Shown here: positions 1-64,000 of the stretch, piece by piece
How the letters are laid out: each line of letters starts with the position of its first letter
Numbering within the stretch: the first letter of the stretch is position 1
Source: a virus
Length of the DNA stretch: 64,000 bases
Reading direction: 5' to 3' (one strand)
Virus record (IMG/VR): IMGVR_UViG_3300011005_000053
Made by a program: the position numbers and the translations under genes
The notes under the pieces: model-generated
What the model saw: the letters and a program-made list of their open reading frames with translations, nothing else
Database searches by the model: none
What the model was told of the DNA's origin: nothing

Positions 1-489
1 CACGATTTTCACGCCGTCCTCAGACCGAGCAGAGTTCACAGAAATCTCCCAGGATGTACTCAGGGTGCCAGCTTCAATGCGGTCGCGAATCAGCTTCACA
101 GCACGCGGGTAACGGCTCCAGATCTCGGCCGTACCAACGATGCATTCCTTGTCATCAATGGTCTCGATGTCGACGCTGGTAAACACGCCGAGAGCGTCCG
201 TATCAAACTCGACGCTGGTCGTGTAGTTGCCATCTTCATCCTTCACCATAACGCGCTTCATGTTATGACCGGTGAAGTCTGCCTCCTCACCAAAGGCGGA
301 TTTCTTAATTTTGCCTACAAGCGGCTGGTTCACCATCGACTGCATCCAGTTTTCAATCGTGTCTCGGTTAAGCTGCACACCGTTGCGATTGACGTCAAAG
401 TCACAGATACAGAACTTGGCGACCATATTGCCGTTCGAGGTATTCTCTGCGATCCAAACTTTATTGGAGAACAGAAGAATTTTGTCCAT
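1..489 (-). CDS. head morphogenesis protein (prohead protease/scaffold-like), partial; C-terminus runs off the window
   Basis: Open minus-strand frame from the window edge to an ATG at 487-489, preceded by GGAGGAG. It lies directly downstream of the portal in the leftward operon. No strong family motif is visible, so the call rests on synteny. Confidence 0.4.
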   Translation of the reverse strand, partial: MDKILLFSNKVWIAENTSNGNMVAKFCICDFDVNRNGVQLNRDTIENWMQSMVNQPLVGKIKKSAFGEEADFTGHNMKRVMVKDEDGNYTTSVEFDTDALGVFTSVDIETIDDKECIVGTAEIWSRYPRAVKLIRDRIEAGTLSTSWEISVNSARSEDGVKIV

Positions 490-860
490 CGGTAACTCCT
501 CCTTTCTGCAAGGATGTATATAGAAATCCCGCCGGTACAGGTCTCCGGCGGGGTTCTATCAAAAATAACTTACATAACAGATGTTGATATGCTACAATAG
601 TTACGCAACCTCCTTCCGAGGCACATGACGCCCGTGCTAACGACCCGCGGGATAGTGTTGTCCCTGCAGCACCCATAGTCGCGTAGGGTGCAACAAGGCA
701 TGCTCACATGCCGGGAAGGAGGCACGCGATGGTTGATAATTTACTTATGAACATACTCGGCGGCGCAATCGTCGAGCTACTGTTTCGTGCAGTAGATTAC
801 TTCCGCAGCCATCGGCTGTAAAATTGCCCGCCCGGAGGTTCACGCCTCCGGGTTGGTTTA

Positions 861-2453
861 TTAAGTATCCTCTCGATAGGACTCGTCATAATCCTGGCGG
901 CCATTTTCATCGTCGCCCTTCGGTCTGCCGCCGCTGTTACCGCTTGCGGTATAAGACGTCTCGCGGGCATAGAAGATATCATTGTCGCCATCTTCATTCT
1001 CTTGCTGACGCTTGGCGCGTTCGTCATCGTAATCGATGTCGAGGATATTCATCGCCGTACGCCGAGAACCATTCAGCGTGTTGTACACAAAGCCAGCAAG
1101 CAGTCTGCGCACATCCATTTCCATCTGCTCGGAGTCGATAACCTTAATGGTCGGAGCGAGCTCCGGGTCAAATCCACAGTCCTCCAGATAAGTTCTGTAG
1201 AACTTGTACATGACGTCTTCAAAGCTTTCGCCGATCGCATTGACGGTTTTGAGCAATTGGGCAACGGAGATCTTCACGGCGCCAAGACTGGCCCCGCTGT
1301 CCGTAAAGCCAATACCCAGAGCGGTCAGCAGCTTGGACGTATACTCCTTCTGCTGGTTGATAGAATCTTCGGACTGCGCCTTTGCTTGCACATAATACAT
1401 ATCTTCAACAGCCGGAATCGCAGTATACAGACCAAAGTTCGTCTTGAGTGCCTGGGCAGCCTGCTCGTGAGCGTGCGCCGCCTCAGCGAAACCCTTGCGC
1501 GTACCGTCGCTACCAAGCAGCTCCTTGCGCAGCTTCTGAAAGATGATCTTCTTGCTTCGCGCTTTACTGTCGGATACGTCAGCAGCCTGGATCTGATCAA
1601 GTACGATCAGCGGTTTCAGGCAGCGGAACAGCGGACTGACGCCGAGCTTGCGCCCCATGCTGTTGAACTTCACGCAATCGGAGTAGCGCGGATCAAGCCG
1701 CACAATCTTTTCTCCGTCCCGATACGCCTTCACGACCTCTTTCGGATAGTTGGCCTGAACCTCTTTGTCGATGTTCTCATAATAGACAGCCTTGTTCTTC
1801 CGCGTCTTCTGATAGGTTTTGCGCAGCCGCGACTTCAGATTGTCGATCGAGAACTCGATCACGTTGCGGTGATCATATAAATAGTCCGAAGGATACGCGA
1901 TGGAAAGCGGATACCAGTCAATGGTCGGCCGCTTATTCTTGTCGTTGCGCAGATACAGCACGTAGTTACCTTCGGCATATGTGCCGGAGATAGCATCCCG
2001 TATCAGGCGCTTGATGCCAACCGACTGATTAAAGTATTTAATAGCCGCCTTGACATCGGGGAGCACGTCAGCATAGTCGTTATCCTCTTCGTATCGTCCG
2101 TATGACAACTTATAATCGGTGTTGATATTCTTCACAACAGACTCATACGTCTGCCCAAAGAAGGCGTCCGAGAGGATCTTCTGAAGGATGATGGCATTTG
2201 CCGTAATGACATTGGCCACACTGGAGTTCAGACCGGACGCAAGTTGATCGATGTAGTCCAGCGACAGCGTCTGCCCACTCGTGGTATCCGATACAATCAC
2301 AGAGTTGTGTGCGGCGGTTGGATAATTTTCAAGCGCACTTCTCAGAATCTCGTCATAGCGCTCTTCAATCCAGGCCGCATCGTGATCCGACGTGACCAGA
2401 ACCGTGTTCTCGTCGATCGGCGTTGCCATATATTCCACTTCATAATCGTCCAA
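861..2453 (-). CDS. portal protein
   Basis: A 530-538 aa ORF immediately downstream of the large terminase, with a very acidic C-terminal tail. The AAGGAGGTG site is followed 8 nt later by TTG at 2453, which I chose over the track start at 2477 (TTG overlapping the TerL stop). Confidence 0.6.
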   Translation of the reverse strand: MDDYEVEYMATPIDENTVLVTSDHDAAWIEERYDEILRSALENYPTAAHNSVIVSDTTSGQTLSLDYIDQLASGLNSSVANVITANAIILQKILSDAFFGQTYESVVKNINTDYKLSYGRYEEDNDYADVLPDVKAAIKYFNQSVGIKRLIRDAISGTYAEGNYVLYLRNDKNKRPTIDWYPLSIAYPSDYLYDHRNVIEFSIDNLKSRLRKTYQKTRKNKAVYYENIDKEVQANYPKEVVKAYRDGEKIVRLDPRYSDCVKFNSMGRKLGVSPLFRCLKPLIVLDQIQAADVSDSKARSKKIIFQKLRKELLGSDGTRKGFAEAAHAHEQAAQALKTNFGLYTAIPAVEDMYYVQAKAQSEDSINQQKEYTSKLLTALGIGFTDSGASLGAVKISVAQLLKTVNAIGESFEDVMYKFYRTYLEDCGFDPELAPTIKVIDSEQMEMDVRRLLAGFVYNTLNGSRRTAMNILDIDYDDERAKRQQENEDGDNDIFYARETSYTASGNSGGRPKGDDENGRQDYDESYREDT

Positions 2454-2473
2454 AGGTATCACCTCCTTGCTTA

Positions 2474-4249
2474 TCAAAAATTCAAATTAGAAACCAATAA
2501 CGGCGCGTCCTCAAACGCACCCTCATCATCATTTAACATATCACGCGCCATCAGGCTGCCAAAGTATGCACCCATTTCAACAGAGCTCCAACGGTCCTTT
2601 GTGTTGTTACCCTGCTCAAACACGCGGATCAAACCGGTACTCGGGGCTCGGTCATACTGCAGCGTCGCAATCTCAGAGATCATAAGCATCGTCTCAAGAT
2701 ACGGCGCCTCATAACGCAGACGCACATCCGGGTCGATCGTCTTGTTATAGTCCGGAATAAACCGTCTGATTTCGTCCAGACCGTCGTCCTTCGGGATCAG
2801 GAACTCGATCGTCTTCTCCATAAGCATGGCCTTGAACGACATAGTCATCTCGGCATTCAGTTTGTTAGAAGCGTTAATAATAAACAAACACTCTTCTGCA
2901 TTAGGATTGTTGACACGCGCCGCAACCACTGGGTCATTCATACATCTTACCGGCGCATACTCCACGCCGCGATCAGGGTCAGCTAAGACCCTCGCCAGTG
3001 TGTCTACGATAGAAATTCCTATATTACGTCCGTCAACTACAAAGTATTGAGCTCCAAAATCGTGCCTGAGCTGTTGTAGTCGGACAGCTTGTGCACGGAT
3101 CTCTGTCCCTTTGAAAGCTTCAAGATACACAACCTGTACACGATAGAGCTTATGCCCGTCGTCTCCGACATCCGGCAGCAGCCGCATCAGCGAGAAGGCG
3201 CTGTTGTCGTTGCCGGATCGGTTCACAGCGGCAAAGTCCGCCGCCACAATCCGTATCTCGCCGTCCTGTTTTTGGATTGGGTTCAAAAGCTTGGCCTTTG
3301 TGACGAACTCATCTGTCGTCTTCGGGTAAAATGGTCTCGCGATAACCTGCCGGTTTCGCAGCTCCGCATACGTGAAGAACGACATGGACCCCTGCCGCAT
3401 CATGATGTTGTCGTATTCCGTCATACGCGTGATCGGGTCGGCGTCTCGGTACGCCGTAATCATCTGCTTGCGCGTACGGATTCCGTGTTTCAGGCAGATT
3501 GCGTAGTCCAGCGCAAAGAAGACCGAACCGTCTCCGTTCAGCATGCCGCGCATAGCGTTGACCGAAGCTTTCGACAACCAGTGCTGATCGTCCGTGCTGC
3601 TGGAGATCTGTATCTGCACTGGTTCCTCCACGAATTCCTTACGCCCATTGAACTCCGGCAGTCTTGCAAACTCCGGCTGTCTTGAAATCAGGAAGGGGAC
3701 AATGACCTTCTTCACGACTTCGCCGTCGTCCAGAATGTTGCGCCCCTCGTCGATCACGATGACGTGAGCACGATGTCCTCGCGCGGAGTCAGCCAGCGTA
3801 ACGATCTCGACGAAGCTTCCGTTGCGAAACGTCACCGACGTCTCGATTTGGTTATCCTTATAGCTCTTAATCTCGCGCCGCAGCATAGGAGACCACTCGC
3901 ATAACTCCTTGATGATCTTCTCCGATATGATCAGCGACGCCTGTTTACGCGTCGAACTGGCAATGATGACGTGTGTACCGGGGTATAAGATGCACCGGAT
4001 CACGCAGTACACAGCCAGAATAAAGCTCTTGGCCGCCGCTCGACTGGCCTCAATGATGGCGTTATCGGACTGAAAAAGTCCCCACAAAATGATCTCTTGG
4101 TACGGAAAAAGTTTAATTTTTAAGTATAATCTGGCAAAAATATGTGGATTTTTTCGAAAAAACTGGTTCCAATCGAGAAAAGAATGCAAATGACGTGTAT
4201 CGGCCAGCCATCCTGACATATTGGATGCCAGTTGCTGCTCATTCGCCAT
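2474..4249 (-). CDS. terminase large subunit
   Basis: 591 aa. Walker A-like IIEASRAAAKS and Walker B VIVIDEG in the N-terminal ATPase region, with a long C-terminal nuclease-like region. RBS GGAGGAAGAG precedes the ATG. Adjacent to the portal. Confidence 0.85.
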   Translation of the reverse strand: MANEQQLASNMSGWLADTRHLHSFLDWNQFFRKNPHIFARLYLKIKLFPYQEIILWGLFQSDNAIIEASRAAAKSFILAVYCVIRCILYPGTHVIIASSTRKQASLIISEKIIKELCEWSPMLRREIKSYKDNQIETSVTFRNGSFVEIVTLADSARGHRAHVIVIDEGRNILDDGEVVKKVIVPFLISRQPEFARLPEFNGRKEFVEEPVQIQISSSTDDQHWLSKASVNAMRGMLNGDGSVFFALDYAICLKHGIRTRKQMITAYRDADPITRMTEYDNIMMRQGSMSFFTYAELRNRQVIARPFYPKTTDEFVTKAKLLNPIQKQDGEIRIVAADFAAVNRSGNDNSAFSLMRLLPDVGDDGHKLYRVQVVYLEAFKGTEIRAQAVRLQQLRHDFGAQYFVVDGRNIGISIVDTLARVLADPDRGVEYAPVRCMNDPVVAARVNNPNAEECLFIINASNKLNAEMTMSFKAMLMEKTIEFLIPKDDGLDEIRRFIPDYNKTIDPDVRLRYEAPYLETMLMISEIATLQYDRAPSTGLIRVFEQGNNTKDRWSSVEMGAYFGSLMARDMLNDDEGAFEDAPLLVSNLNF

Positions 4250-5246
4250 TGATCTCTTCCTCCGTTAGACTGAACTCAGGGTCTTTATCATTCGTCTTGC
4301 CGAAGTAATTCAGCGTTGAACGGGTAAAGAACCGCTCGATATAGTCGCCGATCTGATCCACATCCTTGTACAGATCGGGCGTTTCATACAATTCAGCAGG
4401 CGAGAACCGCTCTACCTGCGCGATAAACTGTCCCCAGGTGGCCGCTTCATCGTCCGCGTAGTCCTCGGCGGTACGCGTTTTCAGTCCGCTGCTCTTCAAG
4501 GTATCAGAATACAGCTTGGTTAGCTTGGCATACGCGTCCGGGTCGTTGCGCGACTGCATCTGCAACAATTTAGTCGTGCAAAGGTCGCGCATCAGCGAAT
4601 CCTGAACGCCGTCCGCATTCTCAAACTGCTTCGTCAGCATCTCGTAATGCTGCATCAGGATCGCATATTCGTGAGGCCGATAGCCGATACCGAACAGCTC
4701 AACCGCTCGCGGATCACTCTCAGCTTCCTCGTCCGAGACGTTAGCCGGCTGCAGCGTCGATATCATGTCCGCAGCCGCAGCTCTGGCAGCCTCCTCCTCG
4801 CGCATCGTGTCAACATAGGTCTTGTCGGCATATGCCTTGGTGCGCGACTTCATGCACAAACGCCCAACCGGATTTTTCCCGGCAGCTGCCGCCAGCACAG
4901 CATCAATGATCTCGTCATTAATGTATAAGTCGAGCAATTGAGCTACGCGATGCAAAGCAATGCGCTCGCTGCCCGTATCGTCTGCTATGTGCTGATAGTA
5001 CATCTCCATCGCATCCGTGCTGACAGGGAAGAAGCCGTTGTTTGCCGCGAACAAATCTCCGTTTGTTTTCAGGAAGTTTCCTTTTTGATCCTGGAACTCC
5101 TTGAATGTGCAATGGCAATAATACGGCGGCTGCATGACTACATCCGGCCGTACGATCCTCTTCGTAAATTTCGGCGGTTCAAACGCCTCCGCCGTAGTCA
5201 TAGGCTCCTTGCGCGGCACTTCGCGCTTCGGAAGCTTCTTCGGCAA
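4239..5246 (-). CDS. putative terminase small subunit / DNA-packaging protein
   Basis: 335-aa ORF immediately upstream of the large terminase, overlapping it by 11 nt. Called from position only. The start is uncertain: TTG at 5246, or ATG at 5201 after AAGGAG. Confidence 0.3.
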   Translation of the reverse strand: MPKKLPKREVPRKEPMTTAEAFEPPKFTKRIVRPDVVMQPPYYCHCTFKEFQDQKGNFLKTNGDLFAANNGFFPVSTDAMEMYYQHIADDTGSERIALHRVAQLLDLYINDEIIDAVLAAAAGKNPVGRLCMKSRTKAYADKTYVDTMREEEAARAAAADMISTLQPANVSDEEAESDPRAVELFGIGYRPHEYAILMQHYEMLTKQFENADGVQDSLMRDLCTTKLLQMQSRNDPDAYAKLTKLYSDTLKSSGLKTRTAEDYADDEAATWGQFIAQVERFSPAELYETPDLYKDVDQIGDYIERFFTRSTLNYFGKTNDKDPEFSLTEEEINGE

Positions 5247-5287
5247 ACTATTCTTTGCGTTTGCTATAATCAGTCACCACCTTAAAA

Positions 5288-6346
5288 TCACAGGTCGCTA
5301 AGCGATTTCTTCTCAGTGCCCTTAATACCATCCGCCGTAAAGTAGTCAGAGAAACTCTCCGCGACGTCTGTGTCGTCGTATCGCGCAACCATAGACACAT
5401 CTTCCCACGCAACGATCTCCTTGATCACATTGTGCGGCACACCGCTCTTGCTCAGGCGAGTCGTATAGTAGTGCCGCAGCGCGTGCGAATAGATCTTGTC
5501 TGCGCGCCCGGTGCTCTCAAACAGCACGCGGCTGAACGTATGCGTCCACGAGTTAGCAATGTTGTGATCTCTTGGCTGCGTCGGGTCGTCCGGATCGGGG
5601 AACATCCACGGACTGTCGAGGCCGATTTGTTCCCTATACTGCATCCACGCGTCGAAATACGGCTGAAAGTCCTTCGCCAGCGTATAAAACACGATCTGTT
5701 TGCCGGTAACCCCGCGCCCCTTCGACTGGATCGTCTCTAGCGTAGAGTACAAAGCGCCGTTACAGATCAGATGATCTGGACCAAAATGCTCCGTCTTGAA
5801 GCGGAACAACTCACTTTTTCTGCGCCCGCTGAACGCAGCCAGCGCAAAGTAGCAAGCCTTTTCATACTGTTTTGCGTCCATCAGGGCAGACAACACGGTG
5901 TTGACCTCCTCGTCGCTGAGTACCGTCTTCTCCATAACCGGCGTATTTACCGGGTTTTCTATGCCGCGAATCGTAGGCTTGAAACTGCCGAATTCATCGG
6001 GCTCGTCCTCTGCCAGAATGTTGGACACATAATTGGACAGGCTGCTGATCACAGCCTTGATACGGCGCACTCTCGCCGCACTGTTGCCATTTTCGTTGAC
6101 CATCCAGTCCTGCATGGCCACCCATTCCCGCTTCTTAACGCTGACAAACTCCTTGTTGCCACAGCGTTCCAGCAGGAACACCATAATGATATCGAGGTCG
6201 TTATCGTACCCCTTAATGGTGTTCGGCGACCTCTGAATGGAGCGCAAGTAGGCCAGAAAGTCCCGTTTCAGCTCCATATTTTTCGGATTGACCGCCGCCA
6301 GCTTCTCCGGCGACGTAATCTTATTCTGTTGTACCTTGCGACCCAC
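5288..6346 (-). CDS. tyrosine recombinase (phage integrase family) A
   Basis: C-terminal catalytic signature HALRHYYTTRL and a terminal Tyr in VARYDD. The start is moved to GTG at 6346, 6 nt after GGGAGGTG; the track ATG at 6382 overlaps a plus-strand -35 box. Confidence 0.8.
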   Translation of the reverse strand: MGRKVQQNKITSPEKLAAVNPKNMELKRDFLAYLRSIQRSPNTIKGYDNDLDIIMVFLLERCGNKEFVSVKKREWVAMQDWMVNENGNSAARVRRIKAVISSLSNYVSNILAEDEPDEFGSFKPTIRGIENPVNTPVMEKTVLSDEEVNTVLSALMDAKQYEKACYFALAAFSGRRKSELFRFKTEHFGPDHLICNGALYSTLETIQSKGRGVTGKQIVFYTLAKDFQPYFDAWMQYREQIGLDSPWMFPDPDDPTQPRDHNIANSWTHTFSRVLFESTGRADKIYSHALRHYYTTRLSKSGVPHNVIKEIVAWEDVSMVARYDDTDVAESFSDYFTADGIKGTEKKSLSDL

Positions 6347-6367
6347 TTGTCTCACCTCCCTTTCCTT

Positions 6368-6397
6368 TTGACAAAACTGCAAGATTACGAGTATAAT
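6368..6397 (+). promoter_or_regulatory. sigma-A type promoter (TTGACA-18-TATAAT) driving a short plus-strand transcript
   Basis: TTGACA at 6368-6373 and TATAAT at 6392-6397, in the gap between two minus-strand genes. Confidence 0.5.
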
Positions 6398-6403
6398 GTG
6401 TAT

Positions 6404-6547
6404 ACGCCTTTATTTCATTGTGGATCAATAGACCCTGGTGTCTATTTGGTAACCCCGTGCAAGCGGGGCCCGATCTTACAATGAAATCTGTAAGGCTTTC
6501 TGAGGCGCCGCCGCGTGGTGTTACAGCACTACGCGGCGTTATTTTTT
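6404..6547 (+). ncRNA. candidate ~145-nt small RNA between the int and HU genes
   Basis: The promoter above is followed by hairpins (ATAGAC/GTCTAT and CCCCG/CGGGG) and an intrinsic terminator at 6510-6547. The only ORF here (6418-6654) reads through that terminator. Confidence 0.35.
6510..6547 (+). terminator. rho-independent terminator (GCCGCGT...ACGCGGC followed by TTATTTTTT)
   Basis: 7-bp GC-rich stem and a T-run on the plus strand, overlapping the HU stop codon. Confidence 0.55.
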
Positions 6548-6949
6548 CTCCTCTTCAACCGCTTCAGCATCATGTATTTCCTCGTCGATATACTCGACAT
6601 CGTGCGGCGCACTGCCGCGCACAGGCAGCTCGCTTTTACGGCCGCCCTTTTTAATAGGTTCTTCAATGATCGGCACGTCGCGCATGCTCCGATCGAGCTT
6701 TGCGCACGGCACAAAAGTCAGGTCCATATGCGGTTTAGATGTCATGATCTTGCCGGTAACCCAATCCTGATACCGTCTTGCCGGCGCATATTTCTGCCGA
6801 AAGCTGCCGAAACCGGCGATCTTGATCTCCTGGTTCACAGGAAGCTGTTCGCATAGGAACTCAAAAATGGATCGCACCCACGTGTCAGCCGTCTGCGCAC
6901 TGACGTTATACTGGCTCGCAAACAACCTTGAAAACTCCGTTGTATTCAT
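6539..6949 (-). CDS. hup: HU/IHF-family DNA-binding protein
   Basis: MNTTEFS...GFGSFRQKYAPARRYQDWVTGKIMTSKPHMDLTFVP is the typical HU arm region. Start ATG at 6947-6949 after AAGGTGGTGACGG; the track ORF carries 43 extra upstream codons. Confidence 0.8.
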   Translation of the reverse strand: MNTTEFSRLFASQYNVSAQTADTWVRSIFEFLCEQLPVNQEIKIAGFGSFRQKYAPARRYQDWVTGKIMTSKPHMDLTFVPCAKLDRSMRDVPIIEEPIKKGGRKSELPVRGSAPHDVEYIDEEIHDAEAVEEEKK

Positions 6950-6962
6950 ACCGTCACCACCT

Positions 6963-7751
6963 TTACACGTAGAATCCGACGGTCTGAATCTTTTTCTCGG
7001 CCCCGACAAGTACCAGCTTATACAGCTTGTCCGAGTTGGGCCTGTAGCCGTTATCCACAGCGTAGCCGCCGTAGTCAAGGAAGGACCCGGCGTTCACGGT
7101 CTCGGTGGATTTCAGCGTAATGTTTTTAAGGATGGGATTGTAAACCAGCTTGGCCCGAGGCTGATCCTTGGGAGAGTGGTCGTGTCCCCACACGGTAAAG
7201 TCGACGCCGTCGACAAAGTCCGCCGTGCTGTATGCCTTGGTGTCCTTGGCCTTATGCACGAGGTAGCCGACGTAGTGCGTCTGCGCGTTAGGGTCCTTGG
7301 CGCGTGTGCCAACACCGATATCAATAAAAGCAAAATGCGGACGGTAACGTTCCTTGATACCGGCAATGATACAGGCGTCGTACAGCGGGTACAACCCAGC
7401 CAACTTATAACTGCGGTTGCGCTCATGGTTGCCGTCGATCACAGCTATAGTGCGATCAGACAAATCACACAGCTGCTCGGCAAACCACTCCCGCTGCTCC
7501 TGCGGAGTGGAAGTCTGCGTAAACACATCGCTCTTACTACCAGGAGTCGCGTTTTCCATGGCGTCGCCCACAAAGATGCAGTAGCGGTTCGGCGCATCCA
7601 GAATCTCCTGTTTGACAGCGCCCCACTTTTCTTTGTTGAACTGCGCACTGCCCATATGCAAATCATGCAGCGCATACAGTTCGATGTAAGAGAACTCTTT
7701 CGGTGTGTTGAACAGAATAGGCGTATAATCACTTAACATTGGCCGCACCAC
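6963..7751 (-). CDS. calcineurin-like metallophosphoesterase
   Basis: Motifs GDAMENAT, GNHE and GHDH. Alternative start at 7739 (MLSDYTP). Confidence 0.75.
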   Translation of the reverse strand: MVRPMLSDYTPILFNTPKEFSYIELYALHDLHMGSAQFNKEKWGAVKQEILDAPNRYCIFVGDAMENATPGSKSDVFTQTSTPQEQREWFAEQLCDLSDRTIAVIDGNHERNRSYKLAGLYPLYDACIIAGIKERYRPHFAFIDIGVGTRAKDPNAQTHYVGYLVHKAKDTKAYSTADFVDGVDFTVWGHDHSPKDQPRAKLVYNPILKNITLKSTETVNAGSFLDYGGYAVDNGYRPNSDKLYKLVLVGAEKKIQTVGFYV

Positions 7752-7902
7752 GCATCTTTCTCAGCAGCGCCTTGACCTCCCGGCTTTCAACGGCATAGTA
7801 CCGGTGTCGGTTGGACTTCTGCACGCACGTCCTCACAATCTGAGGGTCTTTACAATTTTCGCGGATGGCCTGAGCCTCTTCTTTGCTCACTTGGATAATA
7901 AT
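7729..7902 (-). CDS. small basic hypothetical protein (start codon unclear)
   Basis: The ORF runs through the upstream terminator, so the true start must lie downstream. Candidates are ATT codons preceded by AAAAAGGA, or GTG at 7890. The 3' end overlaps the phosphoesterase start. Confidence 0.3.
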   Translation of the reverse strand: MIIQVSKEEAQAIRENCKDPQIVRTCVQKSNRHRYYAVESREVKALLRKMRGAANVK

Positions 7903-7970
7903 AATCAGTCCTTTTTCTGTAGTAAGGAGTGGCTTGGAGCCGTTTCTCCTCCTAACACACCACACTCCCG

Positions 7971-8018
7971 TCAAAATGCAGAAAACCCGCAAACCCTTGA
8001 AAATCAAGGACTTGCGGG
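7971..8018 (-). terminator. rho-independent terminator after the 934-aa gene
   Basis: Minus-strand hairpin CCCGCAAGTCCTTG...CAAGGGTTTGCGGG followed by TTTTCTGCATTTTG. Confidence 0.5.
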
Positions 8019-8049
8019 CATTTCAAAGCTTTGAAACTTTTGGGGTAGG

Positions 8050-10854
8050 TCAAGTAATTTGGCCATTTTTTGTAATTTCCCGGCGGAAATGCAGGTCGAA
8101 GATACGCAGATCGCCATCCGGATCCTCTACCAGGGACAGCACCGGCTCCCGGCTTCGTTTGATCAGATCGAAGAAGGAAGAGTTGGGGTAACCGAACAAA
8201 GTGTTGAAGACGGAGCGGCAGATATCTTTGAGCTCATCATCCTCAAGATGTTTTAGGAAATAGATCATGGTGTTACGTGTCATCACGATCTCGCCGACGT
8301 AATCGATACAATCCTGTCGCCTTGTAGCAGCCAGACGGTGTTGATCCTCCGGCTCAAGAGTATCGGACGCGTATATGTACTTGATTTCGCTCCGCGACTG
8401 CCTCACCAGCTCCACAGCGCGCTCGATCTTCGGACGCCACACGTTACGGTGATTGTAATCTTCGCTTGTAACGAGCTCCGAGAAGGGGAGGAAGGCACCG
8501 TGCCGATCCCCGTGACCTGCCCGCAGCTTATAAGAGTTGATGGCCGTCTGCAGGTAATCCATCGTCGATGCATGCTTCTGATATACCTTGGACGATGCGT
8601 CGTAATATCCCTTGCCGCGATCTTTCGCCGCAAAGAAGTTTGGCTTCACCTTGCGACCGTCGGCGCTGACACGCGCATATTTCTGATTCAAGATGTCAAG
8701 CTCTTTACGATTGTTGACGTTGAATTCCTTCTTGGCGGAGTCGATCTCGATATTACTCATCACGTTCAGCAAACACGCGTCCAGATATAACGGCTGCACA
8801 TCCTCAATCGATGCTCCATTATTCAGGCGATCCCATATCATGGAGTTGATCTCGCTGGCCGTGTTCACGATGCGGCCGATCAAATTGCGGCTCGTTTTTA
8901 TATCCAGGTCACACTGCTGAGCCTTGGTGTAATATCGGGCGATCTTCTTCGCCACCACGTTGTACGCGGCAACAGGGAAGTGGGCATAGTGCGTTTCTGC
9001 AGCCTCTATCAGAATATTGTTGTCGGTAAGGAGCATAACGTCCGAATCAAAGTCGGCCCCGGACAGTCTGTCCAGGATGCTCTCGCCAATAGAGTTGAGA
9101 TATACGATCTGCGGCGACGGATTCATGTATCGATCGATCATGTCGTTTGCGGCATTGTTCGCTACCAACACGTTGCCCATAGACACGTGAGGGGAGCGGG
9201 AGCCAAGCAGCTTCTGCCCGTACGCAAAGCGTGTTGAGTGAATGTTACCCGCACCGATCTGACTGGTACCGTCAAAGGTTCCGATTGCCGCCCGCAGCAT
9301 CTCGATCGGATTGCCGCACAGCACACTATAGTTGCCGTTCACGAGCACATGTCCAAGCCGCAGGCTCTTTGTCATGGATTTCAATACATCTGTACGGAAG
9401 TCATGGTACAGTTTCGTCTCGGCAAACCTGTCGTTAATGCCGAGCATCTGATATATCACGTCGTTCTTGCTCTGAGCCGGCAGGATCTCGTCGGCATCCG
9501 GATCGATCGGGTATTTAATATGGTAGCGCATCACAGCAGGGTCCGTCCGCAGCATCGTCATATAATCAAAGGTTGGAGCGAGCAGCGCCCGCACTTCGTC
9601 CGGCGTGAGCTGCAGCGTATTGAGAAGCTGGTAATGGATCTGCACCATACGGCCGTCAAAGAAATGTGTGGGCTTATCATATTTCACCACACCGAACATC
9701 GGCTCAATGTGCGCCATCCACTCATCCAGTGTGCCAAACTTGACATACTTGATACTGCTCGGCGTCGTGATCAGCTTGATATCCTCGACGCGCTTGGCCT
9801 TCGTGCGGCCATGGAGCTGACCGATCTCCGTGATGCCGTTATCGGCAAACCACTGCTGCAGATTGCAGTTAAAGCAGCAGCACTTAAAAAACAGGTTCCG
9901 CAGCAGGATCATACCCTTATCGCTGTACGGCCCCATAGCCGACTTGTCAATCAGCCCCTGCCCGTCCCAGATACTGTTGTGGATCTCACAGGTTTTATGC
10001 TCGGCCGACAACCTACCCCCGTGCTCCTCCACAGAGATCACGTCGTCGGCAAACACACTTTCCCAATCGTCGATCACCAGGATATTCTCCGGCGCCAGCT
10101 CAAGCACATCCACGATGCTGGAGGAGGGAAGAGAGATGTAGCTCTCCAGAGCCGCCAGATCGATCTGATCGCCATCGCGCACATCCAGCCCGCACATCTC
10201 CCATTTGTGCATCTCGTCGTACAGCTTCTCGTCGATGAACAGGCATTTGCCCACACGCGCCGAACCGGAGCTCCGCTTCCAGCGCACATAATGGACGTTG
10301 TCGCACCAGAAGCCGTTTTTGTACAGACGCTCACGCGCTTCGGCCGTACCGACCATAACTTTAGGCTGGTGAAGCATTTTATATTGACCGTCTGCATATC
10401 CGAAGTATGGAAGCAGCTCGTCGTCTGCCGCCGAACGCGCAAAGGGTTTATCCACCTCTACACCGACCACGGTACCGTTTGCGTCCCTGGCAATACCGTC
10501 CCGGAATGTCAAATCTCGCGGGCACTGCCCAAGCTTAACATACGTTGTGCCACCGATGCGGTTCCATTCGCGCACCGCATATTTGAACGTCACATTGATC
10601 ACGCTCTTCGTATAGTGTTTGCGCCCGCGCTTAAAGGAGAAGTCGGTGTCCCCGTAAACACCCTCATACACCTCGCCAAGCTTGATCTGATCGAGGCTGA
10701 AATCCAGCGCGGCTACAAAACGTCTTGTATTATAGTCGCGCTTAAGATTCAGCATACTGTGCCCTATGCGTCTGCGGCGCCAGTTGCTGTAGTATTGCGG
10801 AATGATGAGGTCCTTGCAATCGGCAGAGAAGATATATAGGGACTTACCTCTCAA
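8050..10854 (-). CDS. 934-aa hypothetical protein; candidate non-canonical single-subunit RNA polymerase of the two-barrel (YonO-like) type
   Basis: No Walker motifs. LSGADFDSDVM at about aa 598-608 resembles the universal beta-prime NADFDGDQM catalytic loop. GQKLLGSRSPHVSMGNV about 55 aa upstream resembles the beta GDKLAGRHGNKGV loop, and the beta-like-then-beta-prime-like order matches two-barrel polymerases. There is also a CCCFNC cluster. TTG start at 10854 after GGAGG. Confidence 0.5.
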   Translation of the reverse strand: MRGKSLYIFSADCKDLIIPQYYSNWRRRRIGHSMLNLKRDYNTRRFVAALDFSLDQIKLGEVYEGVYGDTDFSFKRGRKHYTKSVINVTFKYAVREWNRIGGTTYVKLGQCPRDLTFRDGIARDANGTVVGVEVDKPFARSAADDELLPYFGYADGQYKMLHQPKVMVGTAEARERLYKNGFWCDNVHYVRWKRSSGSARVGKCLFIDEKLYDEMHKWEMCGLDVRDGDQIDLAALESYISLPSSSIVDVLELAPENILVIDDWESVFADDVISVEEHGGRLSAEHKTCEIHNSIWDGQGLIDKSAMGPYSDKGMILLRNLFFKCCCFNCNLQQWFADNGITEIGQLHGRTKAKRVEDIKLITTPSSIKYVKFGTLDEWMAHIEPMFGVVKYDKPTHFFDGRMVQIHYQLLNTLQLTPDEVRALLAPTFDYMTMLRTDPAVMRYHIKYPIDPDADEILPAQSKNDVIYQMLGINDRFAETKLYHDFRTDVLKSMTKSLRLGHVLVNGNYSVLCGNPIEMLRAAIGTFDGTSQIGAGNIHSTRFAYGQKLLGSRSPHVSMGNVLVANNAANDMIDRYMNPSPQIVYLNSIGESILDRLSGADFDSDVMLLTDNNILIEAAETHYAHFPVAAYNVVAKKIARYYTKAQQCDLDIKTSRNLIGRIVNTASEINSMIWDRLNNGASIEDVQPLYLDACLLNVMSNIEIDSAKKEFNVNNRKELDILNQKYARVSADGRKVKPNFFAAKDRGKGYYDASSKVYQKHASTMDYLQTAINSYKLRAGHGDRHGAFLPFSELVTSEDYNHRNVWRPKIERAVELVRQSRSEIKYIYASDTLEPEDQHRLAATRRQDCIDYVGEIVMTRNTMIYFLKHLEDDELKDICRSVFNTLFGYPNSSFFDLIKRSREPVLSLVEDPDGDLRIFDLHFRREITKNGQIT

Positions 10855-11132
10855 CCTTTCTTGGCCTCCCTTGCAGCTGCAAGCCGCGCGGCTATTGCAG
10901 CCTTCTGCTCGTCGCTTAGCTCAACTGTACGTTTTTTACCCAATTTCACCATTTCGAGGGGGAGATGAGCAAAGATACTCCCATCCTTGTTCTCGACGAA
11001 AACGCGCTCATTTTCGTCCAGCTCATCCATAAGTTTTCGCACTTTATTGATGTACCTTCGATCTGTAAGCGTCACGGACACATGATCGTCGCCGGTGATC
11101 CACTCGATAACGTTCTCACGCAGCTCACTCAT
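10851..11132 (-). CDS. hypothetical protein
   Basis: Start ATG (MSELRENV) overlaps the stop of the upstream gene (GATGAGTGA). Translationally coupled. Confidence 0.55.
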   Translation of the reverse strand: MSELRENVIEWITGDDHVSVTLTDRRYINKVRKLMDELDENERVFVENKDGSIFAHLPLEMVKLGKKRTVELSDEQKAAIAARLAAAREAKKG

Positions 11133-11355
11133 CCGCAACACCATTTTCAATAAGATCGATCGTCCATGCGATAACACGATCCTGACCGGCGGCCTCGGCA
11201 AGCGTGTACATCAGCAAATAGAACATCTGATCGAACGGCGATTTGCCGGTAGCTTCAAATCCAAATTCGCGCATAGTCTCTTCGAAGGCTCGCTGACGCT
11301 CAATAATCATGTCTGCCTTCACAACCGTCTGCACAAAGCTTTCTCTGGTGATCAT
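11125..11355 (-). CDS. hypothetical protein
   Basis: RBS GGAGGA plus 6 nt then ATG. 76 aa. Confidence 0.6.
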   Translation of the reverse strand: MITRESFVQTVVKADMIIERQRAFEETMREFGFEATGKSPFDQMFYLLMYTLAEAAGQDRVIAWTIDLIENGVADE

Positions 11356-11489
11356 ATGTAATCCTCCATAATAGAATAGTAGGTCTTCGCCCGCATAGCC
11401 AAATCGTCTTCGTAAGCGAGCTCATCATTTCTGTAGTCATCATCAGCCGCGCAATAATCGTCGCAGCCAACAGCGTCAAAGTTCGTCAT
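11352..11489 (-). CDS. small acidic hypothetical protein (45 aa)
   Basis: GGGAGGAGGAG plus 9 nt then ATG (MTNFDAV...). The track ORF extends upstream with no start signal. Confidence 0.45.
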   Translation of the reverse strand: MTNFDAVGCDDYCAADDDYRNDELAYEDDLAMRAKTYYSIMEDYI

Positions 11490-11588
11490 GCGCCTACACT
11501 CCTCCTCCCATAAGCACCCGGCGCAGGTATTCAGTTCACGGTTCACTCCTGCATAATCCTTTCGTAGTTGCTTTCACAGCCGGTAAAA

Positions 11589-11610
11589 TGTGAGTACCCT
11601 AATTCTGATT
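11589..11610 (-). promoter_or_regulatory. degenerate copy of the conserved 22-bp element (AATCAGAATTAGGGTACTCACA), in a 5' UTR
   Basis: Reverse complement matches the recurring motif, with CTCACA in place of TTGACA and no -10 box. It lies between an upstream promoter/terminator and the 45-aa gene. Confidence 0.5.
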
Positions 11611-11643
11611 ATCTCCCGCAAAATAACCAGCCTTGCCCGGCTG
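11611..11643 (-). terminator. short hairpin plus T-run (CAGCC-ttgccc-GGCTG then TTATTTTG) between the two motif copies
   Basis: On the minus strand the stem is followed by a T-rich stretch. This would end a ~35-nt leader from the promoter at 11653-11698. Confidence 0.4.
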
Positions 11644-11652
11644 TCTAAGATC

Positions 11653-11698
11653 AGTATAGCACAAAAAGTTGGATTTGTCAATACCCTAATTCTGATTT
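11653..11698 (-). promoter_or_regulatory. leftward sigma-A type promoter carrying the conserved motif (AATCAGAATTAGGGTATTGACA-18-TATACT)
   Basis: -35 TTGACA at 11676-11681 and -10 TATACT at 11653-11658 on the minus strand. Consensus upstream extension AATCAGAATTAGGG. Confidence 0.6.
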
Positions 11699-11722
11699 CC
11701 GACGAGGGGTCGTCGGGTTTTT
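11699..11722 (+). terminator. hairpin CCGACGA-gggg-TCGTCGG plus TTTTTG
   Basis: Stem followed by a T-run on the plus strand, at the boundary of the divergent control region. Confidence 0.4.
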
Positions 11723-11764
11723 GAAAAATGGCTGCCGATAATGTGGTATTTTGGCGGCCGATCC

Positions 11765-12135
11765 TTAAAAGAAAGAGAAGCTGGAGTAAGAGAAAGAAAA
11801 TATATATATCATTCTAAAAGAATATCTCTTATATACTTTATATTCTAATATTATATATATTAAATTATTAATATAAGTAAAGTATATATAAAATCATTTT
11901 AGTAAGAGAAGTATAGAACGTAAAGTATTATTCTTACTAAAAGGATAGAGTAAAGTATTAATCCAACTAAAAGGATAGAGTAAATGATTATGCTTACTAA
12001 AAGTATTATGAGAATGATTACTCATACTTAAATGAATAGCAGTAAAGTATTGGTAATACGTAAATGATATAGGAAATGATATGTCTTAGTAAAATCATTT
12101 ACTTTGACCAAGTATATTATTATTCATACTCCGGA
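11765..12135. repeat. AT-rich iteron block (~25% GC); candidate replication origin or partition site
   Basis: Three tandem ~29-bp units beginning ACTAAAAGGATAGAGTAAA at 11936-12020. Repeated GTAAAGTATT appears about 4 times and GTAAATGAT about 3 times, with a sharp GC drop relative to the ~52% flanks. Confidence 0.45.
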
Positions 12136-12539
12136 AAAAAAGTTTGGAGTGATGCTTTGTTAGGGGCGCAGCGGCCCTCCAAAGCCGCGTGCGCCCCGGA
12201 TGTTAAAGAATAACGATGGCGGTGAACTCCCTCGCTTTTGAGCTGTTAGATGTAAAGGCTTGGTGTCAAAAGCTTGGTCGTTCACCTTGTACATAACGTA
12301 AAGCATTTGTAGCTGGTAAAGCAGTAGCAGCTGGGGTTTAACTTCCTCAGTTTTGCCATTTTGCTGTACCGGCTTTTTTGTTGTTGTACCTGCAAAGCTT
12401 CGGTCGTTAAACCCGCACATGCAATTTTGATCCGTTACAGGCCGATTTTTCGCGGGTCCGGCATAAATCATTCTGGTATGGCGAGATCTCGGTTTTTGGG
12501 ATGGTTTAATTTATCGAACAGTGAGCGCTAGGAGATTAG

Positions 12540-12690
12540 GTCGTGATTAAATTATTGGAATGAGTGTGTTGCGGTAGGTATGTGATGGAATGTAATTGTG
12601 GTGGGAGCGAGGTGCGAAAATGTGGAAAATTTTGTGAGGGTGAGGTGGAATAACTAAGGTCGTGTTTCGCCCGAATTTTTGGAAAAGATT
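12540..12690. other. strand-asymmetric G+T-rich tract almost devoid of C on the plus strand, inside a ~1.2-kb apparently non-coding region
   Basis: Read directly from the sequence: GTGTGTTGCGGTAGGTATGTGATGGAATGTAATTGTGGTGGGAGCGAGGTG...GTGAGGGTGAGGTGG. Only low-complexity ORFs overlap it. Confidence 0.4.
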
Positions 12691-13334
12691 GTAAACTAAC
12701 CCATAACATTTTACGTCCTTTTTTGAGCAAATAGGACATAAAACACGGTAAAATCCGAACTTTTCGCCGTTTACTTGACTTTTCCGTATGTTCTGTTATG
12801 TTGAGAGTGCAAGGAGGGAAAGACAAGTTCATAGATAGATAGGCAAAGGGTTAGCAGTCTTAACAGACTATATGCCGTTTCTTAACAGAAATTACCCTTA
12901 TATCCAATCAGTCTATGCGTGTACTTTGATAACGGAATACATCTCACAAGCCGCAACAGGGGCGTTTTCTATCGTGTTCCCTTGTCGCAATGGGTAGGGC
13001 TTGCCATACCTATAACGTCGGGTTAATCGATGTGTAAAACATGGGTGGATTGCGTCAATGACCAGCTTTAGGGCGGTGCGTGAAGTGTATGCGTGTATAA
13101 CTAACCGTGAAAAAGGCGGCTGCGGGTGTACTATGCCCTTTTCAGCGCAACCTGGTTCTCTGCCGGGGCACTGTTGGCAAAGGGGGCATAGTAAGCTGGT
13201 GGACAGCGCGATATTACGGGACACTCTTGAAGTGTATGCTTTGCATTGACTTGACAGCGCAATCTTTGCGCCGTGATGTGAGTGCAAAACTCAAAAATAT
13301 TTTATTCCGGCAAAGCCGGGGAAAGGACTATACC

Positions 13335-14015
13335 ATGACTATCAATCTCATCAACTCTATCCGTGCCAACCGTGCCAACACCAAGACTGTCCCCATCGAT
13401 TGCTATGGGGAGAACGCTAAGCAGGACTGGACTACGTTCCGTGACGCTCTGTATGACTGGAGTCTGATCGATTCCAAGAAAGACGCAAGCGCCGCCTTTG
13501 AAGCGGGCAAGGCTATCTTTGCGTCTATCAACGCCGACCTCGACGACATCCGCCGTATCCGCTTTGACGGTGTGGCCGACCTCGCCCGCTACCGTGACGC
13601 CGCCGTGACGTTCCGCAATGTCGATAATGCGGAGACCGCCGCGCTCAAGACTGTGCTCGCCCTCGCTCGCTATCGTGCCGGGGACGCCGACAAGGCCAGT
13701 TTCGCAGGGACTGACTATGCCTATGCCTGCAAACTCGCCGGGGTAGAGCCACGCCCCGACTACTCCATGGACGCCGACGTGGCTACCGCCCTTGCCGCAA
13801 AGGTGGAGACTATGCTCGCCGACTCCAAGGAGTCCAAAGAGTCGAAGCAGAAGGTCAAGGCGCCCGTGGGCGTCGAAGCGTTCCGCAAGGCTTGCGAAGT
13901 GCTCGTGGCCGAGAAGCTCGACGATGTCATGTCCAAGACCGTCGCCGAACTCGACGCCGAGCGCAAGGCTCGCAACAAGGCCCGCGCCGCCGCTCGCAAG
14001 ATTGCCGCCAAGTAA
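13335..14015 (+). CDS. hypothetical protein (Ala-rich C-terminus); first gene of the rightward early block
   Basis: GGGGAAAGGA plus ATG at 13335. High-GC coding region. The track start at 13107 lacks an RBS. Confidence 0.55.
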   Translation: MTINLINSIRANRANTKTVPIDCYGENAKQDWTTFRDALYDWSLIDSKKDASAAFEAGKAIFASINADLDDIRRIRFDGVADLARYRDAAVTFRNVDNAETAALKTVLALARYRAGDADKASFAGTDYAYACKLAGVEPRPDYSMDADVATALAAKVETMLADSKESKESKQKVKAPVGVEAFRKACEVLVAEKLDDVMSKTVAELDAERKARNKARAAARKIAAK

Positions 14016-14272
14016 GGCGATACTGAGAGCCCGCCCGATGAGTCGCTGAAAATTGCGACGAAACGCCCCTGCCCGGGGCGTCGTGGGACAAGCTTCGCAA
14101 ACCCACAAAATAATAGCGCCCATATGCGGCAACATACAGGCGCTAAGAAAGGGGGTGTAGTATCACGAGGGGATACTATACCCAAGCCGGCTATTGGGGC
14201 TGGGTAGGAAATCGGTATATCCTGTTCGCGACAGAACAGGAATATTGTGACTACATAGCCTGATAGCACGAC

Positions 14273-14303
14273 GGGCGCCCGGTTTACCGCCGGGCGCTTT
14301 TTA
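14273..14303 (+). terminator. rho-independent terminator (GCGCCCGG...CCGGGCGC TTTTTAT)
   Basis: 8-bp GC stem plus T-run. Confidence 0.6.
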
Positions 14304-14342
14304 TCTTAACACGAAAACGGAATTTTTGCAAGGAGGAAAATT

Positions 14343-14657
14343 ATGCGTACCAACAGAATTTTACCGTTGCGCTTTGAGCGCAACCTGTCTGCGGCGGATA
14401 CCGCCGATGCCGGTATCGAATTCACTTATTGCGCTGACTGCGGCGCGATGATCGAAGCGAATTCGGTTGTCACTGTGCACGCCAATGGCGCTGAGCGCGC
14501 CGTTTGTGGCCAGTGCGCCGAGGAGGGTTATGAGTGGTGCTACGGGTGCAGCGCTTTCTTCGACCGCGGCGATATGTTGGTCGATATGCGCACCGGCGAC
14601 TACTTTTGCCGCCGGTGTAGTAGCAATCCCATTAGTTTCTACTGTTGTAAGCCGTAA
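14343..14657 (+). CDS. Cys-rich zinc-ribbon protein
   Basis: AAGGAGGAAAATT then ATG. Several CxxC pairs. Confidence 0.6.
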   Translation: MRTNRILPLRFERNLSAADTADAGIEFTYCADCGAMIEANSVVTVHANGAERAVCGQCAEEGYEWCYGCSAFFDRGDMLVDMRTGDYFCRRCSSNPISFYCCKP

Positions 14658-14705
14658 TTAAAAAAGCGCCCGGCAAGGGCGTCATTTTTATAAGGAGGAT
14701 TTGAA

Positions 14706-14933
14706 ATGGATTTTGAACATTGGAAAGAGAAACTGCGCAAATTATGTGCCGGTTTCGACCTCACGTTCCGTGAGGAAAACGGCAATTTTTACGCCGTTTC
14801 AGGCAACACGGAAATGCATTCCCACAAGGGAAGCACCCGTGTGTACATTAGAAGTTCCGAACGCAATCGCGGCGTCGGGACTTCTTTCAACAGGGATGAC
14901 GGATATGTGTCCGTCAATTTGCAGGAGGTGTAA
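14706..14933 (+). CDS. hypothetical protein
   Basis: AAGGAGGATTTGAA then ATG. A weak terminator lies upstream at ~14666-14692. Confidence 0.55.
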   Translation: MDFEHWKEKLRKLCAGFDLTFREENGNFYAVSGNTEMHSHKGSTRVYIRSSERNRGVGTSFNRDDGYVSVNLQEV

Positions 14934-14935
14934 AA

Positions 14936-15241
14936 ATGAAAGCGAAACTTGCCGGCATTATGACCGCGATCATGCTTCTGGTTTCCGCTTTGGTCTCGGC
15001 GGAAGTCATTTATCCGGAGACTATGGTCATCACGCATCTTGACTATGCCAATGACATGGTCATCTGCGAAACCGCAAACGGGCATGAATTTGCCTTTTGC
15101 GGCATCGAAGATTACCAGCAGGGCGAGCTGGTGAGCTGTATCATGTACAGCGGCTTCACGCCCGAGATCTTCGACGATGAATTCCTTGCCACATATTACA
15201 GCGGCTGGTCTTTCGAAAACGTTTCCGCGATCATTCGATAA
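14936..15241 (+). CDS. small secreted/membrane-anchored hypothetical protein
   Basis: N-terminal hydrophobic signal-like segment (MKAKLAGIMTAIMLLVSALVSA). Confidence 0.55.
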   Translation: MKAKLAGIMTAIMLLVSALVSAEVIYPETMVITHLDYANDMVICETANGHEFAFCGIEDYQQGELVSCIMYSGFTPEIFDDEFLATYYSGWSFENVSAIIR

Positions 15242-15285
15242 CAAATACATATCCCGGCATGAATCCGGGAGAAAGGAAGGCAAAA

Positions 15286-16047
15286 ATGGCAAAGCAGGTT
15301 ATGATTTGGGAAGCAGAGGATGGAGCGCAGTTCGTCAAGCGCGAGGACTGTGAGCGCCACGAAATGGCACAGGCGCAGATCTATATGGAGCGCCTGAAAG
15401 ACGAAGTGAGGTATCGGGAAGTGCCCCTGTTTGAAGAGAGGCGCTATGGCGCTTATTTGGTGTCGCCGGTAACGATTCTGACCGCCACGCCGCGCTCCAT
15501 GAAAGAGCTGATCGACATTGCGGAATACATGCGCAAGGAGATCAGTGAATCCATCGACCTCATGCCCGGCTTCCGCTTCAATGCGGCCAAAAATGAGGTT
15601 TACTACGCCGAGCCGGCGGCGTTTCCTATGACCTATTCCGTCATGGTTGAGCGTTACCGCAAGCGCAAGCACCCGATCGTGAAACTGTTCACTGGTCGGG
15701 AATTTGCCAAACTGGCGAATCTGATTACCGGCCATATTCCCGATTCGGATATCGCGGCGGTCACATTCCGCGAAGATGATTCCGATGAAATCGCCTACGC
15801 CGAACCCGACGACTACAAGCCCGTGATGGGCTTTGGCAGCAGTGACGCCGAGACGAAATGGGAAAACGCCAAACATCCCGGCAGACCGCGCATGATCGTA
15901 GTCAACGGCGAAGTGCACAACATGTCCGAGTGGGCGAGAATCTCCGGCCTTAGCCTGAACACGATCAGCAGCCGCATCAATATTCTTGGCTGGGATCCGG
16001 TTGCCGCCGTGACCACTCCCGCCCATTCCCGCAAAATTTCTGGCTAA
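15286..16047 (+). CDS. hypothetical protein with C-terminal HTH-like segment
   Basis: GGGAGAAAGGAAGG then ATG at 15286. C-terminal WARISGLSLNTISSRINILGW. Confidence 0.5.
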   Translation: MAKQVMIWEAEDGAQFVKREDCERHEMAQAQIYMERLKDEVRYREVPLFEERRYGAYLVSPVTILTATPRSMKELIDIAEYMRKEISESIDLMPGFRFNAAKNEVYYAEPAAFPMTYSVMVERYRKRKHPIVKLFTGREFAKLANLITGHIPDSDIAAVTFREDDSDEIAYAEPDDYKPVMGFGSSDAETKWENAKHPGRPRMIVVNGEVHNMSEWARISGLSLNTISSRINILGWDPVAAVTTPAHSRKISG

Positions 16048-16092
16048 AATCAGAAATAGGGTATTGACAAGATGGAATTTTCGGACTATACT
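16048..16092 (+). promoter_or_regulatory. conserved-motif promoter (AATCAGAAATAGGGTATTGACA-17-TATACT)
   Basis: TTGACA at 16064-16069, TATACT at 16087-16092. Confidence 0.55.
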
Positions 16093-16162
16093 ATGAATCA
16101 CAATCGTAACCGGGCCTTGGCAATAGCCTCGGCTGAGGGAGCGATGGAAAGGAAAATCAAAA

Positions 16163-16309
16163 ATGAAAACGCAGCGTATATTCGGCGCGATTCTAATTGG
16201 AATCGCAATTCTGGGCCTGATCGTGTGCCCGGAAGAGGGCGCAGGGTGTGTCTTTGTGGGCGTCCTGGGTGTGGCGGCACTCGTCAGCCACAAAAATTTT
16301 TGCCCCTAA
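16163..16309 (+). CDS. small hydrophobic membrane peptide (48 aa)
   Basis: GGAAAGGAAAA then ATG. Sequence MKTQRIFGAILIGIAILGLIVCPEEGAGCVFVGVLGVAALV. Preferred over the overlapping Arg-rich 83-aa track ORF. Confidence 0.4.
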   Translation: MKTQRIFGAILIGIAILGLIVCPEEGAGCVFVGVLGVAALVSHKNFCP

Positions 16310-16311
16310 AT

Positions 16312-16333
16312 AATCAGAAATAGGGTAATCACA
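16312..16333 (+). promoter_or_regulatory. degenerate copy of the conserved element (AATCAGAAATAGGGTAATCACA) upstream of tRNA-Gln
   Basis: No -10 box. Followed by the hairpin GGCGCTCC-gcaa-GGAGCGCC (16337-16358) and then the tRNA. Confidence 0.45.
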
Positions 16334-16362
16334 AATCGGCGCTCCGCAAGGAGCGCCAACAT

Positions 16363-16436
16363 AGGCCCGTGGTGTAACGGCAGCACAACAGACTTTGACT
16401 CTGTTGGAATTGGTTCAACCCCAATCGGGCCTGCCA
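16363..16436 (+). tRNA. tRNA-Gln (anticodon TTG), CCA encoded
   Basis: Hand-folded cloverleaf. Acceptor AGGCCCG/CGGGCCT, D stem GUGU/GCAC, anticodon arm ACAGA-CUUUGAC-UCUGU, T arm AUUGG-UUCAACC-CCAAU, discriminator G then CCA. Confidence 0.7.
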
Positions 16437-16473
16437 AACAGAATTAAAGACCAATTTTAGGAGGAATGGATTT

Positions 16474-16710
16474 ATGTGCGAATTTTGCGATCTCCGCTAT
16501 GACGAATCCGGTAGATATAGCCGGGATAAACAAAGAACGACCACTGTTGTAGATGGTGCGTGGACGTCAATTGTGCGCGGCGTGGAGCCAAATAACAGGC
16601 TGTTTCTGGAGGGAGTAGGCGATGACACAACAGATCGCTATTATCCGAAATACTGCCCGGAATGCGGCCGCAAGCTCACACTTAAAGTGAAGGTTAAAAA
16701 GAGAAAGTGA
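16474..16710 (+). CDS. zinc-ribbon small protein
   Basis: AGGAGGAATGGATTT then ATG. CxxC...CxxC. Confidence 0.6.
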   Translation: MCEFCDLRYDESGRYSRDKQRTTTVVDGAWTSIVRGVEPNNRLFLEGVGDDTTDRYYPKYCPECGRKLTLKVKVKKRK

Positions 16711-16746
16711 AATCAAAATAAAATTTGCTTATAGGAGGAAAGAATT

Positions 16747-18516
16747 ATGAGCACCGAATTAAGATTCCATACCGGCGATAAGGTGCGCATCCTGCGGCGG
16801 CTGTTTGGCCACAGCTTGACGATCGGAGGCGTGTACGAAGTTGAAGTGCATGATGTCAACTATAAGGCCAAGGGCGTTCGGGTCGCGCCGTACTTCACAG
16901 ACAAGGAGTGCGGCCCGGTTTGGGAGGTGGGCGACCTTGTCCGTGTCGTGCCGAGCGCTAACGAATTCGGCCACAACTACATGGTTGGCGATTTGTGTGA
17001 GGTCGAAATCGTCTATAACCATTCGCTGCATCTTGTGCGCAAACCTGATAATCTGCGTCAGGCTGTGCTGCCCGCGGACATTGAGTGGGTGCGGCGTGGA
17101 AATATCACTGCAGAAAACGAAATTGAAAATAAGGAGAAAAGCGACATGAAATACGAAGTCAACGGCGAAATGTACACCGCCGAGGAACTGGAGGAAATGG
17201 GTTATAAGCGCTGCTGCGATTGCGGTGAGTGGCTGCCCGCAGACGAATTTGAATACGAATATCACGGCGACCCGCTGTGCAACAGCTGCTTCGAGGACAA
17301 CTATTTTGTCTGCGAAGACTGCGGCGAAGTTGAACATGCGGACGATATGGTGACCGTGTATACATATCGCGGCGGTGAAAAATACGTTTGCTCCTACTGC
17401 GCCGATCGCAACTATTACCAGTGCATCGACTGCGGCGAACACTTCATCCGTCGCGCCGGATACGTTGATTCCAACGACGATTTCCTCTGCGACAACTGCT
17501 ATGACGATCATTACTGGCATACCTGTGATGATTGCGGCTGTTTTATCGCCGAGGGGAATGAGTATTACTCCGAATACGACGACAACTGCTACTGCGACAA
17601 CTGCATCGGCGATCACGAAGGAGGAATCGGGTCGTATCACGCTCATAAGGGCGAATACGAATACAACATCGGATATATGCCCGGCGAGGATTACTACAAC
17701 ACTTTGACCTTCGGCATCGAGGACGAAATGGATGACGGCGACGATCCGTGTGAGTGCGTGGATGCCATGTCCGCCATTACCGATCGCGTCGTGTTCGAGC
17801 ATGATGGCAGTCTGAGCGATGACGGGTTTGAAATGATTTCGTATCCGGGATCTCTCCGCTATCACATGGAGAAAATGCCTTATGCGGATCTATTCAGAAA
17901 GGCAAGCGACTATGATTACAAGTCTCACGACACCGACACCTGCGGCCTGCATATCCATGTCGGACGTAGCTGCCTAACCAACAGCGATACATACAAAATC
18001 GTTATGCTGGCCAAGCGGTTTGAAAAGGAATTGACCAAGTTCAGCCGCCGCAGATCCGAAAACCTTTCCCAGTGGGCAAGCTTCGGACGCATGTTGACCG
18101 AGTATGATCCCGACAAGATTTACAACGACGTAAGAGCCAGCGACGTGATCAATTTCGGTAATCGGTATCAGGCGGTCAATCTGACAAATCGTTCTACGAT
18201 CGAATTCCGTATCTTCCGTGGAAGTCTGGTGCGCGACACCGTGATTTCCTCGATTCAGCTTGTCAGCAACATCTGCCGCTATGCCATGGAGCATAGTTGG
18301 GAGGAAGTCTGCACGTCTAAGTGGAAAGAGGTGGCGCTCTACGAGGAATTCGATGAGCTCCACGCTTACATGGTGGTCCGGAAGCTGATTCCGGACGAGC
18401 TGCCGCCGGAGGATATGCCCGAGGTCGAAGACGATGTCACGCCTCGTGTGGCTTTGCGCCAGCACACGGTTTCTATCCCGGACCCGGTGGCGGCGATCAC
18501 ACCTTCGCTGTCCTGA
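16747..18516 (+). CDS. amidoligase-family enzyme fused to N-terminal tandem zinc-ribbon (CxxC) repeats
   Basis: C-terminal half has GLHIHVGR and TIEFRIFRGSL, typical of phage amidoligases (glutamine-synthetase/GCS2-like). The N-terminal ~300 aa carry at least 8 CxxC pairs. Confidence 0.6.
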   Translation: MSTELRFHTGDKVRILRRLFGHSLTIGGVYEVEVHDVNYKAKGVRVAPYFTDKECGPVWEVGDLVRVVPSANEFGHNYMVGDLCEVEIVYNHSLHLVRKPDNLRQAVLPADIEWVRRGNITAENEIENKEKSDMKYEVNGEMYTAEELEEMGYKRCCDCGEWLPADEFEYEYHGDPLCNSCFEDNYFVCEDCGEVEHADDMVTVYTYRGGEKYVCSYCADRNYYQCIDCGEHFIRRAGYVDSNDDFLCDNCYDDHYWHTCDDCGCFIAEGNEYYSEYDDNCYCDNCIGDHEGGIGSYHAHKGEYEYNIGYMPGEDYYNTLTFGIEDEMDDGDDPCECVDAMSAITDRVVFEHDGSLSDDGFEMISYPGSLRYHMEKMPYADLFRKASDYDYKSHDTDTCGLHIHVGRSCLTNSDTYKIVMLAKRFEKELTKFSRRRSENLSQWASFGRMLTEYDPDKIYNDVRASDVINFGNRYQAVNLTNRSTIEFRIFRGSLVRDTVISSIQLVSNICRYAMEHSWEEVCTSKWKEVALYEEFDELHAYMVVRKLIPDELPPEDMPEVEDDVTPRVALRQHTVSIPDPVAAITPSLS

Positions 18517-18546
18517 TTACATAACAAATAAAGGAGGAATGTGCCT

Positions 18547-19554
18547 ATGTGCATTATTGCGGCGAAACCTGCAGGGGTTGAACTCCCAGACGAGAATATC
18601 TTCTACAACATGTGGACAAACAATTCGGATGGTGCCGGCATCATGTATGTGAAAGACGGCAAGGTGCGTATCGAAAAGGGGTTCATGAAATACACCGACT
18701 TCACGTCCGCGCTGTCTTCTCTGAAACGGAAAATGAATCTGAAGAACACGCCGATGGTATTCCACTTCCGCATTACGACCCACGGCGGAACCAGCGAGGA
18801 AAATTGTCATCCGTTTCCTGTGACGCGGAGCATTGAAATGCTCAAAAGGAAAACGTGTGCAACCGCGCTGGGCGTGGCTCACAACGGAATCATTTCATCC
18901 GTGACCCCGCGCAAAGGAATCAGCGACACGATGGAGTATATTGCCACGCAACTTGCTCCGCTTTATGCATCCATGCCGAGCTTCTATCGCGATCCGAATC
19001 TGGTCGAGATGATCTCCAATGCCATCAAGAGCAAAATGACTTTTCTGAACAGCAAGGGCGAGATCTACACCATTGGCGATTTCATCGAAGACAAGGGCAT
19101 CATGTACTCGAATTCGACTTACAAAATGCGGATGTACTATCCGTCCTATTCCTATTGGGATGAAATGGATGGCGGCTGGGGATACGGTTATGACAAGGAC
19201 GAGGGGATCTGCCGGGATGAAAAGCTGCTCATGTGGTGCGATCTTCTGCCGGACGGCTCCTACGCTTTCGATTTCAGTTCCGGTGAAATGTGCGACGATC
19301 TGACAGAGTTTCGTATGGATTCCTGCGGCAATGTCTACTGGTACGACCCGGACATGGATGCCTGCGAGCAGATCGAGGAAATCGGAATTTACCTGCCGGA
19401 CGGCAACACACCGAAGTTCGATCCCGAACTCGCTGCATATGAAGCGGTCGTGGATTGGGACGCTATCGCCGCTGCCTATGAGGAGGCGGACAAGAAGCGC
19501 AATGAGGCGCTGGTTGTGGTGGACGAGAAACCAAAAAAGAAAAAGAAAAAGTGA
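18547..19554 (+). CDS. class-II (Ntn) glutamine amidotransferase-like protein
   Basis: Begins Met-Cys (MCIIAAKP), the Ntn-hydrolase catalytic Cys1 arrangement. AAAGGAGGAA plus 9 nt then ATG at 18547. Classic partner of phage amidoligases. Lysine-rich tail. Confidence 0.6.
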   Translation: MCIIAAKPAGVELPDENIFYNMWTNNSDGAGIMYVKDGKVRIEKGFMKYTDFTSALSSLKRKMNLKNTPMVFHFRITTHGGTSEENCHPFPVTRSIEMLKRKTCATALGVAHNGIISSVTPRKGISDTMEYIATQLAPLYASMPSFYRDPNLVEMISNAIKSKMTFLNSKGEIYTIGDFIEDKGIMYSNSTYKMRMYYPSYSYWDEMDGGWGYGYDKDEGICRDEKLLMWCDLLPDGSYAFDFSSGEMCDDLTEFRMDSCGNVYWYDPDMDACEQIEEIGIYLPDGNTPKFDPELAAYEAVVDWDAIAAAYEEADKKRNEALVVVDEKPKKKKKK

Positions 19555-19566
19555 GGGGGAATCGAC

Positions 19567-19791
19567 TTGATCACGTTGAGTGAAGCCTTTAAGCTCTGTC
19601 AGATCCGTGACGATGAGGTGGTAAGAATGGTGAAGGAAGGAGATTCCTACCCGTGGTACGCGCCATCCTTCTATACCGGAGCAGAAATCCGGAAGCGTAT
19701 GGATATGAAAAAGATTCAGGTCGTCCACATTCGTCCATACTTTGCCTTCTATGAATACCAAGGAATGGCATTTGAAGTGCGCGGCCTGTAA
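19567..19791 (+). CDS. hypothetical protein (TTG start)
   Basis: GAGGGGGAA plus 6 nt then TTG. Confidence 0.4.
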   Translation: MITLSEAFKLCQIRDDEVVRMVKEGDSYPWYAPSFYTGAEIRKRMDMKKIQVVHIRPYFAFYEYQGMAFEVRGL

Positions 19792-19818
19792 CGAAATTTA
19801 GTTTGATTGGAGGACACA

Positions 19819-20289
19819 ATGAAAAAATGCGCAGTGTTATATACCAATACGCTTACAGGGGAGGAACGATGGGCTTGCAGTTATGATGAACACGGCTGTT
19901 CGTATTGCCTTCGGCCGCGTATATCAGTCATTCCTCGCGATCACAATGACGCTGCGGAATTCTACGGTAAAAACCGCAAGAAACGAGCAATCAAAATGAT
20001 AAACAATGATCAAAAATTTCACAGATGGTATGGGTGGAAAGCATCCATCATCGAGTATGACGGTGATCCGCATTGGTATTTTGAACTCCAATATGTTCTT
20101 GCAAATCAATACGGTAATCATTTTTATGAGCAAGTCCCGAAGCGTTTCCCTCTGCGTGAAGATGTCAAATATCGTTTGGTTGGCTCAAATACAAGGCCAC
20201 TCATCTGTGACCTGCCGCTCGATGAATTGCAACGCCTATACGAATGGCGTAAAGCGAATTATAAAGGCAAAATCAAAGAAGAAATTTAG
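19819..20289 (+). CDS. hypothetical protein
   Basis: GGAGGACACA then ATG at 19819. Confidence 0.55.
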   Translation: MKKCAVLYTNTLTGEERWACSYDEHGCSYCLRPRISVIPRDHNDAAEFYGKNRKKRAIKMINNDQKFHRWYGWKASIIEYDGDPHWYFELQYVLANQYGNHFYEQVPKRFPLREDVKYRLVGSNTRPLICDLPLDELQRLYEWRKANYKGKIKEEI

Positions 20290-20309
20290 ATTTGATAGGA
20301 GGAATGCGT

Positions 20310-20645
20310 ATGTTGGACTATATTGACGGCCTTGATCCAGAAGAAAAATACTCGGACGGTCCTGTTATGTTCTCGGCTTACGACCAAACATGGGATTACA
20401 AAACGCGGGCACAGCTCAGAAACGAGTATAACGTTATTTATAACGGCGGCATCTGGGCATACATGAAAATCGGAACTGCCGACCATCCACTCGTAGCGGT
20501 TGGGTTTGAAGACGATGGTACGATCCAGTTCCCGAGACAATACGGGCAGTTTACACACTGTTTCTCGCCTTATTGGATAGACTCGATTATCAGTGGACTT
20601 CAAGACATGAAAAAGCTCTGTGAAACCCGCGCAGAAATTGAATAG
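20310..20645 (+). CDS. hypothetical protein
   Basis: GATAGGAGGA plus 7 nt then ATG. Confidence 0.55.
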   Translation: MLDYIDGLDPEEKYSDGPVMFSAYDQTWDYKTRAQLRNEYNVIYNGGIWAYMKIGTADHPLVAVGFEDDGTIQFPRQYGQFTHCFSPYWIDSIISGLQDMKKLCETRAEIE

Positions 20646-20655
20646 GAGGATTTTT

Positions 20656-21015
20656 ATGAGACGAGTTGTAGACGACAGAATGTACGGCGTTATTTCGGAT
20701 CAGATCAACAAACTGATCTGGTCGCTCGACCCGAAGCCGCTCAGCGCATACTCCTGGGGTATGGATCGCGTCGATGTCGGCAAGGTGCGAGACGCGATCG
20801 CAGCACGAATTCCCAATATCAAATTCGGCAAAAACGAACACGCAAATGGAATTGTAAATAACAATGCCTATGAAATCATCTACACCGGCAACCAGCGAGA
20901 GGAACAGATCTGTGGCCTGCTCCATCTGACGGACGACATGTGTGGCGGCGTGATCTGTTGGGTGTCCGATGTGGATGGCACGACGAAAACGCCGAGCAGG
21001 AAGCTGAGAGTATAA
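20656..21015 (+). CDS. hypothetical protein
   Basis: ATAGGAGGATTTTT then ATG. Confidence 0.55.
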   Translation: MRRVVDDRMYGVISDQINKLIWSLDPKPLSAYSWGMDRVDVGKVRDAIAARIPNIKFGKNEHANGIVNNNAYEIIYTGNQREEQICGLLHLTDDMCGGVICWVSDVDGTTKTPSRKLRV

Positions 21016-21032
21016 ACATGAAGGAGGGAGTC

Positions 21033-21248
21033 ATGTTTTACGTTTTGGATTTCTTTGATCACACGTTTGTGCCGTGCGAATATCCTGAGCAGGTCAAAGC
21101 GGCAATCGAACAGAAATATCCGACCGGCAGCAAGGAAGCAGATTTTGTTGAGGATTATATCGAAATCATCTTTCGCCCGTTCCTCGACGTCAGCGATCCG
21201 GATCTGTACTATACCCACGATGAGTTTATGAAATACTGGATGAACTAA
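21033..21248 (+). CDS. hypothetical protein
   Basis: AAGGAGGGAGTC then ATG. Confidence 0.5.
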   Translation: MFYVLDFFDHTFVPCEYPEQVKAAIEQKYPTGSKEADFVEDYIEIIFRPFLDVSDPDLYYTHDEFMKYWMN

Positions 21249-21263
21249 GGAGGAATTTGAATT

Positions 21264-21686
21264 ATGAAAGCAATTACGAAGACGCAGGAAGTTGTAGTTG
21301 GATACGAAGCCGACGACGGAACTTGGTTCAACAGCGAAGAGCAGTGCAAGGCGTATGAACAGACGGCCAGAAGTGTGATCAAAACCCAGTGGCAGAAGCT
21401 CAGTACGGTTTTTAACGAGCACAATATTCCGTTCTCGTTTGAAGATTGTGTCCGCGTAATCGATGTGAAGGACATGAATACGGTCGTGGCCGCCAATATG
21501 TACGGCAAGGAGTGCTGCGGTTGGGAATCCGTGCTTAGCTCCGACATGATCGGAAAACGCGTGGCAGTAGTCACCGGATATGAAGACTGCGACATTTATG
21601 GTATTTACACCCGCGAGGAATTGGAAAAGAAATTTGCAGACGTGGTCAGTAAACTGTTCGATTTCGACAAGGAAAAGGAGGAGTAA
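21264..21686 (+). CDS. hypothetical protein
   Basis: TAAGGAGGAATTTGAATT then ATG. Confidence 0.55.
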   Translation: MKAITKTQEVVVGYEADDGTWFNSEEQCKAYEQTARSVIKTQWQKLSTVFNEHNIPFSFEDCVRVIDVKDMNTVVAANMYGKECCGWESVLSSDMIGKRVAVVTGYEDCDIYGIYTREELEKKFADVVSKLFDFDKEKEE

Positions 21687-21688
21687 AA

Positions 21689-21931
21689 ATGGATCTGCAG
21701 TACGTTGTTATGACCAAGGAGGGTTTTATACCGGCGATGGACGAGTGGTTGGCGCTCGACATTGCATTTGGCGATGTTGAAATGGACCATGCAACGGTCA
21801 ACGCGTATCTGGACGAGCTCCGTTCCATGGGCGCAAACGAATCGCGTAAGTTGGGCGGCATCAATTTCCTGAGATTTTTTGTCCTGCCGCCCAATCCGAA
21901 CGAGCTCGGTGCAATGTATTTGCCGACATGA
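21689..21931 (+). CDS. hypothetical protein
   Basis: AAAAGGAGGAGTAAAA then ATG. Confidence 0.55.
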   Translation: MDLQYVVMTKEGFIPAMDEWLALDIAFGDVEMDHATVNAYLDELRSMGANESRKLGGINFLRFFVLPPNPNELGAMYLPT

Positions 21932-22119
21932 AGATCCCGCAATCGGAGTTGAACGCACCTGGTGTTCTCTGCCGTACCGTGGGCGGCACTAATTACCAGG
22001 TGACGTACAACATAGCCAAGGACAAATTTACCCTTTGGAAGTTAGGTGCCGATGGCGCCGACAAACTTTTGACCGCTGCGAACATCGATAAGTGTTACGC
22101 CGCGATCCCGTGGAGATAG
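21928..22119 (+). CDS. hypothetical protein
   Basis: ATGA overlap with the upstream gene. Confidence 0.45.
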   Translation: MKIPQSELNAPGVLCRTVGGTNYQVTYNIAKDKFTLWKLGADGADKLLTAANIDKCYAAIPWR

Positions 22120-22130
22120 GAGGAATGCAT

Positions 22131-22286
22131 ATGCCTGAAAAGAAAGTCGCCAGTTTTAAGAATGCCGCCATTTACCGGGTTGGAAAAGGGAAAGACGCCA
22201 TTTACCGTCTGATACATAATGGCGTTCTCGTGGCGGTTGACAAGAGTTTTTATTATCTGCATCAGATCATGTACCAGATCGGGTGA
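22131..22286 (+). CDS. excisionase/AlpA-like HTH DNA-binding protein
   Basis: KGKDAIYRLIHNGVLVAVDKSFYY resembles excisionase-family winged helix proteins. GGAGATAGGAGGAATGCAT then ATG. Confidence 0.5.
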   Translation: MPEKKVASFKNAAIYRVGKGKDAIYRLIHNGVLVAVDKSFYYLHQIMYQIG

Positions 22287-22291
22287 GAAGA

Positions 22292-22612
22292 ATGAGGCGT
22301 TACACATATCTTGGCGTAGCGGGAGAGTATTGCTGTATGCTGTCTTCTCTTGCGCCGTTTGAACAGTTGATCGAACACAACAGCGAAATCGATCAGAAGG
22401 ATTTTTATTATGAGGGCGCCACAAATTGGTGCGGCCGCGATACGATCGAACGAACGTGCAGGCTTGAAGTCCTCACGGCAACAGGAAGAAAAATCAAATT
22501 AGAGTATCCGATCACATTTCATGGCACAGATTACGATTCTGGCCATGAATACGGATGGTCATTTACGGTAGAAGAGGTTTGGGAAGTCAATTTTGGGCAA
22601 GGAGGAATTTGA
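22292..22612 (+). CDS. hypothetical protein
   Basis: ORF with a weak RBS. Confidence 0.4.
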   Translation: MRRYTYLGVAGEYCCMLSSLAPFEQLIEHNSEIDQKDFYYEGATNWCGRDTIERTCRLEVLTATGRKIKLEYPITFHGTDYDSGHEYGWSFTVEEVWEVNFGQGGI

Positions 22613-22615
22613 TTT

Positions 22616-23569
22616 ATGCATTATGTTGAAAGTATGTTCAGTGTCCGCGAGAAACCCTGGCACTATTCCATGACGAAAGATGTGACAAAGATCCTGCAGG
22701 ACGCGCCGAACAGCGCCGAGGCTCTGCGTCTGGCCGGCCTGGATTGGAACGTGATCCAGAAAGACATCCAGCTCAAGGACGAAAATGGCGATCGGATTCC
22801 AGGCTATAAGGCCAACGTTCGCTCTTCGGACAACCGTGTGCTCGGCGTGGTATCCGACCGCTACCGCATCGTTCAGAACACCGAGGCGTTTGCGTTCACT
22901 GACGAGCTGATCGGCGGCGATGTCCGATACGAAACCGCCGGCAGCCTCCAGAACGGCAAGAAAGTCTGGCTGCTGGCCCGGCTTCCGGATACGAAACTGG
23001 TCGGAGACGACGTGGAATCCTACGTTTGCTTCTCGAATACGCATGACGGCAGCGGCAGCGTCCGCGTCTGTATGACACCGATCCGCGTGGTGTGCAACAA
23101 CACGCTGAACCTGGCTCTGAACTCGGCTAAGCGTGCGTGGAGTACGCCGCATGTGGGCGACGTTCAGGGCAAGATCCGCGAGGCGCGGCAGTGCCTCGAA
23201 CTGGCGGAGGATTATATGGATTCTCTGGCCGAGTACGCCGACAAGCTCGCTAATACGAAACTGGAAGAGACGAAGCTGCGGGAGATCATTGACGAAATGT
23301 TTGCCGTCCCCGAGGATGAAACCGATCGCAAGAAGGCAAACGCACAGGCAGCCAAGGACAGTTTCATGGTGTGCTACTTTGCGCCCGACATTGCCAAGTT
23401 CCGTGGTACGGCATGGGGTGCAGTCAACGCCATGAGCGATATGGTCTCTCACGCAGCTCCGGCCCGCAACACCGGCACCTATGCCGAAAACAACTGGGGA
23501 CGAATCATGGATGGCCATGCGCTTCTGGATCAGCTGGTGGCCAAAGTCGGAAAATTTGTGGAGGATTAA
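22616..23569 (+). CDS. DUF932-family (phage/plasmid-related) protein
   Basis: FSNTHDGSGSVRV matches the NxHDGS signature of this family. CAAGGAGGAATTTGATTT then ATG. Confidence 0.55.
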   Translation: MHYVESMFSVREKPWHYSMTKDVTKILQDAPNSAEALRLAGLDWNVIQKDIQLKDENGDRIPGYKANVRSSDNRVLGVVSDRYRIVQNTEAFAFTDELIGGDVRYETAGSLQNGKKVWLLARLPDTKLVGDDVESYVCFSNTHDGSGSVRVCMTPIRVVCNNTLNLALNSAKRAWSTPHVGDVQGKIREARQCLELAEDYMDSLAEYADKLANTKLEETKLREIIDEMFAVPEDETDRKKANAQAAKDSFMVCYFAPDIAKFRGTAWGAVNAMSDMVSHAAPARNTGTYAENNWGRIMDGHALLDQLVAKVGKFVED

Positions 23570-23571
23570 TG

Positions 23572-23841
23572 ATGAAAGTGTACGTTGTGCTGACTTGGTG
23601 GGACACCGATCAGGACGACGGCCGCGAGGTTCTTGGAGCGTGGGCGGACAGAGACTCCGCCCGCGCCGCCATGAAGGCGGACGTGAATCCGATCAAAAAA
23701 CTCTACGCCGGTATGGATTGGAAATGGGATGAAGAGTACAGCGAAGAGACGGACGACTACGTCTATCTCGCTGCCGGAATCATGGACCCGTATGGAGCAA
23801 CCATTTATTGTTGGGAAGTCCTCGAAATGGACGTTCAGTAA
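23572..23841 (+). CDS. hypothetical protein
   Basis: TAATGATG overlaps the upstream stop. Confidence 0.5.
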   Translation: MKVYVVLTWWDTDQDDGREVLGAWADRDSARAAMKADVNPIKKLYAGMDWKWDEEYSEETDDYVYLAAGIMDPYGATIYCWEVLEMDVQ

Positions 23842-23851
23842 GGAGGAAGCG

Positions 23852-24052
23852 ATGCAGACATATACGATTTGTTTTCAGGTGACAGGAGGAATTTCCGTTG
23901 AAGCGGAATCGGAAGATGCGGCTCTGGAATACTTCTGGAGTGACGCCGGGCAAGAAGCTGTCGGTATGTGCCTGAGTCAGAACGAAATCGATGTAACAGA
24001 AATTTTAGATGAAGAGACCGTGAATTGGTTGGAGGAGGTAAAACACTCATGA
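23852..24052 (+). CDS. small acidic hypothetical protein
   Basis: GTAAGGAGGAAGCG then ATG. Confidence 0.5.
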   Translation: MQTYTICFQVTGGISVEAESEDAALEYFWSDAGQEAVGMCLSQNEIDVTEILDEETVNWLEEVKHS

Positions 24053-24498
24053 AGTATAGCGAAGCGAAAAAGATTCTGGACTCCATACGAAACAGCCATA
24101 AGTATGGCGGCGAAGTTCAGTTCCGTATGGCGGTTTACCACCTGATCGATACCGGCATGCGAAACTTTACGCCGGAAATCGTTGAGTCCACCTGCAAGAA
24201 AATCGATCAGCAGGACGATTCCAATGCAGTGATGACAAACGATTACCAGAAACGAATTGTCCGCCGGGCGGCCGAAATCGCTAAATCTGGCATTGATATC
24301 ACGCAGCTTCTGGTCTACATCCAGAGGGAATTCAGTTTCGATGTGGGCGACTTCATCACGGCCGACACGCTGGCCTACCGTCTGGCCCGTGTGTTGGAGG
24401 AGGATTACTGTACCGACCGGTCCGTTCTGTACGACCGCCTTGAATCTCTTGGTGCAGATATCTCTCCAGAGGAACTGAAGTATGTTGACCTTGTTTGA
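24049..24498 (+). CDS. hypothetical protein
   Basis: GGAGGAGGTAAAACACTC then ATG. ATGA overlap. Confidence 0.55.
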   Translation: MKYSEAKKILDSIRNSHKYGGEVQFRMAVYHLIDTGMRNFTPEIVESTCKKIDQQDDSNAVMTNDYQKRIVRRAAEIAKSGIDITQLLVYIQREFSFDVGDFITADTLAYRLARVLEEDYCTDRSVLYDRLESLGADISPEELKYVDLV

Positions 24499-24537
24499 TA
24501 AAACGAAGAAAGTAGCAGAGTAAAAGGAGGAATCAAA

Positions 24538-24948
24538 ATGTTTATAACGAAATTAGATCTTGCACAGGCCAATGAGCGAGAGCGGATCATTTTTGGCTAC
24601 GACTACAGGCCGGAGTTTTACGGTATGGGAGGAATTCGGTATTTCGAGCATATGCCGGTAGAAAAAGCAAAAGAACTTCTGGAGCGCGGATATATCGATC
24701 CGGACGACACGCAGAATCTTTCGCCGACGAACCAGTCTATGATCGATTTCTGTGATGACGAAACAGGGAAATGGTATCTGCACGGCTATGTGGTCAGTCC
24801 GACCAGGCTCGATACCCGCGTCAGCTTTGAGGGCGTCGGTTCCGACGCACCGCTGACCGATAAGGAAGTAGCCGATTTCTACCGTATGTTCCGCTGGGCA
24901 GACGAGTGCGACGCCGGCGATTGCGGAGCCTATTGCTGGTACGATTAA
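24538..24948 (+). CDS. hypothetical protein
   Basis: AAAAGGAGGAATCAAA then ATG. Confidence 0.55.
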   Translation: MFITKLDLAQANERERIIFGYDYRPEFYGMGGIRYFEHMPVEKAKELLERGYIDPDDTQNLSPTNQSMIDFCDDETGKWYLHGYVVSPTRLDTRVSFEGVGSDAPLTDKEVADFYRMFRWADECDAGDCGAYCWYD

Positions 24949-24960
24949 AGGAGGACGGAC

Positions 24961-25194
24961 ATGTACACACACGATGAACTTGTAGATATCGTAAGCGCAG
25001 CCAACATCTCAGGCTGCATGGAACACGCAGAGCGAATCAACATTTTTGATGACGAAACCTTGCTCGGCGTGATCGAAAAGGAATATGCCAAATGGCGTGA
25101 AAGCTGCGGAGTTACCATGGAGAATTCCAATGGAACCACATGGTACAGCTGGATCGAAAACGCGCTGCTCAAAAAATTCGGGAGGGATCAGTGA
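24961..25194 (+). CDS. hypothetical protein
   Basis: AAAGGAGGACGGAC then ATG. Confidence 0.55.
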   Translation: MYTHDELVDIVSAANISGCMEHAERINIFDDETLLGVIEKEYAKWRESCGVTMENSNGTTWYSWIENALLKKFGRDQ

Positions 25195-25195
25195 T

Positions 25196-25495
25196 ATGAA
25201 TCTGCGCGACCATCTGCTGGTGATCATCGGCATGAAAGCGGCCTACATGGACAAGAACTGCTGGATCGAACTCCCGTTTGGCGAACAGGGCGAAGAAAAA
25301 GTGGCCACTGTCTGCATATTGATCGTCGATCAGTATCTGAAAATCAAATCGCTTGGCTGGCTGGACGAGCCATTCGATCTCTTCACAGAACGCAGGCTGG
25401 AATATCACTTCGGCCACAGCAAAGAACTGATGTACCATGTGCGTCTGCCCGACCTGTCCGAGGCAGATATGTTTGAAGACGAAATGACTGTTTGA
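25196..25495 (+). CDS. hypothetical protein
   Basis: GGGAGGGATCAGTGAT then ATG. Confidence 0.5.
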   Translation: MNLRDHLLVIIGMKAAYMDKNCWIELPFGEQGEEKVATVCILIVDQYLKIKSLGWLDEPFDLFTERRLEYHFGHSKELMYHVRLPDLSEADMFEDEMTV

Positions 25496-25506
25496 TTTTC
25501 TGCATA

Positions 25507-25560
25507 AACCAGAATTAGGGTATTGACAAATGCGCGGAGGCGTGAATTGAATATTGGTCC
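25507..25560 (+). promoter_or_regulatory. conserved-motif promoter (AACCAGAATTAGGGTATTGACA) with weak -10
   Basis: TTGACA at 25524-25529. The -10 is poor (ATTGAA or TATTGG). Confidence 0.45.
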
Positions 25561-25589
25561 ACGCCTCCTGTCACAAAGGAGGAATGTGG

Positions 25590-26266
25590 ATGAGCGGATA
25601 TTACAACCGTAATGTGATCGCAAAATTCAACGACGCCTACGCAGCATATGAAGAAAAGTTTATAGACGGCGAAGAGCTGCATGTGAAATTCTCGGGAGGG
25701 AATTCCAAAATGGGAGCTGTTCCAAGCGCGTCCCTGCTTCCGTTTCTGACCTGCCCAGCCAGGTGCAGAGATACTTGTGGCCCCGCCTGTTACGCCGCCA
25801 AGCTTGCCAATCTGCGGCCGAGCGTCCTGAACTCTTACGCCAACAATACAGTGTTGGCCGTCCGTGACATGGATCGTTATTTCGAAGAAATCCGCGATTT
25901 CTGCAGAGCACAGCGCTTCTTCCGCTTTCACGTCTCCGGAGATATTATCAACAACCAGTATTTTGAGGGAATGCTTTGGACGGCAAATGAAAATCCGCAC
26001 TGCGAATTTTGGCCTTCACCAAACGATTTGAGATCGTAAACGAATACCAGGAGCTGCCGACGAATTTACATATCCTGTTTTCCGGCTGGACGAATCTGAA
26101 ACCCGTTAACCCGTATAAATTCCCGGAAACCAACATCTTCACAGAAGAAAATCCGCCGAAGGAAAACTGGACGATCTGCGGCGGCAATTGTTTCGAGTGC
26201 GCCTGTCGCGGCACCGGATGCTGGACAATTCACAACGGCGAGACTCTTGCCTTTCATAAGCATTAA
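25590..26266 (+). pseudogene. Gp37/Gp68-like (DUF5131-type, Cys-rich) gene apparently split by a frameshift near 26010-26040
   Basis: The first frame ends at 26039. A second frame, open from 25987, continues the protein to 26266 with no start signal. N-terminal TCPARCRDTCGPACYA and C-terminal CGGNCFECACRGTGC Cys clusters fall in the two frames. Confidence 0.35.
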
Positions 26267-26318
26267 TAGAGAGAAGAATTTTGGACAACACACGATGTAA
26301 ATTTAAGGAGGAAATCGA

Positions 26319-27047
26319 ATGAGCCATTATGCCGTAGCTGTTTTTCACCGTCCCGATCAGGACATCGACGATCTGCTCGCCCCGTTTGACGAGAATCTGG
26401 AGGTCGACCCGTATCTCTCCTATACGAAGCAGGAGGCCATCGACCATGTGCGGCAGCATTGGTCTTTTGTGATGGACGGCCCCAAGAAAATTCCCGTTGC
26501 AGAGGCGACCGACGCACAGTGCTATGCCTACATCGCTTCTGATTATGCGTCAGACATGAAAGACGAGGATGGAAACCTGTATTCCACCTACAATCCGAAT
26601 TCCAAGTGGGACTGGTATCAGGAGGGAGGCAGATGGAGCGGCAGCCTTCGACTGAAATCCGGAGGAATAACAGACAGCGCCGCCGTCCGTGACCTGGATT
26701 TCTCGCCCGATATGACAGAGTATGAAGAGGCCGCGATCTGGTGGGACAAAGCCGTTGACGGCAAGGTAGAGGAAGGAGAGGAAAAGCCCCTCTGCTTCTT
26801 CAGAGAGGATTACATGAGGCAGCGCTACCGCGACCGGGAAACGTATGCCAGATTGAATTCGGTGTTCAACACTTACGCTGTGCTGACGCCGGATGGCGTT
26901 TGGCATGAACCCGGACAGATGGGATGGTTCGGCTGTTCCAGCGAGGAGCCTGAGGACGGCCTGTATTGGGACGAGCATTACCAGGAAACCTTCATTGATA
27001 CGGCCGATCCGGACTGGATCCTCACGGTGGTGGACTGTCATATTTAA
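26319..27047 (+). CDS. hypothetical protein
   Basis: TAAGGAGGAAATCGA then ATG. Confidence 0.55.
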   Translation: MSHYAVAVFHRPDQDIDDLLAPFDENLEVDPYLSYTKQEAIDHVRQHWSFVMDGPKKIPVAEATDAQCYAYIASDYASDMKDEDGNLYSTYNPNSKWDWYQEGGRWSGSLRLKSGGITDSAAVRDLDFSPDMTEYEEAAIWWDKAVDGKVEEGEEKPLCFFREDYMRQRYRDRETYARLNSVFNTYAVLTPDGVWHEPGQMGWFGCSSEEPEDGLYWDEHYQETFIDTADPDWILTVVDCHI

Positions 27048-27161
27048 ATTACCAACATCTACCTGCTTGACAGACAGTAATTGGTAACGTATGATGAGTG
27101 TATAGAAAAATAGATATTACGCAAATGCGTAATTGTGAAGCATTAAACTTTTGCAAATGCA

Positions 27162-27189
27162 TTGACAAATTCCAAAAAATCAGTATAAT
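27162..27189 (+). promoter_or_regulatory. sigma-A type promoter (TTGACA-16-TATAAT) with upstream GCAAATGC direct repeats and a 5'-UTR hairpin
   Basis: TTGACA at 27162-27167, TATAAT at 27184-27189. GCAAATGC occurs twice at 27121-27160. The UTR forms an 8-bp stem GCGAAGCG...CGCTTCGC. Confidence 0.55.
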
Positions 27190-27252
27190 CGAGTGCGAAG
27201 CGGGCTGCTGAAAAGCAATTCGCTTCGCCCTCCCAACTGGAAAGGAGTGTAT

Positions 27253-28050
27253 ATGGGAGAGCTGATCCTGTTTGATCCGACGAAGCCGAGAAACACGGAT
27301 TATGAAGTTGTACAGAGTGCGTTCCACGGAAGAAACGAAATCGCAAGAAGTCATGCTGCGACACCGATCAAGCGCATTGAAGATATCATGCTGGTCGAAG
27401 ATTATATCCTGAACCGGCGGGACTACCGCAAAGAGGAAATTCGTCTGCGGGATTACCTGATGTTCGTCATGGGAATCAATTTCGGCCTGCGGGCAGGAGA
27501 CCTGCTGCGGCTGCAGTACGGACACATCCTGGAGCCGAACGGGCGAGTGCGTGATATGATCGAGCTGATCGAGGAGAAAACGGAAAACACAAACGCCAGA
27601 CTGAAACGCCGGCATGTGTATGTGAACGACGACGTGTTCGACGCGCTGAAAATTTACATGTCCGGCCGCCGCATCGATCTGGATGATTACCTGTTTACCA
27701 GTCAGAGCAACAACGTCGGTCTCTGGGACGAATCCAAATGCCTGTCACGTCGCAACGCTGAGCGCATTCTGAAACAGATCGTGGAAGCAGAGCTGAAATT
27801 GGACGTTCACGCCAGCACCCACATGATGCGGAAGACGTTTGCGTATCAGACGCTGATGAGTGTGCCGGATCGAAACCGGGCGCTTGAGATCGTGCAGACG
27901 ATCCTGAACCACTCCACGCCGCAGATGACCATGCATTACATCGGTATCACGGAAGATGAGATCCAGAACGCTTACAAAACCTTAAGTCTCGGTCTGGGTC
28001 GGAAGAACGGAATGGATTTCTACCGCAGTTCGGGAGCGTGGGCCGTATGA
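27253..28050 (+). CDS. tyrosine recombinase B (XerC/D-sized)
   Basis: HMMRKTFAYQ (HxxR) and LNHSTPQMTMHYIGI (H...Y) catalytic motifs. GGAAAGGAG then ATG. Confidence 0.75.
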   Translation: MGELILFDPTKPRNTDYEVVQSAFHGRNEIARSHAATPIKRIEDIMLVEDYILNRRDYRKEEIRLRDYLMFVMGINFGLRAGDLLRLQYGHILEPNGRVRDMIELIEEKTENTNARLKRRHVYVNDDVFDALKIYMSGRRIDLDDYLFTSQSNNVGLWDESKCLSRRNAERILKQIVEAELKLDVHASTHMMRKTFAYQTLMSVPDRNRALEIVQTILNHSTPQMTMHYIGITEDEIQNAYKTLSLGLGRKNGMDFYRSSGAWAV

Positions 28051-28268
28051 AAAAGAGTCTGTACGGAGGAAAGCCGAAAAATCCCTGCGCCTACTGTGCC
28101 CATCACAAAAGGAATTTGACGGTCCCGGAGATGCGTCTCCATGAATGTCTGCAGAAACAGTGCTTCCATCTGCGGAAAAACGATCATCCGTACTGGAAGC
28201 AGCGTGAAGTTATGAAACAAAAACGAAAAGACCGCAAGGCGTATTACGACGCGTTGGCTGGGAGGTGA
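28047..28268 (+). CDS. basic zinc-finger-like small protein
   Basis: CAYCAHH...C...C. ATGA overlap. Confidence 0.45.
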   Translation: MKKSLYGGKPKNPCAYCAHHKRNLTVPEMRLHECLQKQCFHLRKNDHPYWKQREVMKQKRKDRKAYYDALAGR

Positions 28269-28273
28269 TAACT

Positions 28274-28984
28274 TTGGAAGTCGTGATTTTTTTATTCGCG
28301 CTCATTGTTTTTGTTGTTGCCGCTATCGGCGCCAATACAAGCAGTGTTATGAAATACCGTAAGTGGCAAAAGAAACTATACGATACAGCAGATCAAATTC
28401 AAAGCATTGGCAATGAGCGCAGCAACACACTACGAGAGCTTTTGAATGGACAAAACCCAACGCGTTATAACTTCCTATTGGAATTTGATGAGGCGATGCG
28501 GCTTTATGACGTAATGCTTAAAAAATACGAAGGTGAACACCCTCCAGGAAGTGCATATGACGAATGGACGGTTGAATATGGGGCTTCTATGCTTAAAACA
28601 CATAAGCATATGACATTTCAGCCTGGAGATTACTATCATTCTGATGTGGAATGGAACTATAGAGATTCTGTCGTATATACCTATAAAGAACCATGGTGTT
28701 CTTATGGAGGAAGTTTAGAGATACGAACGTGGTATCTATCGCCGGCCATGTATTGCCTTGGACTTGCTCGATATGAAGTGATCAAACATGGATATCTCCC
28801 AAGCAATGTCTATCAAGATTTTGGTAATAGCTATACTCCATTCATGCCGGGGCCATATAGAACAGGCGGTTTTCCAAGTGATATTGTTACACTTGTTTAC
28901 GATGTTTTGCATGGCAAGCGTACGCGCGAAGACGCACGTCTCGCATTGACAAGGAAGCAGCATGACTACGACAATATAAAATAG
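28274..28984 (+). CDS. membrane-anchored hypothetical protein, markedly lower GC (~42%), moron-like
   Basis: N-terminal TM helix. AT-rich codon usage unlike its neighbours. GGGAGG plus 7 nt then TTG. Confidence 0.5.
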   Translation: MEVVIFLFALIVFVVAAIGANTSSVMKYRKWQKKLYDTADQIQSIGNERSNTLRELLNGQNPTRYNFLLEFDEAMRLYDVMLKKYEGEHPPGSAYDEWTVEYGASMLKTHKHMTFQPGDYYHSDVEWNYRDSVVYTYKEPWCSYGGSLEIRTWYLSPAMYCLGLARYEVIKHGYLPSNVYQDFGNSYTPFMPGPYRTGGFPSDIVTLVYDVLHGKRTREDARLALTRKQHDYDNIK

Positions 28985-28995
28985 GAGGAATGCCC

Positions 28996-29226
28996 ATGAA
29001 CAACAAACGTCGCGCAGCCATCCGTGCCATCGCCGAAAAGCTCGAACAGCTCTCAGAAGAAATCGAGTCGATCCGGGACGACGAACAGGACTACTTCGAC
29101 AACATGCCTGAGAATTTACAGGGATCGGAAAGGGGTGAGATCGCAGAAAACGCCCTTGACGCACTGGAAGAAGCGAGCAGCAATTTAGAGGAAGCCATCG
29201 GAAATTTAGAGAATGCAGCAGAATAA
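28996..29226 (+). CDS. acidic coiled-coil small protein
   Basis: TAGGAGGAATGCCC then ATG. Confidence 0.5.
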   Translation: MNNKRRAAIRAIAEKLEQLSEEIESIRDDEQDYFDNMPENLQGSERGEIAENALDALEEASSNLEEAIGNLENAAE

Positions 29227-29237
29227 GGATGAGGAAC

Positions 29238-29483
29238 ATGAATCTTAACTGGAACCAAGCCGAGACCAGACGTGACGATGATTATGTGTGCTGTGAGGTG
29301 CCGGTCACACTGCCGGCACCAGGCATTCCCGATTACGCCAAACGGGCCATGGTCATCATGACCAACTATAACTACAAAGCAGCGCTGTGCTACCTGGACG
29401 AAGACGACAGGCCGCACTACATAGACCACGCATTTGCGCAAGAGGAAATTGAAAAACTGAAAAGGATGGTGTCCAGCCCATGA
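29238..29483 (+). CDS. hypothetical protein
   Basis: AGGATGAGGAAC then ATG. Confidence 0.45.
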   Translation: MNLNWNQAETRRDDDYVCCEVPVTLPAPGIPDYAKRAMVIMTNYNYKAALCYLDEDDRPHYIDHAFAQEEIEKLKRMVSSP

Positions 29484-29698
29484 AACGGTTCAGAACCACC
29501 AGACGTGTGCGCCGGCTTTGCGGCGAGACACTGCAGACTTATGGCGAGAACGCCGTACTGTATTTCGACCACCGCGAGGGAGGGAAATACGCGGCTGTCT
29601 ACTATGACCCGGCCAACAATCAGATGATCTTGGTCGAGTCCCACGACGTGTCAGCCCCTAAGCTCGAACTGGATTTCACAAAATTTTCGAAAAAATAA
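29480..29698 (+). CDS. hypothetical basic protein
   Basis: ATGA overlap. Confidence 0.45.
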   Translation: MKRFRTTRRVRRLCGETLQTYGENAVLYFDHREGGKYAAVYYDPANNQMILVESHDVSAPKLELDFTKFSKK

Positions 29699-29738
29699 GA
29701 ATTAGGGTATTGACAAATCGGCGCAAATGTGCTATAGT
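29694..29738 (+). promoter_or_regulatory. conserved-motif promoter (AAGAATTAGGGTATTGACA-17-TATAGT)
   Basis: TTGACA at 29710-29715, TATAGT at 29733-29738. Confidence 0.6.
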
Positions 29739-29761
29739 TACACACGAAGGGAGGTCGTTGT

Positions 29762-30121
29762 ATGAACAGAATACCGGATTTCGGTGACGTTTACGTCGCC
29801 AGCCTAACCGTGAATGGCAGTGTGCAGGGAGGAATCCGCCCCGTGATCATCGCGCAGAACAACACGGGCAATCAGCACAGTCCCACGATCGAAGTCATTC
29901 CGATGTCCAGCCGTGTCGGCAAGGCCAGCTATCTGCCGACGCACGTTGTGATCAGTGCCGAACAGGAAAACGGATTGCGTCAGGACAGCATCGCGCTGAC
30001 CGAACAGACGCAGACCATCAATCAGTCGCAGCTCAGCCGCAAGCTCGGTCATCTTACATGGAACGACCTGATCCGTGTGGGACGAGCCCGGCGCGTACAA
30101 TCTCCATTTCCAACAGAATAA
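29762..30121 (+). CDS. MazF/PemK-family endoribonuclease toxin-like protein
   Basis: GDVYVASL...GSVQGGIRPVIIAQNN...IEVIPMSS...HVVISAEQENGLRQDSIALTEQTQTINQSQL fits the Kid/PemK/MazF fold pattern. GAAGGGAGG plus 7 nt then ATG. It has its own strong promoter. Confidence 0.65.
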   Translation: MNRIPDFGDVYVASLTVNGSVQGGIRPVIIAQNNTGNQHSPTIEVIPMSSRVGKASYLPTHVVISAEQENGLRQDSIALTEQTQTINQSQLSRKLGHLTWNDLIRVGRARRVQSPFPTE

Positions 30122-30165
30122 ATCAGAAATAGGGTATTGACAAACTCGCTTACATATGGTATAAT
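30121..30165 (+). promoter_or_regulatory. conserved-motif promoter (AATCAGAAATAGGGTATTGACA-17-TATAAT)
   Basis: TTGACA at 30137-30142, TATAAT at 30160-30165. The best consensus copy. Confidence 0.65.
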
Positions 30166-30190
30166 ACCTGTAATGCGAGGAGGAATGTTC

Positions 30191-31123
30191 ATGTTCAACC
30201 CGGAGATCAAACAAAAATTCATCGAATCTTTAAGTAAAGCGGACGTCGTGCAGGCCACCTATTCCATGGGGCGCATTGCGGAAATGATCGAGGAGCCGCT
30301 GAACACCGACTATTTTGAACTGGTCGCCGCAGGACGCACAAAAGAGATCTATCAAAGCGTCGAGGAAAAAGGAACCACTATTGCCTATAGGACCTACCGC
30401 AATATTTTTCATTACGGCAAGCTGTATGTCCGCTGGCGCTGCATTACAGACGGCGTGTTCGTCAACGAAAAAGACCACCCGACCATCGCAAACGGGGAGA
30501 CGTACAACTTTTCCCTGACGCCCGCCTTTTCCAAACAGCTTGTGCTGACAGAGAACGATCTGGAGCTCGTGTGCAACAAACTCCGCAACTACCGCGAAAG
30601 CGCACAGCTTCCGGTCATCTACTGTCTGGCGTGGCTGGGGCAGAGCGCCGAGGACATCCGCACTCTGAAAGAAAATGAGGTATACTTCTCAGGCGACGGC
30701 AGCGTTATGATCGGGAACCACATGATCGACGACGGTTTTGTGTCCCGCAAGCTGCATGAATACGCCGAGACAGAGGTCGTGATCGGCAACGCCGCCCCGC
30801 TGGAGAAGGCAGACGGCGACACTTTTTACCGCAGATTTGTGAAGCGTGGCTCCGCCAAAAACAAGCCGATCGGAACCCGGTTTTTATCCAACACCATTAC
30901 GGAGGCCGGCGCCGCCATCGGCCAGGAGGTTGTGGTATCCATCCGCGACCTGAATTATTTCGGCGCCTTCGCCGAGATCCGGGCTTTTACCGAAAAATAT
31001 GGCATCCAGGCGGACGCCAGTCATATTGTTCGTTTCTTCGGAGTCAAAAGCACGACACACAAAAACGACCTTTTGCACGCCTACCAATGTTATTTGGAAG
31101 CCGTAAAAGAAAGGGGCGGTTAA
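30191..31123 (+). CDS. hypothetical protein (310 aa)
   Basis: GAGGAGGA plus 6 nt then ATG at 30191. Confidence 0.5.
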   Translation: MFNPEIKQKFIESLSKADVVQATYSMGRIAEMIEEPLNTDYFELVAAGRTKEIYQSVEEKGTTIAYRTYRNIFHYGKLYVRWRCITDGVFVNEKDHPTIANGETYNFSLTPAFSKQLVLTENDLELVCNKLRNYRESAQLPVIYCLAWLGQSAEDIRTLKENEVYFSGDGSVMIGNHMIDDGFVSRKLHEYAETEVVIGNAAPLEKADGDTFYRRFVKRGSAKNKPIGTRFLSNTITEAGAAIGQEVVVSIRDLNYFGAFAEIRAFTEKYGIQADASHIVRFFGVKSTTHKNDLLHAYQCYLEAVKERGG

Positions 31124-31148
31124 CCGTCCTTTTCTTTTCGGATCATAA

Positions 31149-31170
31149 AATCAGAATTAGGGTATTCACA
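31149..31170 (+). promoter_or_regulatory. degenerate conserved element (AATCAGAATTAGGGTATTCACA) 5 nt upstream of the tRNA cluster
   Basis: TTCACA in place of TTGACA. Any -10 would fall inside the tRNA. Confidence 0.45.
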
Positions 31171-31175
31171 ATTAT

Positions 31176-31252
31176 GCTGGCGTGGCGCAATTGGCAGACG
31201 CACCGGACTTAAAATCCGGTTTCTGCGGGTTCGATCCCCGCCGCCAGTACCA
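31176..31252 (+). tRNA. tRNA with anticodon TAA and a short (class I) variable loop; atypical for a Leu-reading tRNA
   Basis: Hand fold. Acceptor GCUGGCG/CGCCAGU, anticodon arm CCGGA-CUUAAAA-UCCGG, T arm GCGGG-UUCGAUC-CCCGC, CCA encoded. Confidence 0.55.
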
Positions 31253-31464
31253 TCTTTCACAAAAACCGGAGGGCACACCGTCTTATTGCAGACGGCGGAA
31301 CAACTATTCTTTGCGAATCCTTAATGTGCCGCGAACCGCAGGCAGACCCGGACACAGTACCGCCGATTTTGTTTTCTTTTCTCATCCTCCTTTGTCAAAA
31401 TCGGGTAACAGAAACGGCTTCACCTGCAAGCGCCGCTTAGTTTTGACGGTCTAAGCGGACATAC

Positions 31465-31540
31465 GCTGTCGTAGCTCAATTGGAAGAGCGACGCCCCTGT
31501 AAGGCGTAGGTTATGAGTTCAAGTCTCATCGGCAGCTCCA
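31465..31540 (+). tRNA. tRNA-Thr (anticodon TGT), C at position 33
   Basis: Hand fold. Acceptor GCUGUCG/CGGCAGC, D arm GCUC-AAUUGGAA-GAGC, anticodon arm ACGCC-CCUGUAA-GGCGU, T arm AUGAG-UUCAAGU-CUCAU, CCA encoded. Confidence 0.6.
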
Positions 31541-31543
31541 CAC

Positions 31544-31617
31544 ACTGCGGTAGCTCAACGGCAGAGCGGGCGACTTATAATCGTCTGATAAAAGTTCAAC
31601 TCTTTTCCGCAGTACCA
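31544..31617 (+). tRNA. tRNA-Ile (anticodon TAT)
   Basis: Hand fold. Acceptor ACUGCGG/CCGCAGU, anticodon arm GGCGA-CUUAUAA-UCGUC, T arm AAAAG-UUCAACU-CUUUU, CCA encoded. Only 3 nt after the previous tRNA. Confidence 0.6.
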
Positions 31618-31646
31618 TCAATCTTTTTAGACAGGAGGAAAGTCCA

Positions 31647-31895
31647 ATGTACCAGTTGTATTTTGAACGCAGCAACGGCGAGATCCAGCCGGTAGCCAGG
31701 GCCCCCGACGACAAGAGCGTGTGGCCGGCCATCCGCGACGACATCGCAAGACGAAATCCGAATTTTGTGGTGTACTACATACGAAATTGGGTGGTTAATC
31801 GGAACGGCGAGCCGGCGACTATGTTCGATGTGGGAAGCCACACAGAGTTCTATTACTGTGTGCCGCCGCTTCCGCAGGAGGAGGAACCTACATGA
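31647..31895 (+). CDS. hypothetical protein
   Basis: ACAGGAGGAAAGTCCA then ATG. Confidence 0.55.
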   Translation: MYQLYFERSNGEIQPVARAPDDKSVWPAIRDDIARRNPNFVVYYIRNWVVNRNGEPATMFDVGSHTEFYYCVPPLPQEEEPT

Positions 31896-32077
31896 GCTGC
31901 CAGCACGAAAACGCCGCGTCCGTCCGCCTCGGTGCATACGAAATCGATCCGTGTGAATTCGAAGAAGTGGAACGACATGCCAATGTTACGGTCAGCATTC
32001 TACGCTGTCCGAAATGCGGCAAGGTCAGCATCGGCTGGCTCAGACAGGAGGATACGATCGATCTGGAGGTGGAGTAA
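31892..32077 (+). CDS. zinc-ribbon small protein
   Basis: CxxC...CPKCG. ATGA overlap. Confidence 0.5.
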   Translation: MSCQHENAASVRLGAYEIDPCEFEEVERHANVTVSILRCPKCGKVSIGWLRQEDTIDLEVE

Positions 32078-32280
32078 TTCGATTTTGAAATTGATGTAAC
32101 GGCCATTGTGCTTCGCATTTACCGCACTCTTTGTGCCATAGGAATTTGGGCAGTTGTATATGGTCTCGTGACCAACCTGACGCCGTATCACTCCATGACG
32201 CCGATCGCCAAGATCCTTCTGGCTGTGGCTGCGTGGCTGATCGAGAATAAACTTGCCTATTACTTATTTGTGGAGGAAGT

Positions 32281-32592
32281 ATGAAAGGATTTTTGCACTT
32301 CCTGTTCTGGAAGCTGTGCCGCCGGCATCTGATTTGGGACGGAAACGTCCTGCGCTGCAGTGTATGCGGCGATGTGATCGGCGGCCGCTACCTGAAAGAC
32401 AACGCGACGCATGTCTTTCTCTTCACGAAATACCACGATTGGAAACAGGATATTCTGGATATGCCAGACACGGCTATGGCTCCGTATGTCGATCTGGAGT
32501 ATCAGGAATTCGATCAATTTATGGAGGAGCTGAAATATTCCGTCCGTTCCGCACGGGATATGACATTGGAGGAAAACGAATTTGACGAATAA
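32281..32592 (+). CDS. hypothetical protein
   Basis: TGTGGAGGAAGT then ATG. Confidence 0.55.
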   Translation: MKGFLHFLFWKLCRRHLIWDGNVLRCSVCGDVIGGRYLKDNATHVFLFTKYHDWKQDILDMPDTAMAPYVDLEYQEFDQFMEELKYSVRSARDMTLEENEFDE

Positions 32593-33160
32593 GGAACGCT
32601 TTGATCATCTGTATCACGACATTCACCGCTCTGGTGCAGACGAACTGTACAATTACCTGCAGCGCAGCGATTTCTTTACGGCTCCGGCGTCCACCCGCTT
32701 TCACGGCAATTACGAAGGCGGTCTGCTGGAACATTCGCTGAACGTATACGACTGTCTGCTGAAAATGCTGGAGACGGTTTGCCCGGAGCGCAGCTATCCC
32801 GATGAAACGATTTTGATCGTCTCCCTCCTGCATGACCTGTGCAAGACTAACTTTTACAAGCCTGGCACACGTAATGTGAAGAACCCGGAAACAGGGAAGT
32901 GGGAGACGAAAGAGGTCTACGAGATCGATGAGATGTGGCCTCTCGGAGATCATTCCGACAAATCTCTGGTGTTGATCCAGAATTTCATGCACCTGACCAC
33001 CGATGAAATTTATGCCATTCGTGCCCATATGGGATTCAGCGACGCCACCTTTAAGGGCGGCAGCCAGATGATCGGCCGTATCTTTGAAAAGTGCCCGCTG
33101 GCTCTGGCGTTACATATGGCCGACATGATGGCGACTTATACCATGGAGGAAAAGCGATGA
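32582..33160 (+). CDS. HD-domain phosphohydrolase (YhaM-like)
   Basis: FHGNYEGGLLEHSLNV, LLHDLCK and GDHSD motifs. TTG start after GGAGGAAAA. Confidence 0.6.
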   Translation: MTNKERFDHLYHDIHRSGADELYNYLQRSDFFTAPASTRFHGNYEGGLLEHSLNVYDCLLKMLETVCPERSYPDETILIVSLLHDLCKTNFYKPGTRNVKNPETGKWETKEVYEIDEMWPLGDHSDKSLVLIQNFMHLTTDEIYAIRAHMGFSDATFKGGSQMIGRIFEKCPLALALHMADMMATYTMEEKR

Positions 33161-33211
33161 GGAAATCGCATACTGCTCATGTGTCCATTTACAGGTTTAC
33201 GCCTGATTAAA

Positions 33212-33233
33212 AATCAGAATTAGGGGATTCACA
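33212..33233 (+). promoter_or_regulatory. degenerate conserved element (AATCAGAATTAGGGGATTCACA) abutting the start of the annealase gene
   Basis: It ends 2 nt before the TTG start at 33236. No -10 box and no SD. Confidence 0.4.
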
Positions 33234-33235
33234 CA

Positions 33236-33916
33236 TTGGAAAATAATAAAGCAAAAGAGATATTCGACACGCTGTTTGCGGTCGATGTAAGTCAGTATAC
33301 CGACGCCCGAAAGGGCCTGACGTATCTTCCTTGGAGCCACGCACTGTCCGAAGTGATGAAGCTCTATCCGGATATGAGTTACAGCATCCGGCGTTTCGGC
33401 CCGGATGAACTGCCGTACCAGTATGATCCGGTGCTTGGTTATATGGTTTTTACCACCGTGACCATCGGCGGTATCACAAAGGAAATGTGGCTGCCGGTAC
33501 TGGATACCAACAACAAGGCCATGAAGGCCGACCCGTATACATATGATACGAAGACTACAAAGGGAATCCGGGTAGAGGCCGCGACCTTCTACGACATCAA
33601 CAAGGCGCTGATGCGCTGCCTTGTAAAGAACATCGCCGCGTTCGGCCTTGGTATGTACATCTATAACAAAGACGACCTGCCCGAGGCTGTCACCGAGGAA
33701 CAGGAAAGAGCAGCAGAGGAGCTCGCCGCCGCCATCAAGCGTGTTGTAGCCGCCGGCACGAAACTGATCAAGGCCGGTTATTCCAAGGAAGAGATGTACG
33801 CTGTTGTGGAGCGCATTAACGGCAACAAGCAGCCCAACACGATCCCCAGTGTCGAAGTCGCCAAGCAGATCGAAGATGAATTCGCCAACATGATGAAGAA
33901 GAAAGAGGGAAAGTAA
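33236..33916 (+). CDS. Rad52/Sak-like single-strand annealing protein
   Basis: GLTYLPWSHALSEVMKLYPDMSYSIRRFG and a conserved core typical of phage Sak / Rad52-22 annealases. TTG start without an SD. Confidence 0.6.
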   Translation: MENNKAKEIFDTLFAVDVSQYTDARKGLTYLPWSHALSEVMKLYPDMSYSIRRFGPDELPYQYDPVLGYMVFTTVTIGGITKEMWLPVLDTNNKAMKADPYTYDTKTTKGIRVEAATFYDINKALMRCLVKNIAAFGLGMYIYNKDDLPEAVTEEQERAAEELAAAIKRVVAAGTKLIKAGYSKEEMYAVVERINGNKQPNTIPSVEVAKQIEDEFANMMKKKEGK

Positions 33917-33917
33917 G

Positions 33918-34307
33918 ATGTTTTGGGTAACGAACAAGTACGCAAAGGTCTGGAAGATTTTCGGTGTGGACGGCAAGTACGCTGATATGAACATCAGCAC
34001 GTCCGAAAAGAAACAGGATGGCACTTATGCCAACAGCTCCTGGCCCGCAAGAGCCATCGGCCATGCCCTCCAGCAGGTGAAGACCGGTAAGATCAAAGAG
34101 GGTAATACATACGCCATCACGCAGGCCAAGGTGTCCAACGAATCTTATAAGGATAAAGACGGCAATTGGAAAAACAATCTCCGTCTGCTCGTGATGGAAT
34201 TTGGTCCTTCCGGCGCTGACGGCCAGAATGCTAAGCCGAAGGCCGCCACGCCCACCAAGGGTGTTGATGTTTCCGCCGCTAACGACGATGAGGAAGAGCC
34301 TTGGTAA
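33918..34307 (+). CDS. ssb: single-stranded DNA-binding protein (OB fold) with acidic C-terminal tip
   Basis: ~129 aa, ends DDEEEPW. Sits next to the annealase. Confidence 0.55.
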   Translation: MFWVTNKYAKVWKIFGVDGKYADMNISTSEKKQDGTYANSSWPARAIGHALQQVKTGKIKEGNTYAITQAKVSNESYKDKDGNWKNNLRLLVMEFGPSGADGQNAKPKAATPTKGVDVSAANDDEEEPW

Positions 34308-35050
34308 ACGCCAAAGGCCAGACCGTCTACTCTTATTCTCAGCTCAACACCTTTGAGCAATGCCCGTACAGTTGGTTCAAGATCTATAAGGAAAAGGCGC
34401 CGCGAGAAAACAACGCCTTTTCCTCGTACGGAACTTTGATCCACGAGCTGCTCCAGCAGTGTGCATGCGGTGATTTGAAACGGGAAGATCTGGCCGAGCT
34501 TTTTGAATGGAGCTACGAGGCCAGCATCCCGGAGGAATTTCCTCCGAACAAATATGTCAATCTGCACGACAGCTATTTGCAACAGGGCATTGATTTCTTC
34601 CATAACTTCGAGGGTTTCGATGATCTCGAAATCCTCGGGGTCGAGGATCATTTTGAAATCGACATGGGCGATTTCGCCCTGCAGGGTTTCATCGACCTGA
34701 TCTACCGGGACAAAAACGGCAAGCTGGTGTGCCGTGACTGGAAGAGCGGGAAGCGGTGGACGAAAAAGGATATCGCCGAACATGGCAAACAGCCGTACTT
34801 ATATTCGGCCTACATCAAAGAGAAATTTGGCCGCTACCCGGACAGGCTTGAGTTCTTCCATTTCCGTGAAGGCAACAAGAAATCGGTCATTCCGTTCAAC
34901 ATTAAGGACTTCCACGCCGCTGAACAGTGGGCGCGTGATACGGTAAAAGCCATTAACGAAACATGGGATTACGCCAGTCATTACGATGAGTTCTTCTGTA
35001 AGGAATTGTGCTCCTGCCGGAGCTCCTGCGATCAAAAGAAAAAGGGGTGA
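34301..35050 (+). CDS. PD-(D/E)xK exonuclease with C-terminal Cys cluster (Cas4/RecB-like)
   Basis: N-terminal YSYSQLNTFEQCPYSWFKIY and C-terminal CKELCSCRSSC (Fe-S-like). TTG start overlapping the ssb stop. Confidence 0.6.
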   Translation: MVNAKGQTVYSYSQLNTFEQCPYSWFKIYKEKAPRENNAFSSYGTLIHELLQQCACGDLKREDLAELFEWSYEASIPEEFPPNKYVNLHDSYLQQGIDFFHNFEGFDDLEILGVEDHFEIDMGDFALQGFIDLIYRDKNGKLVCRDWKSGKRWTKKDIAEHGKQPYLYSAYIKEKFGRYPDRLEFFHFREGNKKSVIPFNIKDFHAAEQWARDTVKAINETWDYASHYDEFFCKELCSCRSSCDQKKKG

Positions 35051-35055
35051 TTTTA

Positions 35056-35259
35056 ATGAAGAGAAGATGGCTTTCTATTCTCTCTGAGGTCTTATGTGTT
35101 CTATGTCTGATTATGGAAAACGTGATTCTGACCACACAATATCATGTGTCGTGGCTCGTGTGCGCCGGTATTTGCTGCCTGGCAGTCATGTGGGCTTTGA
35201 ACGGAGCCGCGTTGATGATCGACCTGATTAATAAATGGGATAAAGAAGGGCGAGAATGA
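35056..35259 (+). CDS. small two-TM membrane protein
   Basis: AAAGGGGTGATTTTA then ATG. Confidence 0.5.
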   Translation: MKRRWLSILSEVLCVLCLIMENVILTTQYHVSWLVCAGICCLAVMWALNGAALMIDLINKWDKEGRE

Positions 35260-35549
35260 TTCAAACAGAATTCAGGCGTTATACGCCAATCGTAGACGGA
35301 TTTCAGATCCGCGATGTTACATATGTGGACGGCCGCGTCGATGAATACCCGGAACTGTACGACATCGTGAAGTGGAACGGTGATTATTGCTACACAGTCG
35401 CCACGCTGAAATGGAACGCTCATGAGCCATGCTTTGAGTTCCAGTCCTGCGGTATGCGCTGGCTTGAGGCCGAGCCTACAGAGCGCGTCATTATCATGGT
35501 CAAGCGTTTCGCGTCCATGGCTCACTGCTGGATGGAGGACGCGGAATGA
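35256..35549 (+). CDS. hypothetical protein
   Basis: ATGA overlap. Confidence 0.5.
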   Translation: MIQTEFRRYTPIVDGFQIRDVTYVDGRVDEYPELYDIVKWNGDYCYTVATLKWNAHEPCFEFQSCGMRWLEAEPTERVIIMVKRFASMAHCWMEDAE

Positions 35550-35899
35550 ATCTGAAAGATGAAACGTTGGAGATCATGGCAGAACACGGCAAAACAAAAG
35601 AGGACATTGTCTGGATCGGCTGCCGTGATTTCGCCATTGGCCCGGCTACTTTTTGGAGACTGGCTGATCGTATGTACGACAGCGGATATGGATGGCAGGA
35701 AGTCGCCACCGATCTCCTTGTCGTTGGCGACAACTGGTGGATGGAACGGCATGAATATGACGGTTCTGAATGGTGGGAATATAAAGAGCCTCCGAAAATG
35801 CCGTTTGTATGTAAAGATGTACAGCGCATTATTCGCGGCCCTAACCAGACTGGCTGGAGCAAACTGGCTGAAATGAATGAGGAGGGGAAGCAGGAATGA
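35546..35899 (+). CDS. hypothetical protein
   Basis: ATGA overlap. Confidence 0.5.
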   Translation: MNLKDETLEIMAEHGKTKEDIVWIGCRDFAIGPATFWRLADRMYDSGYGWQEVATDLLVVGDNWWMERHEYDGSEWWEYKEPPKMPFVCKDVQRIIRGPNQTGWSKLAEMNEEGKQE

Positions 35900-36225
35900 A
35901 TCGGGCACAGCGACGCAAATTCGACAAAGCGGTTGGTTTCGATGGGGCTTCTGCGGTAGCAGAGGCTTTGCAAAACGAAATGAAGATTCCGGACGGCGCA
36001 AAGGTAAAACTGAACGTAGATCAAATCACCGCCCGTAAAGACTATCGCTCGAAGCTTCCGGCATACCAGGATTTTGTTGTCAGGAATCGCGACACCGTAT
36101 TCACCGCACGTCGTGTCTGGCCCACGAAGCGCCATAGCTTTCTGGAGCTGGAAGAGGATACGACAAAGCCGAAATGGTTATGGTGGGACGGCGACCTGAT
36201 TGTAGTGGAGGAGGAAGGCACATGA
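35896..36225 (+). CDS. hypothetical protein
   Basis: ATGA overlap. Confidence 0.5.
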   Translation: MNRAQRRKFDKAVGFDGASAVAEALQNEMKIPDGAKVKLNVDQITARKDYRSKLPAYQDFVVRNRDTVFTARRVWPTKRHSFLELEEDTTKPKWLWWDGDLIVVEEEGT

Positions 36226-36773
36226 TTCAAAAGATTCGTAAGGGAGTGTTCGAGACGAACAGCTCCAGCACCCACAGCATCGTCATCAGCAAAGCGCCTG
36301 TGCGTTTTCTGCCGAGCAAGGTGACCTTCCGTACAGACGAATATGGCTGGGAAAACAATTGCGTAGACGACACAGCCAGATATCTCTTCACCGGCATCCT
36401 GGACGGACCGCGGTCTCTGCGGAGCATGCGCATCGAGCGTCTTGAAAAACTGCTGGAAGAGCTCGGCGTCGAATACGAATTCGTTTATCCGGCATATAAC
36501 GCCGAGTACGACTGCTACGACTGCTATGTCGACCACAGCTATGAACTCAGTGAGTTTATCGACGCGGTTCTGGCCGATAAGGATCTGCTGGCCCGCTATC
36601 TCTTTGGTGATAGTTGTATCTATACCGGCAACGACAATCAGGACTGTGTGCCGGATGGCTGTAATATCGGCGACGAAACCATTTGGAAATATGACGATAG
36701 CGGCAAATATTCCGAGATGCCAAATCCTTATCACGACGAAGAGCACTATCAGTATTTTGTAAAGGGGAATTGA
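36222..36773 (+). CDS. hypothetical protein, paralog A (N-terminal MIQKIRKGVFETNSSSTHSI; Cys/Tyr/Asp-rich C-terminus)
   Basis: GAGGAGGAAGGCAC then ATG. The first 21 aa are near-identical to the next gene. Confidence 0.55.
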   Translation: MIQKIRKGVFETNSSSTHSIVISKAPVRFLPSKVTFRTDEYGWENNCVDDTARYLFTGILDGPRSLRSMRIERLEKLLEELGVEYEFVYPAYNAEYDCYDCYVDHSYELSEFIDAVLADKDLLARYLFGDSCIYTGNDNQDCVPDGCNIGDETIWKYDDSGKYSEMPNPYHDEEHYQYFVKGN

Positions 36774-36774
36774 T

Positions 36775-37134
36775 ATGATTCAGATCCGGCGCGGTGTCTT
36801 TGAAACGAACAGCAGTTCGACCCACTCCATCACGATGTGTATGAAATCGGACTTTGATGAGTGGAAAAATGGTCATATTTACTATAATGAGGGCTATCCC
36901 AGCAAACAATTTATGCAAAAAGACGAAGCTTTTGAGCTTTTGAGAAGCGATAAGTGGGATCCTGTTTCGGAACCTGAAAAGTTATCGGAGGACGAGCTTC
37001 TGGCAATTATGCGCGAACACGAAATCTATACGTATGACACGTATTATTACGAGTACCTGGAATGGTATGACGACTCGTTTACGACGCCGTCCGGCGAGAC
37101 GGTGGTAGCATTCGGCTGGTACGGCCACGACTAA
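36775..37134 (+). CDS. hypothetical protein, paralog B (N-terminal MIQIRRGVFETNSSSTHSI; Tyr/Asp/Glu-rich)
   Basis: Same N-terminal motif as 36222-36773. Confidence 0.55.
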   Translation: MIQIRRGVFETNSSSTHSITMCMKSDFDEWKNGHIYYNEGYPSKQFMQKDEAFELLRSDKWDPVSEPEKLSEDELLAIMREHEIYTYDTYYYEYLEWYDDSFTTPSGETVVAFGWYGHD

Positions 37135-37146
37135 GGAGGAATTTGG

Positions 37147-38028
37147 ATGAAAGTTCTCGGCTCTTATCAAAATGGCAACTATTCCGTAACCATCTGGGAT
37201 GACGGCACCAAGGTAAGGCAAACGTGCGGTACCGCTTTTGAGCCGACGAAGCCCGAATCCATGGATCTCAAAATCACAAACCGCTGTGATATGGGTTGCC
37301 CCATGTGTCACGAAGATTCCACGCCCGGCGGCGCCCACGGCGATATCCTGAATCTTCCGTTTCTGGATACGCTGCTGCCGTACACAGAGATTGCCATCGG
37401 CGGCGGCAACCCGCTGAGCCATCCAGACCTGACGCAGTTCCTGCGGCTTCTGAAATCAAAACGGCTGATCGCCAATATGACGGTCAACGCCGCGCATTTC
37501 ATTCGGGACTTTGACCGCATTAAGCAGCTGTCGGACGACGGCTATATCCACGGTCTGGGCGTGTCTGTCACGTACATGACCAACGATCTGCTGGATAAAC
37601 TGCGCCAGATCCCAAACGTGGTACTGCACGTGATCAACGGCGTGATTACAGTCGATGAACTCAGGATGATGTATGACAAGGGACTTAAGCTTTTGATCCT
37701 CGGCTACAAGGATTTTCGTCGCGGCGTTGCGGCGCATAAACCGGATACTGACCTGAATATGGCCCATCTGTACGCGGAACTTCCGGAGCTCGTAAAACAT
37801 TTTGAGGTCGTGAGTTTTGACAATCTGGCGATTCGTCAGCTCGACCCGAAGCGCCTGATGAGTGAAGAGGAATGGAATGAATTCTATATGGGCGACGACG
37901 GTCAGTTCACGATGTACGTGGACGCCGTTTTCAGAGAGTTCGCCAAAAGCAGTGTGTCAACCGAGCGTTGGCCGCTGATGGACGAGATCGAGCCTATGTT
38001 CCGGCTGGTCCGAAACGAACAGAGATAA
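37147..38028 (+). CDS. radical SAM enzyme (CxxxCxxC)
   Basis: LKITNRCDMGCPMCHE cluster and a GGGNP glycine-rich segment. No SPASM Cys cluster. TAAGGAGGAATTTGG then ATG. Confidence 0.6.
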   Translation: MKVLGSYQNGNYSVTIWDDGTKVRQTCGTAFEPTKPESMDLKITNRCDMGCPMCHEDSTPGGAHGDILNLPFLDTLLPYTEIAIGGGNPLSHPDLTQFLRLLKSKRLIANMTVNAAHFIRDFDRIKQLSDDGYIHGLGVSVTYMTNDLLDKLRQIPNVVLHVINGVITVDELRMMYDKGLKLLILGYKDFRRGVAAHKPDTDLNMAHLYAELPELVKHFEVVSFDNLAIRQLDPKRLMSEEEWNEFYMGDDGQFTMYVDAVFREFAKSSVSTERWPLMDEIEPMFRLVRNEQR

Positions 38029-38029
38029 C

Positions 38030-38340
38030 AGAAATAAATTGCGGTGGCGGAATAGACATATTTGCGTTGAGGTACTTAACAGAAAACCGGCCCATGGATC
38101 AGGGCGCAGGAATGGCATTGAGTGAAAAGGCAAATATGGTAAAGGCGGCTGATGCGCACAGCGCCGGACAGTTAATCCGGATAAGCCAAGAGTAGACGCA
38201 TAGTTGACGGTCTCAGGCTGACGTGAGGAAGGGGTTCGAGTCCCCAAGTCTCCGGGTTCGACTCCCGGGGGCGCAAGGTGCAATAACGTCAGTATGCAGG
38301 GTGCAAATCCCTGCCCGCAATTTTATACACACAACAAAGT
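38030..38340 (+). other. 310-bp non-coding region with two tandem tRNA T-arm-like hairpins and an anticodon-arm-like hairpin (tRNA-like element or pseudo-tRNAs)
   Basis: GGGGTTCGAGTCCCC at 38231-38245 and CCGGGTTCGACTCCCGG at 38252-38268. CCGGA-CAGTTAA-TCCGG hairpin at 38165-38181. CTGACGT and ACGTCAG flank the region. I could not fold a canonical cloverleaf. Confidence 0.35.
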
Positions 38341-38356
38341 TTAAGGAGGTGACCCA

Positions 38357-38629
38357 ATGCCAGAAAGATTGAAATATGAATTCAATGAAGTGCGCCGCCT
38401 GTTGGTATCGCTGCTGCGCCGTGATATGGAAGAAGATGGCGAGACTGCTGATGAGGAACCGTGTCAACTGATTCCGTCTTGTGACACGGAAAATGATGTA
38501 TACCATCTTACGCTGGCGTATCACGTCGGGCCGGAACCGCGAGAAGTGGTATGGCACGGCGACTCGTGGGAGGATGTTCTGCAGAAATGTAAGGCCGACG
38601 TTGTGCGTCGGGCCTTTCAATTGCTTTAA
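38357..38629 (+). CDS. hypothetical protein
   Basis: TTTAAGGAGGTGACCCA then ATG. Confidence 0.55.
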   Translation: MPERLKYEFNEVRRLLVSLLRRDMEEDGETADEEPCQLIPSCDTENDVYHLTLAYHVGPEPREVVWHGDSWEDVLQKCKADVVRRAFQLL

Positions 38630-38714
38630 CGCGACCTGAAAGTAAAAGGAGGGCGGTACCATTTTAGTTGATCCTAAAAAAATACAGGAAGCGAAAGAAA
38701 AACTCGGCGACGAG

Positions 38715-40595
38715 ATGGCTTTGATGATCCGCGACGAGTTGGAAATCGAAGATTTTGACGAGAGAAATTTGAAGTGCTGCTGCCCGTTTCATAATGAAGA
38801 CCATGTGTCTTTCATCTGGAACCCGAAATCGCTCAGTTTCCATTGCTTTGGGTCGTGCGGCCGCAGTTATGACATCATCGACATCTATATGCATAAGGGC
38901 CTGACCTATCTGGAAGCTTGCGACAAGCTCTTTCAGACGGCGAAGATCCCATATACCTTCGGCGAGCGCAAAGTCAGAACGAAACGCGCTTACCGCTATC
39001 CGAAAGAAGTGATCTGTACGGACAAAACACAGGTGTATCACTACCTGTCACTCCGTAAGATCAGCCCGGAAACAGCGGATTACCTTGACATTCGACAGGA
39101 CGAAGAGGGGAATTGCGTGTTCAACTACTACGACGCCAACGACACGCTGACCATGGTGAAGTATCGTCCGTCCCACAGAATCGAAAAGGGACAGTCAAAA
39201 AACTGGTGTCAGGAAAACGCGGACACGGCGCCGATCCTCTTCAATATGAACCGCATCAACCCGGATCAGCCGCTTCTGATCTGCTCCGGAGAGCTGGACT
39301 GCGCGGCAGCCGTGGAAGCCGGATGGAAAAACGCTGTGTCGATCCCGCTCGGAGATCAGAACCTCCATTGGGTGCAGGAGTGTTACGACTGGCTCGAACA
39401 GTTCCAGAGTATTATCATCTGTCCGGATAACGACGAGTCGGGAACTAAGTACCAGAAAACGGTCGTGCCGATGCTCGGCGCATGGCGCACCAAAACGATC
39501 CATCTGCCGACCACGGTTATCAACAAACGCGGCGAAGAACAACCCCTAAAAGACCTGAATGAGCTCCTGTATCACAGCGGCAAAGAAGCCGTGATCGACG
39601 CCATCCTCTCGGCGGAAGACAGCCCCGTGGCCTCTGTCGTGGATCTGTCCGAGATACAGGCGACCGATTATGAAGATGTGGATGGGGTGCAATTCGGTCT
39701 CAAGCCTCTGGACGACAACCTCCTTCGTCTGTTTTTCGGAACCCTGACCGTTATCTCCGGCCGACCCGGTTCCGGTAAGAGCAGTTTGATCTCCCAGCTT
39801 GTGTGCAACGCTCTTGACCAGGGTATCAATACCTGGCTCTACAGCGGCGAACTGCCCAACTCCGTAGAAAAAAGCTGGTTCAATTACATATTTGCAGGGC
39901 CGCGCAACGTGGAAGATTCCGTATCCACACGCGGCGACGCCTATAAACGCATCACAAACAAAACGATCGCGGCCATCAACGAGAAATATAAAGGCCGTTG
40001 GTATATCTACCGCGACGACGGCGATAACACTCTCGACAGTCTGCTGGATTCCATGACGAATTCGGTACGCAAGTACGCAACGAAGCTGCTGATCCTCGAC
40101 AACTTCATGTGTATCGACACCGAGAATAGCGATAGCGAGCTGAAAGCGCAGACCGACACTATTAAAAAGCTTATCCTCTTTGCCCGCCGATACGATTGCG
40201 CCGTAATTCTTGTGGCGCACCCGCGAAAGCTCTCCACAAAAGACGGCGGCGCGGAAATCGGCCTCGACGATATCGCCGGCACATCGAACATAGCCAATCT
40301 GGCCCACCGTACAATCTCCATGCGCCGCGTGACCGACGCCGACCGTGACAATGCGGCACGCTTTTCTCCACGCCGCCGGGCTCTGCTGGGCTGCGATGTG
40401 CTTGTAACGATTCTGAAAGACCGCATGTTCGGTCGCTCCAATATTGAGCTCGGCCTGTACTACGACCCGGCGTCACGCCGCTTCTTTTCCGACGATGAGG
40501 AATACGATCATCAGTATTTATGGGATACCAATCTTTATGACGGCTGCCTGAGCAGCGGTCGCAACTATGACGCAGAGGAGGTGTTCGGCGATTAA
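38715..40595 (+). CDS. primase-helicase (zinc-binding plus Toprim plus DnaB-like ATPase)
   Basis: CCCPFHNEDH...FHCFGSCG zinc finger. Toprim LLICSGELD...IIICPDNDESG. Walker A GRPGSGKSS and Walker B LLILDNF. Possible ATT start at 38661 after AAAGGAGGG. Confidence 0.8.
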   Translation: MALMIRDELEIEDFDERNLKCCCPFHNEDHVSFIWNPKSLSFHCFGSCGRSYDIIDIYMHKGLTYLEACDKLFQTAKIPYTFGERKVRTKRAYRYPKEVICTDKTQVYHYLSLRKISPETADYLDIRQDEEGNCVFNYYDANDTLTMVKYRPSHRIEKGQSKNWCQENADTAPILFNMNRINPDQPLLICSGELDCAAAVEAGWKNAVSIPLGDQNLHWVQECYDWLEQFQSIIICPDNDESGTKYQKTVVPMLGAWRTKTIHLPTTVINKRGEEQPLKDLNELLYHSGKEAVIDAILSAEDSPVASVVDLSEIQATDYEDVDGVQFGLKPLDDNLLRLFFGTLTVISGRPGSGKSSLISQLVCNALDQGINTWLYSGELPNSVEKSWFNYIFAGPRNVEDSVSTRGDAYKRITNKTIAAINEKYKGRWYIYRDDGDNTLDSLLDSMTNSVRKYATKLLILDNFMCIDTENSDSELKAQTDTIKKLILFARRYDCAVILVAHPRKLSTKDGGAEIGLDDIAGTSNIANLAHRTISMRRVTDADRDNAARFSPRRRALLGCDVLVTILKDRMFGRSNIELGLYYDPASRRFFSDDEEYDHQYLWDTNLYDGCLSSGRNYDAEEVFGD

Positions 40596-43500
40596 TTACA
40601 CAGTTACGCATCTTCACTCCGATTACAGCTTACTCGACAGCACAACACGCTTTTCTGATTACATAGCCAGAGCGAAAGAGCTTGGTCAGACCGCCATCGC
40701 CTCTACCGAGCACGGGCTTCCGCGTGGATGGGTGCGTAAGAAAATGGCCTGCGACGCCGCCGGAATTAAGTTTATCCACGGCGTAGAGATCTATCTGACG
40801 GAGGCTCTGGAACAGCGAGATCCGGAAACCGGTGAGATGAAAAAGGTGCGCGACAACTACCACACGATCCTGCTGGCAAAGAATTGGGATGGTGTTCTTG
40901 AGCTTAACAATGCCGTATCGCGTTCCGCCCAGCCGGATCATTTCTATTTTACCAACCGCATGACCTTCGATGAGTTCCTGCGTCTCTCGCCGAACATCCT
41001 TACGACGAGCGCCTGTCTGGCGTCTCCTCTTAACAAGCTGCCCATCGACCATCCTTACTACAAAAAGCTGATAGACCGCTATGATTTTCTGGAGATCCAG
41101 CCGCATAATGACCCGGATCAAAAAGCTTTTAACGTTCATCTGGCGTCCTTGGCCGCGCAGTATCACAAGCCGCTGATCGTCGGCACAGATACGCACAGCC
41201 TGAATGCTTATCATCGTGACTGCCGCGCCATTCTGACCGGAGCAAAGCGGAAGAGCTATGACGACGACACCTTTGATCTGACCTACAAATCCTATGAGGA
41301 ATTGGTCGAGATGTTCCGGGAGCAGGACATCCTGCCGGAGTCCGTGTATATGGACGCGATCAACAACACCAATGTGGCGGCAGATATGTGCGAGAACTGG
41401 ACGCTGGACACCTCTCTGAAATACCCGATCCTCTACGGTTCGCAGGAAGAAGACAAGAAAAAGCTGGTCGAAGTCACATGGAAAAACCTTGATAAGAAAC
41501 TCGCCGACGGTGTGATCCCGACGGAACAGGAGCAGGGTTTTCGGGACGCCATCAACGAAGAGCTCCGTGTTTTTGAAAAGGTACAGATGTCTGGTTTCAT
41601 GCTCAGCATGAGCGAGCTGATCACATGGTGTAAGGAAAATGGCATTCCGGTCGGCCCGTCTCGCGGCTCTGTCGGCGGTTCCCGCGTGGCGTATGTGGAC
41701 AACATCACTGACCTGAATCCGGAGCAGTGGCACACGGTATTCTCGCGCTTCTGCAATGAAGATCGTGTCGAAGTGGGTGATATCGATGTCGATGTGATCG
41801 ACACAGACAGACCCAAAATTTTTGAATATATCATTGGCCGGTTCGGCCAGAGCAAAACCGCCCGCGTCCCGTCCTACGGGACAATCAAGGCAAGGGGCGT
41901 CGTAGACGAGGTCTGCCGCGCAAAGATGTATGAGTGGAACGAGACTCACGGTCTACGCTTCGACGACCGCACACAGGAGAATCCGTACTGTTACGCTGCT
42001 GCCGATAAGCTGAAAGATATGCTCCCGGACGACGCGGACAGCGCCATGGATAACGCCGTCAAGAAAGGAACCATCGACGAAATCGAGTGGCTCCAAGAGC
42101 TTAAGCGGAAGAAGCCTGACGTGTTTCAGTATTTCGACGGACTGTGGGGTGTGAAGATCAGCCAGTCTGTTCACCCGGCCGGTATGGTCATCAGCCCTGT
42201 CACGCTGCCGGATCATTACGGTACGTTTGAAAAAGACGGCGACCAGTGCCTGATGATCGATATGGACGAGATTCATGACTGCGGTCTTGTCAAGTATGAC
42301 TTTCTGGTGCTGAGCAATATCGGCATCATTCGCGACGCATTCGCCTATGCCGGGAAACCGTATCCGAAGATGAACGAGATCAATTGGAACGACCAAAAGG
42401 TGTACGAAGACATGGTTCGCTCTCCTGTCGGCATCTTCCAGTTCGAGGGCGATTACGCTATGCGACTGCTCAGTCAGTTCCAGCCAAAATCGATTTTCGA
42501 TGTGACGATCGTCACCGCTTGTATCCGCCCGTCCGGTGCTTCTTACCGCGATGCCCTGATCTCGCGTAAGCCACATCGCAACCCCTCCAAGCTGATCGAT
42601 GACCTGCTGTCCGATAACAACGGTTATCTGGTCTATCAGGAAGATATCATTAAGTTCCTGCAGGTCGTGTGCGGCCTGACAGGTAGTGAGGCTGATACGG
42701 TACGGCGCGGCATCGCCCGCAAGAAACCGGAGATCCTGGAGGCGGCTCTGCCGAAGATCCTTGATGGTTATTGCTCCAAATCCCCGCACAATCGCGAAGA
42801 TGCGGAGGAGGAGGCAAAAGAGTTTCTGCAGATCATAGAGGACGCTTCGTCTTACATGTTTGGCCTGAATCATGCAATCGGTTACTCTCTGCTTTCCTAC
42901 ATCTGCGCATATCTTCGCTGCTACTATCCATTGGAATTTATCACTTCTTACTTAAACCACGCCGCCAATGACGATGACATTAAAAACGGCTCAGAGCTTG
43001 CAGAACTGTATAAGATCAAGATCCTGCCGCCGCAGTACGGTGAATCCACAGACATCTACTTCTTCGACCGCGACAAAAACGTAATCTACAAAGGCGTCGG
43101 TTCTATCCGCGATCTGAATAAGCAGGTCTCACGCGACCTCTATGAGCTGTCCAAAACAAATCCGACCGATTCCTTTATCGAGCTGCTCGGGCTGATGAAG
43201 GAACACACAACGCTGCGCTCCAACCAACTGGACAACCTCATCAAGGTCGATTACTTCCGGCAGTACGGCAACATTCCGACTCTGACGCGTATGCTTGACC
43301 TTTACCGTTTTCTCAAAGAGGGGGAGGCCAAGAGTTTTAACAAAGACCGCATCACGCCGGCTATGGCAGAGTTCATCGCGCCGTATGCTACCGATGTCAA
43401 TGCCAAGGGCGAGACGCTGAAAACTTATAAGATTACCGACATGCCAGGACTGCTGAAACATGTGGAGGAAACGGTGCTGGCAATGGATCTGCCGGACCTC

Positions 43501-43821
43501 GACCTTAAAACGAAAATCGCTAATCAGAAAGATATGCTCGGCTATGTGTCCGAAGTAACCGGGTTGCCGGAGGACAGAACAAAGTTGATCGCTCTGGAAG
43601 TCCGTCCGCTCATCAGCGCAAGAACGCGCAACCCGTGGGCTTACAGCGTCAATACGCAGTCTCTCGGCACAGGCAAGCAGAGCAACATGACAGTGGAAGC
43701 GCGGCAGTTCCGTAAGCACCCGTTCGCGCAGTTCGACATTTTACATACGTCGATTCGCGGTGTCAGCAAAGACCATAAGGGCTACTGGCATCTGAACGAA
43801 TACACGGTGGAGAGAGGATGA
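40567..43821 (+). CDS. DNA polymerase III alpha-type (DnaE-like) replicative polymerase with N-terminal PHP domain
   Basis: THLHSDYSLLDSTTRF and STEHG PHP motifs, 1084 aa. The track ATG at 40567 lies inside the primase gene. AGAGGAGGTG plus 7 nt then ATT at 40591 overlaps the primase stop (ATTAA). Confidence 0.8.
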   Translation: MTQRRCSAINYTVTHLHSDYSLLDSTTRFSDYIARAKELGQTAIASTEHGLPRGWVRKKMACDAAGIKFIHGVEIYLTEALEQRDPETGEMKKVRDNYHTILLAKNWDGVLELNNAVSRSAQPDHFYFTNRMTFDEFLRLSPNILTTSACLASPLNKLPIDHPYYKKLIDRYDFLEIQPHNDPDQKAFNVHLASLAAQYHKPLIVGTDTHSLNAYHRDCRAILTGAKRKSYDDDTFDLTYKSYEELVEMFREQDILPESVYMDAINNTNVAADMCENWTLDTSLKYPILYGSQEEDKKKLVEVTWKNLDKKLADGVIPTEQEQGFRDAINEELRVFEKVQMSGFMLSMSELITWCKENGIPVGPSRGSVGGSRVAYVDNITDLNPEQWHTVFSRFCNEDRVEVGDIDVDVIDTDRPKIFEYIIGRFGQSKTARVPSYGTIKARGVVDEVCRAKMYEWNETHGLRFDDRTQENPYCYAAADKLKDMLPDDADSAMDNAVKKGTIDEIEWLQELKRKKPDVFQYFDGLWGVKISQSVHPAGMVISPVTLPDHYGTFEKDGDQCLMIDMDEIHDCGLVKYDFLVLSNIGIIRDAFAYAGKPYPKMNEINWNDQKVYEDMVRSPVGIFQFEGDYAMRLLSQFQPKSIFDVTIVTACIRPSGASYRDALISRKPHRNPSKLIDDLLSDNNGYLVYQEDIIKFLQVVCGLTGSEADTVRRGIARKKPEILEAALPKILDGYCSKSPHNREDAEEEAKEFLQIIEDASSYMFGLNHAIGYSLLSYICAYLRCYYPLEFITSYLNHAANDDDIKNGSELAELYKIKILPPQYGESTDIYFFDRDKNVIYKGVGSIRDLNKQVSRDLYELSKTNPTDSFIELLGLMKEHTTLRSNQLDNLIKVDYFRQYGNIPTLTRMLDLYRFLKEGEAKSFNKDRITPAMAEFIAPYATDVNAKGETLKTYKITDMPGLLKHVEETVLAMDLPDLDLKTKIANQKDMLGYVSEVTGLPEDRTKLIALEVRPLISARTRNPWAYSVNTQSLGTGKQSNMTVEARQFRKHPFAQFDILHTSIRGVSKDHKGYWHLNEYTVERG

Positions 43822-43822
43822 A

Positions 43823-44074
43823 ATGAGAGTTTCAAGTTATACCTGTCTGGATTGCAAGCTTGAATTTGATGAACCAGACACCTTTACCGAGCATTACAGC
43901 CTTGTAGATCATCTGTTTGAACAGCACTTGTGCTGCCCGTATTGCGGAGGCCCGTTCACGCAGACGCATCTCTGCGACGAATGCGGAGAGATGATCACCG
44001 ACACCTACATAAAATTACAGGACGGCACCGAGCTGTGTTCCAACTGTTTTACGGTGCGCGACTTTGGAGAATAA
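43823..44074 (+). CDS. zinc-ribbon small protein
   Basis: CLDC...CPYCGG...CDECG...CSNC. Confidence 0.5.
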   Translation: MRVSSYTCLDCKLEFDEPDTFTEHYSLVDHLFEQHLCCPYCGGPFTQTHLCDECGEMITDTYIKLQDGTELCSNCFTVRDFGE

Positions 44075-44087
44075 AGGAGAATAGCTT

Positions 44088-44747
44088 ATGAAGCGACTGT
44101 TATGTTTTTTCTGTTGCGCTCTGCTGATCTGCGGCGCGTTCGTTATAACATCCTGCGCCGATGTTGATTACTGGCGTATGATGCGCGAGGCCGCCGAACA
44201 GGGCGACGAAATGTCTATGCGGCAGGGCGCTGTCTATGAGACACTCCGAAATCAGAAGATCCAGAACATGGATCTGGATTACCGGACGACAAATTATTTT
44301 CTGTGCTTTACAGACCCGGTCGATATCCTGTCCGCTATGGATGCCTACGAGGAAGCGTCTGATTATACAGATGAAGATGTTGAGCTTCTGGCGAGAGTCA
44401 TCCATAACGAAGCGGGCAGCTACTGGCTGCCGGATGATTGGAAGATGGCTGCCGGGGAGGTTGTGCTGAATCGCGTGGCCTCTCCGGAGTTTCCGGATAC
44501 CATTCATGATGTTGTGTATCAGAAAGGACAGTACGCATTGGCCCGCAACTTTGCCACTGTCAAACTGACTGACCATGAATACGAGTTGGCAGAGCGGCTT
44601 CTGAGCGGTGAACGAGTCCTGAACGATCCGTCTATTGTCTTTCAGGCGAATTTCCCGCAGGGAAGTGGTACGGCGCTGAAACTGATAGATGACCAGCTTG
44701 GAGCCACATATTTCTGCTACTCCAGCCATCCAGAATATTATCAGTGA
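44088..44747 (+). CDS. SleB/CwlJ-like cell-wall hydrolase lipoprotein
   Basis: Signal peptide plus lipobox ITSCAD. LLARVIHNEAGS...VVLNRVASPEFPDTIHDVVYQKGQY matches the Hydrolase_2 family. Confidence 0.6.
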   Translation: MKRLLCFFCCALLICGAFVITSCADVDYWRMMREAAEQGDEMSMRQGAVYETLRNQKIQNMDLDYRTTNYFLCFTDPVDILSAMDAYEEASDYTDEDVELLARVIHNEAGSYWLPDDWKMAAGEVVLNRVASPEFPDTIHDVVYQKGQYALARNFATVKLTDHEYELAERLLSGERVLNDPSIVFQANFPQGSGTALKLIDDQLGATYFCYSSHPEYYQ

Positions 44748-44756
44748 GGGGATGCT

Positions 44757-45305
44757 ATGCGAGATAATTACATTTTTCTGATCGTTGGGCCAAGTGGAAG
44801 CGGCAAGACGACCTTGGCGAAACGCCTTGGCGCTATCGGCTTACATGAATTACAGTCTTACACCACAAGACCGCCGCGTTTTCCCGGTGAGACCGGACAT
44901 ATTTTCGTCAGCGAATTCAAAGTTGAACATCCGGTGGCCTACACCAATTTCAACGGTTATGACTATTGGGCCACAGCAGAACAAGTGGATGCCAGTGACG
45001 TGTACGTAATCGACCCTGCCGGCATCGAGTGGTTCCTTAGTCAGTATCATGGCAGGCGCGTACCGATCATCGTTTATCTGGACGTGCCGGAGGACGTGTG
45101 CCGGGCCCGTATGAAAGAGCGCGGCGACAGCGACGAAGCTATTGATGGACGTATCGAACATGACCGCAAGGCGTTTGACGGCGTCCGCACCAAGGTGATC
45201 GCCAGACTTTACGGCGCAGATGGTTACGCGTTTGAAAACAAAAATGACGATGATATGGACAATATCATCAAGACAATTCAAGCCTGTCTGGAAGCGGGGC
45301 GTTAA
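44757..45305 (+). CDS. guanylate kinase-like nucleotide kinase
   Basis: P-loop GPSGSGKTTL and SYTTRPPR motif. Confidence 0.65.
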   Translation: MRDNYIFLIVGPSGSGKTTLAKRLGAIGLHELQSYTTRPPRFPGETGHIFVSEFKVEHPVAYTNFNGYDYWATAEQVDASDVYVIDPAGIEWFLSQYHGRRVPIIVYLDVPEDVCRARMKERGDSDEAIDGRIEHDRKAFDGVRTKVIARLYGADGYAFENKNDDDMDNIIKTIQACLEAGR

Positions 45306-45902
45306 ATGACAATCCTTTTTGATTTTGACGACGTACTGAACGATCTGAGCAAGTGTTTTATCCAGGAGCTGAATCGTGAGTACGGCAAGCAGGTTCAATG
45401 GGAAAGCGTCTCCGAATTTGAAATCGGAGAATCGTTTCCAGACTTATCCGATTATCAGATCTATACGCCATATCTGGATGGAACGCTTTATCTGGACGCC
45501 CATCCGGAACAAGGAGCGCAAAACCTTCTGCACGATCTGGCGCAAAAGCACACCATATATATTGTGACGGCCGGCCTGCTGGCTCTGCCTGAAACCACGC
45601 TGTATGAGTACATGTGGGACGGCAACCCGGTCAACAGCACCGAGTATATGCTGCGTTTTCTTGGTGAGTATTATCCCGATGTTCACCCGCAGAACATTGT
45701 GATGACCACCAATAAAACCATGATTCGCGGCGATGCCCTGATCGACGACCGGCCGCAGAACCTGATCGGGTTTCGCGGTTTGAAGATCCTGATGGATAAG
45801 CCGTACAACCACACGTTTGATACGGAGCGTCACAACATACACAGAGCTTATACATATGACGACGTGAAAACTATTTTGACGGAGGAACTTGGCATTGAGT
45901 GA
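45306..45902 (+). CDS. HAD-family 5'(3')-deoxyribonucleotidase-like
   Basis: MTILFDFDDVLND DxDx motif. Confidence 0.55.
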   Translation: MTILFDFDDVLNDLSKCFIQELNREYGKQVQWESVSEFEIGESFPDLSDYQIYTPYLDGTLYLDAHPEQGAQNLLHDLAQKHTIYIVTAGLLALPETTLYEYMWDGNPVNSTEYMLRFLGEYYPDVHPQNIVMTTNKTMIRGDALIDDRPQNLIGFRGLKILMDKPYNHTFDTERHNIHRAYTYDDVKTILTEELGIE

Positions 45903-46209
45903 TAAATATCTGGGATTTGTCGATCGGTATTTAAGCGACGAAGAGCTCGCCGCCTTCTACAGCGATCTTACGTTTAATCGCTTCGATCTGTTCCGAAACG
46001 AATATCTGCTCCTCACAGATATTGATGGCAACACGATCGATACATACCGCTGGAACGGCGAAACGCATGTCCGCGTTCCGACCAAGCAGATCAAAACCAG
46101 ATATCTTGGTACGATCCGCCCCCGCAACCCGCAGCAGGTATGCGCGATCGATATGCTTTACAACACGGATATGACCGTCAAAATGCTACAGGGGCCTTTT
46201 GGCTCGGGT
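45895..46209 (+). CDS. phoH: PhoH-like ATPase, exon 1 (ends within Walker A GPFGSGK)
   Basis: IRPRNPQQVCAIDMLYNTDMTVKMLQGPFGSGK matches the PhoH N-terminus and P-loop. The reading frame then falls into an insertion. Start TTG at 45889 or 45895. Confidence 0.6.
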
Positions 46210-47324
46210 AAAATCTTGCCCCGCCGCGCGGCAACGCTCGGTTGACAATCTTGTAAATTGCTGGAACACCCTGAGAGCCGCACAGACCACAGCGTGAGGA
46301 TGAAACGCCTGGGCGCGATGGTGTGAAAACAGTGCGGATTGGGCAATCAGCAGCCAAGCCCCGAATAGGGGAAGGTTCAACGACTATCCATAAGGAGTAG
46401 GGCGCAAGCCCGAAAAACAAGACGACCCGATATATTGCCATTAAACAACGGGAGGTGAAAGAGTGACAAAGAGGACATGGACACAAGAGCAGGTTGACGA
46501 CATTGTTCATATGTATACCGTCCAGCGCTGTACACAAAAAGTGATCGCGGCAAAGTATAGCGCCAAAGTACAAACTATCAGTGGCATCCTAAAAGCTCAT
46601 AACGTTTCTATCAACTATCGCAAGGGCGCAAATCGCCATATGAACGATCAGTATTTCGATGTAGTTGATTCTGCTGAAAAGGCGTACTTCTTGGGATTAT
46701 TATTAACCGACGGAAGCGTGATTTATGATGCTGAGCGCATTAGGCAGCCAGAAATCAGCATTGAGCTTATAGAGAGTGACGTCGAGATCTTGCACAGACT
46801 GCGTGACGCGATCGGGTTGAGCACCAAGCTGTGCTATGCAAAGCGAGCAGGCAGAAAACATGGTACATATACTCTGAAATTTCGATCGGCGCACATGGCG
46901 TCTACTCTTGCTGCTTATCATATCGTGCAAGATAAAACCCATCGCGTTCGCGTACTGCCACAAAATATCCCCGAACAATATATGAAAGATTATGTTCGTG
47001 GATTAATTGACGGTGATGGCAGTATTTATTTTAGCCAAGGGTCATGGCACATCAATTATTGCGGTCACTTTCAATCACTGGTACGCGATGTCGGAAATGT
47101 GTGCTGCAGCATGATCGGGAGAGATGCACCGCTCAAAATCCAGGTGAGCGATAATGTATACCGTATAACGTTTAATGGTGCGTGGGCACAAAAATTGGCG
47201 TCGGCGCTTTATGATAACGCAGATATTGCAATTGCTCGTAAATACCGTTTGGCAATAGCGGCAATGCGAGGATAATAGGGTCGAAGATATAGTCTAACCC
47301 TCGCCGAAAGGCGAGGTAGCAGTG
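46210..47324 (+). mobile_element. group I intron in phoH carrying a LAGLIDADG homing endonuclease
   Basis: The 5' exon ends ...TCGGGT (U). A GCCC(C)G guide-like element follows the junction. GACTATCC at ~46400 and ATAGTC at ~47288 are P7-like strands. The intron ends in G. Exon 2 has no RBS. Junction positions are approximate. Confidence 0.55.
46463..47275 (+). CDS. LAGLIDADG homing endonuclease
   Basis: Two motifs, YFLGLLLTDGS and VRGLIDGDGSIY. AT-richer codon usage. Confidence 0.75.
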   Translation: MTKRTWTQEQVDDIVHMYTVQRCTQKVIAAKYSAKVQTISGILKAHNVSINYRKGANRHMNDQYFDVVDSAEKAYFLGLLLTDGSVIYDAERIRQPEISIELIESDVEILHRLRDAIGLSTKLCYAKRAGRKHGTYTLKFRSAHMASTLAAYHIVQDKTHRVRVLPQNIPEQYMKDYVRGLIDGDGSIYFSQGSWHINYCGHFQSLVRDVGNVCCSMIGRDAPLKIQVSDNVYRITFNGAWAQKLASALYDNADIAIARKYRLAIAAMRG

Positions 47325-47840
47325 AAAGATTTGTTAATGTCTACAGTAGCTCTGGACATGCTTGACAAAAACAAGTTTGACAAGACCGTCTATGTGCGCA
47401 ACAACATCGAGGTCAAGGACTCCAAGCCGATCGGTTTTCTGCCCGGCACAGACAAAGATAAACTCCTCCCTTACGCGATGCCTTTAGCCGACCATATGGG
47501 CGGCGTCAGCGGCATTGAATTTATGATGAGCCAGGGGCAGTTGGAGATCGTTCATCTTGGATTTATCCGGGGCCGCGATATCAAGGACGCCATCATCTAC
47601 GTTCCCGAAGCGGAGAATATGACAAAAGAACATATTCAGCTTCTGCTCGGACGAGTAGGTGAGGGGTCTCAGCTCTGGATCAACGGCGACTACCGTCAGG
47701 TGGACGCAGAAGTTTTTGTAAAGAACAGTGGTCTTGCGGCCGCCGCAGACCGCTTAAAGGGCCATCCTCGCTTTGGCCTCGTGACGCTGATCAAAACGGA
47801 ACGAAGCGAAACAGCGGCTATGGCCGATCTTTTGGATTGA
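47325..47840 (+). CDS. phoH: PhoH-like ATPase, exon 2
   Basis: IGFLPGTDKDKLLPY...IYVPEAENMTKEHIQLLLGRVGEGSQLWINGDYRQVD matches the PhoH core. Open from 47298 with no start signal. Confidence 0.6.
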   Translation, partial: KDLLMSTVALDMLDKNKFDKTVYVRNNIEVKDSKPIGFLPGTDKDKLLPYAMPLADHMGGVSGIEFMMSQGQLEIVHLGFIRGRDIKDAIIYVPEAENMTKEHIQLLLGRVGEGSQLWINGDYRQVDAEVFVKNSGLAAAADRLKGHPRFGLVTLIKTERSETAAMADLLD

Positions 47841-47856
47841 GAAAAGGAGATTGTAT

Positions 47857-48798
47857 ATGGTTTTACTGATTTTGGCGTTCATTCTTTTGATCGGCGGCCT
47901 TGTTGCAGGTGCTGTCGCGTATAGTCCGGAAGCAGCTTGGGCCTGTCGTATAGGCGGAGTTGTTCTTGCCGTTGTGCTCGTCATCGTAAGTTGTGTGGCG
48001 GTGGTGCCAACAGGGTATACCGGTATTCTCACCACTTTCGGCCGCGTGGAGGATCGCACGGTTCAGTCCGGCATCAACTTTGTCGCGCCCTGGCAGAAGG
48101 TCGTGAAGATGGACAACCGAACCCAGAAAGTCGTCATCGAGACCTCGGCTTTCTCCAGTGATATTCAGCAGGTGGATCTTGACCTGTCAGTGAACTATTG
48201 TATCGACCAGTCCACGGCCCAGGAGCTCTACCGCACCATCGGCACCAATTACTACGAAAATGTCATGTATCCCCGCATCCAGGAAAACACCAAGGCGGTC
48301 TTCTCCCAGTATTCCGCGGAGAATCTGATCTCTAAACGGGACAGCCTGTCCGACTTAATCCTGGAGACGACCGCGAACGATATGGCTTCATACGGCATCA
48401 CCATTGTTTCGATCGCCATCGAGGACATTGACTTCACGGACGCTTTTACCAATGCGGTTGAGGCCAAGCAGGTGGCTGCTCAAAATAAGCTGGCGGAAGA
48501 GACCCGGCAGGCGCAGAAGACTATGGAAGAGCAGGCCGCAGCCGACCGCGCCATTATTATGTCCAAAGCGGAGGCGGAGCAGGCCATTATTGCTGCGAAC
48601 GCGGATCTGGAGGTTGTGAAAATCCAGGCCGATGCGGCTCTGTACGCCGGCGAGCGGGAAGCCAACATGAACGAACGCATTGCGGCGGCTCTCACGGATA
48701 ATCTGATCGACTACTACTGGATCAAAGAATGGGACGGCAAGCTGCCGGATACCGTGCTCAGCAACGACGGAAACTATATGCTGAGTCTTGGCGACTGA
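47857..48798 (+). CDS. SPFH/band-7 domain membrane protein
   Basis: N-terminal TM then GYTGILTTFGRVEDRTVQSGINFVAPW, and a long coiled-coil C-terminus. AAAAGGAGA plus 6 nt then ATG. Confidence 0.65.
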   Translation: MVLLILAFILLIGGLVAGAVAYSPEAAWACRIGGVVLAVVLVIVSCVAVVPTGYTGILTTFGRVEDRTVQSGINFVAPWQKVVKMDNRTQKVVIETSAFSSDIQQVDLDLSVNYCIDQSTAQELYRTIGTNYYENVMYPRIQENTKAVFSQYSAENLISKRDSLSDLILETTANDMASYGITIVSIAIEDIDFTDAFTNAVEAKQVAAQNKLAEETRQAQKTMEEQAAADRAIIMSKAEAEQAIIAANADLEVVKIQADAALYAGEREANMNERIAAALTDNLIDYYWIKEWDGKLPDTVLSNDGNYMLSLGD

Positions 48799-48817
48799 TT
48801 AATATGGTGGTGATGAT

Positions 48818-49018
48818 ATGGAACTTGTGTTATACAGTACCGGCTGCCCGCAGTGCTCGGTACTAAAAAAGAAATTGGACACTAAAGGGTTGTCGTATCG
48901 TGTGAACGAGAATGTTGAAGCGATGCTGGCGCTTGGGATCGACAGTGTGCCTGTACTCAGCGTAGACGGTGAGCTGCTTGGTTTTGCGGCCGCGAACAAA
49001 TGGATTGGAGAACAGTAA
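48818..49018 (+). CDS. NrdH/glutaredoxin-like small redoxin
   Basis: YSTGCPQCSVLKKKL CxxC thioredoxin-fold motif. 66 aa, immediately upstream of nrdD. Confidence 0.65.
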   Translation: MELVLYSTGCPQCSVLKKKLDTKGLSYRVNENVEAMLALGIDSVPVLSVDGELLGFAAANKWIGEQ

Positions 49019-49021
49019 AAG

Positions 49022-49543
49022 ATGCAGATTGAGCTGAAACTTTCAAAGGACTTTGAGCGTTGCTTAAACGATCTCCGCAACAAGTACGGTGAAGATTTTG
49101 AAATTTTGAACGGGGTACATCCGAGTCAATTGGATTTTTCGGAATTCATCGACAACTTCGTGGACAAAAAGACGCTGGCTGACGCCAGCATCGACCCCAA
49201 CGCCAATGCCAACCATAAGGACATCCGCAGCTTTATGACGGAGAAGGCCAAGAGCGAAGACAAGCTGTTTGGACTGAACAAGATTTTTACGGAGATCAAG
49301 AAGCGCTGGGGGCTGCGGACAGCCAAGCAGTGGTTAGAGCAGGAATTCAGCAAGGGTTTTTATCTGAACGACAGCACGACCGCCAGTTATTTCCCTTATT
49401 GCTGGGCGAACGACTTTACGCGCCTCGCCAAAGAGGGCCTGTTCTTCCTTGGCAATTATAACAACGAGGGGCCGAAACATTTGACCACGTATTTTGATGA
49501 TGTGATCGAGTTTGTCAGCTTCCTCTCAAATCGCCAGTCGGGT
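49022..49543 (+). CDS. nrdD: anaerobic ribonucleoside-triphosphate reductase NrdD, exon 1
   Basis: FPYCWANDF...GPKHLTTYFDDVIEFVSFLSNRQSG matches the NrdD N-terminal region. The frame then enters the intron. Confidence 0.7.
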
Positions 49544-50662
49544 AGAAAACGCTGTGCCCGTTTGTCGCTTTTCCACATCATCAGTGGGGTCAATTTTCTT
49601 ATTGGCTAACGGTGAAAGCTAAACAGTATATGCAAGCTAATACCGTGGGAATCGCCTCCCAATGTCCTAAGAAAGATATATACGTAATCAAAAACCGAAT
49701 CAATGATAAGGTTTATGTCGGGCAATCCATTAATGCCGCCGATCGCTTTATAAAACATTGCAAGCCAAGTGCTGCAAAAGACAATTCGTTGATCGATAAG
49801 GCGATACAAAAATATGGCGCAGAAAATTTCTGGTACGAGGTTCTTGAAAGCCAGGTGGAAAATTACAACGATCGTGAGCGATTTTGGATCGAACAGCTTC
49901 ATTCGTTAATTCCTGGTGGATACAATATGCTCCCAGGAGGCGAAGAACCGCCTGTACATCGTTCTATTGATCATCCGCTATCGTCGTTTGACAGTCTTGA
50001 TGAAGTGAAAAAAATCAAAACCGAGCTTCGTACTACAAAACTTAGTTTAGCGGATATTGCAAAACTGCATAACACGTCAAAGAGAACTGTCATGCGTATC
50101 AATCAGGGGCTTCATTATGAGGAGCTTGGTGAAACATATCCAATTCGTGTAACACCTAATTTGTGCGGAAAGCTGTCAGACGACCAAGTGGCTGACATTG
50201 TCGAGTTGCTGCGATATACATATCGACAATACGAAGACCTCGGTAAGCAATACGGCGTGTCTGTTTCTACCATCAAGCAAATCAATTCTGGAGAATGTCA
50301 CCCGCTTCCAGGTGTGCAATATCCAATACGCGCTTATAAAAACAGCGGCAAACCGACCTGCACATATGCACAGGTGACCGAGATTTCCGACTTATTAAAA
50401 AACACAACCATGTCTTGTAGACAAATTGCTAAATGTTATGGAATTGATTTACAAACCGTATATATCATTAATAATGGATCTGCAAAAAGATACCGACGTG
50501 CAGAGCTGACGTATCCTTTGCGCAAACACAATCAGGGGAGGCGACCCTGTATCGACTATCCCCGGTAAGGGGAGTACACCGGCTATTGATACGCCGGTGG
50601 AAAGAGCGACACCGCTGTTTGAGACAGCGGCAAAATATAGTCAGTCCCCGTGGAAACACGGG
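49544..50662 (+). mobile_element. group I intron in nrdD carrying a GIY-YIG homing endonuclease
   Basis: The 5' exon ends CAGTCGGGT (U). GCCCG follows. GACTATCC at ~50552 and ATAGTC at ~50638 are P7-like strands. The intron ends ...CACGGG. The junction is codon-aligned and gives SNRQSG-TPTAVGMPNV. Exon 2 has no RBS. Confidence 0.6.
49612..50568 (+). CDS. GIY-YIG homing endonuclease with C-terminal DNA-binding region
   Basis: KDIYVIKNRINDKVYVGQSINAADRFIKH is the GIY-YIG motif. AT-rich codon usage. Confidence 0.75.
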   Translation: MKAKQYMQANTVGIASQCPKKDIYVIKNRINDKVYVGQSINAADRFIKHCKPSAAKDNSLIDKAIQKYGAENFWYEVLESQVENYNDRERFWIEQLHSLIPGGYNMLPGGEEPPVHRSIDHPLSSFDSLDEVKKIKTELRTTKLSLADIAKLHNTSKRTVMRINQGLHYEELGETYPIRVTPNLCGKLSDDQVADIVELLRYTYRQYEDLGKQYGVSVSTIKQINSGECHPLPGVQYPIRAYKNSGKPTCTYAQVTEISDLLKNTTMSCRQIAKCYGIDLQTVYIINNGSAKRYRRAELTYPLRKHNQGRRPCIDYPR

Positions 50663-52075
50663 ACGCCTACGGCAGTAGGCATGCCCAATGTTCTGATCTG
50701 GGCATGGTACTTCTGGAAGAAGGACTGCGAAGACGGCTATTACATGAAAAATCCGGATTATTATCTCCGCCAGCAGTTTCAGAAATTTATTTACCGGTTG
50801 AATCAACCGTTCCTTCGGATAGATCAGAGCGCCTTTACCAACGTTTCCATCTTTGACCGCCCGTATCTGGAATCCCTGTTTGGCGGCGTTGAGTTCCCGG
50901 ACGGGACCTTTGCCATTGACCACATCGAAGACTTGATCGAATGTCAGAAGGTGTTCATGGACGTCGTCAGCGAGATCAGAAGCACGAACATGTTCACTTA
51001 TCCAGTATTAACTTATTCGTTGTTATATCAGGATAACAAGTTCGTAGACGAGCCCTTCGCCCGCTGGTGCTCCGCCCATAACATGCAGTGGTCCGACAGC
51101 AACTTCTTTGTCAGCGATAACGTTGGTGTCCTGAGTAACTGTTGCCGGCTTCTCAGCGACACCAAAAAGCTCGATGCGTTCATCAATTCTATTGGCGGCA
51201 CGGCGCTGTCTGTAGGCTCCTGCCGCGTCAGCACCATTAACCTGGTGAGAATCGCTTATGAGAGCGACATGAACAAGAAAAAGTATCTCAAGATCCTGCG
51301 AGACCGCGTGCTGCTCGACTGTAAGGCGCTGACTTCCATGCGCCACATTCTCCAACGTAATATTGAGAAGGGCCTGCTTCCGAATTATCAGGACGGGGCC
51401 GTCGAGCTTGATAAGCAGTTCTGCACCATTGGCGGTATCGGCATGTATGAGGTCATGGATCTGTTCGGCCTGATCGATACGGATGAATTCGGCAACAAGA
51501 GTTATTCCGATGAAGCTGTCGCGTTTGCAACCGAAATCCTGGACACGATCAATGAGGTCAAGGATTCTTTTGAGTGTGATTTTTCGTTCAACGTCGAAAT
51601 GATCCCCGCCGAAAACTGCGCCGGTGTGATTTGTCAGGCCGACAACCTGATCTACGAGCAGAACAAATACTTCATCTATTCCAACCAGTGGATCCCCTTG
51701 ATGGAGAAATGCACGATCCAGGAGAAGTGCCGTCTCGGTTCTCTGTTCGATCAGAAGTGCGGCGGTGGATGTATCGCCCATATCAATATCGAAAATCGTT
51801 TCCCGAACGAGGAGACCGCGTGGGATATGCTGAACTATGTTGCATCTCATGGCGTGATCTATTTCGCTTTCACCACCAAGATTTCGGCGTGCAAACACAA
51901 GCACGCCTTTATCGGAACGCAGACCTGTCCTCGCTGCGGCGAACCGGTAGCGGATACATATGCTCGCGTGGTCGGCTTCTATACCCCCGTCAGCAGTTAT
52001 CAGAAAATCCGCAAACATGAGTTTGATCGTCGCCGTTGGATGAACGTACTTTCAAAGGACGGCGTGATGCAATGA
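50663..52075 (+). CDS. nrdD: NrdD, exon 2 (glycyl-radical domain)
   Basis: C-terminal CPRCGEPVADTYARVVGFYTPV carries the glycyl radical motif. A zinc-ribbon CxxC lies upstream. Confidence 0.7.
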   Translation, partial: TPTAVGMPNVLIWAWYFWKKDCEDGYYMKNPDYYLRQQFQKFIYRLNQPFLRIDQSAFTNVSIFDRPYLESLFGGVEFPDGTFAIDHIEDLIECQKVFMDVVSEIRSTNMFTYPVLTYSLLYQDNKFVDEPFARWCSAHNMQWSDSNFFVSDNVGVLSNCCRLLSDTKKLDAFINSIGGTALSVGSCRVSTINLVRIAYESDMNKKKYLKILRDRVLLDCKALTSMRHILQRNIEKGLLPNYQDGAVELDKQFCTIGGIGMYEVMDLFGLIDTDEFGNKSYSDEAVAFATEILDTINEVKDSFECDFSFNVEMIPAENCAGVICQADNLIYEQNKYFIYSNQWIPLMEKCTIQEKCRLGSLFDQKCGGGCIAHINIENRFPNEETAWDMLNYVASHGVIYFAFTTKISACKHKHAFIGTQTCPRCGEPVADTYARVVGFYTPVSSYQKIRKHEFDRRRWMNVLSKDGVMQ

Positions 52076-52557
52076 AGATACGCGGCATTCTCGCGGAGGA
52101 TTTTCAAAACTTCCGCCTGCCCTCCATGTATATCGCAACATCGTTGTGTGACTGGAAATGCTGCTGTGAACAGAATCTCGACCTTGGGGTGTGCCAAAAC
52201 GCACCCCTTGCGTCGAGCCCCATTATGGACGTGTCGTATGACGCCATCTTTGAGCTGTATCACCACAATGATATAAGCCGCGCCGTCGTGATCGGTGGTC
52301 TCGAACCCTTCCTGCAGTTCAACGACATTTTTGAGTTGATTCGTGTGTTTCGGGAGAGGGGAGAGATGTGTCCGTTTGTGATCTATACAGGTTACTACCC
52401 GGAAGAGATCGCCAATGAGCTGCGTTCCATACGACAGAGCTTTTCCAATATCATCGTAAAATTCGGTCGGTATATACCGGACCGTCCGGCGCGTTACGAC
52501 GACGTGCTCGGAATCACGTTGGCGTCTGATAACCAGTACGCCGAGGAGCTGTCATGA
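52072..52557 (+). CDS. nrdG: anaerobic RNR activating enzyme NrdG (radical SAM)
   Basis: SLCDWKCCCEQN Cys cluster. ATGA overlap with nrdD. Confidence 0.65.
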   Translation: MKIRGILAEDFQNFRLPSMYIATSLCDWKCCCEQNLDLGVCQNAPLASSPIMDVSYDAIFELYHHNDISRAVVIGGLEPFLQFNDIFELIRVFRERGEMCPFVIYTGYYPEEIANELRSIRQSFSNIIVKFGRYIPDRPARYDDVLGITLASDNQYAEELS

Positions 52558-52739
52558 AAATCATATTAAATCCAGACGCCGAACATGTCGCCAACATCAA
52601 AGCGGCGCTAAAAAAGAACGGCGGTTATTGCCCATGCCGTCTTGTCCGAACGCAGGAGACAAAATGCATGTGCAAAGAATTCAAAGAAATGGAAGAAGGG
52701 ATGTGTCACTGTGGACTCTACATTAAAACCTCAGACTGA
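52554..52739 (+). CDS. small Cys-rich protein resembling the ferredoxin:thioredoxin reductase catalytic subunit (FtrB-like)
   Basis: CPCRLV...CMC...CHCGLY matches the CPC...CHC pattern of FtrB. ATGA overlap with nrdG. Confidence 0.45.
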   Translation: MKIILNPDAEHVANIKAALKKNGGYCPCRLVRTQETKCMCKEFKEMEEGMCHCGLYIKTSD

Positions 52740-52947
52740 GCAGGAACTGTTGGATCAGGTTTCCCCGCAGGACGATGCAGATGATGATCGTTATGAGCTT
52801 ACGCCGAAAGGTTTGGCTTTACTTGCCATGATGCAGGTCGGTCTCGTGGATGATATTGACGATCCGCGCATCGACGGGTTTTGGACGATTTTCTCTGTTC
52901 TGATGGATCGTCACGGCTACGTCGAAGAGCTGGAAGATGGTGATTGA
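52711..52947 (+). CDS. small acidic hypothetical protein
   Basis: GGAAGAAGGGA plus 9 nt then GTG at 52711. Overlaps the previous gene by 29 nt. Confidence 0.4.
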   Translation: MDSTLKPQTEQELLDQVSPQDDADDDRYELTPKGLALLAMMQVGLVDDIDDPRIDGFWTIFSVLMDRHGYVEELEDGD

Positions 52948-54037
52948 TATGCACCGCCATCGTTTGCTTCCGCTTGTCATTCTGCTGATACTCGTTATTC
53001 TGACGCAGACAGCTTATATAGCGCTCGGGCCCGAGCATGACCTGTACAGCGATGTTTCCCGCAACGCCGATTACTACGAAGCCGTCGCATGGGCCACATC
53101 CAACGGCATTACAAATGGCACAGGAAATAGCCGGTTCTCCCCGGACGATCCCGTGACCACACGTCAGTGGGCCGTCATGCTGTGCCGCGCCTTCCGCGTC
53201 GAGAGCGCAATAAATGACAATGGGGCTTTTGGAGACGCCAGCTTGTCGCACGCATTCGATCGCGGTTGGATCGACGATGTCGCCGTAACAAGTCCTGAAT
53301 CTTCATGGTGCAGATGGAACCTGTACAAAAGCGCGTTTCGCGCCTACGGCATTTCTGTATATCCAAACGAAGTCTATGGCGGGGAGCATATGACAACGAC
53401 AGAAAATGTAATGCGCACCGCTTATCAGGTCGGCCTGTGTGAAGCGTATGCGGCAAGCGGCGTGATTTCCACGCGAGCAGAAGCTGTATCGGTCATTTAT
53501 CGTCTCGCCACAAACGATTGTGCGTCTATGATCAAGGCGCCGGAATTGCTGCAAATAGAAGCGTCAAAAAATGTTGATCTCGCGCCATATTACGACGAGC
53601 TCGTACACTTACCGACGGCGATCGTGCAGGCGTTTATAGATGAAGGTTGGCAGATCAAACTTGATTTTGATTACCTCTGCCGGCTCGGCGATCAATACAA
53701 CGCATCCGTTATCGGAGCGACCTCGGCCACATCGAAAGTGATCTTTCTTGAATGTCCGCATGCTATGGCTCATGAGTTTGGACACTTCCTCGACCACTAT
53801 CTCGGAGACGTATCAAACGATCCGCTTTGGGAAGAGGAGATCCGTTTGGGGCAGGCATACTTAAGAGATTATGCCGAGACCAATGTCAAGGAATACTTTG
53901 CCGAGGCGTTTGCCTATTACGTCGGCCGCCCGAATTACCGCATTGCACTGGAAGATATGCAGCAATTCACTCCGCAAACCTATGAATTCTTCCGCGATCT
54001 TGAAGCGCACAACTGGGAATCAGAATTAGGGTATTGA
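52937..54037 (+). CDS. secreted zinc metalloprotease (HExxH) with N-terminal signal/TM and an SLH-like segment; moron-like
   Basis: ECPHAMAHEFGHFLDH zincin motif (anthrax-lethal-factor-like family). Signal peptide LLPLVILLILVIL. FSPDDPVTTRQWAVML is SLH-like. Alternative start at 52949. Confidence 0.55.
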   Translation: MVIDMHRHRLLPLVILLILVILTQTAYIALGPEHDLYSDVSRNADYYEAVAWATSNGITNGTGNSRFSPDDPVTTRQWAVMLCRAFRVESAINDNGAFGDASLSHAFDRGWIDDVAVTSPESSWCRWNLYKSAFRAYGISVYPNEVYGGEHMTTTENVMRTAYQVGLCEAYAASGVISTRAEAVSVIYRLATNDCASMIKAPELLQIEASKNVDLAPYYDELVHLPTAIVQAFIDEGWQIKLDFDYLCRLGDQYNASVIGATSATSKVIFLECPHAMAHEFGHFLDHYLGDVSNDPLWEEEIRLGQAYLRDYAETNVKEYFAEAFAYYVGRPNYRIALEDMQQFTPQTYEFFRDLEAHNWESELGY

Positions 54038-54062
54038 CAAGTGCGCAACAATGTGATATAAT
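54018..54062 (+). promoter_or_regulatory. conserved-motif promoter (AATCAGAATTAGGGTATTGACA-17-TATAAT)
   Basis: TTGACA at 54034-54039, TATAAT at 54057-54062. Confidence 0.6.
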
Positions 54063-54069
54063 AAGCAAC

Positions 54070-54126
54070 GTAGGGGTGGAGAACCACCTTCTTTCACCCC
54101 TACATATCAGAAATAGGGTAATTACA
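54070..54126 (+). promoter_or_regulatory. leader hairpin (GTAGGGGTG...CACCCCTAC, 9-bp stem) followed by a second, degenerate motif copy (TATCAGAAATAGGGTAATTACA)
   Basis: Hairpin at 54070-54103, motif at 54105-54126, then the RBS GAAGGAG. Same tandem arrangement as at 11589-11698. Confidence 0.45.
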
Positions 54127-54149
54127 AGTGAGAAGGAGCGTGATGCGTG

Positions 54150-54380
54150 ATGGAAGTCGGAGACGGCTACAAGTATCCTATGCCACCGCGCCCGGCGGCC
54201 GGGGCCGGGCTGACGTGCGAGACCTGCAAACATTTTATCGGAGCTGGCGACTGGAATCTCTGCTGTGATCTGCCGCACCCGGATTACCCATGCGGCTTTC
54301 TGTGCTACAAGGACACACCGGCATGTGATTCCTATGAGGAGGGCACCTACCATTGGAGGTACCCAAGCGAAATATATTGA
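54150..54380 (+). CDS. Cys-rich small protein
   Basis: GAAGGAG plus 11 nt then ATG at 54150. Confidence 0.5.
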   Translation: MEVGDGYKYPMPPRPAAGAGLTCETCKHFIGAGDWNLCCDLPHPDYPCGFLCYKDTPACDSYEEGTYHWRYPSEIY

Positions 54381-54426
54381 CGACGAAGAAATAGTAGTTT
54401 GGTTAGTAAAAAAAAGGAGGGGCTTT

Positions 54427-54693
54427 GTGTTTCCCATTGAGAGAATCGGCGTCCACGCGTCGGATTTGACAGGCGAAATTTACGTCGGACGCATTAACAG
54501 TAAAGGTGATAAGTGGCTGGAAAAACGTGAAGCGACAGAGGAGGTCGTAGAAGCTGTGCGCGATTCCTTTGTATTACATATGGCAGAATACCAGACACAG
54601 TACGGCTATGAATGGACGCGTGTAGACGGCAAAATTGTTCGTCTGATCTGCTCCGTTCTGGAGCCAGAAGAAACTGCGGAGGAAAGCACATAA
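54427..54693 (+). CDS. hypothetical protein
   Basis: AAGGAGGGG plus 6 nt then GTG. Confidence 0.45.
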   Translation: MFPIERIGVHASDLTGEIYVGRINSKGDKWLEKREATEEVVEAVRDSFVLHMAEYQTQYGYEWTRVDGKIVRLICSVLEPEETAEEST

Positions 54694-55062
54694 ATGCCGA
54701 TTATAGTCATCGTCATTCTTATTATCCTCTTGATTGTCGTCATGCTCGTATATACTTCGATTAGCCTTGTCAACACAGAGGGCAATCACACAATAAGGAT
54801 GAAGTTTAAGACGGTTCTGTCGTTATATCACATGTGTCCGCATCGTTGGACGATGTATGAATACAGCATTACCTACCAGAGTTCGTCAGGCGAAGAATAT
54901 GGCATAGAGCTTTCGCCGATAGACACGCTGCGCTATCACAGATGGTACACGAAAAGACAGCAAGACGAAGCGAGTGAACATGTCGCCAAGGCGATACAGA
55001 GCATGCAACAAGACGTCGAGACCTATGCCGATTTACTGAAAAAAAGAGGAGTGTTTTATTGA
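54694..55062 (+). CDS. membrane-anchored hypothetical protein (AT-rich)
   Basis: N-terminal TM (IIVIVILIILLIVVMLV). ATGA-type overlap. Confidence 0.5.
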   Translation: MPIIVIVILIILLIVVMLVYTSISLVNTEGNHTIRMKFKTVLSLYHMCPHRWTMYEYSITYQSSSGEEYGIELSPIDTLRYHRWYTKRQQDEASEHVAKAIQSMQQDVETYADLLKKRGVFY

Positions 55063-55706
55063 TGGCAGCTATTACAAATGTGGATGTTTACGGATTGGAC
55101 AGCGCAATCTATCGCAGCGGATACCCGATGCTGAAGGCAGCTCCGACGCAGATGGATTTTGAAAAGAATGTGGGTGAGATCTGGGCCGCACGGATGGCGG
55201 GTAATTACGAGCATCCGGCCATTAAGCGGGCGATCAATCTCGCCACAGCAAAGGGTGGAGGTCATGATCAGTTCCTGACCGGCATCCACGTAGATTTTGA
55301 CCTGACGCTTTCCAACAAAGCCTGGGTAGAAGCTGAGCGGTATACATTCCTGAACTTTATCAGCTCTATGAGCTCCATGCACCGCGCTGCTTTCTTTAAG
55401 ATCGGCGACTGCTGCAACGACCGTGTCAGCCCGGAGATTATCAAAGAGGTTGAGCGCCTGCAGAAGCGCTACAACGACATCGACGGTGACGCCTCGTCCG
55501 CAGAGAAAAAGGAAGCCTATCTGGATCTACTCTATAACATGCCGTCCGGTTTTGAGTTGACCGCCGGCATGACGACCAATTACCGCTGCCTGAAAAACAT
55601 CTACGAACAGCGCCGCAACCACAGACTGCCCGATTGGCACGTCGTGTGCGACTGGATCGAAACACTCCCGCTGTCGGTACTGATTACCGGTAATAGAGAA
55701 GAATAA
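55059..55706 (+). CDS. hypothetical protein (215 aa)
   Basis: ATGA overlap. No confident family assignment. Confidence 0.5.
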   Translation: MMAAITNVDVYGLDSAIYRSGYPMLKAAPTQMDFEKNVGEIWAARMAGNYEHPAIKRAINLATAKGGGHDQFLTGIHVDFDLTLSNKAWVEAERYTFLNFISSMSSMHRAAFFKIGDCCNDRVSPEIIKEVERLQKRYNDIDGDASSAEKKEAYLDLLYNMPSGFELTAGMTTNYRCLKNIYEQRRNHRLPDWHVVCDWIETLPLSVLITGNREE

Positions 55707-55879
55707 TGATGCGCGGCCGATATAAAAAGGAAACGAGCCGGGAATACCCGGCTGACGTTCTCCGGCATCGCGGTATTTATTGCAGCAGCCGGGAGCGCAT
55801 TAAGTGGTGCAAGAAGTATCTGAGCCGCATTTATAGGCGGCGGAGTAATAGGGAAGAGGACGAGAGAGGAGACTGAATA

Positions 55880-56191
55880 ATGGGCGTTTACATCAATATG
55901 GAGATACCCGAAAGCTGTGCAAAATGTCTGGAAATTGGATGGCATTATGTGTTTGAGTGCGTTCTTGACGACGTAGAACACGGTGAGCGCAAGGCTGATT
56001 GCCCTCTTATCCCCATCCCACCGCACGGGAGGCTGATTGATGCGGATGCGCCTATCGCAGTCTGGGAAGTAAAACTCTCAGATGGCGATAGCTGTTCATC
56101 CCGAAATATCGAAACAACAGTTTCAAAGTTTCTGCTATCTCATTTAATGGGGGAAGTACCGCCCACTATCATCCCGGCAGAGGAGGGCTGA
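55880..56191 (+). CDS. hypothetical protein
   Basis: GAGAGAGGAGACTGAATA then ATG. Ends ...IIPAEEG within a repeated junction sequence. Confidence 0.5.
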   Translation: MGVYINMEIPESCAKCLEIGWHYVFECVLDDVEHGERKADCPLIPIPPHGRLIDADAPIAVWEVKLSDGDSCSSRNIETTVSKFLLSHLMGEVPPTIIPAEEG

Positions 56192-56193
56192 CA

Positions 56194-56592
56194 ATGCCGA
56201 AGAAAATATTTTTCCCGTTTGATGCGAAGACGGGCGAACTGCTTGTTTATGTCCGCCATGATTACCCGGACGACAACAGAGGGACTGTCAAGTGGTCAGA
56301 GAACTACATCTTTGAGGACGATTTAGAATATGCGGGATATACTCGCGGATGCTCTGCGGCAAGAATCCTTTTCCGAAGCATCAAAGACGGGAAAAGTTAT
56401 GAGATGTTTTTAACCGACTTCGACGACGCAATGAGGCGTTGCCGGTTTTTCAAAAACAGGCTTATTGGCAAATTTACGTTCTGCAAACGTGGCCAGAACT
56501 ATGGCGTGAAAATCGCCCCGGCAGAGGAGGAGGTGCTGACCATGACAATTGGCAACGGCATCATCCCGGCAGAGGAGGTAGACAATGACTGA
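56194..56592 (+). CDS. hypothetical protein
   Basis: Starts in the junction GAGGAGGGCTGACA-ATG. Ends ...IIPAEEVDND. Confidence 0.5.
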   Translation: MPKKIFFPFDAKTGELLVYVRHDYPDDNRGTVKWSENYIFEDDLEYAGYTRGCSAARILFRSIKDGKSYEMFLTDFDDAMRRCRFFKNRLIGKFTFCKRGQNYGVKIAPAEEEVLTMTIGNGIIPAEEVDND

Positions 56593-56860
56593 TGTGATAA
56601 GCGCTCTAAGCGTTAAAAAGGCGAGGCTCGCAGAACGCAAGCGTCAGCTCAAGCGAGATTTTGACTGTCAGATCGCCGAGATTGATGCGGGGATCAGAGA
56701 GGTCGATAGAGCATTGCAAACGATCAATGGGGCTATCCAAAATTATCTCTGCCCCGTTTGTCGGGGGACGGGCAACGTCCGCAAATGCGATGCCGCCGGG
56801 CAGATGGAGGACGTGATATGCCCTCACTGCAATGGCACGGGCATCAAAATGGAGGGCTGA
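56585..56860 (+). CDS. hypothetical protein with C-terminal zinc ribbon
   Basis: CPVCRG...CPHCNG. Junction GAGGAGGTAGACA-ATG. Confidence 0.5.
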   Translation: MTDVISALSVKKARLAERKRQLKRDFDCQIAEIDAGIREVDRALQTINGAIQNYLCPVCRGTGNVRKCDAAGQMEDVICPHCNGTGIKMEG

Positions 56861-56862
56861 CA

Positions 56863-57024
56863 ATGGCTGAAATCATCTGGGGCATAGATTTGGGCAATAG
56901 CACAACATCATTGGCTCCGATTAAGCACATGTGCAAGAACGGAACGATGTGCGAGTTTGCTACCGAATTTGGCTATTGTAAGGTTACTGGTTGCGTTAAG
57001 AGAGAGGAGGTAGACAATGGCTAA
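56863..57024 (+). CDS. small hypothetical protein (53 aa)
   Basis: Junction GGAGGGCTGACA-ATG. The track ORF has an Arg-rich extension with no RBS. Confidence 0.4.
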   Translation: MAEIIWGIDLGNSTTSLAPIKHMCKNGTMCEFATEFGYCKVTGCVKREEVDNG

Positions 57025-57304
57025 AGAGTACATCGAGAGAGAGGCTGTGTTGGAGTTGCTATACGATGCCGACGCGATCACGATGCGCGGAGCGAAACTT
57101 CTCAACCAATTCCCAGCCGCAGACGTTGTGCCAAGAGAGCAATACACCAAACTGCTCAAAGCGGCGTTTGCGATGCACGAATGGATTTTCCTCAACACAG
57201 CCGATGAGGAAGAAGCCTACGCCGAGTGTGGGCTGACGGAAGAGATGAACGCTCTGCTGGGCTATGGCGGGAGCGTGAAAATTACAACACAGGAGGGAAA
57301 ATAA
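57017..57304 (+). CDS. hypothetical protein
   Basis: Junction GAGGAGGTAGACA-ATG. Confidence 0.5.
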   Translation: MAKEYIEREAVLELLYDADAITMRGAKLLNQFPAADVVPREQYTKLLKAAFAMHEWIFLNTADEEEAYAECGLTEEMNALLGYGGSVKITTQEGK

Positions 57305-57568
57305 ATGAGCAGAACGGATGCTAAACTGGCAAAACTGGGGTTTGAAAAAGTAAGAGAGGATAAGTACGGGGCTGAGTATATCAAGGATTGCAACGGCTAT
57401 ATTCAAACCGTCGCAATCTTGCACAAAGCATCGGGGAGACATATTCTCCAGAGCTACGATTCCCACCTCACCGATGAGCGCGGAATCGGTTGCACCAATG
57501 TCGGACTGACATACACGGAACTTCGCGTGTTTGCCAAGAAAATGAGAGAGATGAAGCTGAAATCGTGA
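57305..57568 (+). CDS. hypothetical protein
   Basis: CAGGAGGGAAAATAA then ATG. Confidence 0.5.
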   Translation: MSRTDAKLAKLGFEKVREDKYGAEYIKDCNGYIQTVAILHKASGRHILQSYDSHLTDERGIGCTNVGLTYTELRVFAKKMREMKLKS

Positions 57569-57574
57569 CGGGAG

Positions 57575-58075
57575 GTGCCGACAACGGGTAAAACAACAGA
57601 GCACAACAAAGAACTCTGCGCAAAATATCCATGGCTGATTCCCACCAATAGGTGGAGCGGCAAACGCATCACGGATGGGGCTGGCTACTGGCCAGGAACG
57701 CCGGACATTGTTCCGGAATGGGACTATGAGAACACAGAGCTTGATGAGATGCCGGAGGGCTGGCGCATTGCTTTCGGCGAACAGATGTGCGAAGAACTCC
57801 AGCGCGAACTGGAAGCTGCCGGCCGCGTTGATACATACCGCATCACGCAGATTAAAGAGAAGTTCGGCTGGCTCCACTGGTACGATTATGGCGGCACCGT
57901 AGAAACGGACAGTATCATCCATAAATACGCCGACATCAGCCAGCGTACATGCATCAAGTGCGGCAGGCCGGCAAGATTTGTCACGATAGGCTGGATCTCT
58001 CCATATTGCGAAGATTGCGTGCCGCTGAACGAAACGAGCATTTCTTTGGAAGAATGGCTGGCAGATGAGGAGTAA
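57575..58075 (+). CDS. hypothetical protein with C-terminal zinc ribbon
   Basis: CIKCG...CEDC. GTG start close to GGGAGG, so the start is uncertain. Confidence 0.45.
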   Translation: MPTTGKTTEHNKELCAKYPWLIPTNRWSGKRITDGAGYWPGTPDIVPEWDYENTELDEMPEGWRIAFGEQMCEELQRELEAAGRVDTYRITQIKEKFGWLHWYDYGGTVETDSIIHKYADISQRTCIKCGRPARFVTIGWISPYCEDCVPLNETSISLEEWLADEE

Positions 58076-58080
58076 ACACT

Positions 58081-58398
58081 ATGTTAAAATGGAATGTTTA
58101 CGTAGGAGACTTTAATGCCCGTAAGATCCGCGAGCATAACGTATTTGACCATTGGCGGTTTTTAGAGGACTGCCGCGACAACGCTAAAAAGAACAAAAAC
58201 GACCGGGCCACATTTGTATATCAGCTCAAAAACGACCTGTTGTATTACTACTGGTCAAAGTGTGAGTGGGAAGTTGTTGTGACGAACTGGCCGCCGAGAG
58301 AGGATTATGGCGCCATCAAAATCGACGTGTATAACCAGGTCATGATGAACTGGGACAAGTTTGCAGATTACGTGTGGGAACACAAGGAGGACTTATGA
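58081..58398 (+). CDS. hypothetical protein
   Basis: GAGGAG plus 8 nt then ATG. Confidence 0.55.
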   Translation: MLKWNVYVGDFNARKIREHNVFDHWRFLEDCRDNAKKNKNDRATFVYQLKNDLLYYYWSKCEWEVVVTNWPPREDYGAIKIDVYNQVMMNWDKFADYVWEHKEDL

Positions 58399-58883
58399 AC
58401 GTTTTTTATAAGGTAACATTCGCACAGTATGTAAAGGATGTCGGCGGCGACGCCGACCTAACACAGGAATATAAAGCCATTAAGCTTCCGGCCAGAGCCA
58501 CCAAATTCTCCGCCGGATATGATATTTTCTCTCCGTGTTCCTTTTATTTGGAACCTGGAGAGTCGATCAAAATCCCTCTCGGCATCGGTGTGGAACTCGA
58601 CAATGATAAATTCCTTGCCATTTATCCTCGCAGCGGACTTGGTTTTAAGTATAAGCTCCAGATCGACAATACAATCGGCATCATCGACGCGGATTATGTA
58701 AACTCCGATAACGAAGGGCATATCTGGATCAAGCTCACAAATGACACGCGAGAGAACAAAGCGCTCGAAATCAATGCCGGACAGGCTATCGCACAGGGCA
58801 TCATCCAGCAATATTTCCTGACGATTGACGATGCTGTAAATGCCACGCGCAACGGTGGTTTCGGCAGTACGGACGGCAAGTAA
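58395..58883 (+). CDS. dut: dUTPase (trimeric dUTP pyrophosphatase)
   Basis: AGYDIFSP, YPRSGLG, GIIDADYVNSDNEG and RNGGFGSTD motifs. CACAAGGAGGACTT then ATG. Confidence 0.8.
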   Translation: MNVFYKVTFAQYVKDVGGDADLTQEYKAIKLPARATKFSAGYDIFSPCSFYLEPGESIKIPLGIGVELDNDKFLAIYPRSGLGFKYKLQIDNTIGIIDADYVNSDNEGHIWIKLTNDTRENKALEINAGQAIAQGIIQQYFLTIDDAVNATRNGGFGSTDGK

Positions 58884-59170
58884 TGCCGCGAACCACCTGG
58901 ATACACAAAGCGCCTCTTATCGTTGACCGACCAGACTACACCATGGAGCTATTCCGCCGATACCAAAAGGCCAACCACCTGACCAACGCGGAATTAGCTC
59001 CTCTGGTTGGCTGCCGCAACGAACAAGCCATCAAAGACAAAAAGGCGCGAGGAACCGACGCCTGGAAAAAGGAAACCGTTCTTTTATGGGCCTCGGTTCT
59101 TCGCGTTCCTCCAGAAGAGCTTGTAGAGGCGATTCGTCTGGACGCCACGCATCATGGTTTACATAAATAA
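58883..59170 (+). CDS. HTH DNA-binding protein (putative regulator)
   Basis: LTNAELAPLVGCRNEQAIKDKKARG helix-turn-helix-like segment. Start ATG overlaps the dut stop. Alternative start at 58943. Confidence 0.4.
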   Translation: MPRTTWIHKAPLIVDRPDYTMELFRRYQKANHLTNAELAPLVGCRNEQAIKDKKARGTDAWKKETVLLWASVLRVPPEELVEAIRLDATHHGLHK

Positions 59171-59185
59171 GGAGGCGATGATGCG

Positions 59186-60304
59186 ATGAAGTGCAAAGCT
59201 TGCAAACGCAAGATCGACGATAATTCTATCTTTTGCAATTGGTGTGGCGCCAGACAGGTCAAGGAAGAACAAGTGATCAAGATCCCGGAGCCGAAAAAAC
59301 TGGCAAGCGGGAAGTGGAATGTCTATCTGCGGGCGGAAGGGCAGAGCGTAACGGAAGACACCAAAGAGAAGTGTATCACGAAAGCAAGAGCGATCCGCGC
59401 AGGATTCTTGGAAGCCCAAAAGAGTGCGCCAAAGCTGACAATGGCAAAGGCAATCGAGAGGTACATTGCCGAGAATGACGCCGTGCTGTCTCCCGGTACG
59501 ATACGCGGGTACTTAGAAATAGGCCGCAATCGTTTCAAACCATATCATGATAAAGAACTGTCGTCTGTGAATTGGCAGGCGGCCATTAACCGAGAAGCAA
59601 AACTGTGCGGGCCGAAGACGCTCAAAAACGCTTGGGGTCTCGTTGCCCGTGTCATGCGCTGCAATCACATAACGCCGCCTGATGTCAGGCTTCCACAGGT
59701 AGTACCGACAGAACGTCCGTGGCTGAACTATGAACAGGTACTGCGGTTCGTGGAGGAGCTGCGGGGGACTCCGTGCGAATTTGCCGCGCTGCTTGCGCTT
59801 CATTCTTTGAGGCGTTCAGAGCTGCTTGCTATCACACCGTCCAAGATACGTGAAGACGGTATTCATGTCAGCGGATCGATGGTCATAGACCGCGACAACA
59901 ATCTTGTTGAAAAGAAAGCAAACAAGAACACTGCGTCAACACGCGTCGTTCCGATCATGATCCCGCGCCTGCAGGAGCTGATTGACGCGTCAGATAAAGG
60001 CCCTGACGAACCTTACGTTGACATTCGGTTCAATAAACTTTATAATCATATCAATACGGTGTGCAGACACGCCGGCCTGCCGGAGGTTGGCGTTCATGGA
60101 TTAAGAAGATCCTTTGCGTCGCTTGCCTACCATCTCGGGTGGCAAGAGCGTAAAACCATGGCGATTGGCGGATGGGATGATTGGGAGACTATGCATAAAA
60201 TATACATCCATCTCTCCTCAAAAGACCTGTCCGAAGCCGCCGATTCCATGCGTGCGTTTTACACATTTACAGACAAAATTACAGACGAATCCGCAAAGCC
60301 TTGA
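59186..60304 (+). CDS. tyrosine integrase C with N-terminal zinc ribbon
   Basis: CKACKRKIDDNSIFCNWCG. Catalytic HSLRRS and HGLRRSF, and the Tyr region. Its 3' end abuts an attP-like tRNA fragment. Confidence 0.8.
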   Translation: MKCKACKRKIDDNSIFCNWCGARQVKEEQVIKIPEPKKLASGKWNVYLRAEGQSVTEDTKEKCITKARAIRAGFLEAQKSAPKLTMAKAIERYIAENDAVLSPGTIRGYLEIGRNRFKPYHDKELSSVNWQAAINREAKLCGPKTLKNAWGLVARVMRCNHITPPDVRLPQVVPTERPWLNYEQVLRFVEELRGTPCEFAALLALHSLRRSELLAITPSKIREDGIHVSGSMVIDRDNNLVEKKANKNTASTRVVPIMIPRLQELIDASDKGPDEPYVDIRFNKLYNHINTVCRHAGLPEVGVHGLRRSFASLAYHLGWQERKTMAIGGWDDWETMHKIYIHLSSKDLSEAADSMRAFYTFTDKITDESAKP

Positions 60305-60330
60305 TTTTCAACGTGTTTGTGGCACGAAAA

Positions 60331-60358
60331 ACAGGTTCGACTCCCGTACCCTGCTCCA
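60331..60358 (+). other. attP-like core: 3' fragment of a tRNA gene (T arm plus acceptor plus CCA)
   Basis: ACAGGTTCGACTCCCGTACCCTGCTCCA has a T loop (TTCGACT), a 7-nt acceptor strand, a discriminator and CCA, but no 5' half. It sits immediately downstream of the integrase. Confidence 0.5.
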
Positions 60359-60365
60359 TACGTTG

Positions 60366-60403
60366 AAAGTCCGGATTGTTCAAAAAGTCCGGACTTTTAC
60401 ATA
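60366..60403 (+). terminator. rho-independent terminator (AAAGTCCGGA...TCCGGACTTT plus T-rich)
   Basis: 10-bp stem and T-rich tail after the integrase. Confidence 0.55.
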
Positions 60404-60854
60404 TTTTTAGGAACTTTTCGGAACATTTCAAAGCAAAACGTTTTTCAGAAATTGTAAAAAGTAGACTGAGAGTCTACTTCGTAGACCTATATTCTACCCC
60501 AATTTTACAGACGATTTTACAGACGAAACCAGATTTTGACAATTGCATGACTATCAGTACATACGCGAGTGTGTATGCAGTGATAATTATACAAGGCAAA
60601 AAAAATAGCCGCCCTGTCCGGGCGGCTAAAAATTTTTTAATAGCGAATTTCCGCAAGCAACTCCCAAAACATATCGTCCTGCTGTTGCGCGTTAATTTCA
60701 TCTGACACGGCTTATCCCTCCGCGTCATACTGTATCACTTTTCGAAGCACTCTCCAAGCAACAAAGTGGTAACAAAAAAAATAGGGCCATACCACAAATG
60801 TGATATGACCCTGAAAAACCCCAACGTGGTCCGCATCAAAGAGAGGCGTGTGGG

Positions 60855-61346
60855 TTAGGTGGAATGCGATGTGTGTTGTAGCACGTAAGAGAGGCATGCT
60901 TCTTCTAACAACTTAAAATCGCAGCTATTTCTCACCAAGCCCACATCTTTGCCAAGCAATACGCGTTTATATGTCCGCTCGGCGTCATGCATAATAGTAT
61001 CTTGATGCTCAATACAAAACCGCAACTCCTGCGAAAGCAAAGACCTACGTACGCGCACAATGTCTATTGGAATCGGAAACATATAGTTAAAACGCAACGA
61101 TCCAACAGCCTCTCCGTTTTCAGCACGGATCAAAATGTTATCTTTCTTTTGCTGCTTATATGACGACACTGGCACATAGTAGTCCACAGAGTCTATTTTT
61201 AGGACAATGCCGCACAAAAATTTAGGCTTGCGTTTCTGGCCGTAATCCATATCAGGGACCCGGCTAAAGCCACGGCTCGCCAACTCGACATCCTTTAGAT
61301 ACTGCACATAGTCCAGATCTACGGTGTAAAAATTTAATTTATCCAT
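60855..61346 (-). CDS. toxN: ToxN/AbiQ-family type III toxin (endoribonuclease)
   Basis: FYTVDLDYVQYLKDVE, FLCGIVLKIDSVDYYVPVSSYKQQ, NYMFPIPIDIV, KRVLLGKDVGLVRNSCDFKLLEEACLSY align with ToxN/AbiQ conserved blocks. Confidence 0.8.
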   Translation of the reverse strand: MDKLNFYTVDLDYVQYLKDVELASRGFSRVPDMDYGQKRKPKFLCGIVLKIDSVDYYVPVSSYKQQKKDNILIRAENGEAVGSLRFNYMFPIPIDIVRVRRSLLSQELRFCIEHQDTIMHDAERTYKRVLLGKDVGLVRNSCDFKLLEEACLSYVLQHTSHST

Positions 61347-61360
61347 TCATATTCTCTTTC

Positions 61361-61397
61361 TTCCAAAAAAAACGAGGGGGCGCATAAACGCCCCCTC
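61361..61397 (-). terminator. rho-independent terminator between the repeats and toxN (GAGGGGGCG...CGCCCCCTC plus T8 on the minus strand)
   Basis: 9-bp GC stem followed by TTTTTTTT on the minus strand. This is the canonical ToxI/ToxN attenuator position. Confidence 0.65.
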
Positions 61398-61403
61398 AAC
61401 ATT

Positions 61404-61478
61404 ATCATCCGCGCTTAAGGTGGCGGGGCACCTCGCATAAATGATCCGCGCTCAAAGTGGCGGGGCACTTCTCATTAA
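61404..61478 (-). ncRNA. ToxI-like antitoxin RNA: two tandem ~37-nt direct repeats
   Basis: ATCATCCGCGCTTAAGGTGGCGGGGCACCTCGCATAA and ATGATCCGCGCTCAAAGTGGCGGGGCACTTCTCATTAA, between the promoter and the terminator upstream of toxN. Confidence 0.6.
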
Positions 61479-61502
61479 AAGAGAAATATCTTTCTCGGCT
61501 AT

Positions 61503-61532
61503 AGTATATGCAAAAACTATGATAATGTCAAG
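61503..61532 (-). promoter_or_regulatory. promoter of the toxIN locus (TTGACA-18-TATACT on the minus strand)
   Basis: -35 at 61527-61532 and -10 at 61503-61508 (reverse complement). Confidence 0.6.
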
Positions 61533-61542
61533 TGGCTTGCAC

Positions 61543-61992
61543 TTATAGGAAGCTATGATCTTTCATACACTTCTCGTACTGTTTCAGAATCAGCCGCTTG
61601 GTTGACTCTGTCATATGGTTCTTAAACTCTGGATGTGCGACGCAATAGGCGTCGTATTCCGTGATACGCTGCACCACTGTGTCAAATCTGTCCTTGCTGT
61701 GCATTTTGTCCGGATTATAGATTAACTCATCACCGAACTCTAAAATGCTTTCCCTGGCCGATTTGGCGTCTCTCTCGTCAATGCTGCGTTTCAGCTCGAC
61801 AACTTCATCGCTCAGCGTGTCAACTTTATCAATAACTTCGCGGTTAATTGCTCTTCCGATGCGCCGAGCAAGCCATGACCACGGATTCAGTTTGATGGGA
61901 ATAATTTCGATTACGCCGGTTAACGCGATCAGTGTGGCCGACAGCCAGCCAATCATCTGCCCGACGGTCAACTCAGCAAGACCTCCCATCAT
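61543..61992 (-). CDS. membrane-anchored hypothetical protein
   Basis: N-terminal TM. 149 aa. Confidence 0.5.
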   Translation of the reverse strand: MMGGLAELTVGQMIGWLSATLIALTGVIEIIPIKLNPWSWLARRIGRAINREVIDKVDTLSDEVVELKRSIDERDAKSARESILEFGDELIYNPDKMHSKDRFDTVVQRITEYDAYCVAHPEFKNHMTESTKRLILKQYEKCMKDHSFL

Positions 61993-62324
61993 TCACCGTC
62001 TTTCTTGATCTCTGCATTTACGATTTTGCTCATAGCGCAAAGACCGTCGATCATGTCGCTGACAACATCCATATCAATCTCGTAGTTGATACTGTTGGCA
62101 GAGGCTTTGACCATAGCCATGACCCATTCTTTTCTGTCGGCGCCTTCGGAGAACTTAATCTCCGCCTGCTCCATATAGTTTCTGACCAGAGCCAGCAGGG
62201 AAGGCCAGTTCCGTTCTTTGACAGACTTCTTGACGTAGCGAACGAGCGCGACAATCAGCGGAATCACAACCGCCAAGCCAACGAGTATGGGAACAAGTGC
62301 AGTAGTCCAATCCATAATTTTCAC
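61989..62324 (-). CDS. holin-like protein
   Basis: N-terminal TM (ALVPILVGLAVVIPLIVALV) followed by a charged C-terminus. Sits in the lysis cassette. Confidence 0.5.
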   Translation of the reverse strand: MKIMDWTTALVPILVGLAVVIPLIVALVRYVKKSVKERNWPSLLALVRNYMEQAEIKFSEGADRKEWVMAMVKASANSINYEIDMDVVSDMIDGLCAMSKIVNAEIKKDGE

Positions 62325-62339
62325 TCCCTTGCAATTTCG

Positions 62340-62666
62340 TTATACAGGCGGCTCGTCCTCGGCCAACTGGAATCCGTTAGCCTGAGCCGTGGCATAAGTA
62401 ATGCCGGCTCCGTCTGGACCTTTATGCTCCACCTTACAGAGTGACAAGTACCCGGACAGACCGGCGGCGATAACCGCTTCGGCTAAACCGATAGCAGCAG
62501 TCAGATATGCAGCAGTGGCAGTAAATCCATGGCGGATGCAGAGGTAGATCAGCACGATACACTCCTGCGCAATCACAAACCCGCATAGGATCACGAGGAG
62601 CGTCAGCCATTTACTCCACTGTATTTTGTGTTTTTTACGCGGTTCTTTGCGGCGAAGCGGTTTCAT
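62340..62666 (-). CDS. three-TM small membrane protein (second holin-like)
   Basis: Hydrophobic segments. Immediately downstream of the endolysin. Confidence 0.45.
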   Translation of the reverse strand: MKPLRRKEPRKKHKIQWSKWLTLLVILCGFVIAQECIVLIYLCIRHGFTATAAYLTAAIGLAEAVIAAGLSGYLSLCKVEHKGPDGAGITYATAQANGFQLAEDEPPV

Positions 62667-63424
62667 TTCTTTGCCGCCCGCTTAATCATGATGGCGTCTT
62701 CGTACCGCATGGATACGGCCATCGGACGAGAGCCATCCGTGATGCCCATGGCCACAGCTTCATCGAGCTCGCCGCGAGCGTTCCAGTTCGTCGGTAGCTC
62801 ACGCTTTGCCAGAGCCGCGTTCATCTTGTTGAAGAGGCCGATAAGCTGCTCGTCAGAAGCCTCTTCGATAAACTTGTCGATGTTCACTTCCTCATCCTCC
62901 AATCTTGCGTTGACCTCAGCCGCGATCTGCGGATGAAGGTTATATAAATAGTCGCCCGGGCAGGGCTTATTGGCAAACCACCGATGGACGGTCATGTTCT
63001 GCTTGTCCACCTGCCCGATCAGCGACTTATCCCCCTGCCACAACAGCTTCTCAATGTCGTTGCGCTGACAGATATCCACCAATAGATCGACCAGGGCTTT
63101 ATAGGCCGCGTTGGTAATCTTGTACGGATGATAGTTGTCGCTCGACACTTCAATCGTAATCGCGCGGTTGTCGTTGGCGCTTGACGAAGAACACCAGGAC
63201 CGATCCTTTTCCTCAACGTACAATCCGATGCTGCCGTCGTAGCCAATACCATAGTTGCTTGACGCCTTGCGGTTAGCATCCGCAAACCACTGGCCTAATG
63301 CCCGCGCCGTGGTCTGCCCGGCAGTGCAGTGAATTGTCACCGTATCGATTTTGTGAGTTCTGGCCCCGGACTGGTTCGGGCTGATCTGAATCACATCGAC
63401 CAGCGAACTGTTTGTGTAGCCCAT
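62663..63424 (-). CDS. N-acetylmuramoyl-L-alanine amidase endolysin (PGRP/Amidase_2)
   Basis: IHCTAG, NYGIGYDG and HRWFANKPCPGD motifs. Confidence 0.75.
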   Translation of the reverse strand: MGYTNSSLVDVIQISPNQSGARTHKIDTVTIHCTAGQTTARALGQWFADANRKASSNYGIGYDGSIGLYVEEKDRSWCSSSSANDNRAITIEVSSDNYHPYKITNAAYKALVDLLVDICQRNDIEKLLWQGDKSLIGQVDKQNMTVHRWFANKPCPGDYLYNLHPQIAAEVNARLEDEEVNIDKFIEEASDEQLIGLFNKMNAALAKRELPTNWNARGELDEAVAMGITDGSRPMAVSMRYEDAIMIKRAAKK

Positions 63425-63440
63425 CGGATCATCACCCCGC

Positions 63441-63695
63441 TTAGAACTTTATTGTAGCGGTGGCACCGTCGTTGCCGACATTGGTGCCACTGATCGTATT
63501 TATACCGTTGCTTGATGTCCACGTAATGCTCGGTGTGGTATTAATAGGTGTAGTGTCAACCTGCCACCACGGACGGTACCGCCAACAGTTTTGACATTTA
63601 TCCACAGATTCCTCAGTCGTTTCCGTAGTAGTCACACGGGTCACGCGACCGTTTTCGTCGTACTCTGTAATATTTTCCTTAGTAACTGTCTTCAT
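63441..63695 (-). CDS. hypothetical Thr/Ser-rich protein (tail-fibre-associated?)
   Basis: ATAAGGAGGAAGTTTATT then ATG at 63693-63695. Confidence 0.45.
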   Translation of the reverse strand: MKTVTKENITEYDENGRVTRVTTTETTEESVDKCQNCWRYRPWWQVDTTPINTTPSITWTSSNGINTISGTNVGNDGATATIKF

Positions 63696-63709
63696 AATAA
63701 ACTTCCTCC

Positions 63710-64000
63710 TTATGCAACAGGTTTCCATACCGCGTACCACTTGTATGTTCGTCCTGCCCTCCAGTAGCGACTCGTGCTGTTGGTGTACGGCATAAACCCA
63801 GTTGGCGTTACCCAATACCTTGAATACACGGTGCTGCTTGCGCTTGTGCTATCGGAATTGGTCGAACAATGAGTCCCCCCTACGCCTATGGAACTGCTTG
63901 ATCGATATACGTAAGTCGCCGTTGCATACCGAAACGTCGATGCCGAGTTTGGCGAACCAACGCCAAAGGCATTGTAGAAATCAAAAAACGTAAACGTGTA
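63710..64000 (-). CDS. Ser/Thr/Tyr-rich C-terminal fragment of a larger protein (tail fibre / receptor-binding-like), partial
   Basis: Open minus-strand frame from the window edge to a TAA at 63710-63712. Confidence 0.4.
   Translation of the reverse strand, partial: YTFTFFDFYNAFGVGSPNSASTFRYATATYVYRSSSSIGVGGTHCSTNSDSTSASSTVYSRYWVTPTGFMPYTNSTSRYWRAGRTYKWYAVWKPVA

Follow-up and report, generated by a model that had tools for sequence, protein, structure and literature searches.

Radical SAM (rSAM) enzymes that work with protein partners have repeatedly given new chemistry, as with formylglycine, glycyl radicals, PQQ, mycofactocin and RiPP crosslinks. In the anSME/sulfatase systems the rSAM acts on a serine of a short invariant motif in folded clients, of which there are several. 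The glycyl-radical activases PFL-AE and NrdG are small, single-cluster rSAMs of about 250–300 aa, with adjacent genes and with a short motif that is common to a large enzyme and a small spare-part protein (GrcA/YfiD), and phages are known to encode glycyl-radical enzyme/activase pairs. In the PqqE/PqqD, SuiB and SkfB systems the partner adjoins the rSAM or is fused to it N-terminally, and the prochlorosins combine one enzyme with many genes that share a conserved N-terminal peptide followed by a divergent remainder. Viperin and pVip are single-cluster rSAMs of a size similar to that of the enzyme reported here. The phage locus that we describe resembles each of these systems in the respects just named, the recognition and modification of a short motif being, in its case, a proposal.

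Organization of the locus

The window (the whole stretch of viral DNA that was analysed, 64,000 nt, IMG/VR record IMGVR_UViG_3300011005_000053) contains three closely packed genes, at the positions given in an earlier note made from the sequence alone; they are present in the ORF list, and an independent gene caller run on the source contig returned the same three products. The genes are separated by gaps of 1 and 12 nt, and Shine–Dalgarno-like GGAGG or AAGGAGG sequences lie upstream of all three. The features of the locus are as follows.

36222..36773, + strand: A-type tagged partner, 183 aa, with the tag, EYGW, D104-H105 and GNDN, and with KGN at its C-terminal end
36222..36287, + strand: N-terminal tag of the A-type protein, MIQKIRKGVFETNSSSTHSIVI, the sole region in common with the next gene by BLASTP and hhalign
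36531..36536, + strand: D104-H105 of the A-type domain, invariant in the stand-alone, fused (as D99-H100) and joint alignments
36627..36638, + strand: G136-N137-D138-N139 (GNDN) of the A-type domain, invariant or nearly invariant in the stand-alone, fused and joint alignments
36775..37134, + strand: B-type tagged partner, 119 aa, with the tag, ...TMC...W..., a variable acidic/aromatic middle and C-terminal ...VAFGWYGHD
36775..36837, + strand: N-terminal tag of the B-type protein, MIQIRRGVFETNSSSTHSITM, from BLASTP, hhalign and a six-frame TNSSS scan
37147..38028, + strand: rSAM enzyme, 293 aa (Pfam Radical_SAM, E 5.7e-7; phrog_16999, E 4.6e-48)
37285..37308, + strand: cluster motif C47-x3-C51-x2-C54 (CDMGCPMC), read from the sequence and the family alignment
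38299..38316, + strand: terminator-like hairpin followed by a T-run (consensus scan), tentatively a 3′ end of the transcription unit

The last of these is positional evidence only, because the scan counts do not exceed those in shuffled sequence, and the consensus scan found no + strand promoter-like site inside 35000–38800. An NrdD/NrdG-like pair is located elsewhere in the window (49022–52557), its NrdG-like gene being at 52036–52557. Replication, recombination and nucleotide genes surround the module in the window and also in Microcystis phage Ma-LMM01, Rhodothermus phage RM378 and Salmonella phage Arash, a setting that hints at DNA or nucleotide metabolism or at host takeover.

The radical SAM protein

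The third gene had been read in the earlier note as a CxxxCxxC radical SAM protein, and this identification stands. C47, C51 and C54 are the sole invariant cysteines of the family alignment and form a single [4Fe-4S] motif; the invariant GGGNP (G85-G86-G87-N88-P89) lies at the position of the GGE motif, where a fused family described below has GGGEP; and the Pfam Radical_SAM match is barely over its cut-off (30.3 against 29.5 bits). These three features place the protein in the superfamily, with the fold taken from the model of a fused homologue. A conserved N-terminal segment follows the sequence pattern NGNY.V.I.DDGTK.R, and 7,001 homologues were found.

None of the curated NCBIfam models was reached, the best being MoaA with 27 bits against a cut-off of 284, and QueE was absent from the NCBIfam matches at E-values up to 1. 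The NrdG model TIGR02826 gave 11.9 bits against a 151.7-bit cut-off, the viperin model NF038283 gave 11.2 bits against 180, and the best PDB sequence match had an E-value of 0.007. Pfam found only Radical_SAM and Fer4_12, with neither SPASM nor PqqD, and there are no auxiliary-cluster cysteines in either the rSAM or the fused family alignment. By these profile comparisons the protein belongs to no curated family, being neither QueE, NrdG, viperin, MoaA nor SPASM; the earlier note was therefore right to set it apart from NrdG and from SPASM enzymes.

When the rSAM domain of the fused homologue's model was compared with known structures using Foldseek, the neighbours were led by SuiB, SkfB, PqqE, EpeE and anSME, the best match being SuiB with an E-value of 4.5e-11 but a TM-score of only about 0.5. 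The list for this model also includes the small-molecule enzymes viperin, MoaA, BlsE and DesII. With the PADLOC pVip HMM the fused rSAM domain gives a match over its first ~100 residues (E 3e-13, profile positions 3–104 of 257).

Two proteins that share an N-terminal tag

The products of the first two genes are alike only in their first ~22 residues, MIQ(K)IR(K/R)GVFETNSSSTHSI, and then diverge, much as the earlier note had described. BLASTP aligns residues 1–22 alone (18 of 22 identical, E 1e-8), hhalign finds 24 profile columns in common (probability 99.3 %, E 3e-20), and profile comparison after trimming of the tag reveals no further homology (probability 0.4 %). A six-frame translation of the 64 kb window contains the string TNSSS at these two N-termini and nowhere else.

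The tag, which always lies within about 10 residues of the N-terminus, has R-x4-T-N-S-S-S as its invariant core. Gly8 is variable, hence the tag has no invariant glycine, and the fused forms and those of RM378 and Thermus phage phiYS40 have Ala, Ser or Met in place of the glutamate but keep TNSSS. Among 312 distinct DNA contexts encoding FETNSSSxH, all six serine codons, from both the TCN and the AGY boxes, are found at each serine position, and the conservation is thus selected at the protein and not the DNA level; this usage is as expected if the tag serines should be individually essential. Residues 1–13 of the A-type protein have a pLDDT below 50 in its AlphaFold2 model, yet are its best-conserved part. 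The tag is also below 50 in the model of the fusion, where residues 1–10 have a pLDDT of 29 and are not positioned against the rSAM domain, while the remainder of each model is confident. Combining the strongest conservation with predicted flexibility, the tag behaves in these models like a short linear motif. No paper containing ETNSSS, TNSSSSH, NSSSTHS or similar strings was found in the literature.

The A-type protein is predicted to form a small alpha/beta domain (AlphaFold2 pLDDT 88.5, pTM 0.85) with no known structural relative, and Pfam, NCBIfam and PDB sequence searches with it were empty. Its GEFGW-like motif is EYGW (residues 40–43), and its GNDN, which is found also in RM378 p106, takes the form GGNDN in the fused family. 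Cys/Tyr/Asp-rich stretches, to which the earlier note drew attention, are indeed present in the two partners but are not conserved features; within that of the larger protein only Y102 (nearly invariant), D104 and H105 (both invariant) are kept. Comparison with known motif patterns brought up a HAD fold (DxDxT ... GDxxND), a calcineurin-like metallophosphoesterase (DxH ... GNHD/E), an SGNH hydrolase (GDS ... GxND ... DxxH), a flavodoxin phosphate loop, Toprim and a B12-binding domain, all of which are unsupported by the empty sequence searches; the tag glutamate, the putative nucleophile position in such readings, is the residue lost from the fused, RM378 and phiYS40 forms. To the eye the A-type tail (TIWKYDDSGKYSE) resembles the rSAM N-terminus (VTIWDDGTKVRQ), but this likeness is likewise unsupported (hhalign probability 0.8 %).

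In the B-type protein, conservation across 73 unique sequences is restricted to the N-terminus and a C-terminal FG.YGyd, with a variable middle and an overall composition of 21 % D/E and 16 % aromatic residues; its match to phrog_28997 covers residues 2–24 only. We note a 7-column alignment of GEyGW in the A-type with FGyYGy in the B-type protein, which is weak and merely a hint. The B-type gene is directly upstream of the rSAM gene in most loci. At least 25 unrelated C-terminal classes of tagged protein were found, with lengths of 93–320 aa and up to 6–9 tagged proteins per rSAM, and no recognisable nucleic-acid-binding domain was found in the partners. Since both B-only and A-only loci exist, the tag is the common denominator, and since the B-only loci contain neither DH nor GNDN, these two motifs are not needed for rSAM function.

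Distribution, linkage and gene fusion

The module was defined by R-x4-T-N-S-S-S in the first ~20 residues of a protein together with a phrog_16999-type rSAM a few kb away or fused to it. The tag pattern matches at least 599 stretches in IMG/VR. When IMG/VR loci were found through the rSAM, 36 of 41 had one to six tagged ORFs beside it, on the same strand and mostly directly upstream; when they were found through the tag, an rSAM lay within 5 kb in 78 of 80, the remaining two being cut by contig ends. In most loci the rSAM gene starts no more than about 40 nt from the last tagged ORF, and the two often overlap. A more diverse genome collection contained tagged loci that depart from this pattern, about 8 of 79 with near-complete flanks having no rSAM within 4 kb.

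The module is found in phages of Thermus, Rhodothermus, Microcystis, Salmonella, Prevotella and gut Bacillota. The pair corresponds to gp130/gp128 in Ma-LMM01, p108/p106 in RM378 and 162/161 in phiYS40, and the Prevotella Lak megaphage Lak-A1 has one rSAM with five tagged ORFs; R-x4-TNSSS is the only invariant feature across these four. In a clustering of neighbourhood ORFs, different lineages had nothing in common besides the rSAM and the tagged proteins, and neither this clustering nor Pfam identified a co-occurring protease, exporter or RRE.

Arash gp146c, which carries the label 'methyltransferase' in GenBank and on which the Arash genome paper has nothing, consists of an A-type domain fused N-terminally to an rSAM domain, and hundreds of proteins of 440–570 aa have this arrangement. 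About 1,800 protein clusters (50 % identity) match the fused-family profile at an E-value of 1e-30 or better, a count that refers to the fused family and not to all A domains because the profile included rSAM columns. The best 150 of these are all full-length fusions, so that fusion extends to at least 150 clusters besides Arash and probably to about 1,800. By hhalign, the stand-alone A-type protein and the split rSAM map to the two halves of the fusion, the rSAM matching the C-domain with a probability of 100 % and an E-value of 2e-39.

The gene arrangement in the window, the census in both directions and the profile mapping to the fusions assign these genes to the module. It has no Pfam or NCBIfam model, its partner domain has no solved relative, and no trace of it was found in the literature. 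Judged from comparative genomics, it is a widespread, undescribed module of many large phages rather than a local oddity, and the two-way linkage, its persistence in unrelated lineages and the natural fusions support a functional coupling of the tagged proteins to the rSAM. Other rSAM genes of phages were considered and set aside: those for thymidine hypermodification (PMC5889632) and the DUF483 rSAM module of Thermus phages (PMC11437467) have different gene sets, and a cluster of three rSAM genes in Vibrio phage K566 has no tagged protein and is of a different family.

Possible roles of the tag

We tentatively favour a two-component phage system in which the rSAM modifies the N-terminal tag of partner or client proteins, a reading that we regard as quite possible though short of probable. 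The rSAM, stand-alone or fused, would bind the flexible R-x4-T-N-S-S-S-x-H-S segment of its partners and use the 5′-deoxyadenosyl radical on it, the most plausible target being one of the three invariant serines or the asparagine. In its logic the enzyme would then be a maturase or activase of protein clients, like anSME for sulfatases or the glycyl-radical activases for their enzymes and GrcA. The A-type protein may be the ancestral client, with its own DH and GNDN, whose domain thousands of homologues carry in fusion with the enzyme, and the B-type and other classes would be lineage-specific extra clients that retain, on a minimal scaffold, hardly anything besides the tag. Besides the two-way linkage, the fusions, and the motif-like behaviour and serine codon usage of the tag, the keeping of the tag across unrelated C-terminal classes, and the lead of peptide and protein modifiers among the nearest structural neighbours, argue for this proposal. 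Its support is nevertheless wholly comparative. In the fusions a cis substrate would be modified just once per polypeptide, the A domain retains enzyme-like invariant DH and GNDN motifs that a mere substrate would not need, and the tight, often overlapping gene spacing equally fits a stoichiometric complex. Most rSAMs that oxidize or crosslink protein residues have auxiliary clusters and this one does not, nucleotide- and sugar-modifying rSAMs are also among its structural neighbours, and the tagged loci that have no nearby rSAM count against it too. The non-placement of the tag by AlphaFold2 is itself weak evidence.

The tag may, more specifically, carry a new radical modification and serve as a portable maturation handle on diversifying takeover or counter-defence effectors, which we consider rather doubtful. 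Its product could be a serine-derived electrophile or a protein-derived cofactor, formed perhaps by a viperin-like dehydration or a DesII-like oxidation that does without auxiliary clusters, and the 25 or more C-terminal classes would be classes of effector, with up to nine in a genome.

The main rival, plausible but somewhat less so than client modification, is an obligate heteromeric or fused enzyme of DNA, RNA or nucleotide metabolism that acts on a third molecule, the tagged proteins being subunits and not substrates. TNSSS-x-HS would dock on the rSAM barrel, completing or closing the active site, and might for example bind a nucleotide or nucleic-acid substrate by its phosphates or a metal, as phosphate is bound in many folds by hydroxyl-rich loops that follow an N-terminal strand; the tagged paralogues would be interchangeable specificity or regulatory subunits. 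Domain fusion (in probably about 1,800 clusters) is classic for subunits of one enzyme, the invariant polar DH and GNDN of the A domain are typical of a ligand or metal site, and the overlapping or very short gene spacing, the replication and nucleotide gene setting, the structural neighbours viperin, MoaA, BlsE and DesII and the partial pVip match all point the same way. The B-only loci do without DH and GNDN, however, up to nine tagged paralogues with unrelated C-termini for a single rSAM would be unusual for subunits, and neither a third conserved gene nor a recognisable nucleic-acid-binding domain accompanies the pair. The fusion model also leaves the tag unplaced on the rSAM domain.

A classical RiPP-like pathway, in which the ~20-residue N-terminus would be a core or leader that is modified, cleaved off and set free, as a small bioactive peptide or as a cofactor of peptide origin, and the remainder a follower or recognition domain, is unlikely. 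An N-terminal core ahead of a C-terminal follower has precedents, as has a cofactor made from a peptide (bottromycin, PQQ and mycofactocin), the maturases SuiB, SkfB and PqqE are top structural neighbours, and the likeness to a precursor-plus-maturase system proposed in the earlier note holds in so far as one enzyme accompanies several precursor-like genes with a near-identical N-terminal peptide. It does not extend to a RiPP system, since the partners are folded and of 93–320 aa, which bears out the remark in the same note that they are large for precursor peptides; the larger class, moreover, has invariant DH and GNDN motifs that are kept in the fusions. A released peptide product is made improbable by the thousands of homologues that join enzyme and would-be precursor in one polypeptide, which would allow a single turnover, and a product identical from Thermus to gut phages would be atypical for RiPPs. 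Leader protease, transporter and RRE are missing from the neighbourhoods, as are SPASM/twitch cysteines from the enzyme, in which only the three of CxxxCxxC are invariant.

It is very improbable that the common N-terminus has nothing to do with the rSAM and serves as a signal for targeting or processing, such as a capsid-targeting sequence or a degron, with incidental adjacency: tandem arrays of divergent phage proteins with a short N-terminal tag do recall the internal proteins of T4, whose capsid-targeting sequence is cleaved after Glu by the prohead protease, and the V-F-E of the tag would fit the T4 protease consensus, (L/I)-x-E, but this Glu is the replaceable residue beside an invariant TNSSS, the rSAM linkage persists in fusion and across phages with unrelated virion modules, and the Arash record does not annotate gp146c as structural.

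Comparison with known systems

Neither a standard rSAM family for the enzyme nor a known fold for the tagged proteins emerged, the two outcomes on which the suggestion made in the earlier note could have foundered. The anSME/sulfatase pair, whose enzyme is a structural neighbour of the rSAM domain in the fused homologue's model, differs in its SPASM domain with two auxiliary clusters and in its client motif, (C/S)-x-P-x-R, whereas the module has an N-terminal R-x4-TNSSS-x-HS and an rSAM with no auxiliary-cluster cysteines; sulfatases are not among its putative clients, for which neither a Pfam domain nor a known fold was found. Glycyl-radical clients carry a C-terminal RVxG, a motif absent from the tagged proteins, which share only an N-terminal segment, and the score with TIGR02826 is far below the cut-off of that activase model. 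RiPP maturases differ in the short unstructured precursors and the RRE, SPASM/twitch, protease and exporter components described above. As to viperin and pVip, the pVip match covers the cluster- and SAM-binding half only, the full-length viperin model, with its C-terminal NTP-binding half, is not reached, and viperins have no tagged partner.

Set beside these systems, the rSAM with its tagged partners looks like a new enzyme-plus-partner system. Its invariant serine-rich tag gives a precise hypothesis on the site of the chemistry, and the module can be approached genetically in a culturable phage, Salmonella phage Arash. If the tag is a modification handle, this would be a new class of viral protein maturation; if it is a subunit motif, phages would have a new two-domain rSAM enzyme that serves their nucleic-acid or nucleotide metabolism.

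Organization of the tagged genes and their genome setting

Each of the three genes is preceded by a Shine–Dalgarno-like sequence, and the last is followed by a non-coding gap:

36222-36773, + strand, A-type gene (183-aa tagged partner)
36775-37134, + strand, B-type gene (119-aa tagged partner), 1 nt after the A-type gene
37147-38028, + strand, gene for the 293-aa radical SAM protein (rSAM), 12 nt after the B-type gene
38029-38356, + strand, non-coding gap of 327 nt, 3′ of the rSAM gene

The A-type and B-type proteins are identical at 18 of their first 22 residues, the tag, and blastp finds no other common region; profile–profile comparison aligns 24 columns (probability 99.3 %) and gives no match once the tag is trimmed. 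Six-frame translation of the window shows TNSSS at these two N-termini and nowhere else. The rSAM carries CDMGCPMC at residues 47-54. The tagged pair with an adjacent CxxxCxxC protein described in the earlier note is borne out by the ORF coordinates, the N-terminal alignment and this motif, although the Cys/Tyr/Asp-rich stretches quoted there as features are unconserved except for Y102-x-D104-H105. At each serine of the motif all six serine codons are in use (312 distinct DNA contexts, taken from loci related to this one), which places the conservation at the level of the protein rather than of a DNA or RNA element.

The window belongs to a large phage genome. It was taken from a 94.8 kb contig assembled from a metagenome, on which independent gene calls reproduce the 183-, 119- and 293-aa products, and a DNA-level similarity search found no cultured phage that resembles it. 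The module is accompanied by replication/recombination genes and by nucleotide-metabolism genes, among them a split NrdD and an NrdG-like gene:

33236-33916, Sak single-strand annealing protein, replication/recombination block
33918-34307, ORF that looks SSB-like by eye from its translation, replication/recombination block
34301-35050, PD-(D/E)XK nuclease, replication/recombination block
38715-40595, primase-helicase, replication/recombination block
40567-43821, Pol III alpha-like ORF, replication/recombination block
within 45889-47840, + strand, P-loop (GPFGSGK) ORF, PhoH-like by eye, intron-interrupted
46200-47316, + strand, group I intron in the P-loop ORF (Rfam RF00028, 69.7 bits)
49022-49609 and 50597-52075, + strand, NrdD (anaerobic ribonucleotide reductase), split in two ORFs
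49612-50568, + strand, 318-aa ORF between the NrdD halves, GIY-YIG homing endonuclease-like by eye
52036-52557, + strand, NrdG-like gene, after the split NrdD
59186-60304, + strand, tyrosine-integrase-like ORF, by eye

The group I intron encloses a 270-aa ORF with LAGLIDADG-like motifs. The integrase-like ORF, together with four tRNA genes (Gln, Leu, Thr and Ile, at 16363, 31176, 31465 and 31544), suggests that the phage is large, is or once was temperate, and has an anaerobic member of the Bacillota as its host. Prophage-like loci with the tag are found in genomes of Lachnospiraceae and other Clostridia.

Three T-arm-like hairpins, GGGGTTCGAGTCCCC, CCGGGTTCGACTCCCGG and CAGGGTGCAAATCCCTG, follow one another in the gap after the rSAM gene; the third precedes a T-run and scores terminator-like. 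Neither ARAGORN nor Rfam gives a match in this segment, whose minimum free energy is -105.7 kcal/mol (z = -1.95); the hairpins may represent remnants of tRNAs, an att-like site or a small RNA not yet described.

Distribution of the module

Comparison of related loci indicates that the module is conserved and not a local duplication. Protein searches of phage records found the A-type protein and rSAM together in Microcystis phage Ma-LMM01, its relatives and the Prevotella Lak megaphages. Ma-LMM01 gp130, starting MLSIQVRQGVFETNSSSTHS, is encoded two genes upstream of rSAM gp128, and in Lak-A1 the rSAM gene is followed by five consecutive ORFs, each beginning MK(I/V)QIRxGVFETNSSS(T/V)H. More distantly, Rhodothermus phage RM378 p106, starting MKAFIRFGLSTNSSSSHS and with CDH and GGNDN downstream of the tag, lies two genes after rSAM p108, and Thermus phage phiYS40 YS40_162, containing VRLTSMTNSSSASM, overlaps the start of rSAM YS40_161. 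Among these distant members the tag Glu, His and Phe vary and R-x4-T-N-S-S-S is constant.

One to six same-strand tagged ORFs, almost always directly upstream, accompany rSAM at 36 of the 41 IMG/VR loci retrieved with it. A reverse census, in which ETNSSS[TSM]H was used to scan IMG/VR, picked out at least 599 stretches, 438 of them confirmed. Of the 80 loci kept, 78 have rSAM within 5 kb, and the remaining two end at a contig end about 240 nt beyond the match. The tag is also present in 158 stretches of species-representative genomes, mostly gut or rumen Bacillota MAGs with a few isolates (e.g. Eubacterium plexicaudatum ASF492 and Thomasclavelia cocleata DSM 1551), and rSAM lies within 4 kb at 62 of 79 such loci. 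The other 17, at which absence means absence within census flanks of 4-6 kb, include nine shortened by contig ends and about eight with at least 3.4 kb on either side; in one of the latter rSAM is just outside the flank, two adjacent stretches of a single Fibrobacter MAG contig (L200 and L180) together showing one rSAM gene and then nine tandem tagged ORFs in about 14 kb. The censuses consist mostly of gut-phage lineages and of loci ranked by similarity to the B-type tag. When neighbourhood ORFs were clustered all-against-all, only rSAM and the tagged proteins were common between lineages. The support for their functional coupling is as strong as comparative genomics can give.

Tagged partners, fusions and the radical SAM protein

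None of the 719 homologues of the A-type protein contains a Pfam domain. In the A-type and fusion models the first 13-15 residues, the most conserved part, have pLDDT below 50. Conservation among the B-type proteins, represented by 73 unique sequences of 93-150 aa, is limited to the tag with ...TMC...W and to a C-terminal ...VAFG.YGYDG; the middle region is variable, acidic and aromatic. The C-terminal parts of the tagged proteins sort into at least 25 classes, and no Pfam domain is present in any of them. The B-type protein is the sole partner at four loci (L007, L010, L029 and L030) and the A-type in Ma-LMM01, RM378 and the fusions, and thus the tag is the constant companion of rSAM. Several C-terminal classes have a common Cys-rich motif, CC.(R/H)YFC....L.(D/Y)C.C, which could be a metal binder. 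At one locus, L175, decayed-tag copies (FETNSSHEHS and FETSSSSEDS) lie beside tagged paralogues.

In Salmonella phage Arash the two components are joined in gp146c (476 aa; locus L044, 4431-5861), which starts MYLTQIRYGFATNSSSSHS and has GYIDH and GGNDN followed by an rSAM domain with CDLACKFC. Its GenBank product name, 'methyltransferase', is unsupported in the searches run: no methyltransferase or B12 domain was found, and Pfam gives only Radical_SAM and Fer4_12. A gp146c search gave 726 proteins; the 120 listed share its architecture (435-570 aa, coverage 92-100 %), among them records labelled Methylobacterium ajmalii, Thermoanaerobaculia and Promethearchaeota, and the two fusion contexts examined resemble the DNA of plasmids or jumbo phages. 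When 1.84 billion cluster representatives were searched with a profile, 1,835 proteins reached E 1e-30 or better; the 150 top-ranking ones all have the fused architecture, most being about 435-545 aa and two being longer, with inteins. The stand-alone A-type family corresponds to the fusion N-domain (hhalign probability 98.7 %, E 2e-16, 120 columns) and the split rSAM family to the C-domain (100 %, E 2e-39, 276 columns). Invariant in the fusion alignment are G9, A11, N13, S14, S15, S16, H18, S19, D99, H100, S102, G130, G131 and D133, plus the rSAM cysteines.

Inteins usually occupy conserved sites of genes important to phages. Two fused homologues from outside the window (P0386 and P0473) each have one at a catalytic site of the rSAM domain: one intein lies inside CxxxCxxC, ahead of the third Cys, and the other, with a LAGLIDADG domain, directly ahead of the GGGE SAM-binding motif.

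The window rSAM matches Pfam Radical_SAM marginally and phrog_16999 strongly. It reaches no curated NCBIfam family: the best is MoaA (27 bits against a 284-bit cut-off), the viperin and NrdG models score 11 against 180 and 12 against 152, and no QueE match is listed. PDB sequence matches are marginal, and the PADLOC pVip model covers no more of the rSAM domain than its first ~100 residues. Family and fusion alignments contain no conserved Cys outside the CxxxCxxC triad, and SPASM/twitch clusters are therefore absent. An AlphaFold2 model of the fusion (pLDDT 86, pTM 0.71) has as Foldseek neighbours SuiB (E 4.5e-11), SkfB, GDGT-MAS, BlsE, PqqE, viperins, EpeE, DesII, MoaA and anSME, at TM-scores of ~0.3-0.5; the predicted position is a generic one in the SPASM/twitch–viperin–MoaA neighbourhood.

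Possible function and relation to known systems

As modelled, the tag bears the marks of a short linear motif, being invariant, small, polar, at the extreme N-terminus and unpacked. Because such a tag accompanies a single-cluster rSAM with an open structural neighbourhood, we tentatively favour a protein maturase or activase that engages and modifies the tag. The enzyme would bind the partner tag and then modify it chemically, and we infer the chemistry, both the residue changed and the kind of change; the A-type protein would be the single ancestral client, with extra clients lineage-specific. The main alternative, possible if somewhat doubtful, casts the tagged proteins as non-substrate subunits, with the tag serving to complete the active site of an enzyme acting on a nucleotide or nucleic acid; abundant fusions and the A-domain motifs DH and GNDN, which are enzyme-like, would suit such a role, whereas B-only systems, the many tagged paralogues and a tag left unplaced in the fusion model argue against it. 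A RiPP pathway of the classical kind, releasing a peptide, is unlikely, and a targeting signal independent of rSAM very unlikely.

Searches of Pfam, NCBIfam and PADLOC gave no family for the partner, and searches of the literature no mention of the module; we hence class it as an rSAM enzyme of an uncharacterised subfamily with dedicated protein partners of a previously undescribed family. In logic it is similar to anSME with the sulfatases, to the glycyl-radical activases with their enzymes and GrcA, and to the RRE-containing RiPP maturases, although it has the defining features of none of the three.

What the first reader, a model, noticed from the sequence alone, without database searches (positions are those of the whole stretch)
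38030..38340. Structured 310-bp non-coding gap with tandem T-arm-like hairpins: tRNA-like element or novel ncRNA
Two near-consensus T-arm hairpins (GGGGTTCGAGTCCCC and CCGGGTTCGACTCCCGG) lie 6 nt apart. Upstream is an anticodon-arm-like hairpin CCGGA-CAGTTAA-TCCGG, whose stem is the same as in the TAA tRNA at 31203-31219. A 7-bp long-range pair (CTGACGT / ACGTCAG) encloses the region. I could not fold a canonical cloverleaf or a tmRNA acceptor. It might be a tRNA with an insertion, a pseudo-tRNA array, or a tRNA-like regulatory RNA next to the replication genes.
Basis: seen in the sequence. Interest (0 to 1): 0.55.

Follow-up and report, generated by a model that had tools for sequence, protein, structure and literature searches.

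The report
Phage tRNA-like RNA with twin T-arms
The gap encodes one ~284-nt RNA built on a leucine-tRNA-like frame with no anticodon arm; it belongs to a large family of phage RNAs from gut Firmicutes that is not in Rfam and that I found no description of, so it points to a new class of viral tRNA mimics.

Summary
Window 38038-38321 (+) is a single structured RNA gene, not a tRNA array or debris. ARAGORN and Rfam 15 find nothing there. Motif scans of public viral and bacterial contigs revealed two RNA families that are absent from Rfam and explain the whole interval.

(1) A tRNA-Leu-like scaffold. It has a covarying 7-bp acceptor stem, the invariant string UGGCGGAAUAGACA, two hairpins inserted in the D-loop, AAUAGUAGACGC, a variable "payload" region where the anticodon and variable arms would be, and a 6-bp T-stem with a UGCAAAU loop. 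A covariance model built without the window matches it end to end (79.5 bits, E=4e-16). Across 105 distinct sequences, 21 of 25 pairs show compensatory changes.

(2) A 75-nt "twin T-arm" three-way junction. It also occurs alone in phage tRNA arrays. An independent model gives 74.4 bits, E=2e-22.

Members occur in phages and prophages of Clostridia and Bacilli, often abutting tRNA genes on the same strand. They encode no CCA and have no conserved neighbour gene.

The best reading is a stable, non-decoding tRNA mimic, excised by the tRNA-processing enzymes and presenting T-loop elbows. Its target is unknown.

The parts
38038..38321 (+). Whole tRNA-like RNA gene (284 nt), a member of the scaffold family (model R1)
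   Evidence: cmsearch with R1, built from 24 other phage sequences: 79.5 bits, E=3.9e-16, model positions 1-164 of 164.
38038..38044 (+). Acceptor-like stem, 5' strand AUUGCGG. It pairs with 38315-38321.
   Evidence: All 7 pairs show compensatory changes in the family. The pairs are also present in the MFE fold.
38045..38056 (+). U8-G9, D-stem 5' strand GCG (38047-49) and the 5' part of the D-loop (GAAUAGA). This is part of the invariant string UGGCGGAAUAGACA.
   Evidence: Invariant in 24 of 24 sequences of A1. It is the same D-arm type as tRNA-Leu and as the window's own tRNA(UAA).
38057..38138 (+). hpA, the first hairpin inserted in the D-loop. Its base is CAUAUUUGC/GCAAAUAUG, 9 bp.
   Evidence: The base pairs C-G and A-U are conserved and the next pairs covary. 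Length varies across the family.
38139..38143 (+). Conserved junction GUAAA between hpA and hpB
   Evidence: Nearly invariant UGGUAAA in A1.
38144..38187 (+). hpB, the second hairpin inserted in the D-loop (base GGC/GCC). It contains GCUG-AUGCGCA-CAGC and the anticodon-arm-like hairpin CCGGA-CAGUUAA-UCCGG (38164-38180).
   Evidence: All 5 modelled hpB base pairs covary. The interior is variable and is not shared with the closest homologue found, L087.
38188..38199 (+). AAGAGUAGA plus the D-stem 3' strand CGC (38197-99). Family consensus is AAUAGUAGACGC.
   Evidence: GUAGACGC is invariant in A1. The D-stem is 100% paired.
38204..38216 (+). Small hairpin UUGA-CGGUC-UCAG with a GG-containing loop. 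It is the counterpart of the 'nCGGn' loop hairpin that precedes stand-alone twin modules.
   Evidence: Constrained fold. The equivalent hairpins have covarying stems in L042, L070, L071, L080, L093, L103, L111 and L119.
38217..38293 (+). Twin T-arm module, a three-way junction (model R2)
   Evidence: cmsearch with R2, built from 14 stand-alone modules of other phages: 74.4 bits, E=1.6e-22, full length, no non-canonical pair.
38218..38223 (+). P1 5' strand CUGACG.
   Evidence: A 6/6 complementary strand pair sits at the same place in 16 of 18 homologues, with unrelated sequences.
38231..38245 (+). T-arm 1: GGGG-UUCGAGU-CCCC
   Evidence: 4-bp stem; two pairs covary; loop invariant.
38248..38272 (+). 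T-arm 2: 9-bp stem GUCUCCGGG/CCCGGGGGC with loop UUCGACU
   Evidence: a long stem of 8-10 positions in homologues, counting one internal mismatch in some; 5 pairs covary.
38273..38286 (+). Mini-hairpin GCA-AGG-UGC with a GG loop, followed by AAUAA. Family consensus is GUGCAnGGUGCAAAA.
   Evidence: Conserved block. One covarying example is GCC/GGC in L042.
38294..38295 (+). Invariant AU before the T-stem. The U is inferred to be the U48 partner of A15.
   Evidence: Invariant in A1. The tertiary role is an inference by analogy with tRNA-Leu.
38296..38314 (+). Scaffold T-arm: 6-bp stem GCAGGG/CCCUGC with loop UGCAAAU (G at position 55)
   Evidence: 5 of 6 pairs covary, 99.5% paired. GGUGCAAAUCC is the family hallmark.
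38315..38321 (+). Acceptor-like stem, 3' strand CCGCAAU. It is followed by UUUUAUAC, with no encoded CCA.

Best explanation
Window 38038-38321 (+) encodes one ~284-nt, non-decoding, tRNA-Leu-derived tRNA-like RNA.

SHOWN
- It belongs to a large family found in phages and prophages of Bacillota that Rfam does not contain.
- The family keeps a tRNA's acceptor stem (7 bp), D-stem and a T-arm (6 bp, loop UGCAAAU). It also keeps the bases that by position correspond to U8, A14, A15 and A21 and an AU dinucleotide at the U48 position; that assignment is by analogy with tRNA-Leu.
- It carries two hairpins inserted in the D-loop.
- It replaces the anticodon and variable arms with a highly variable payload.
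- In this phage the payload is a 75-nt three-way junction with two canonical T-arm hairpins. That junction is itself a conserved module and occurs alone in phage tRNA arrays.

INFERRED
- The RNA is transcribed with the surrounding + strand replication genes.
- The host tRNA-maturation enzymes cut it out: RNase P at about 38038, and RNase Z or exonucleases just after 38321-38322.
- The tRNA-like frame protects it, so it accumulates as a stable RNA.
- It acts in trans as a tRNA mimic. Its three T-loops, together with nearby GG-containing loops, form tRNA-elbow-like surfaces that bind (titrate or recruit) a factor that recognises tRNA T-arms or elbows. It does not decode codons.
- The identity of that partner is unknown.
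For: Family membership
- R1 was built without the window and matches it full length: 79.5 bits, E=3.9e-16.
- R2 was built from stand-alone modules and matches 38217-38293: 74.4 bits, E=1.6e-22.

The structure is real
- In A1, 18 of 25 pairs show compensatory changes; 95.7% of cells pair, against 32-42% when partners are slid.
- In 105 distinct sequences, 21 of 25 pairs show compensatory changes and 95.8% of cells pair.
- The twin-module P1 is perfectly complementary in 16 of 18 homologues with unrelated sequences.
- The window's MFE fold recovers 41 of 47 model pairs.

tRNA ancestry
- UGGCGGAAUAG...GUAGACGC is invariant and matches the tRNA-Leu-type D-arm.
- Variants without the D-loop insertion have the intact loop GGAAUAGGUAGAC (L087 copy 2, Paenibacillus phage API480).

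Not a decoder
- ARAGORN and the Rfam tRNA and tmRNA models give no hit.
- There is no 7-nt anticodon loop at the expected place.
- No CCA is encoded in 93 members, whereas all four genuine tRNAs of this phage encode CCA.

It behaves like a tRNA-cluster gene rather than a leader
- 15 of 60 genomic members have a same-strand tRNA within 300 nt. In four of these the gap is only 0-13 nt (L302, L298, L347, L332).
- Tandem copies occur (L087 three, L163 two, L226 four).
- No neighbour protein family is conserved.

The payload is interchangeable
- 85 variable regions fall into 63 sequence clusters.
- The twin module is found inside the scaffold only in the window, L087 and L351, but alone in at least 16 loci.
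Against: - There are no expression or end-mapping data for any member.
- Cleavage by RNase P or RNase Z was not tested. Pair 1:72 is mostly U-A or A-U, and the acceptor plus T stack is 13 bp rather than 12; neither is typical of RNase P substrates.
- In this window the RNA ends 35 nt before a strong ribosome-binding site and ATG. Several other members also sit 15-35 nt upstream of an ORF, which also fits a cis role.
- Phages with the closest primase and radical-SAM homologues lack the element, so it is dispensable for that gene module.
- No binding partner is identified. The "elbow decoy" step is pure inference.
Confidence: 0.55

Rival explanations
1. Cis-acting element of the mRNA. The tRNA-like fold is a processing "punctuation" signal or a 5'-UTR regulator. 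RNase P or RNase Z cleavage would create the 5' end of the downstream 90-aa ORF and primase-helicase message, or the fold would control its translation. The excised RNA would have no function of its own.
For: - The RNA ends 35 nt before the ATG at 38357, which has an AAGGAGG site.
- No promoter-like or convincing terminator-like site lies around it, so it is probably inside a polycistronic transcript.
- Many homologues and several stand-alone twin modules lie 10-50 nt upstream of a ribosome-binding site and ATG.
Against: - The downstream genes are unrelated among members.
- A quarter of the genomic members are followed or preceded by tRNA genes rather than ORFs, and tandem copies occur.
- The invariant D-loop junction, the special T-loop and the elaborate payloads are far more than a cleavage signal needs.
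- Phage genomes are so compact that closeness to the next ORF is expected anyway.
Confidence: 0.2
2. An aminoacylatable tRNA-like molecule. After 3' trimming and CCA addition it would be charged and used in a non-decoding reaction, in a tmRNA-like or aminoacyl-donor role. LeuRS is a candidate enzyme because it ignores the anticodon.
For: - The tRNA-Leu-type D-arm is invariant, and the bases at the A15 and U48 positions are conserved.
- Bacterial LeuRS recognises the tRNA core and A73 rather than the anticodon (own knowledge).
- CCA-less tRNA genes are normal in Bacillota (own knowledge).
Against: - The discriminator is not conserved (A 42, U 27, C 19, G 5 of 93) and is U in the window.
- Pair 1:72 varies, and there is no G3-U70.
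- The D-loop insertion disrupts the G18-G19 spacing that LeuRS reads (inference).
- There is no tag ORF, and no tmRNA model or ARAGORN tmRNA hit.
- The 13-bp acceptor/T stack is, in tRNA-Sec, an antideterminant for EF-Tu (own knowledge).
Confidence: 0.08
3. Non-functional debris: decayed tRNA genes, or leftover tRNA 3' fragments from integration (att) events.
For: - Phage integrases target tRNA 3' ends.
- This window does carry such a fragment next to an integrase, at about 60325-60360.
Against: - The integrase lies 21 kb away.
- Full-length matches to two independent covariance models, pervasive compensatory substitutions, and invariant non-tRNA blocks are incompatible with neutral decay.
Confidence: 0.02
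4. A replication element next to the primase-helicase: a structured origin, or a tRNA-like primer RNA.
For: It lies inside the replication module, between the Sak-like annealing protein, exonuclease and radical-SAM genes upstream and the primase-helicase and Pol III alpha genes downstream.
Against: - Homologues are not associated with replication genes.
- The covariation preserves the RNA-type pairing of one strand, including G-U pairs.
- I did not run the repeat finders on the gap, so iterons were not looked for.
- Related phages with the same primase lack the element.
Confidence: 0.03

Closest known systems
Bacterial and phage class II tRNA-Leu
   Same: 7-bp acceptor stem; U8-G9; the GCG/CGC D-stem with G13-A22; a D-loop that begins AAUAG and ends GUAGA; an AU before the T-stem; a T-loop with U54, C56 and A58. 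Family variants without the insertion have the intact loop GGAAUAGGUAGAC.
   Different: No anticodon arm with a 7-nt loop; a 6-bp T-stem; G at position 55; two hairpins inserted in the D-loop; no encoded CCA; no conserved discriminator. Not detected by ARAGORN or by Rfam RF00005.
Phage T4 species 1 and species 2 stable RNAs (rnaC, rnaD)
   Same: Phage-encoded stable RNAs of 119-139 nt in the tRNA gene cluster. rnaC has a tRNA-like T-arm and acceptor at its 3' end. Their function is still unknown (function status from own knowledge).
   Different: No sequence or architectural homology: no GGCGGAAUAGAC, no UGCAAAU T-loop, no twin T-arm module (R1 finds nothing in L279).
tmRNA tRNA-like domain
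   Same: The 5' and 3' ends pair into an acceptor stem next to a T-arm, and a large insert replaces the anticodon arm.
   Different: No G3-U70, no encoded CCA, no tag reading frame, no pseudoknot series. Rfam tmRNA models match only the isolated T-arm hairpins, locally (13 bits against a gathering score of 47).
YrlA / bacterial Y RNAs (tRNA-mimicking module bound by Rsr/Ro60)
   Same: A non-decoding RNA with a tRNA-like T-arm and D-arm module, sometimes phage-encoded (PMC4201824).
   Different: In YrlA the terminal helix is the Ro-binding site and the tRNA-like part is internal. Here the termini form the acceptor. The Pfam scan of the flanking genes found no TROVE/Ro60 domain, and Rfam gave no match.
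tRNA-like processing signals (plant mitochondrial t-elements; MALAT1 mascRNA)
   Same: tRNA-shaped, non-decoding structures inside longer transcripts that RNase P and RNase Z cut out (own knowledge). mascRNA was the only tRNA-like Rfam near-hit, on T-arm 2 (14.4 bits, E=4.7).
   Different: Those elements are small (about 60-80 nt) and minimal. This family is 101-334 nt with conserved insertions and payload domains.
Engineered 'tRNA scaffold' for expressing recombinant RNAs (Ponchon and Dardel; own knowledge)
   Same: A foreign RNA domain is grafted in place of the anticodon arm of a tRNA so that the chimera is processed and stabilised like a tRNA. That is the architecture seen here: a constant frame and 63 different payload clusters.
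   Different: That scaffold is man-made. A natural counterpart has not, to my knowledge, been described. Processing and stabilisation are untested here.
ROOL and GOLLD ornate RNAs
   Same: Structured RNAs of unknown function in phages and prophages, frequently beside tRNA genes (PMC5737381). A ROOL lies 2.3 kb from a stand-alone twin module in L093.
   Different: No homology. ROOL and GOLLD are 500-800 nt and form multimeric cages (PMC12286853). Nothing of that kind is known here.

Membership tests
Canonical decoding tRNA (Rfam RF00005 / ARAGORN) | Detected by tRNA covariance or heuristic models | tested here: not met
   ARAGORN finds 4 tRNAs in the window, none in 38030-38340. Rfam RF00005 gives no hit even at E<=10. 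The same holds for homologues.
Canonical decoding tRNA (Rfam RF00005 / ARAGORN) | 5-bp anticodon stem with a 7-nt loop (U33, purine 37) between the D-arm and the variable region | tested here: not met
   After the D-stem come a 4-bp hairpin with a 5-nt loop (38204-38216) and the twin module. In homologues there is a 4-5-bp hairpin with a triloop, or unrelated sequence.
Canonical decoding tRNA (Rfam RF00005 / ARAGORN) | Acceptor stem of 7 bp stacked on a T-arm; conserved U8, A14, A21, T-loop U54/C56/A58 | tested here: met
   The T-stem is 6 bp rather than 5, and position 55 is G.
Canonical decoding tRNA (Rfam RF00005 / ARAGORN) | 3' CCA, encoded as in the other tRNAs of this phage | tested here: not met
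   The sequence after the acceptor is UUUUAUAC. The four genuine tRNAs all encode CCA. None of the commonest 74-76 triplets in 93 members is CCA.
tmRNA | Match to a tmRNA model, G3-U70, a tag ORF, CCA | tested here: not met
   ARAGORN tmRNA mode is negative. Rfam tmRNA families give only local T-arm hits, in L087, and none in the window. Pair 3:70 is U-A.
Scaffold family defined here (model R1): tRNA-Leu-like phage RNA | Full-length match to a covariance model built from other members | tested here: met
   79.5 bits, E=3.9e-16, positions 1-164 of 164. The window was not in the training alignment A1.
Scaffold family defined here (model R1): tRNA-Leu-like phage RNA | Invariant blocks UGGCGGAAUAGACA, UGGUAAA, AGUAGACGC, AU + GGUGCAAAUCC | tested here: met
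   All are present at 38045-58, 38137-43, 38191-99 and 38294-38310. One difference from the consensus: AAGAG instead of AAUAG.
Scaffold family defined here (model R1): tRNA-Leu-like phage RNA | Acceptor, D, hpA, hpB and T helices supported by covariation | tested here: met
   The window forms all the modelled pairs except the innermost two of hpB.
Twin T-arm module defined here (model R2) | Full-length match to a model built from stand-alone modules: P1, UGA-rich junction, 4-bp T1, AA, long T2, GCAnGGUGCAA, P1' | tested here: met
   74.4 bits, E=1.6e-22, positions 1-75 of 75, no non-canonical pair. P1 covariation.
YrlA / Y RNA | Rfam Y RNA or YrlA match; adjacent rsr (Ro60, TROVE) gene | tested here: not met
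   No Rfam hit. The flanking genes are radical SAM, a 90-aa ORF and primase-helicase. The rest of the window was not scanned for TROVE.
Group I intron-containing tRNA | Match to a group I intron model inside a split tRNA | tested here: not met
   RF00028 hits 46200-47316 in this window but nothing at 38030-38340, even at E<=10.
tRNA-type substrate of RNase P, RNase Z and the CCA-adding enzyme | Cleavage at position +1 and after the discriminator; CCA addition | not testable with these tools
   Only indirect evidence: same-strand tRNA genes abut members with gaps of 0-13 nt.

The most novel reading that the evidence does not exclude
Phages of gut Clostridia and Bacilli use a natural "tRNA scaffold" system. 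A constant tRNA-Leu-derived chassis is processed and stabilised by the host's tRNA machinery and carries interchangeable RNA payload domains (at least 63 sequence types). One payload is the twin-T-arm "double elbow" seen here. The payloads would act as decoys or sponges for host factors or immune nucleases that recognise tRNA. This would be an RNA-based counter-defence or host-takeover toolkit that annotation pipelines do not see.
Probability: 0.22. Interest if true: 0.85.

Novelty: new variant of a known kind. Interest (0 to 1): 0.68.

Why it matters
tRNA-like non-decoding RNAs (tmRNA, Y RNAs, the T4 species 1 and 2 RNAs, mascRNA) are few, and each has taught something about how cells and viruses exploit the tRNA shape.

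This element shows that a whole family of such RNAs is common in phages and prophages of Bacillota, many from gut and faecal samples. I found more than 100 distinct members in a few capped scans. They sit in at least one bacterial isolate and one cultured phage. None matches an Rfam family, and in the two GenBank phage records I inspected the site is unannotated or lies under a hypothetical protein.

The design is a constant tRNA frame plus swappable payloads. It looks like nature's version of the engineered tRNA scaffold and gives a concrete, testable handle on what phage "tRNA-region" RNAs do.

It also matters for annotation. These loci are currently left blank or mis-called as hypothetical proteins, and the two covariance models built here could annotate them.

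Tried and rejected
- ARAGORN for tRNA and tmRNA: nothing in the gap.
- Rfam 15 at gathering thresholds and at E<=10: only noise (snoRNA, mascRNA on T-arm 2, isrK).
- blastn of 37000-39500 against 50,697 GenBank phages: no match.
- Relatives through the primase-helicase (38 IMG/VR loci, about 65% aa identity) and the radical-SAM protein (L039-L041): none carries the element. nhmmer and motif scans were negative and the synteny differs.
- An exact 38-mer covering both T-arms in viral contigs: 0 hits.
- Exact-protein lookup of the source contig: not on record.
- tmRNA reading: I looked for an acceptor with G3-U70 and for a tag ORF by eye; none.
- tRNA with a group I intron: no intron model hit.
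- attP remnant: rejected, because the real candidate attP is at about 60.3 kb beside the integrase.
- T4 rnaC and rnaD: compared and not homologous.
- Conserved neighbour genes: clustering 301 flanking ORFs found no family shared by more than 3 loci.
- Pattern hits in Flavobacterium, Chitinophaga, Paracoccus and similar genomes: the two I read (Flavobacterium faecale and Paracoccus) showed no family architecture, and R1 matched none of the hits outside Bacillota except three MAG contigs binned as Alphaproteobacteria (L294), Muribaculaceae (L322) and 'Bacterium' (L320), which I did not examine.
- Literature: five full-text searches (sequence strings, tRNA-like, phage, tRNA mimic, ROOL/GOLLD) found no description of this family. 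Fremin et al. 2023 (PMC10690425) list unnamed candidate tRNA-like phage RNAs, but no sequences were available to compare.
- A weak Rfam DUF805b hit on the hpB/AAAGAGUAGAC segment of L087 (13.9 bits against a gathering score of 35.6): not pursued.
Full report
**1. Observation**

- T-arm 1, GGGGTTCGAGTCCCC, is at 38231-38245.
- T-arm 2, CCGGGTTCGACTCCCGG, is at 38252-38268, exactly 6 nt downstream.
- The hairpin CCGGA-CAGTTAA-TCCGG is at 38164-38180. Its stem equals the anticodon stem of the tRNA(UAA) at 31203-31219.
- The 7-nt complementary pair CTGACGT/ACGTCAG is at 38218-24 / 38286-92.

The interval 38029-38356 lies between a radical-SAM gene (37147-38028) and a 90-aa ORF (38357-38629, with an AAGGAGG site). 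A primase-helicase and a Pol III alpha gene follow, all on the + strand. GGTTCRANTCC occurs three times in the window against 0.25 expected (0 of 100 shuffles reached 3), and two of the copies are here.

**2. Not a known RNA**

ARAGORN calls four tRNAs in the window but nothing in the gap, and no tmRNA. Rfam 15 at gathering thresholds finds those four tRNAs and a group I intron at 46200-47316. At E<=10 on 37950-38420 it gives only three noise hits.

The single-sequence MFE already suggested one enclosed molecule. A terminal helix AAAUUGCGG/CCGCAAUUU is followed inward by a third T-arm-like hairpin, GCAGGG-UGCAAAU-CCCUGC (z = -1.9).

**3. Looking for relatives**

- The region has no blastn match in 50,697 GenBank phages.
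- Thirty-eight IMG/VR loci encode a primase-helicase about 65% identical, but they have a different upstream gene and no such gap.
- The closest radical-SAM relatives (at most 71% identity) also lack it.

So the element is not part of a conserved replication cassette.

I then searched for the motif rather than the locus. A viral-contig scan for two T-loops 8-18 nt apart returned many loci. About twenty of them share far more than the T-loops with the window: GUGAAGCGG-T1-AAAC-T2-GUGCAnGGUGCAAAA, enclosed by a helix of different sequence in each.

One of them, L087, is homologous to the window over its whole length, including GUGGCGGAAUAGACA at the 5' end and GGUGCAAAUCC at the 3' end. Scanning for TGGCGGAATAGACA then exposed a large family.

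**4. The scaffold family**

Members have the following order of parts:
- a 7-nt 5' strand;
- UG;
- GCGGAAUAGA;
- a hairpin of variable length (hpA, base CA/UG);
- GUAAA;
- a second variable hairpin (hpB);
- AAUAGUAGACGC;
- a variable region of 32-199 nt, often beginning with a CUUAY-AAN-GUAAG mini-hairpin and closed by its own helix;
- an invariant AU;
- a 6-bp stem with loop UGCAAAU;
- the 7-nt 3' strand.

On 24 non-redundant viral members (alignment A1, without the window and L087), my structure of 25 pairs is 95.7% paired. When the 3' partners are slid, only 32-42% pair. Eighteen pairs have compensatory changes, and no shuffle reaches the observed covariation.

Covariance model R1, built from A1, matches window 38038-38321 (+) from the first to the last model position: 79.5 bits, E=3.9e-16. 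It matches nothing else in the 64 kb. On 105 distinct matches aligned to the model (an alignment fitted to the model, so it leans towards it), 95.8% of cells pair and 21 of 25 pairs show compensatory changes.

**5. tRNA ancestry**

The invariant 5' block and GUAGACGC together are the D-arm of a class II tRNA-Leu: U8, G9, G10-C25, C11-G24, G12-C23, G13/A22, A14, A15, A21. The window's own tRNA(UAA) has the same type of D-arm.

Family variants without the insertion carry the uninterrupted loop GGAAUAGGUAGAC (L087 copy 2) or the equivalent with a covarying D-stem, CUGGAAUAGGUAGACAG in Paenibacillus phage API480. So hpA-GUAAA-hpB is an insertion at the G18/G19 position of the D-loop.

The invariant AU before the T-stem sits where U48, the partner of A15 in tRNA-Leu, would be. 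That assignment is an inference by analogy.

The differences from a tRNA are these:
- the T-stem is 6 bp, giving a 13-bp acceptor/T stack;
- position 55 is G;
- pair 1:72 is U-A or A-U in 75% of members;
- the discriminator is not conserved;
- no CCA is encoded, and positions 74-76 are A/U-rich;
- nothing resembling an anticodon arm follows the D-arm.

All four genuine tRNAs of this phage encode CCA.

**6. The twin T-arm module**

- P1 is 6 bp.
- A UGA-rich junction follows.
- T1 has a 4-bp stem and loop UUCGAnU.
- AA follows.
- T2 is a long stem of 8-10 positions, counting one internal mismatch in some members, with loop UUCGACU.
- A mini-hairpin (U)GC-nGG-GC(A) follows.
- An A-rich strand leads to P1'.

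In 16 of 18 homologues, a perfectly complementary 6-nt pair of unrelated sequence occupies the P1 position. The T1 and T2 stems covary.

Model R2, built from 14 stand-alone modules, hits window 38217-38293 at 74.4 bits, E=1.6e-22, full length and without a single non-canonical pair. It also hits L087 and L351, the only other scaffold members that carry it.

A hairpin with a CGG-containing loop precedes the module in most loci. In the window it is 38204-38216. The two canonical T-loops thus each have a nearby GG-containing loop. This is the arrangement that forms the D-loop/T-loop elbow in tRNA. That they dock is my inference.

**7. Anatomy in the window**

The coordinates are listed under "parts". 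With all family helices enforced, the RNA folds at -98.4 kcal/mol, against -102.2 unconstrained. The unconstrained MFE contains 41 of the 47 enforced pairs.

hpB is variable in the family, and the hairpin is absent from the closest homologue found, L087. Its identity with the tRNA(UAA) anticodon stem may reflect local duplication, but it is not a conserved feature.

**8. Distribution and context**

R1 finds 106 matches at E<=1e-6.

One capped scan of 185,579 species-representative genomes gave 62 full-length matches at or below E=4e-14 (two of them cut at a locus edge). By record title nearly all are from Clostridia, Lachnospiraceae, Oscillospiraceae, Clostridium, Ruminococcus, Lawsonibacter and Bacilli assemblies. 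One is on a contig binned as Muribaculaceae (L322) and one on a contig labelled only 'Bacterium' (L320). A weaker match (L294, 45.4 bits) is on a contig binned as Alphaproteobacteria. I did not examine these three. The isolate Flavonifractor plautii ATCC 29863 also carries one. R1 matched none of the pattern hits in Flavobacterium, Chitinophaga, Flavihumibacter, Paracoccus, Acidobacteriaceae or Mycobacteriaceae. The two I read (Flavobacterium faecale and Paracoccus) showed none of the family's blocks beyond the search pattern.

Two GenBank phages carry reduced members:
- Paenibacillus phage API480, in an unannotated gap;
- Dulem virus 33, under a "hypothetical protein" CDS.

No protein family is shared by the neighbourhoods of more than 3 of 38 members. 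In contrast, 15 of 60 genomic members have a tRNA gene within 300 nt, always on the same strand. In four of these the gap is 0-13 nt (L302, L298, L347, L332). Tandem copies also occur: L087 three, L163 two, L226 four.

The variable regions of 85 members fall into 63 sequence clusters. The scaffold blocks are invariant.

**9. How it most likely works**

Shown:
- It is a conserved, structured, strand-specific RNA with a tRNA-Leu-like core and no decoding arm.
- It behaves genomically like a tRNA-cluster gene.
- It carries exchangeable internal domains.

Inferred:
- It is released from the + strand transcript by RNase P and RNase Z, as its tRNA neighbours are.
- It is stabilised by the tRNA fold.
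- It acts in trans as a tRNA mimic whose T-loop elbows engage a tRNA-recognising factor.

The constant-frame, variable-payload design is the same logic as the engineered tRNA scaffold. The partner is unknown. Candidates are tRNA processing or modification enzymes, or tRNA-directed defence nucleases. I put 0.55 on this reading as a whole. The structural and family part is near-certain; the decoy step is weak.

**10. Rivals**

- A purely cis "punctuation" or leader role (0.2) fits the 35-nt distance to the next start codon. It does not fit the unrelated downstream genes, the tRNA adjacency, the tandem copies or the elaborate conserved core.
- An aminoacylated, tmRNA-like or donor role (0.08) is disfavoured by the variable discriminator and first pair, the missing CCA and the absence of a tag ORF.
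- Debris or an att remnant (0.02) is excluded by the covariation. The window's real att-like tRNA fragment lies next to the integrase at about 60.3 kb.
- An origin or primer role (0.03) has no support beyond location.

**11. Comparison and novelty**

The nearest known things are tRNA-Leu itself (ancestor, not family), the T4 species 1 and 2 RNAs (same niche, no homology), the tmRNA tRNA-like domain, YrlA, and tRNA-like processing signals.

I found no description of this family in Rfam 15 or in five full-text literature searches. It may be among the unnamed candidates of PMC10690425, which I could not check.

I rate it a new variant of a known kind (tRNA-like non-decoding RNAs). The family itself appears to be undescribed.

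**12. Limits**

- All evidence is comparative or thermodynamic.
- E-values from the shortened calibration are rough.
- A4 is fitted to the model.
- The collection scans were capped at 120 rows, so family size is a lower bound.
- Host assignments rest on MAG binning.
- No expression data were available.

Noticed in passing
window 59186-60400: A tyrosine integrase gene (59186-60304, PF00589) is followed directly by a tRNA 3' fragment: T-arm ACAGG-TTCGACT-CCCGT, acceptor strand ACCCTGC, then T and CCA, at about 60325-60360. A hairpin with a T-run follows. This looks like an attP core, so the phage is probably temperate and integrates into a host tRNA gene.
   Followed up: partly
window 46200-47316: Group I intron (Rfam RF00028, 69.7 bits) containing a 270-aa ORF (46463-47275). 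I did not identify the interrupted host gene.
   Followed up: no
window 31176-31252: ARAGORN calls this tRNA Leu (anticodon UAA), but it has only a 5-nt variable loop. It is class I-shaped, unlike bacterial tRNA-Leu, which has a long variable arm. Its D-arm is of the same type as the scaffold RNA's.
   Followed up: no
L048, L050, L074, L076-L079, L083, L086, L089, L096, L097, L106, L109, L137, L151, L155, L158 (positions): A second, different family of ~90-nt RNAs with two T-arms inside phage tRNA arrays: GGGAGAGCACCUUGGUGGUGAGCACGACGGUGUUAGAGGCGGUUCGAUUCCGUCCUUUGGCAAUGGUGGUUCGAUUCCACCUUCUCCC. The ends are complementary like an acceptor stem. I did not run ARAGORN or Rfam on these loci.
   Followed up: no
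L087 11363-11854 (- strand): Three scaffold-family copies in tandem (R1: 41, 66 and 76 bits): one without the D-loop insertion, one with the twin T-arm payload. Genuine tRNAs lie on both sides.
   Followed up: partly
L179, L196, L273 (variable regions): Another recurrent payload module, G(G/A)AGUCGUCGCUGAAAUAG(A/U)GCUGGCA(C/U)UUC, is shared by scaffold members that otherwise have different inserts. Single T-arm-like hairpins also recur inside the payloads or hpB of L282, L286, L302 and L328.
   Followed up: no
L169, L214, L216, L224, L237, L187, L350 (just 3' of the RNA): A conserved GC-rich element follows the RNA in several loci: AAAUAUGCCGCCCCGCAGUUGCAGGAGACGGGGGCGG, in some followed by AACGCAUGGCGGGGUAAUCUCCCGCC. 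It may be another structured RNA or a terminator.
   Followed up: no
L087 11755-11790 (- strand): A weak Rfam DUF805b match (13.9 bits, gathering score 35.6, E=0.43) on the hpB plus AAAGAGUAGAC segment. The consensus AAGGcGGAA...gCCUuAAaAGAGUAGGcA resembles the scaffold's GUAAAG-hpB-CAAUAGUAGAC. This could be a shared tertiary motif or chance.
   Followed up: no
L280 2928-3028 (PP511792.1 37184-37284); L281 2923-3031 (MK533143.1 22793-22901, minus strand): In GenBank the Dulem virus 33 copy lies under a "hypothetical protein" CDS (XCD07596.1), which is probably a mis-call. The Paenibacillus phage API480 copy lies in an unannotated gap between API480_29 and API480_28.
   Followed up: partly
L093 2902-3497: A ROOL RNA (273.8 bits) lies about 2.3 kb downstream of a stand-alone twin T-arm module in the same phage tRNA region.
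   Followed up: no
L298 1449-1519, L347 6279-6349: ARAGORN calls odd "tRNA-???" genes with a 2-nt anticodon directly abutting scaffold RNAs (8-nt gaps). Similar calls appear in L139, L126 and L169.
   Followed up: no
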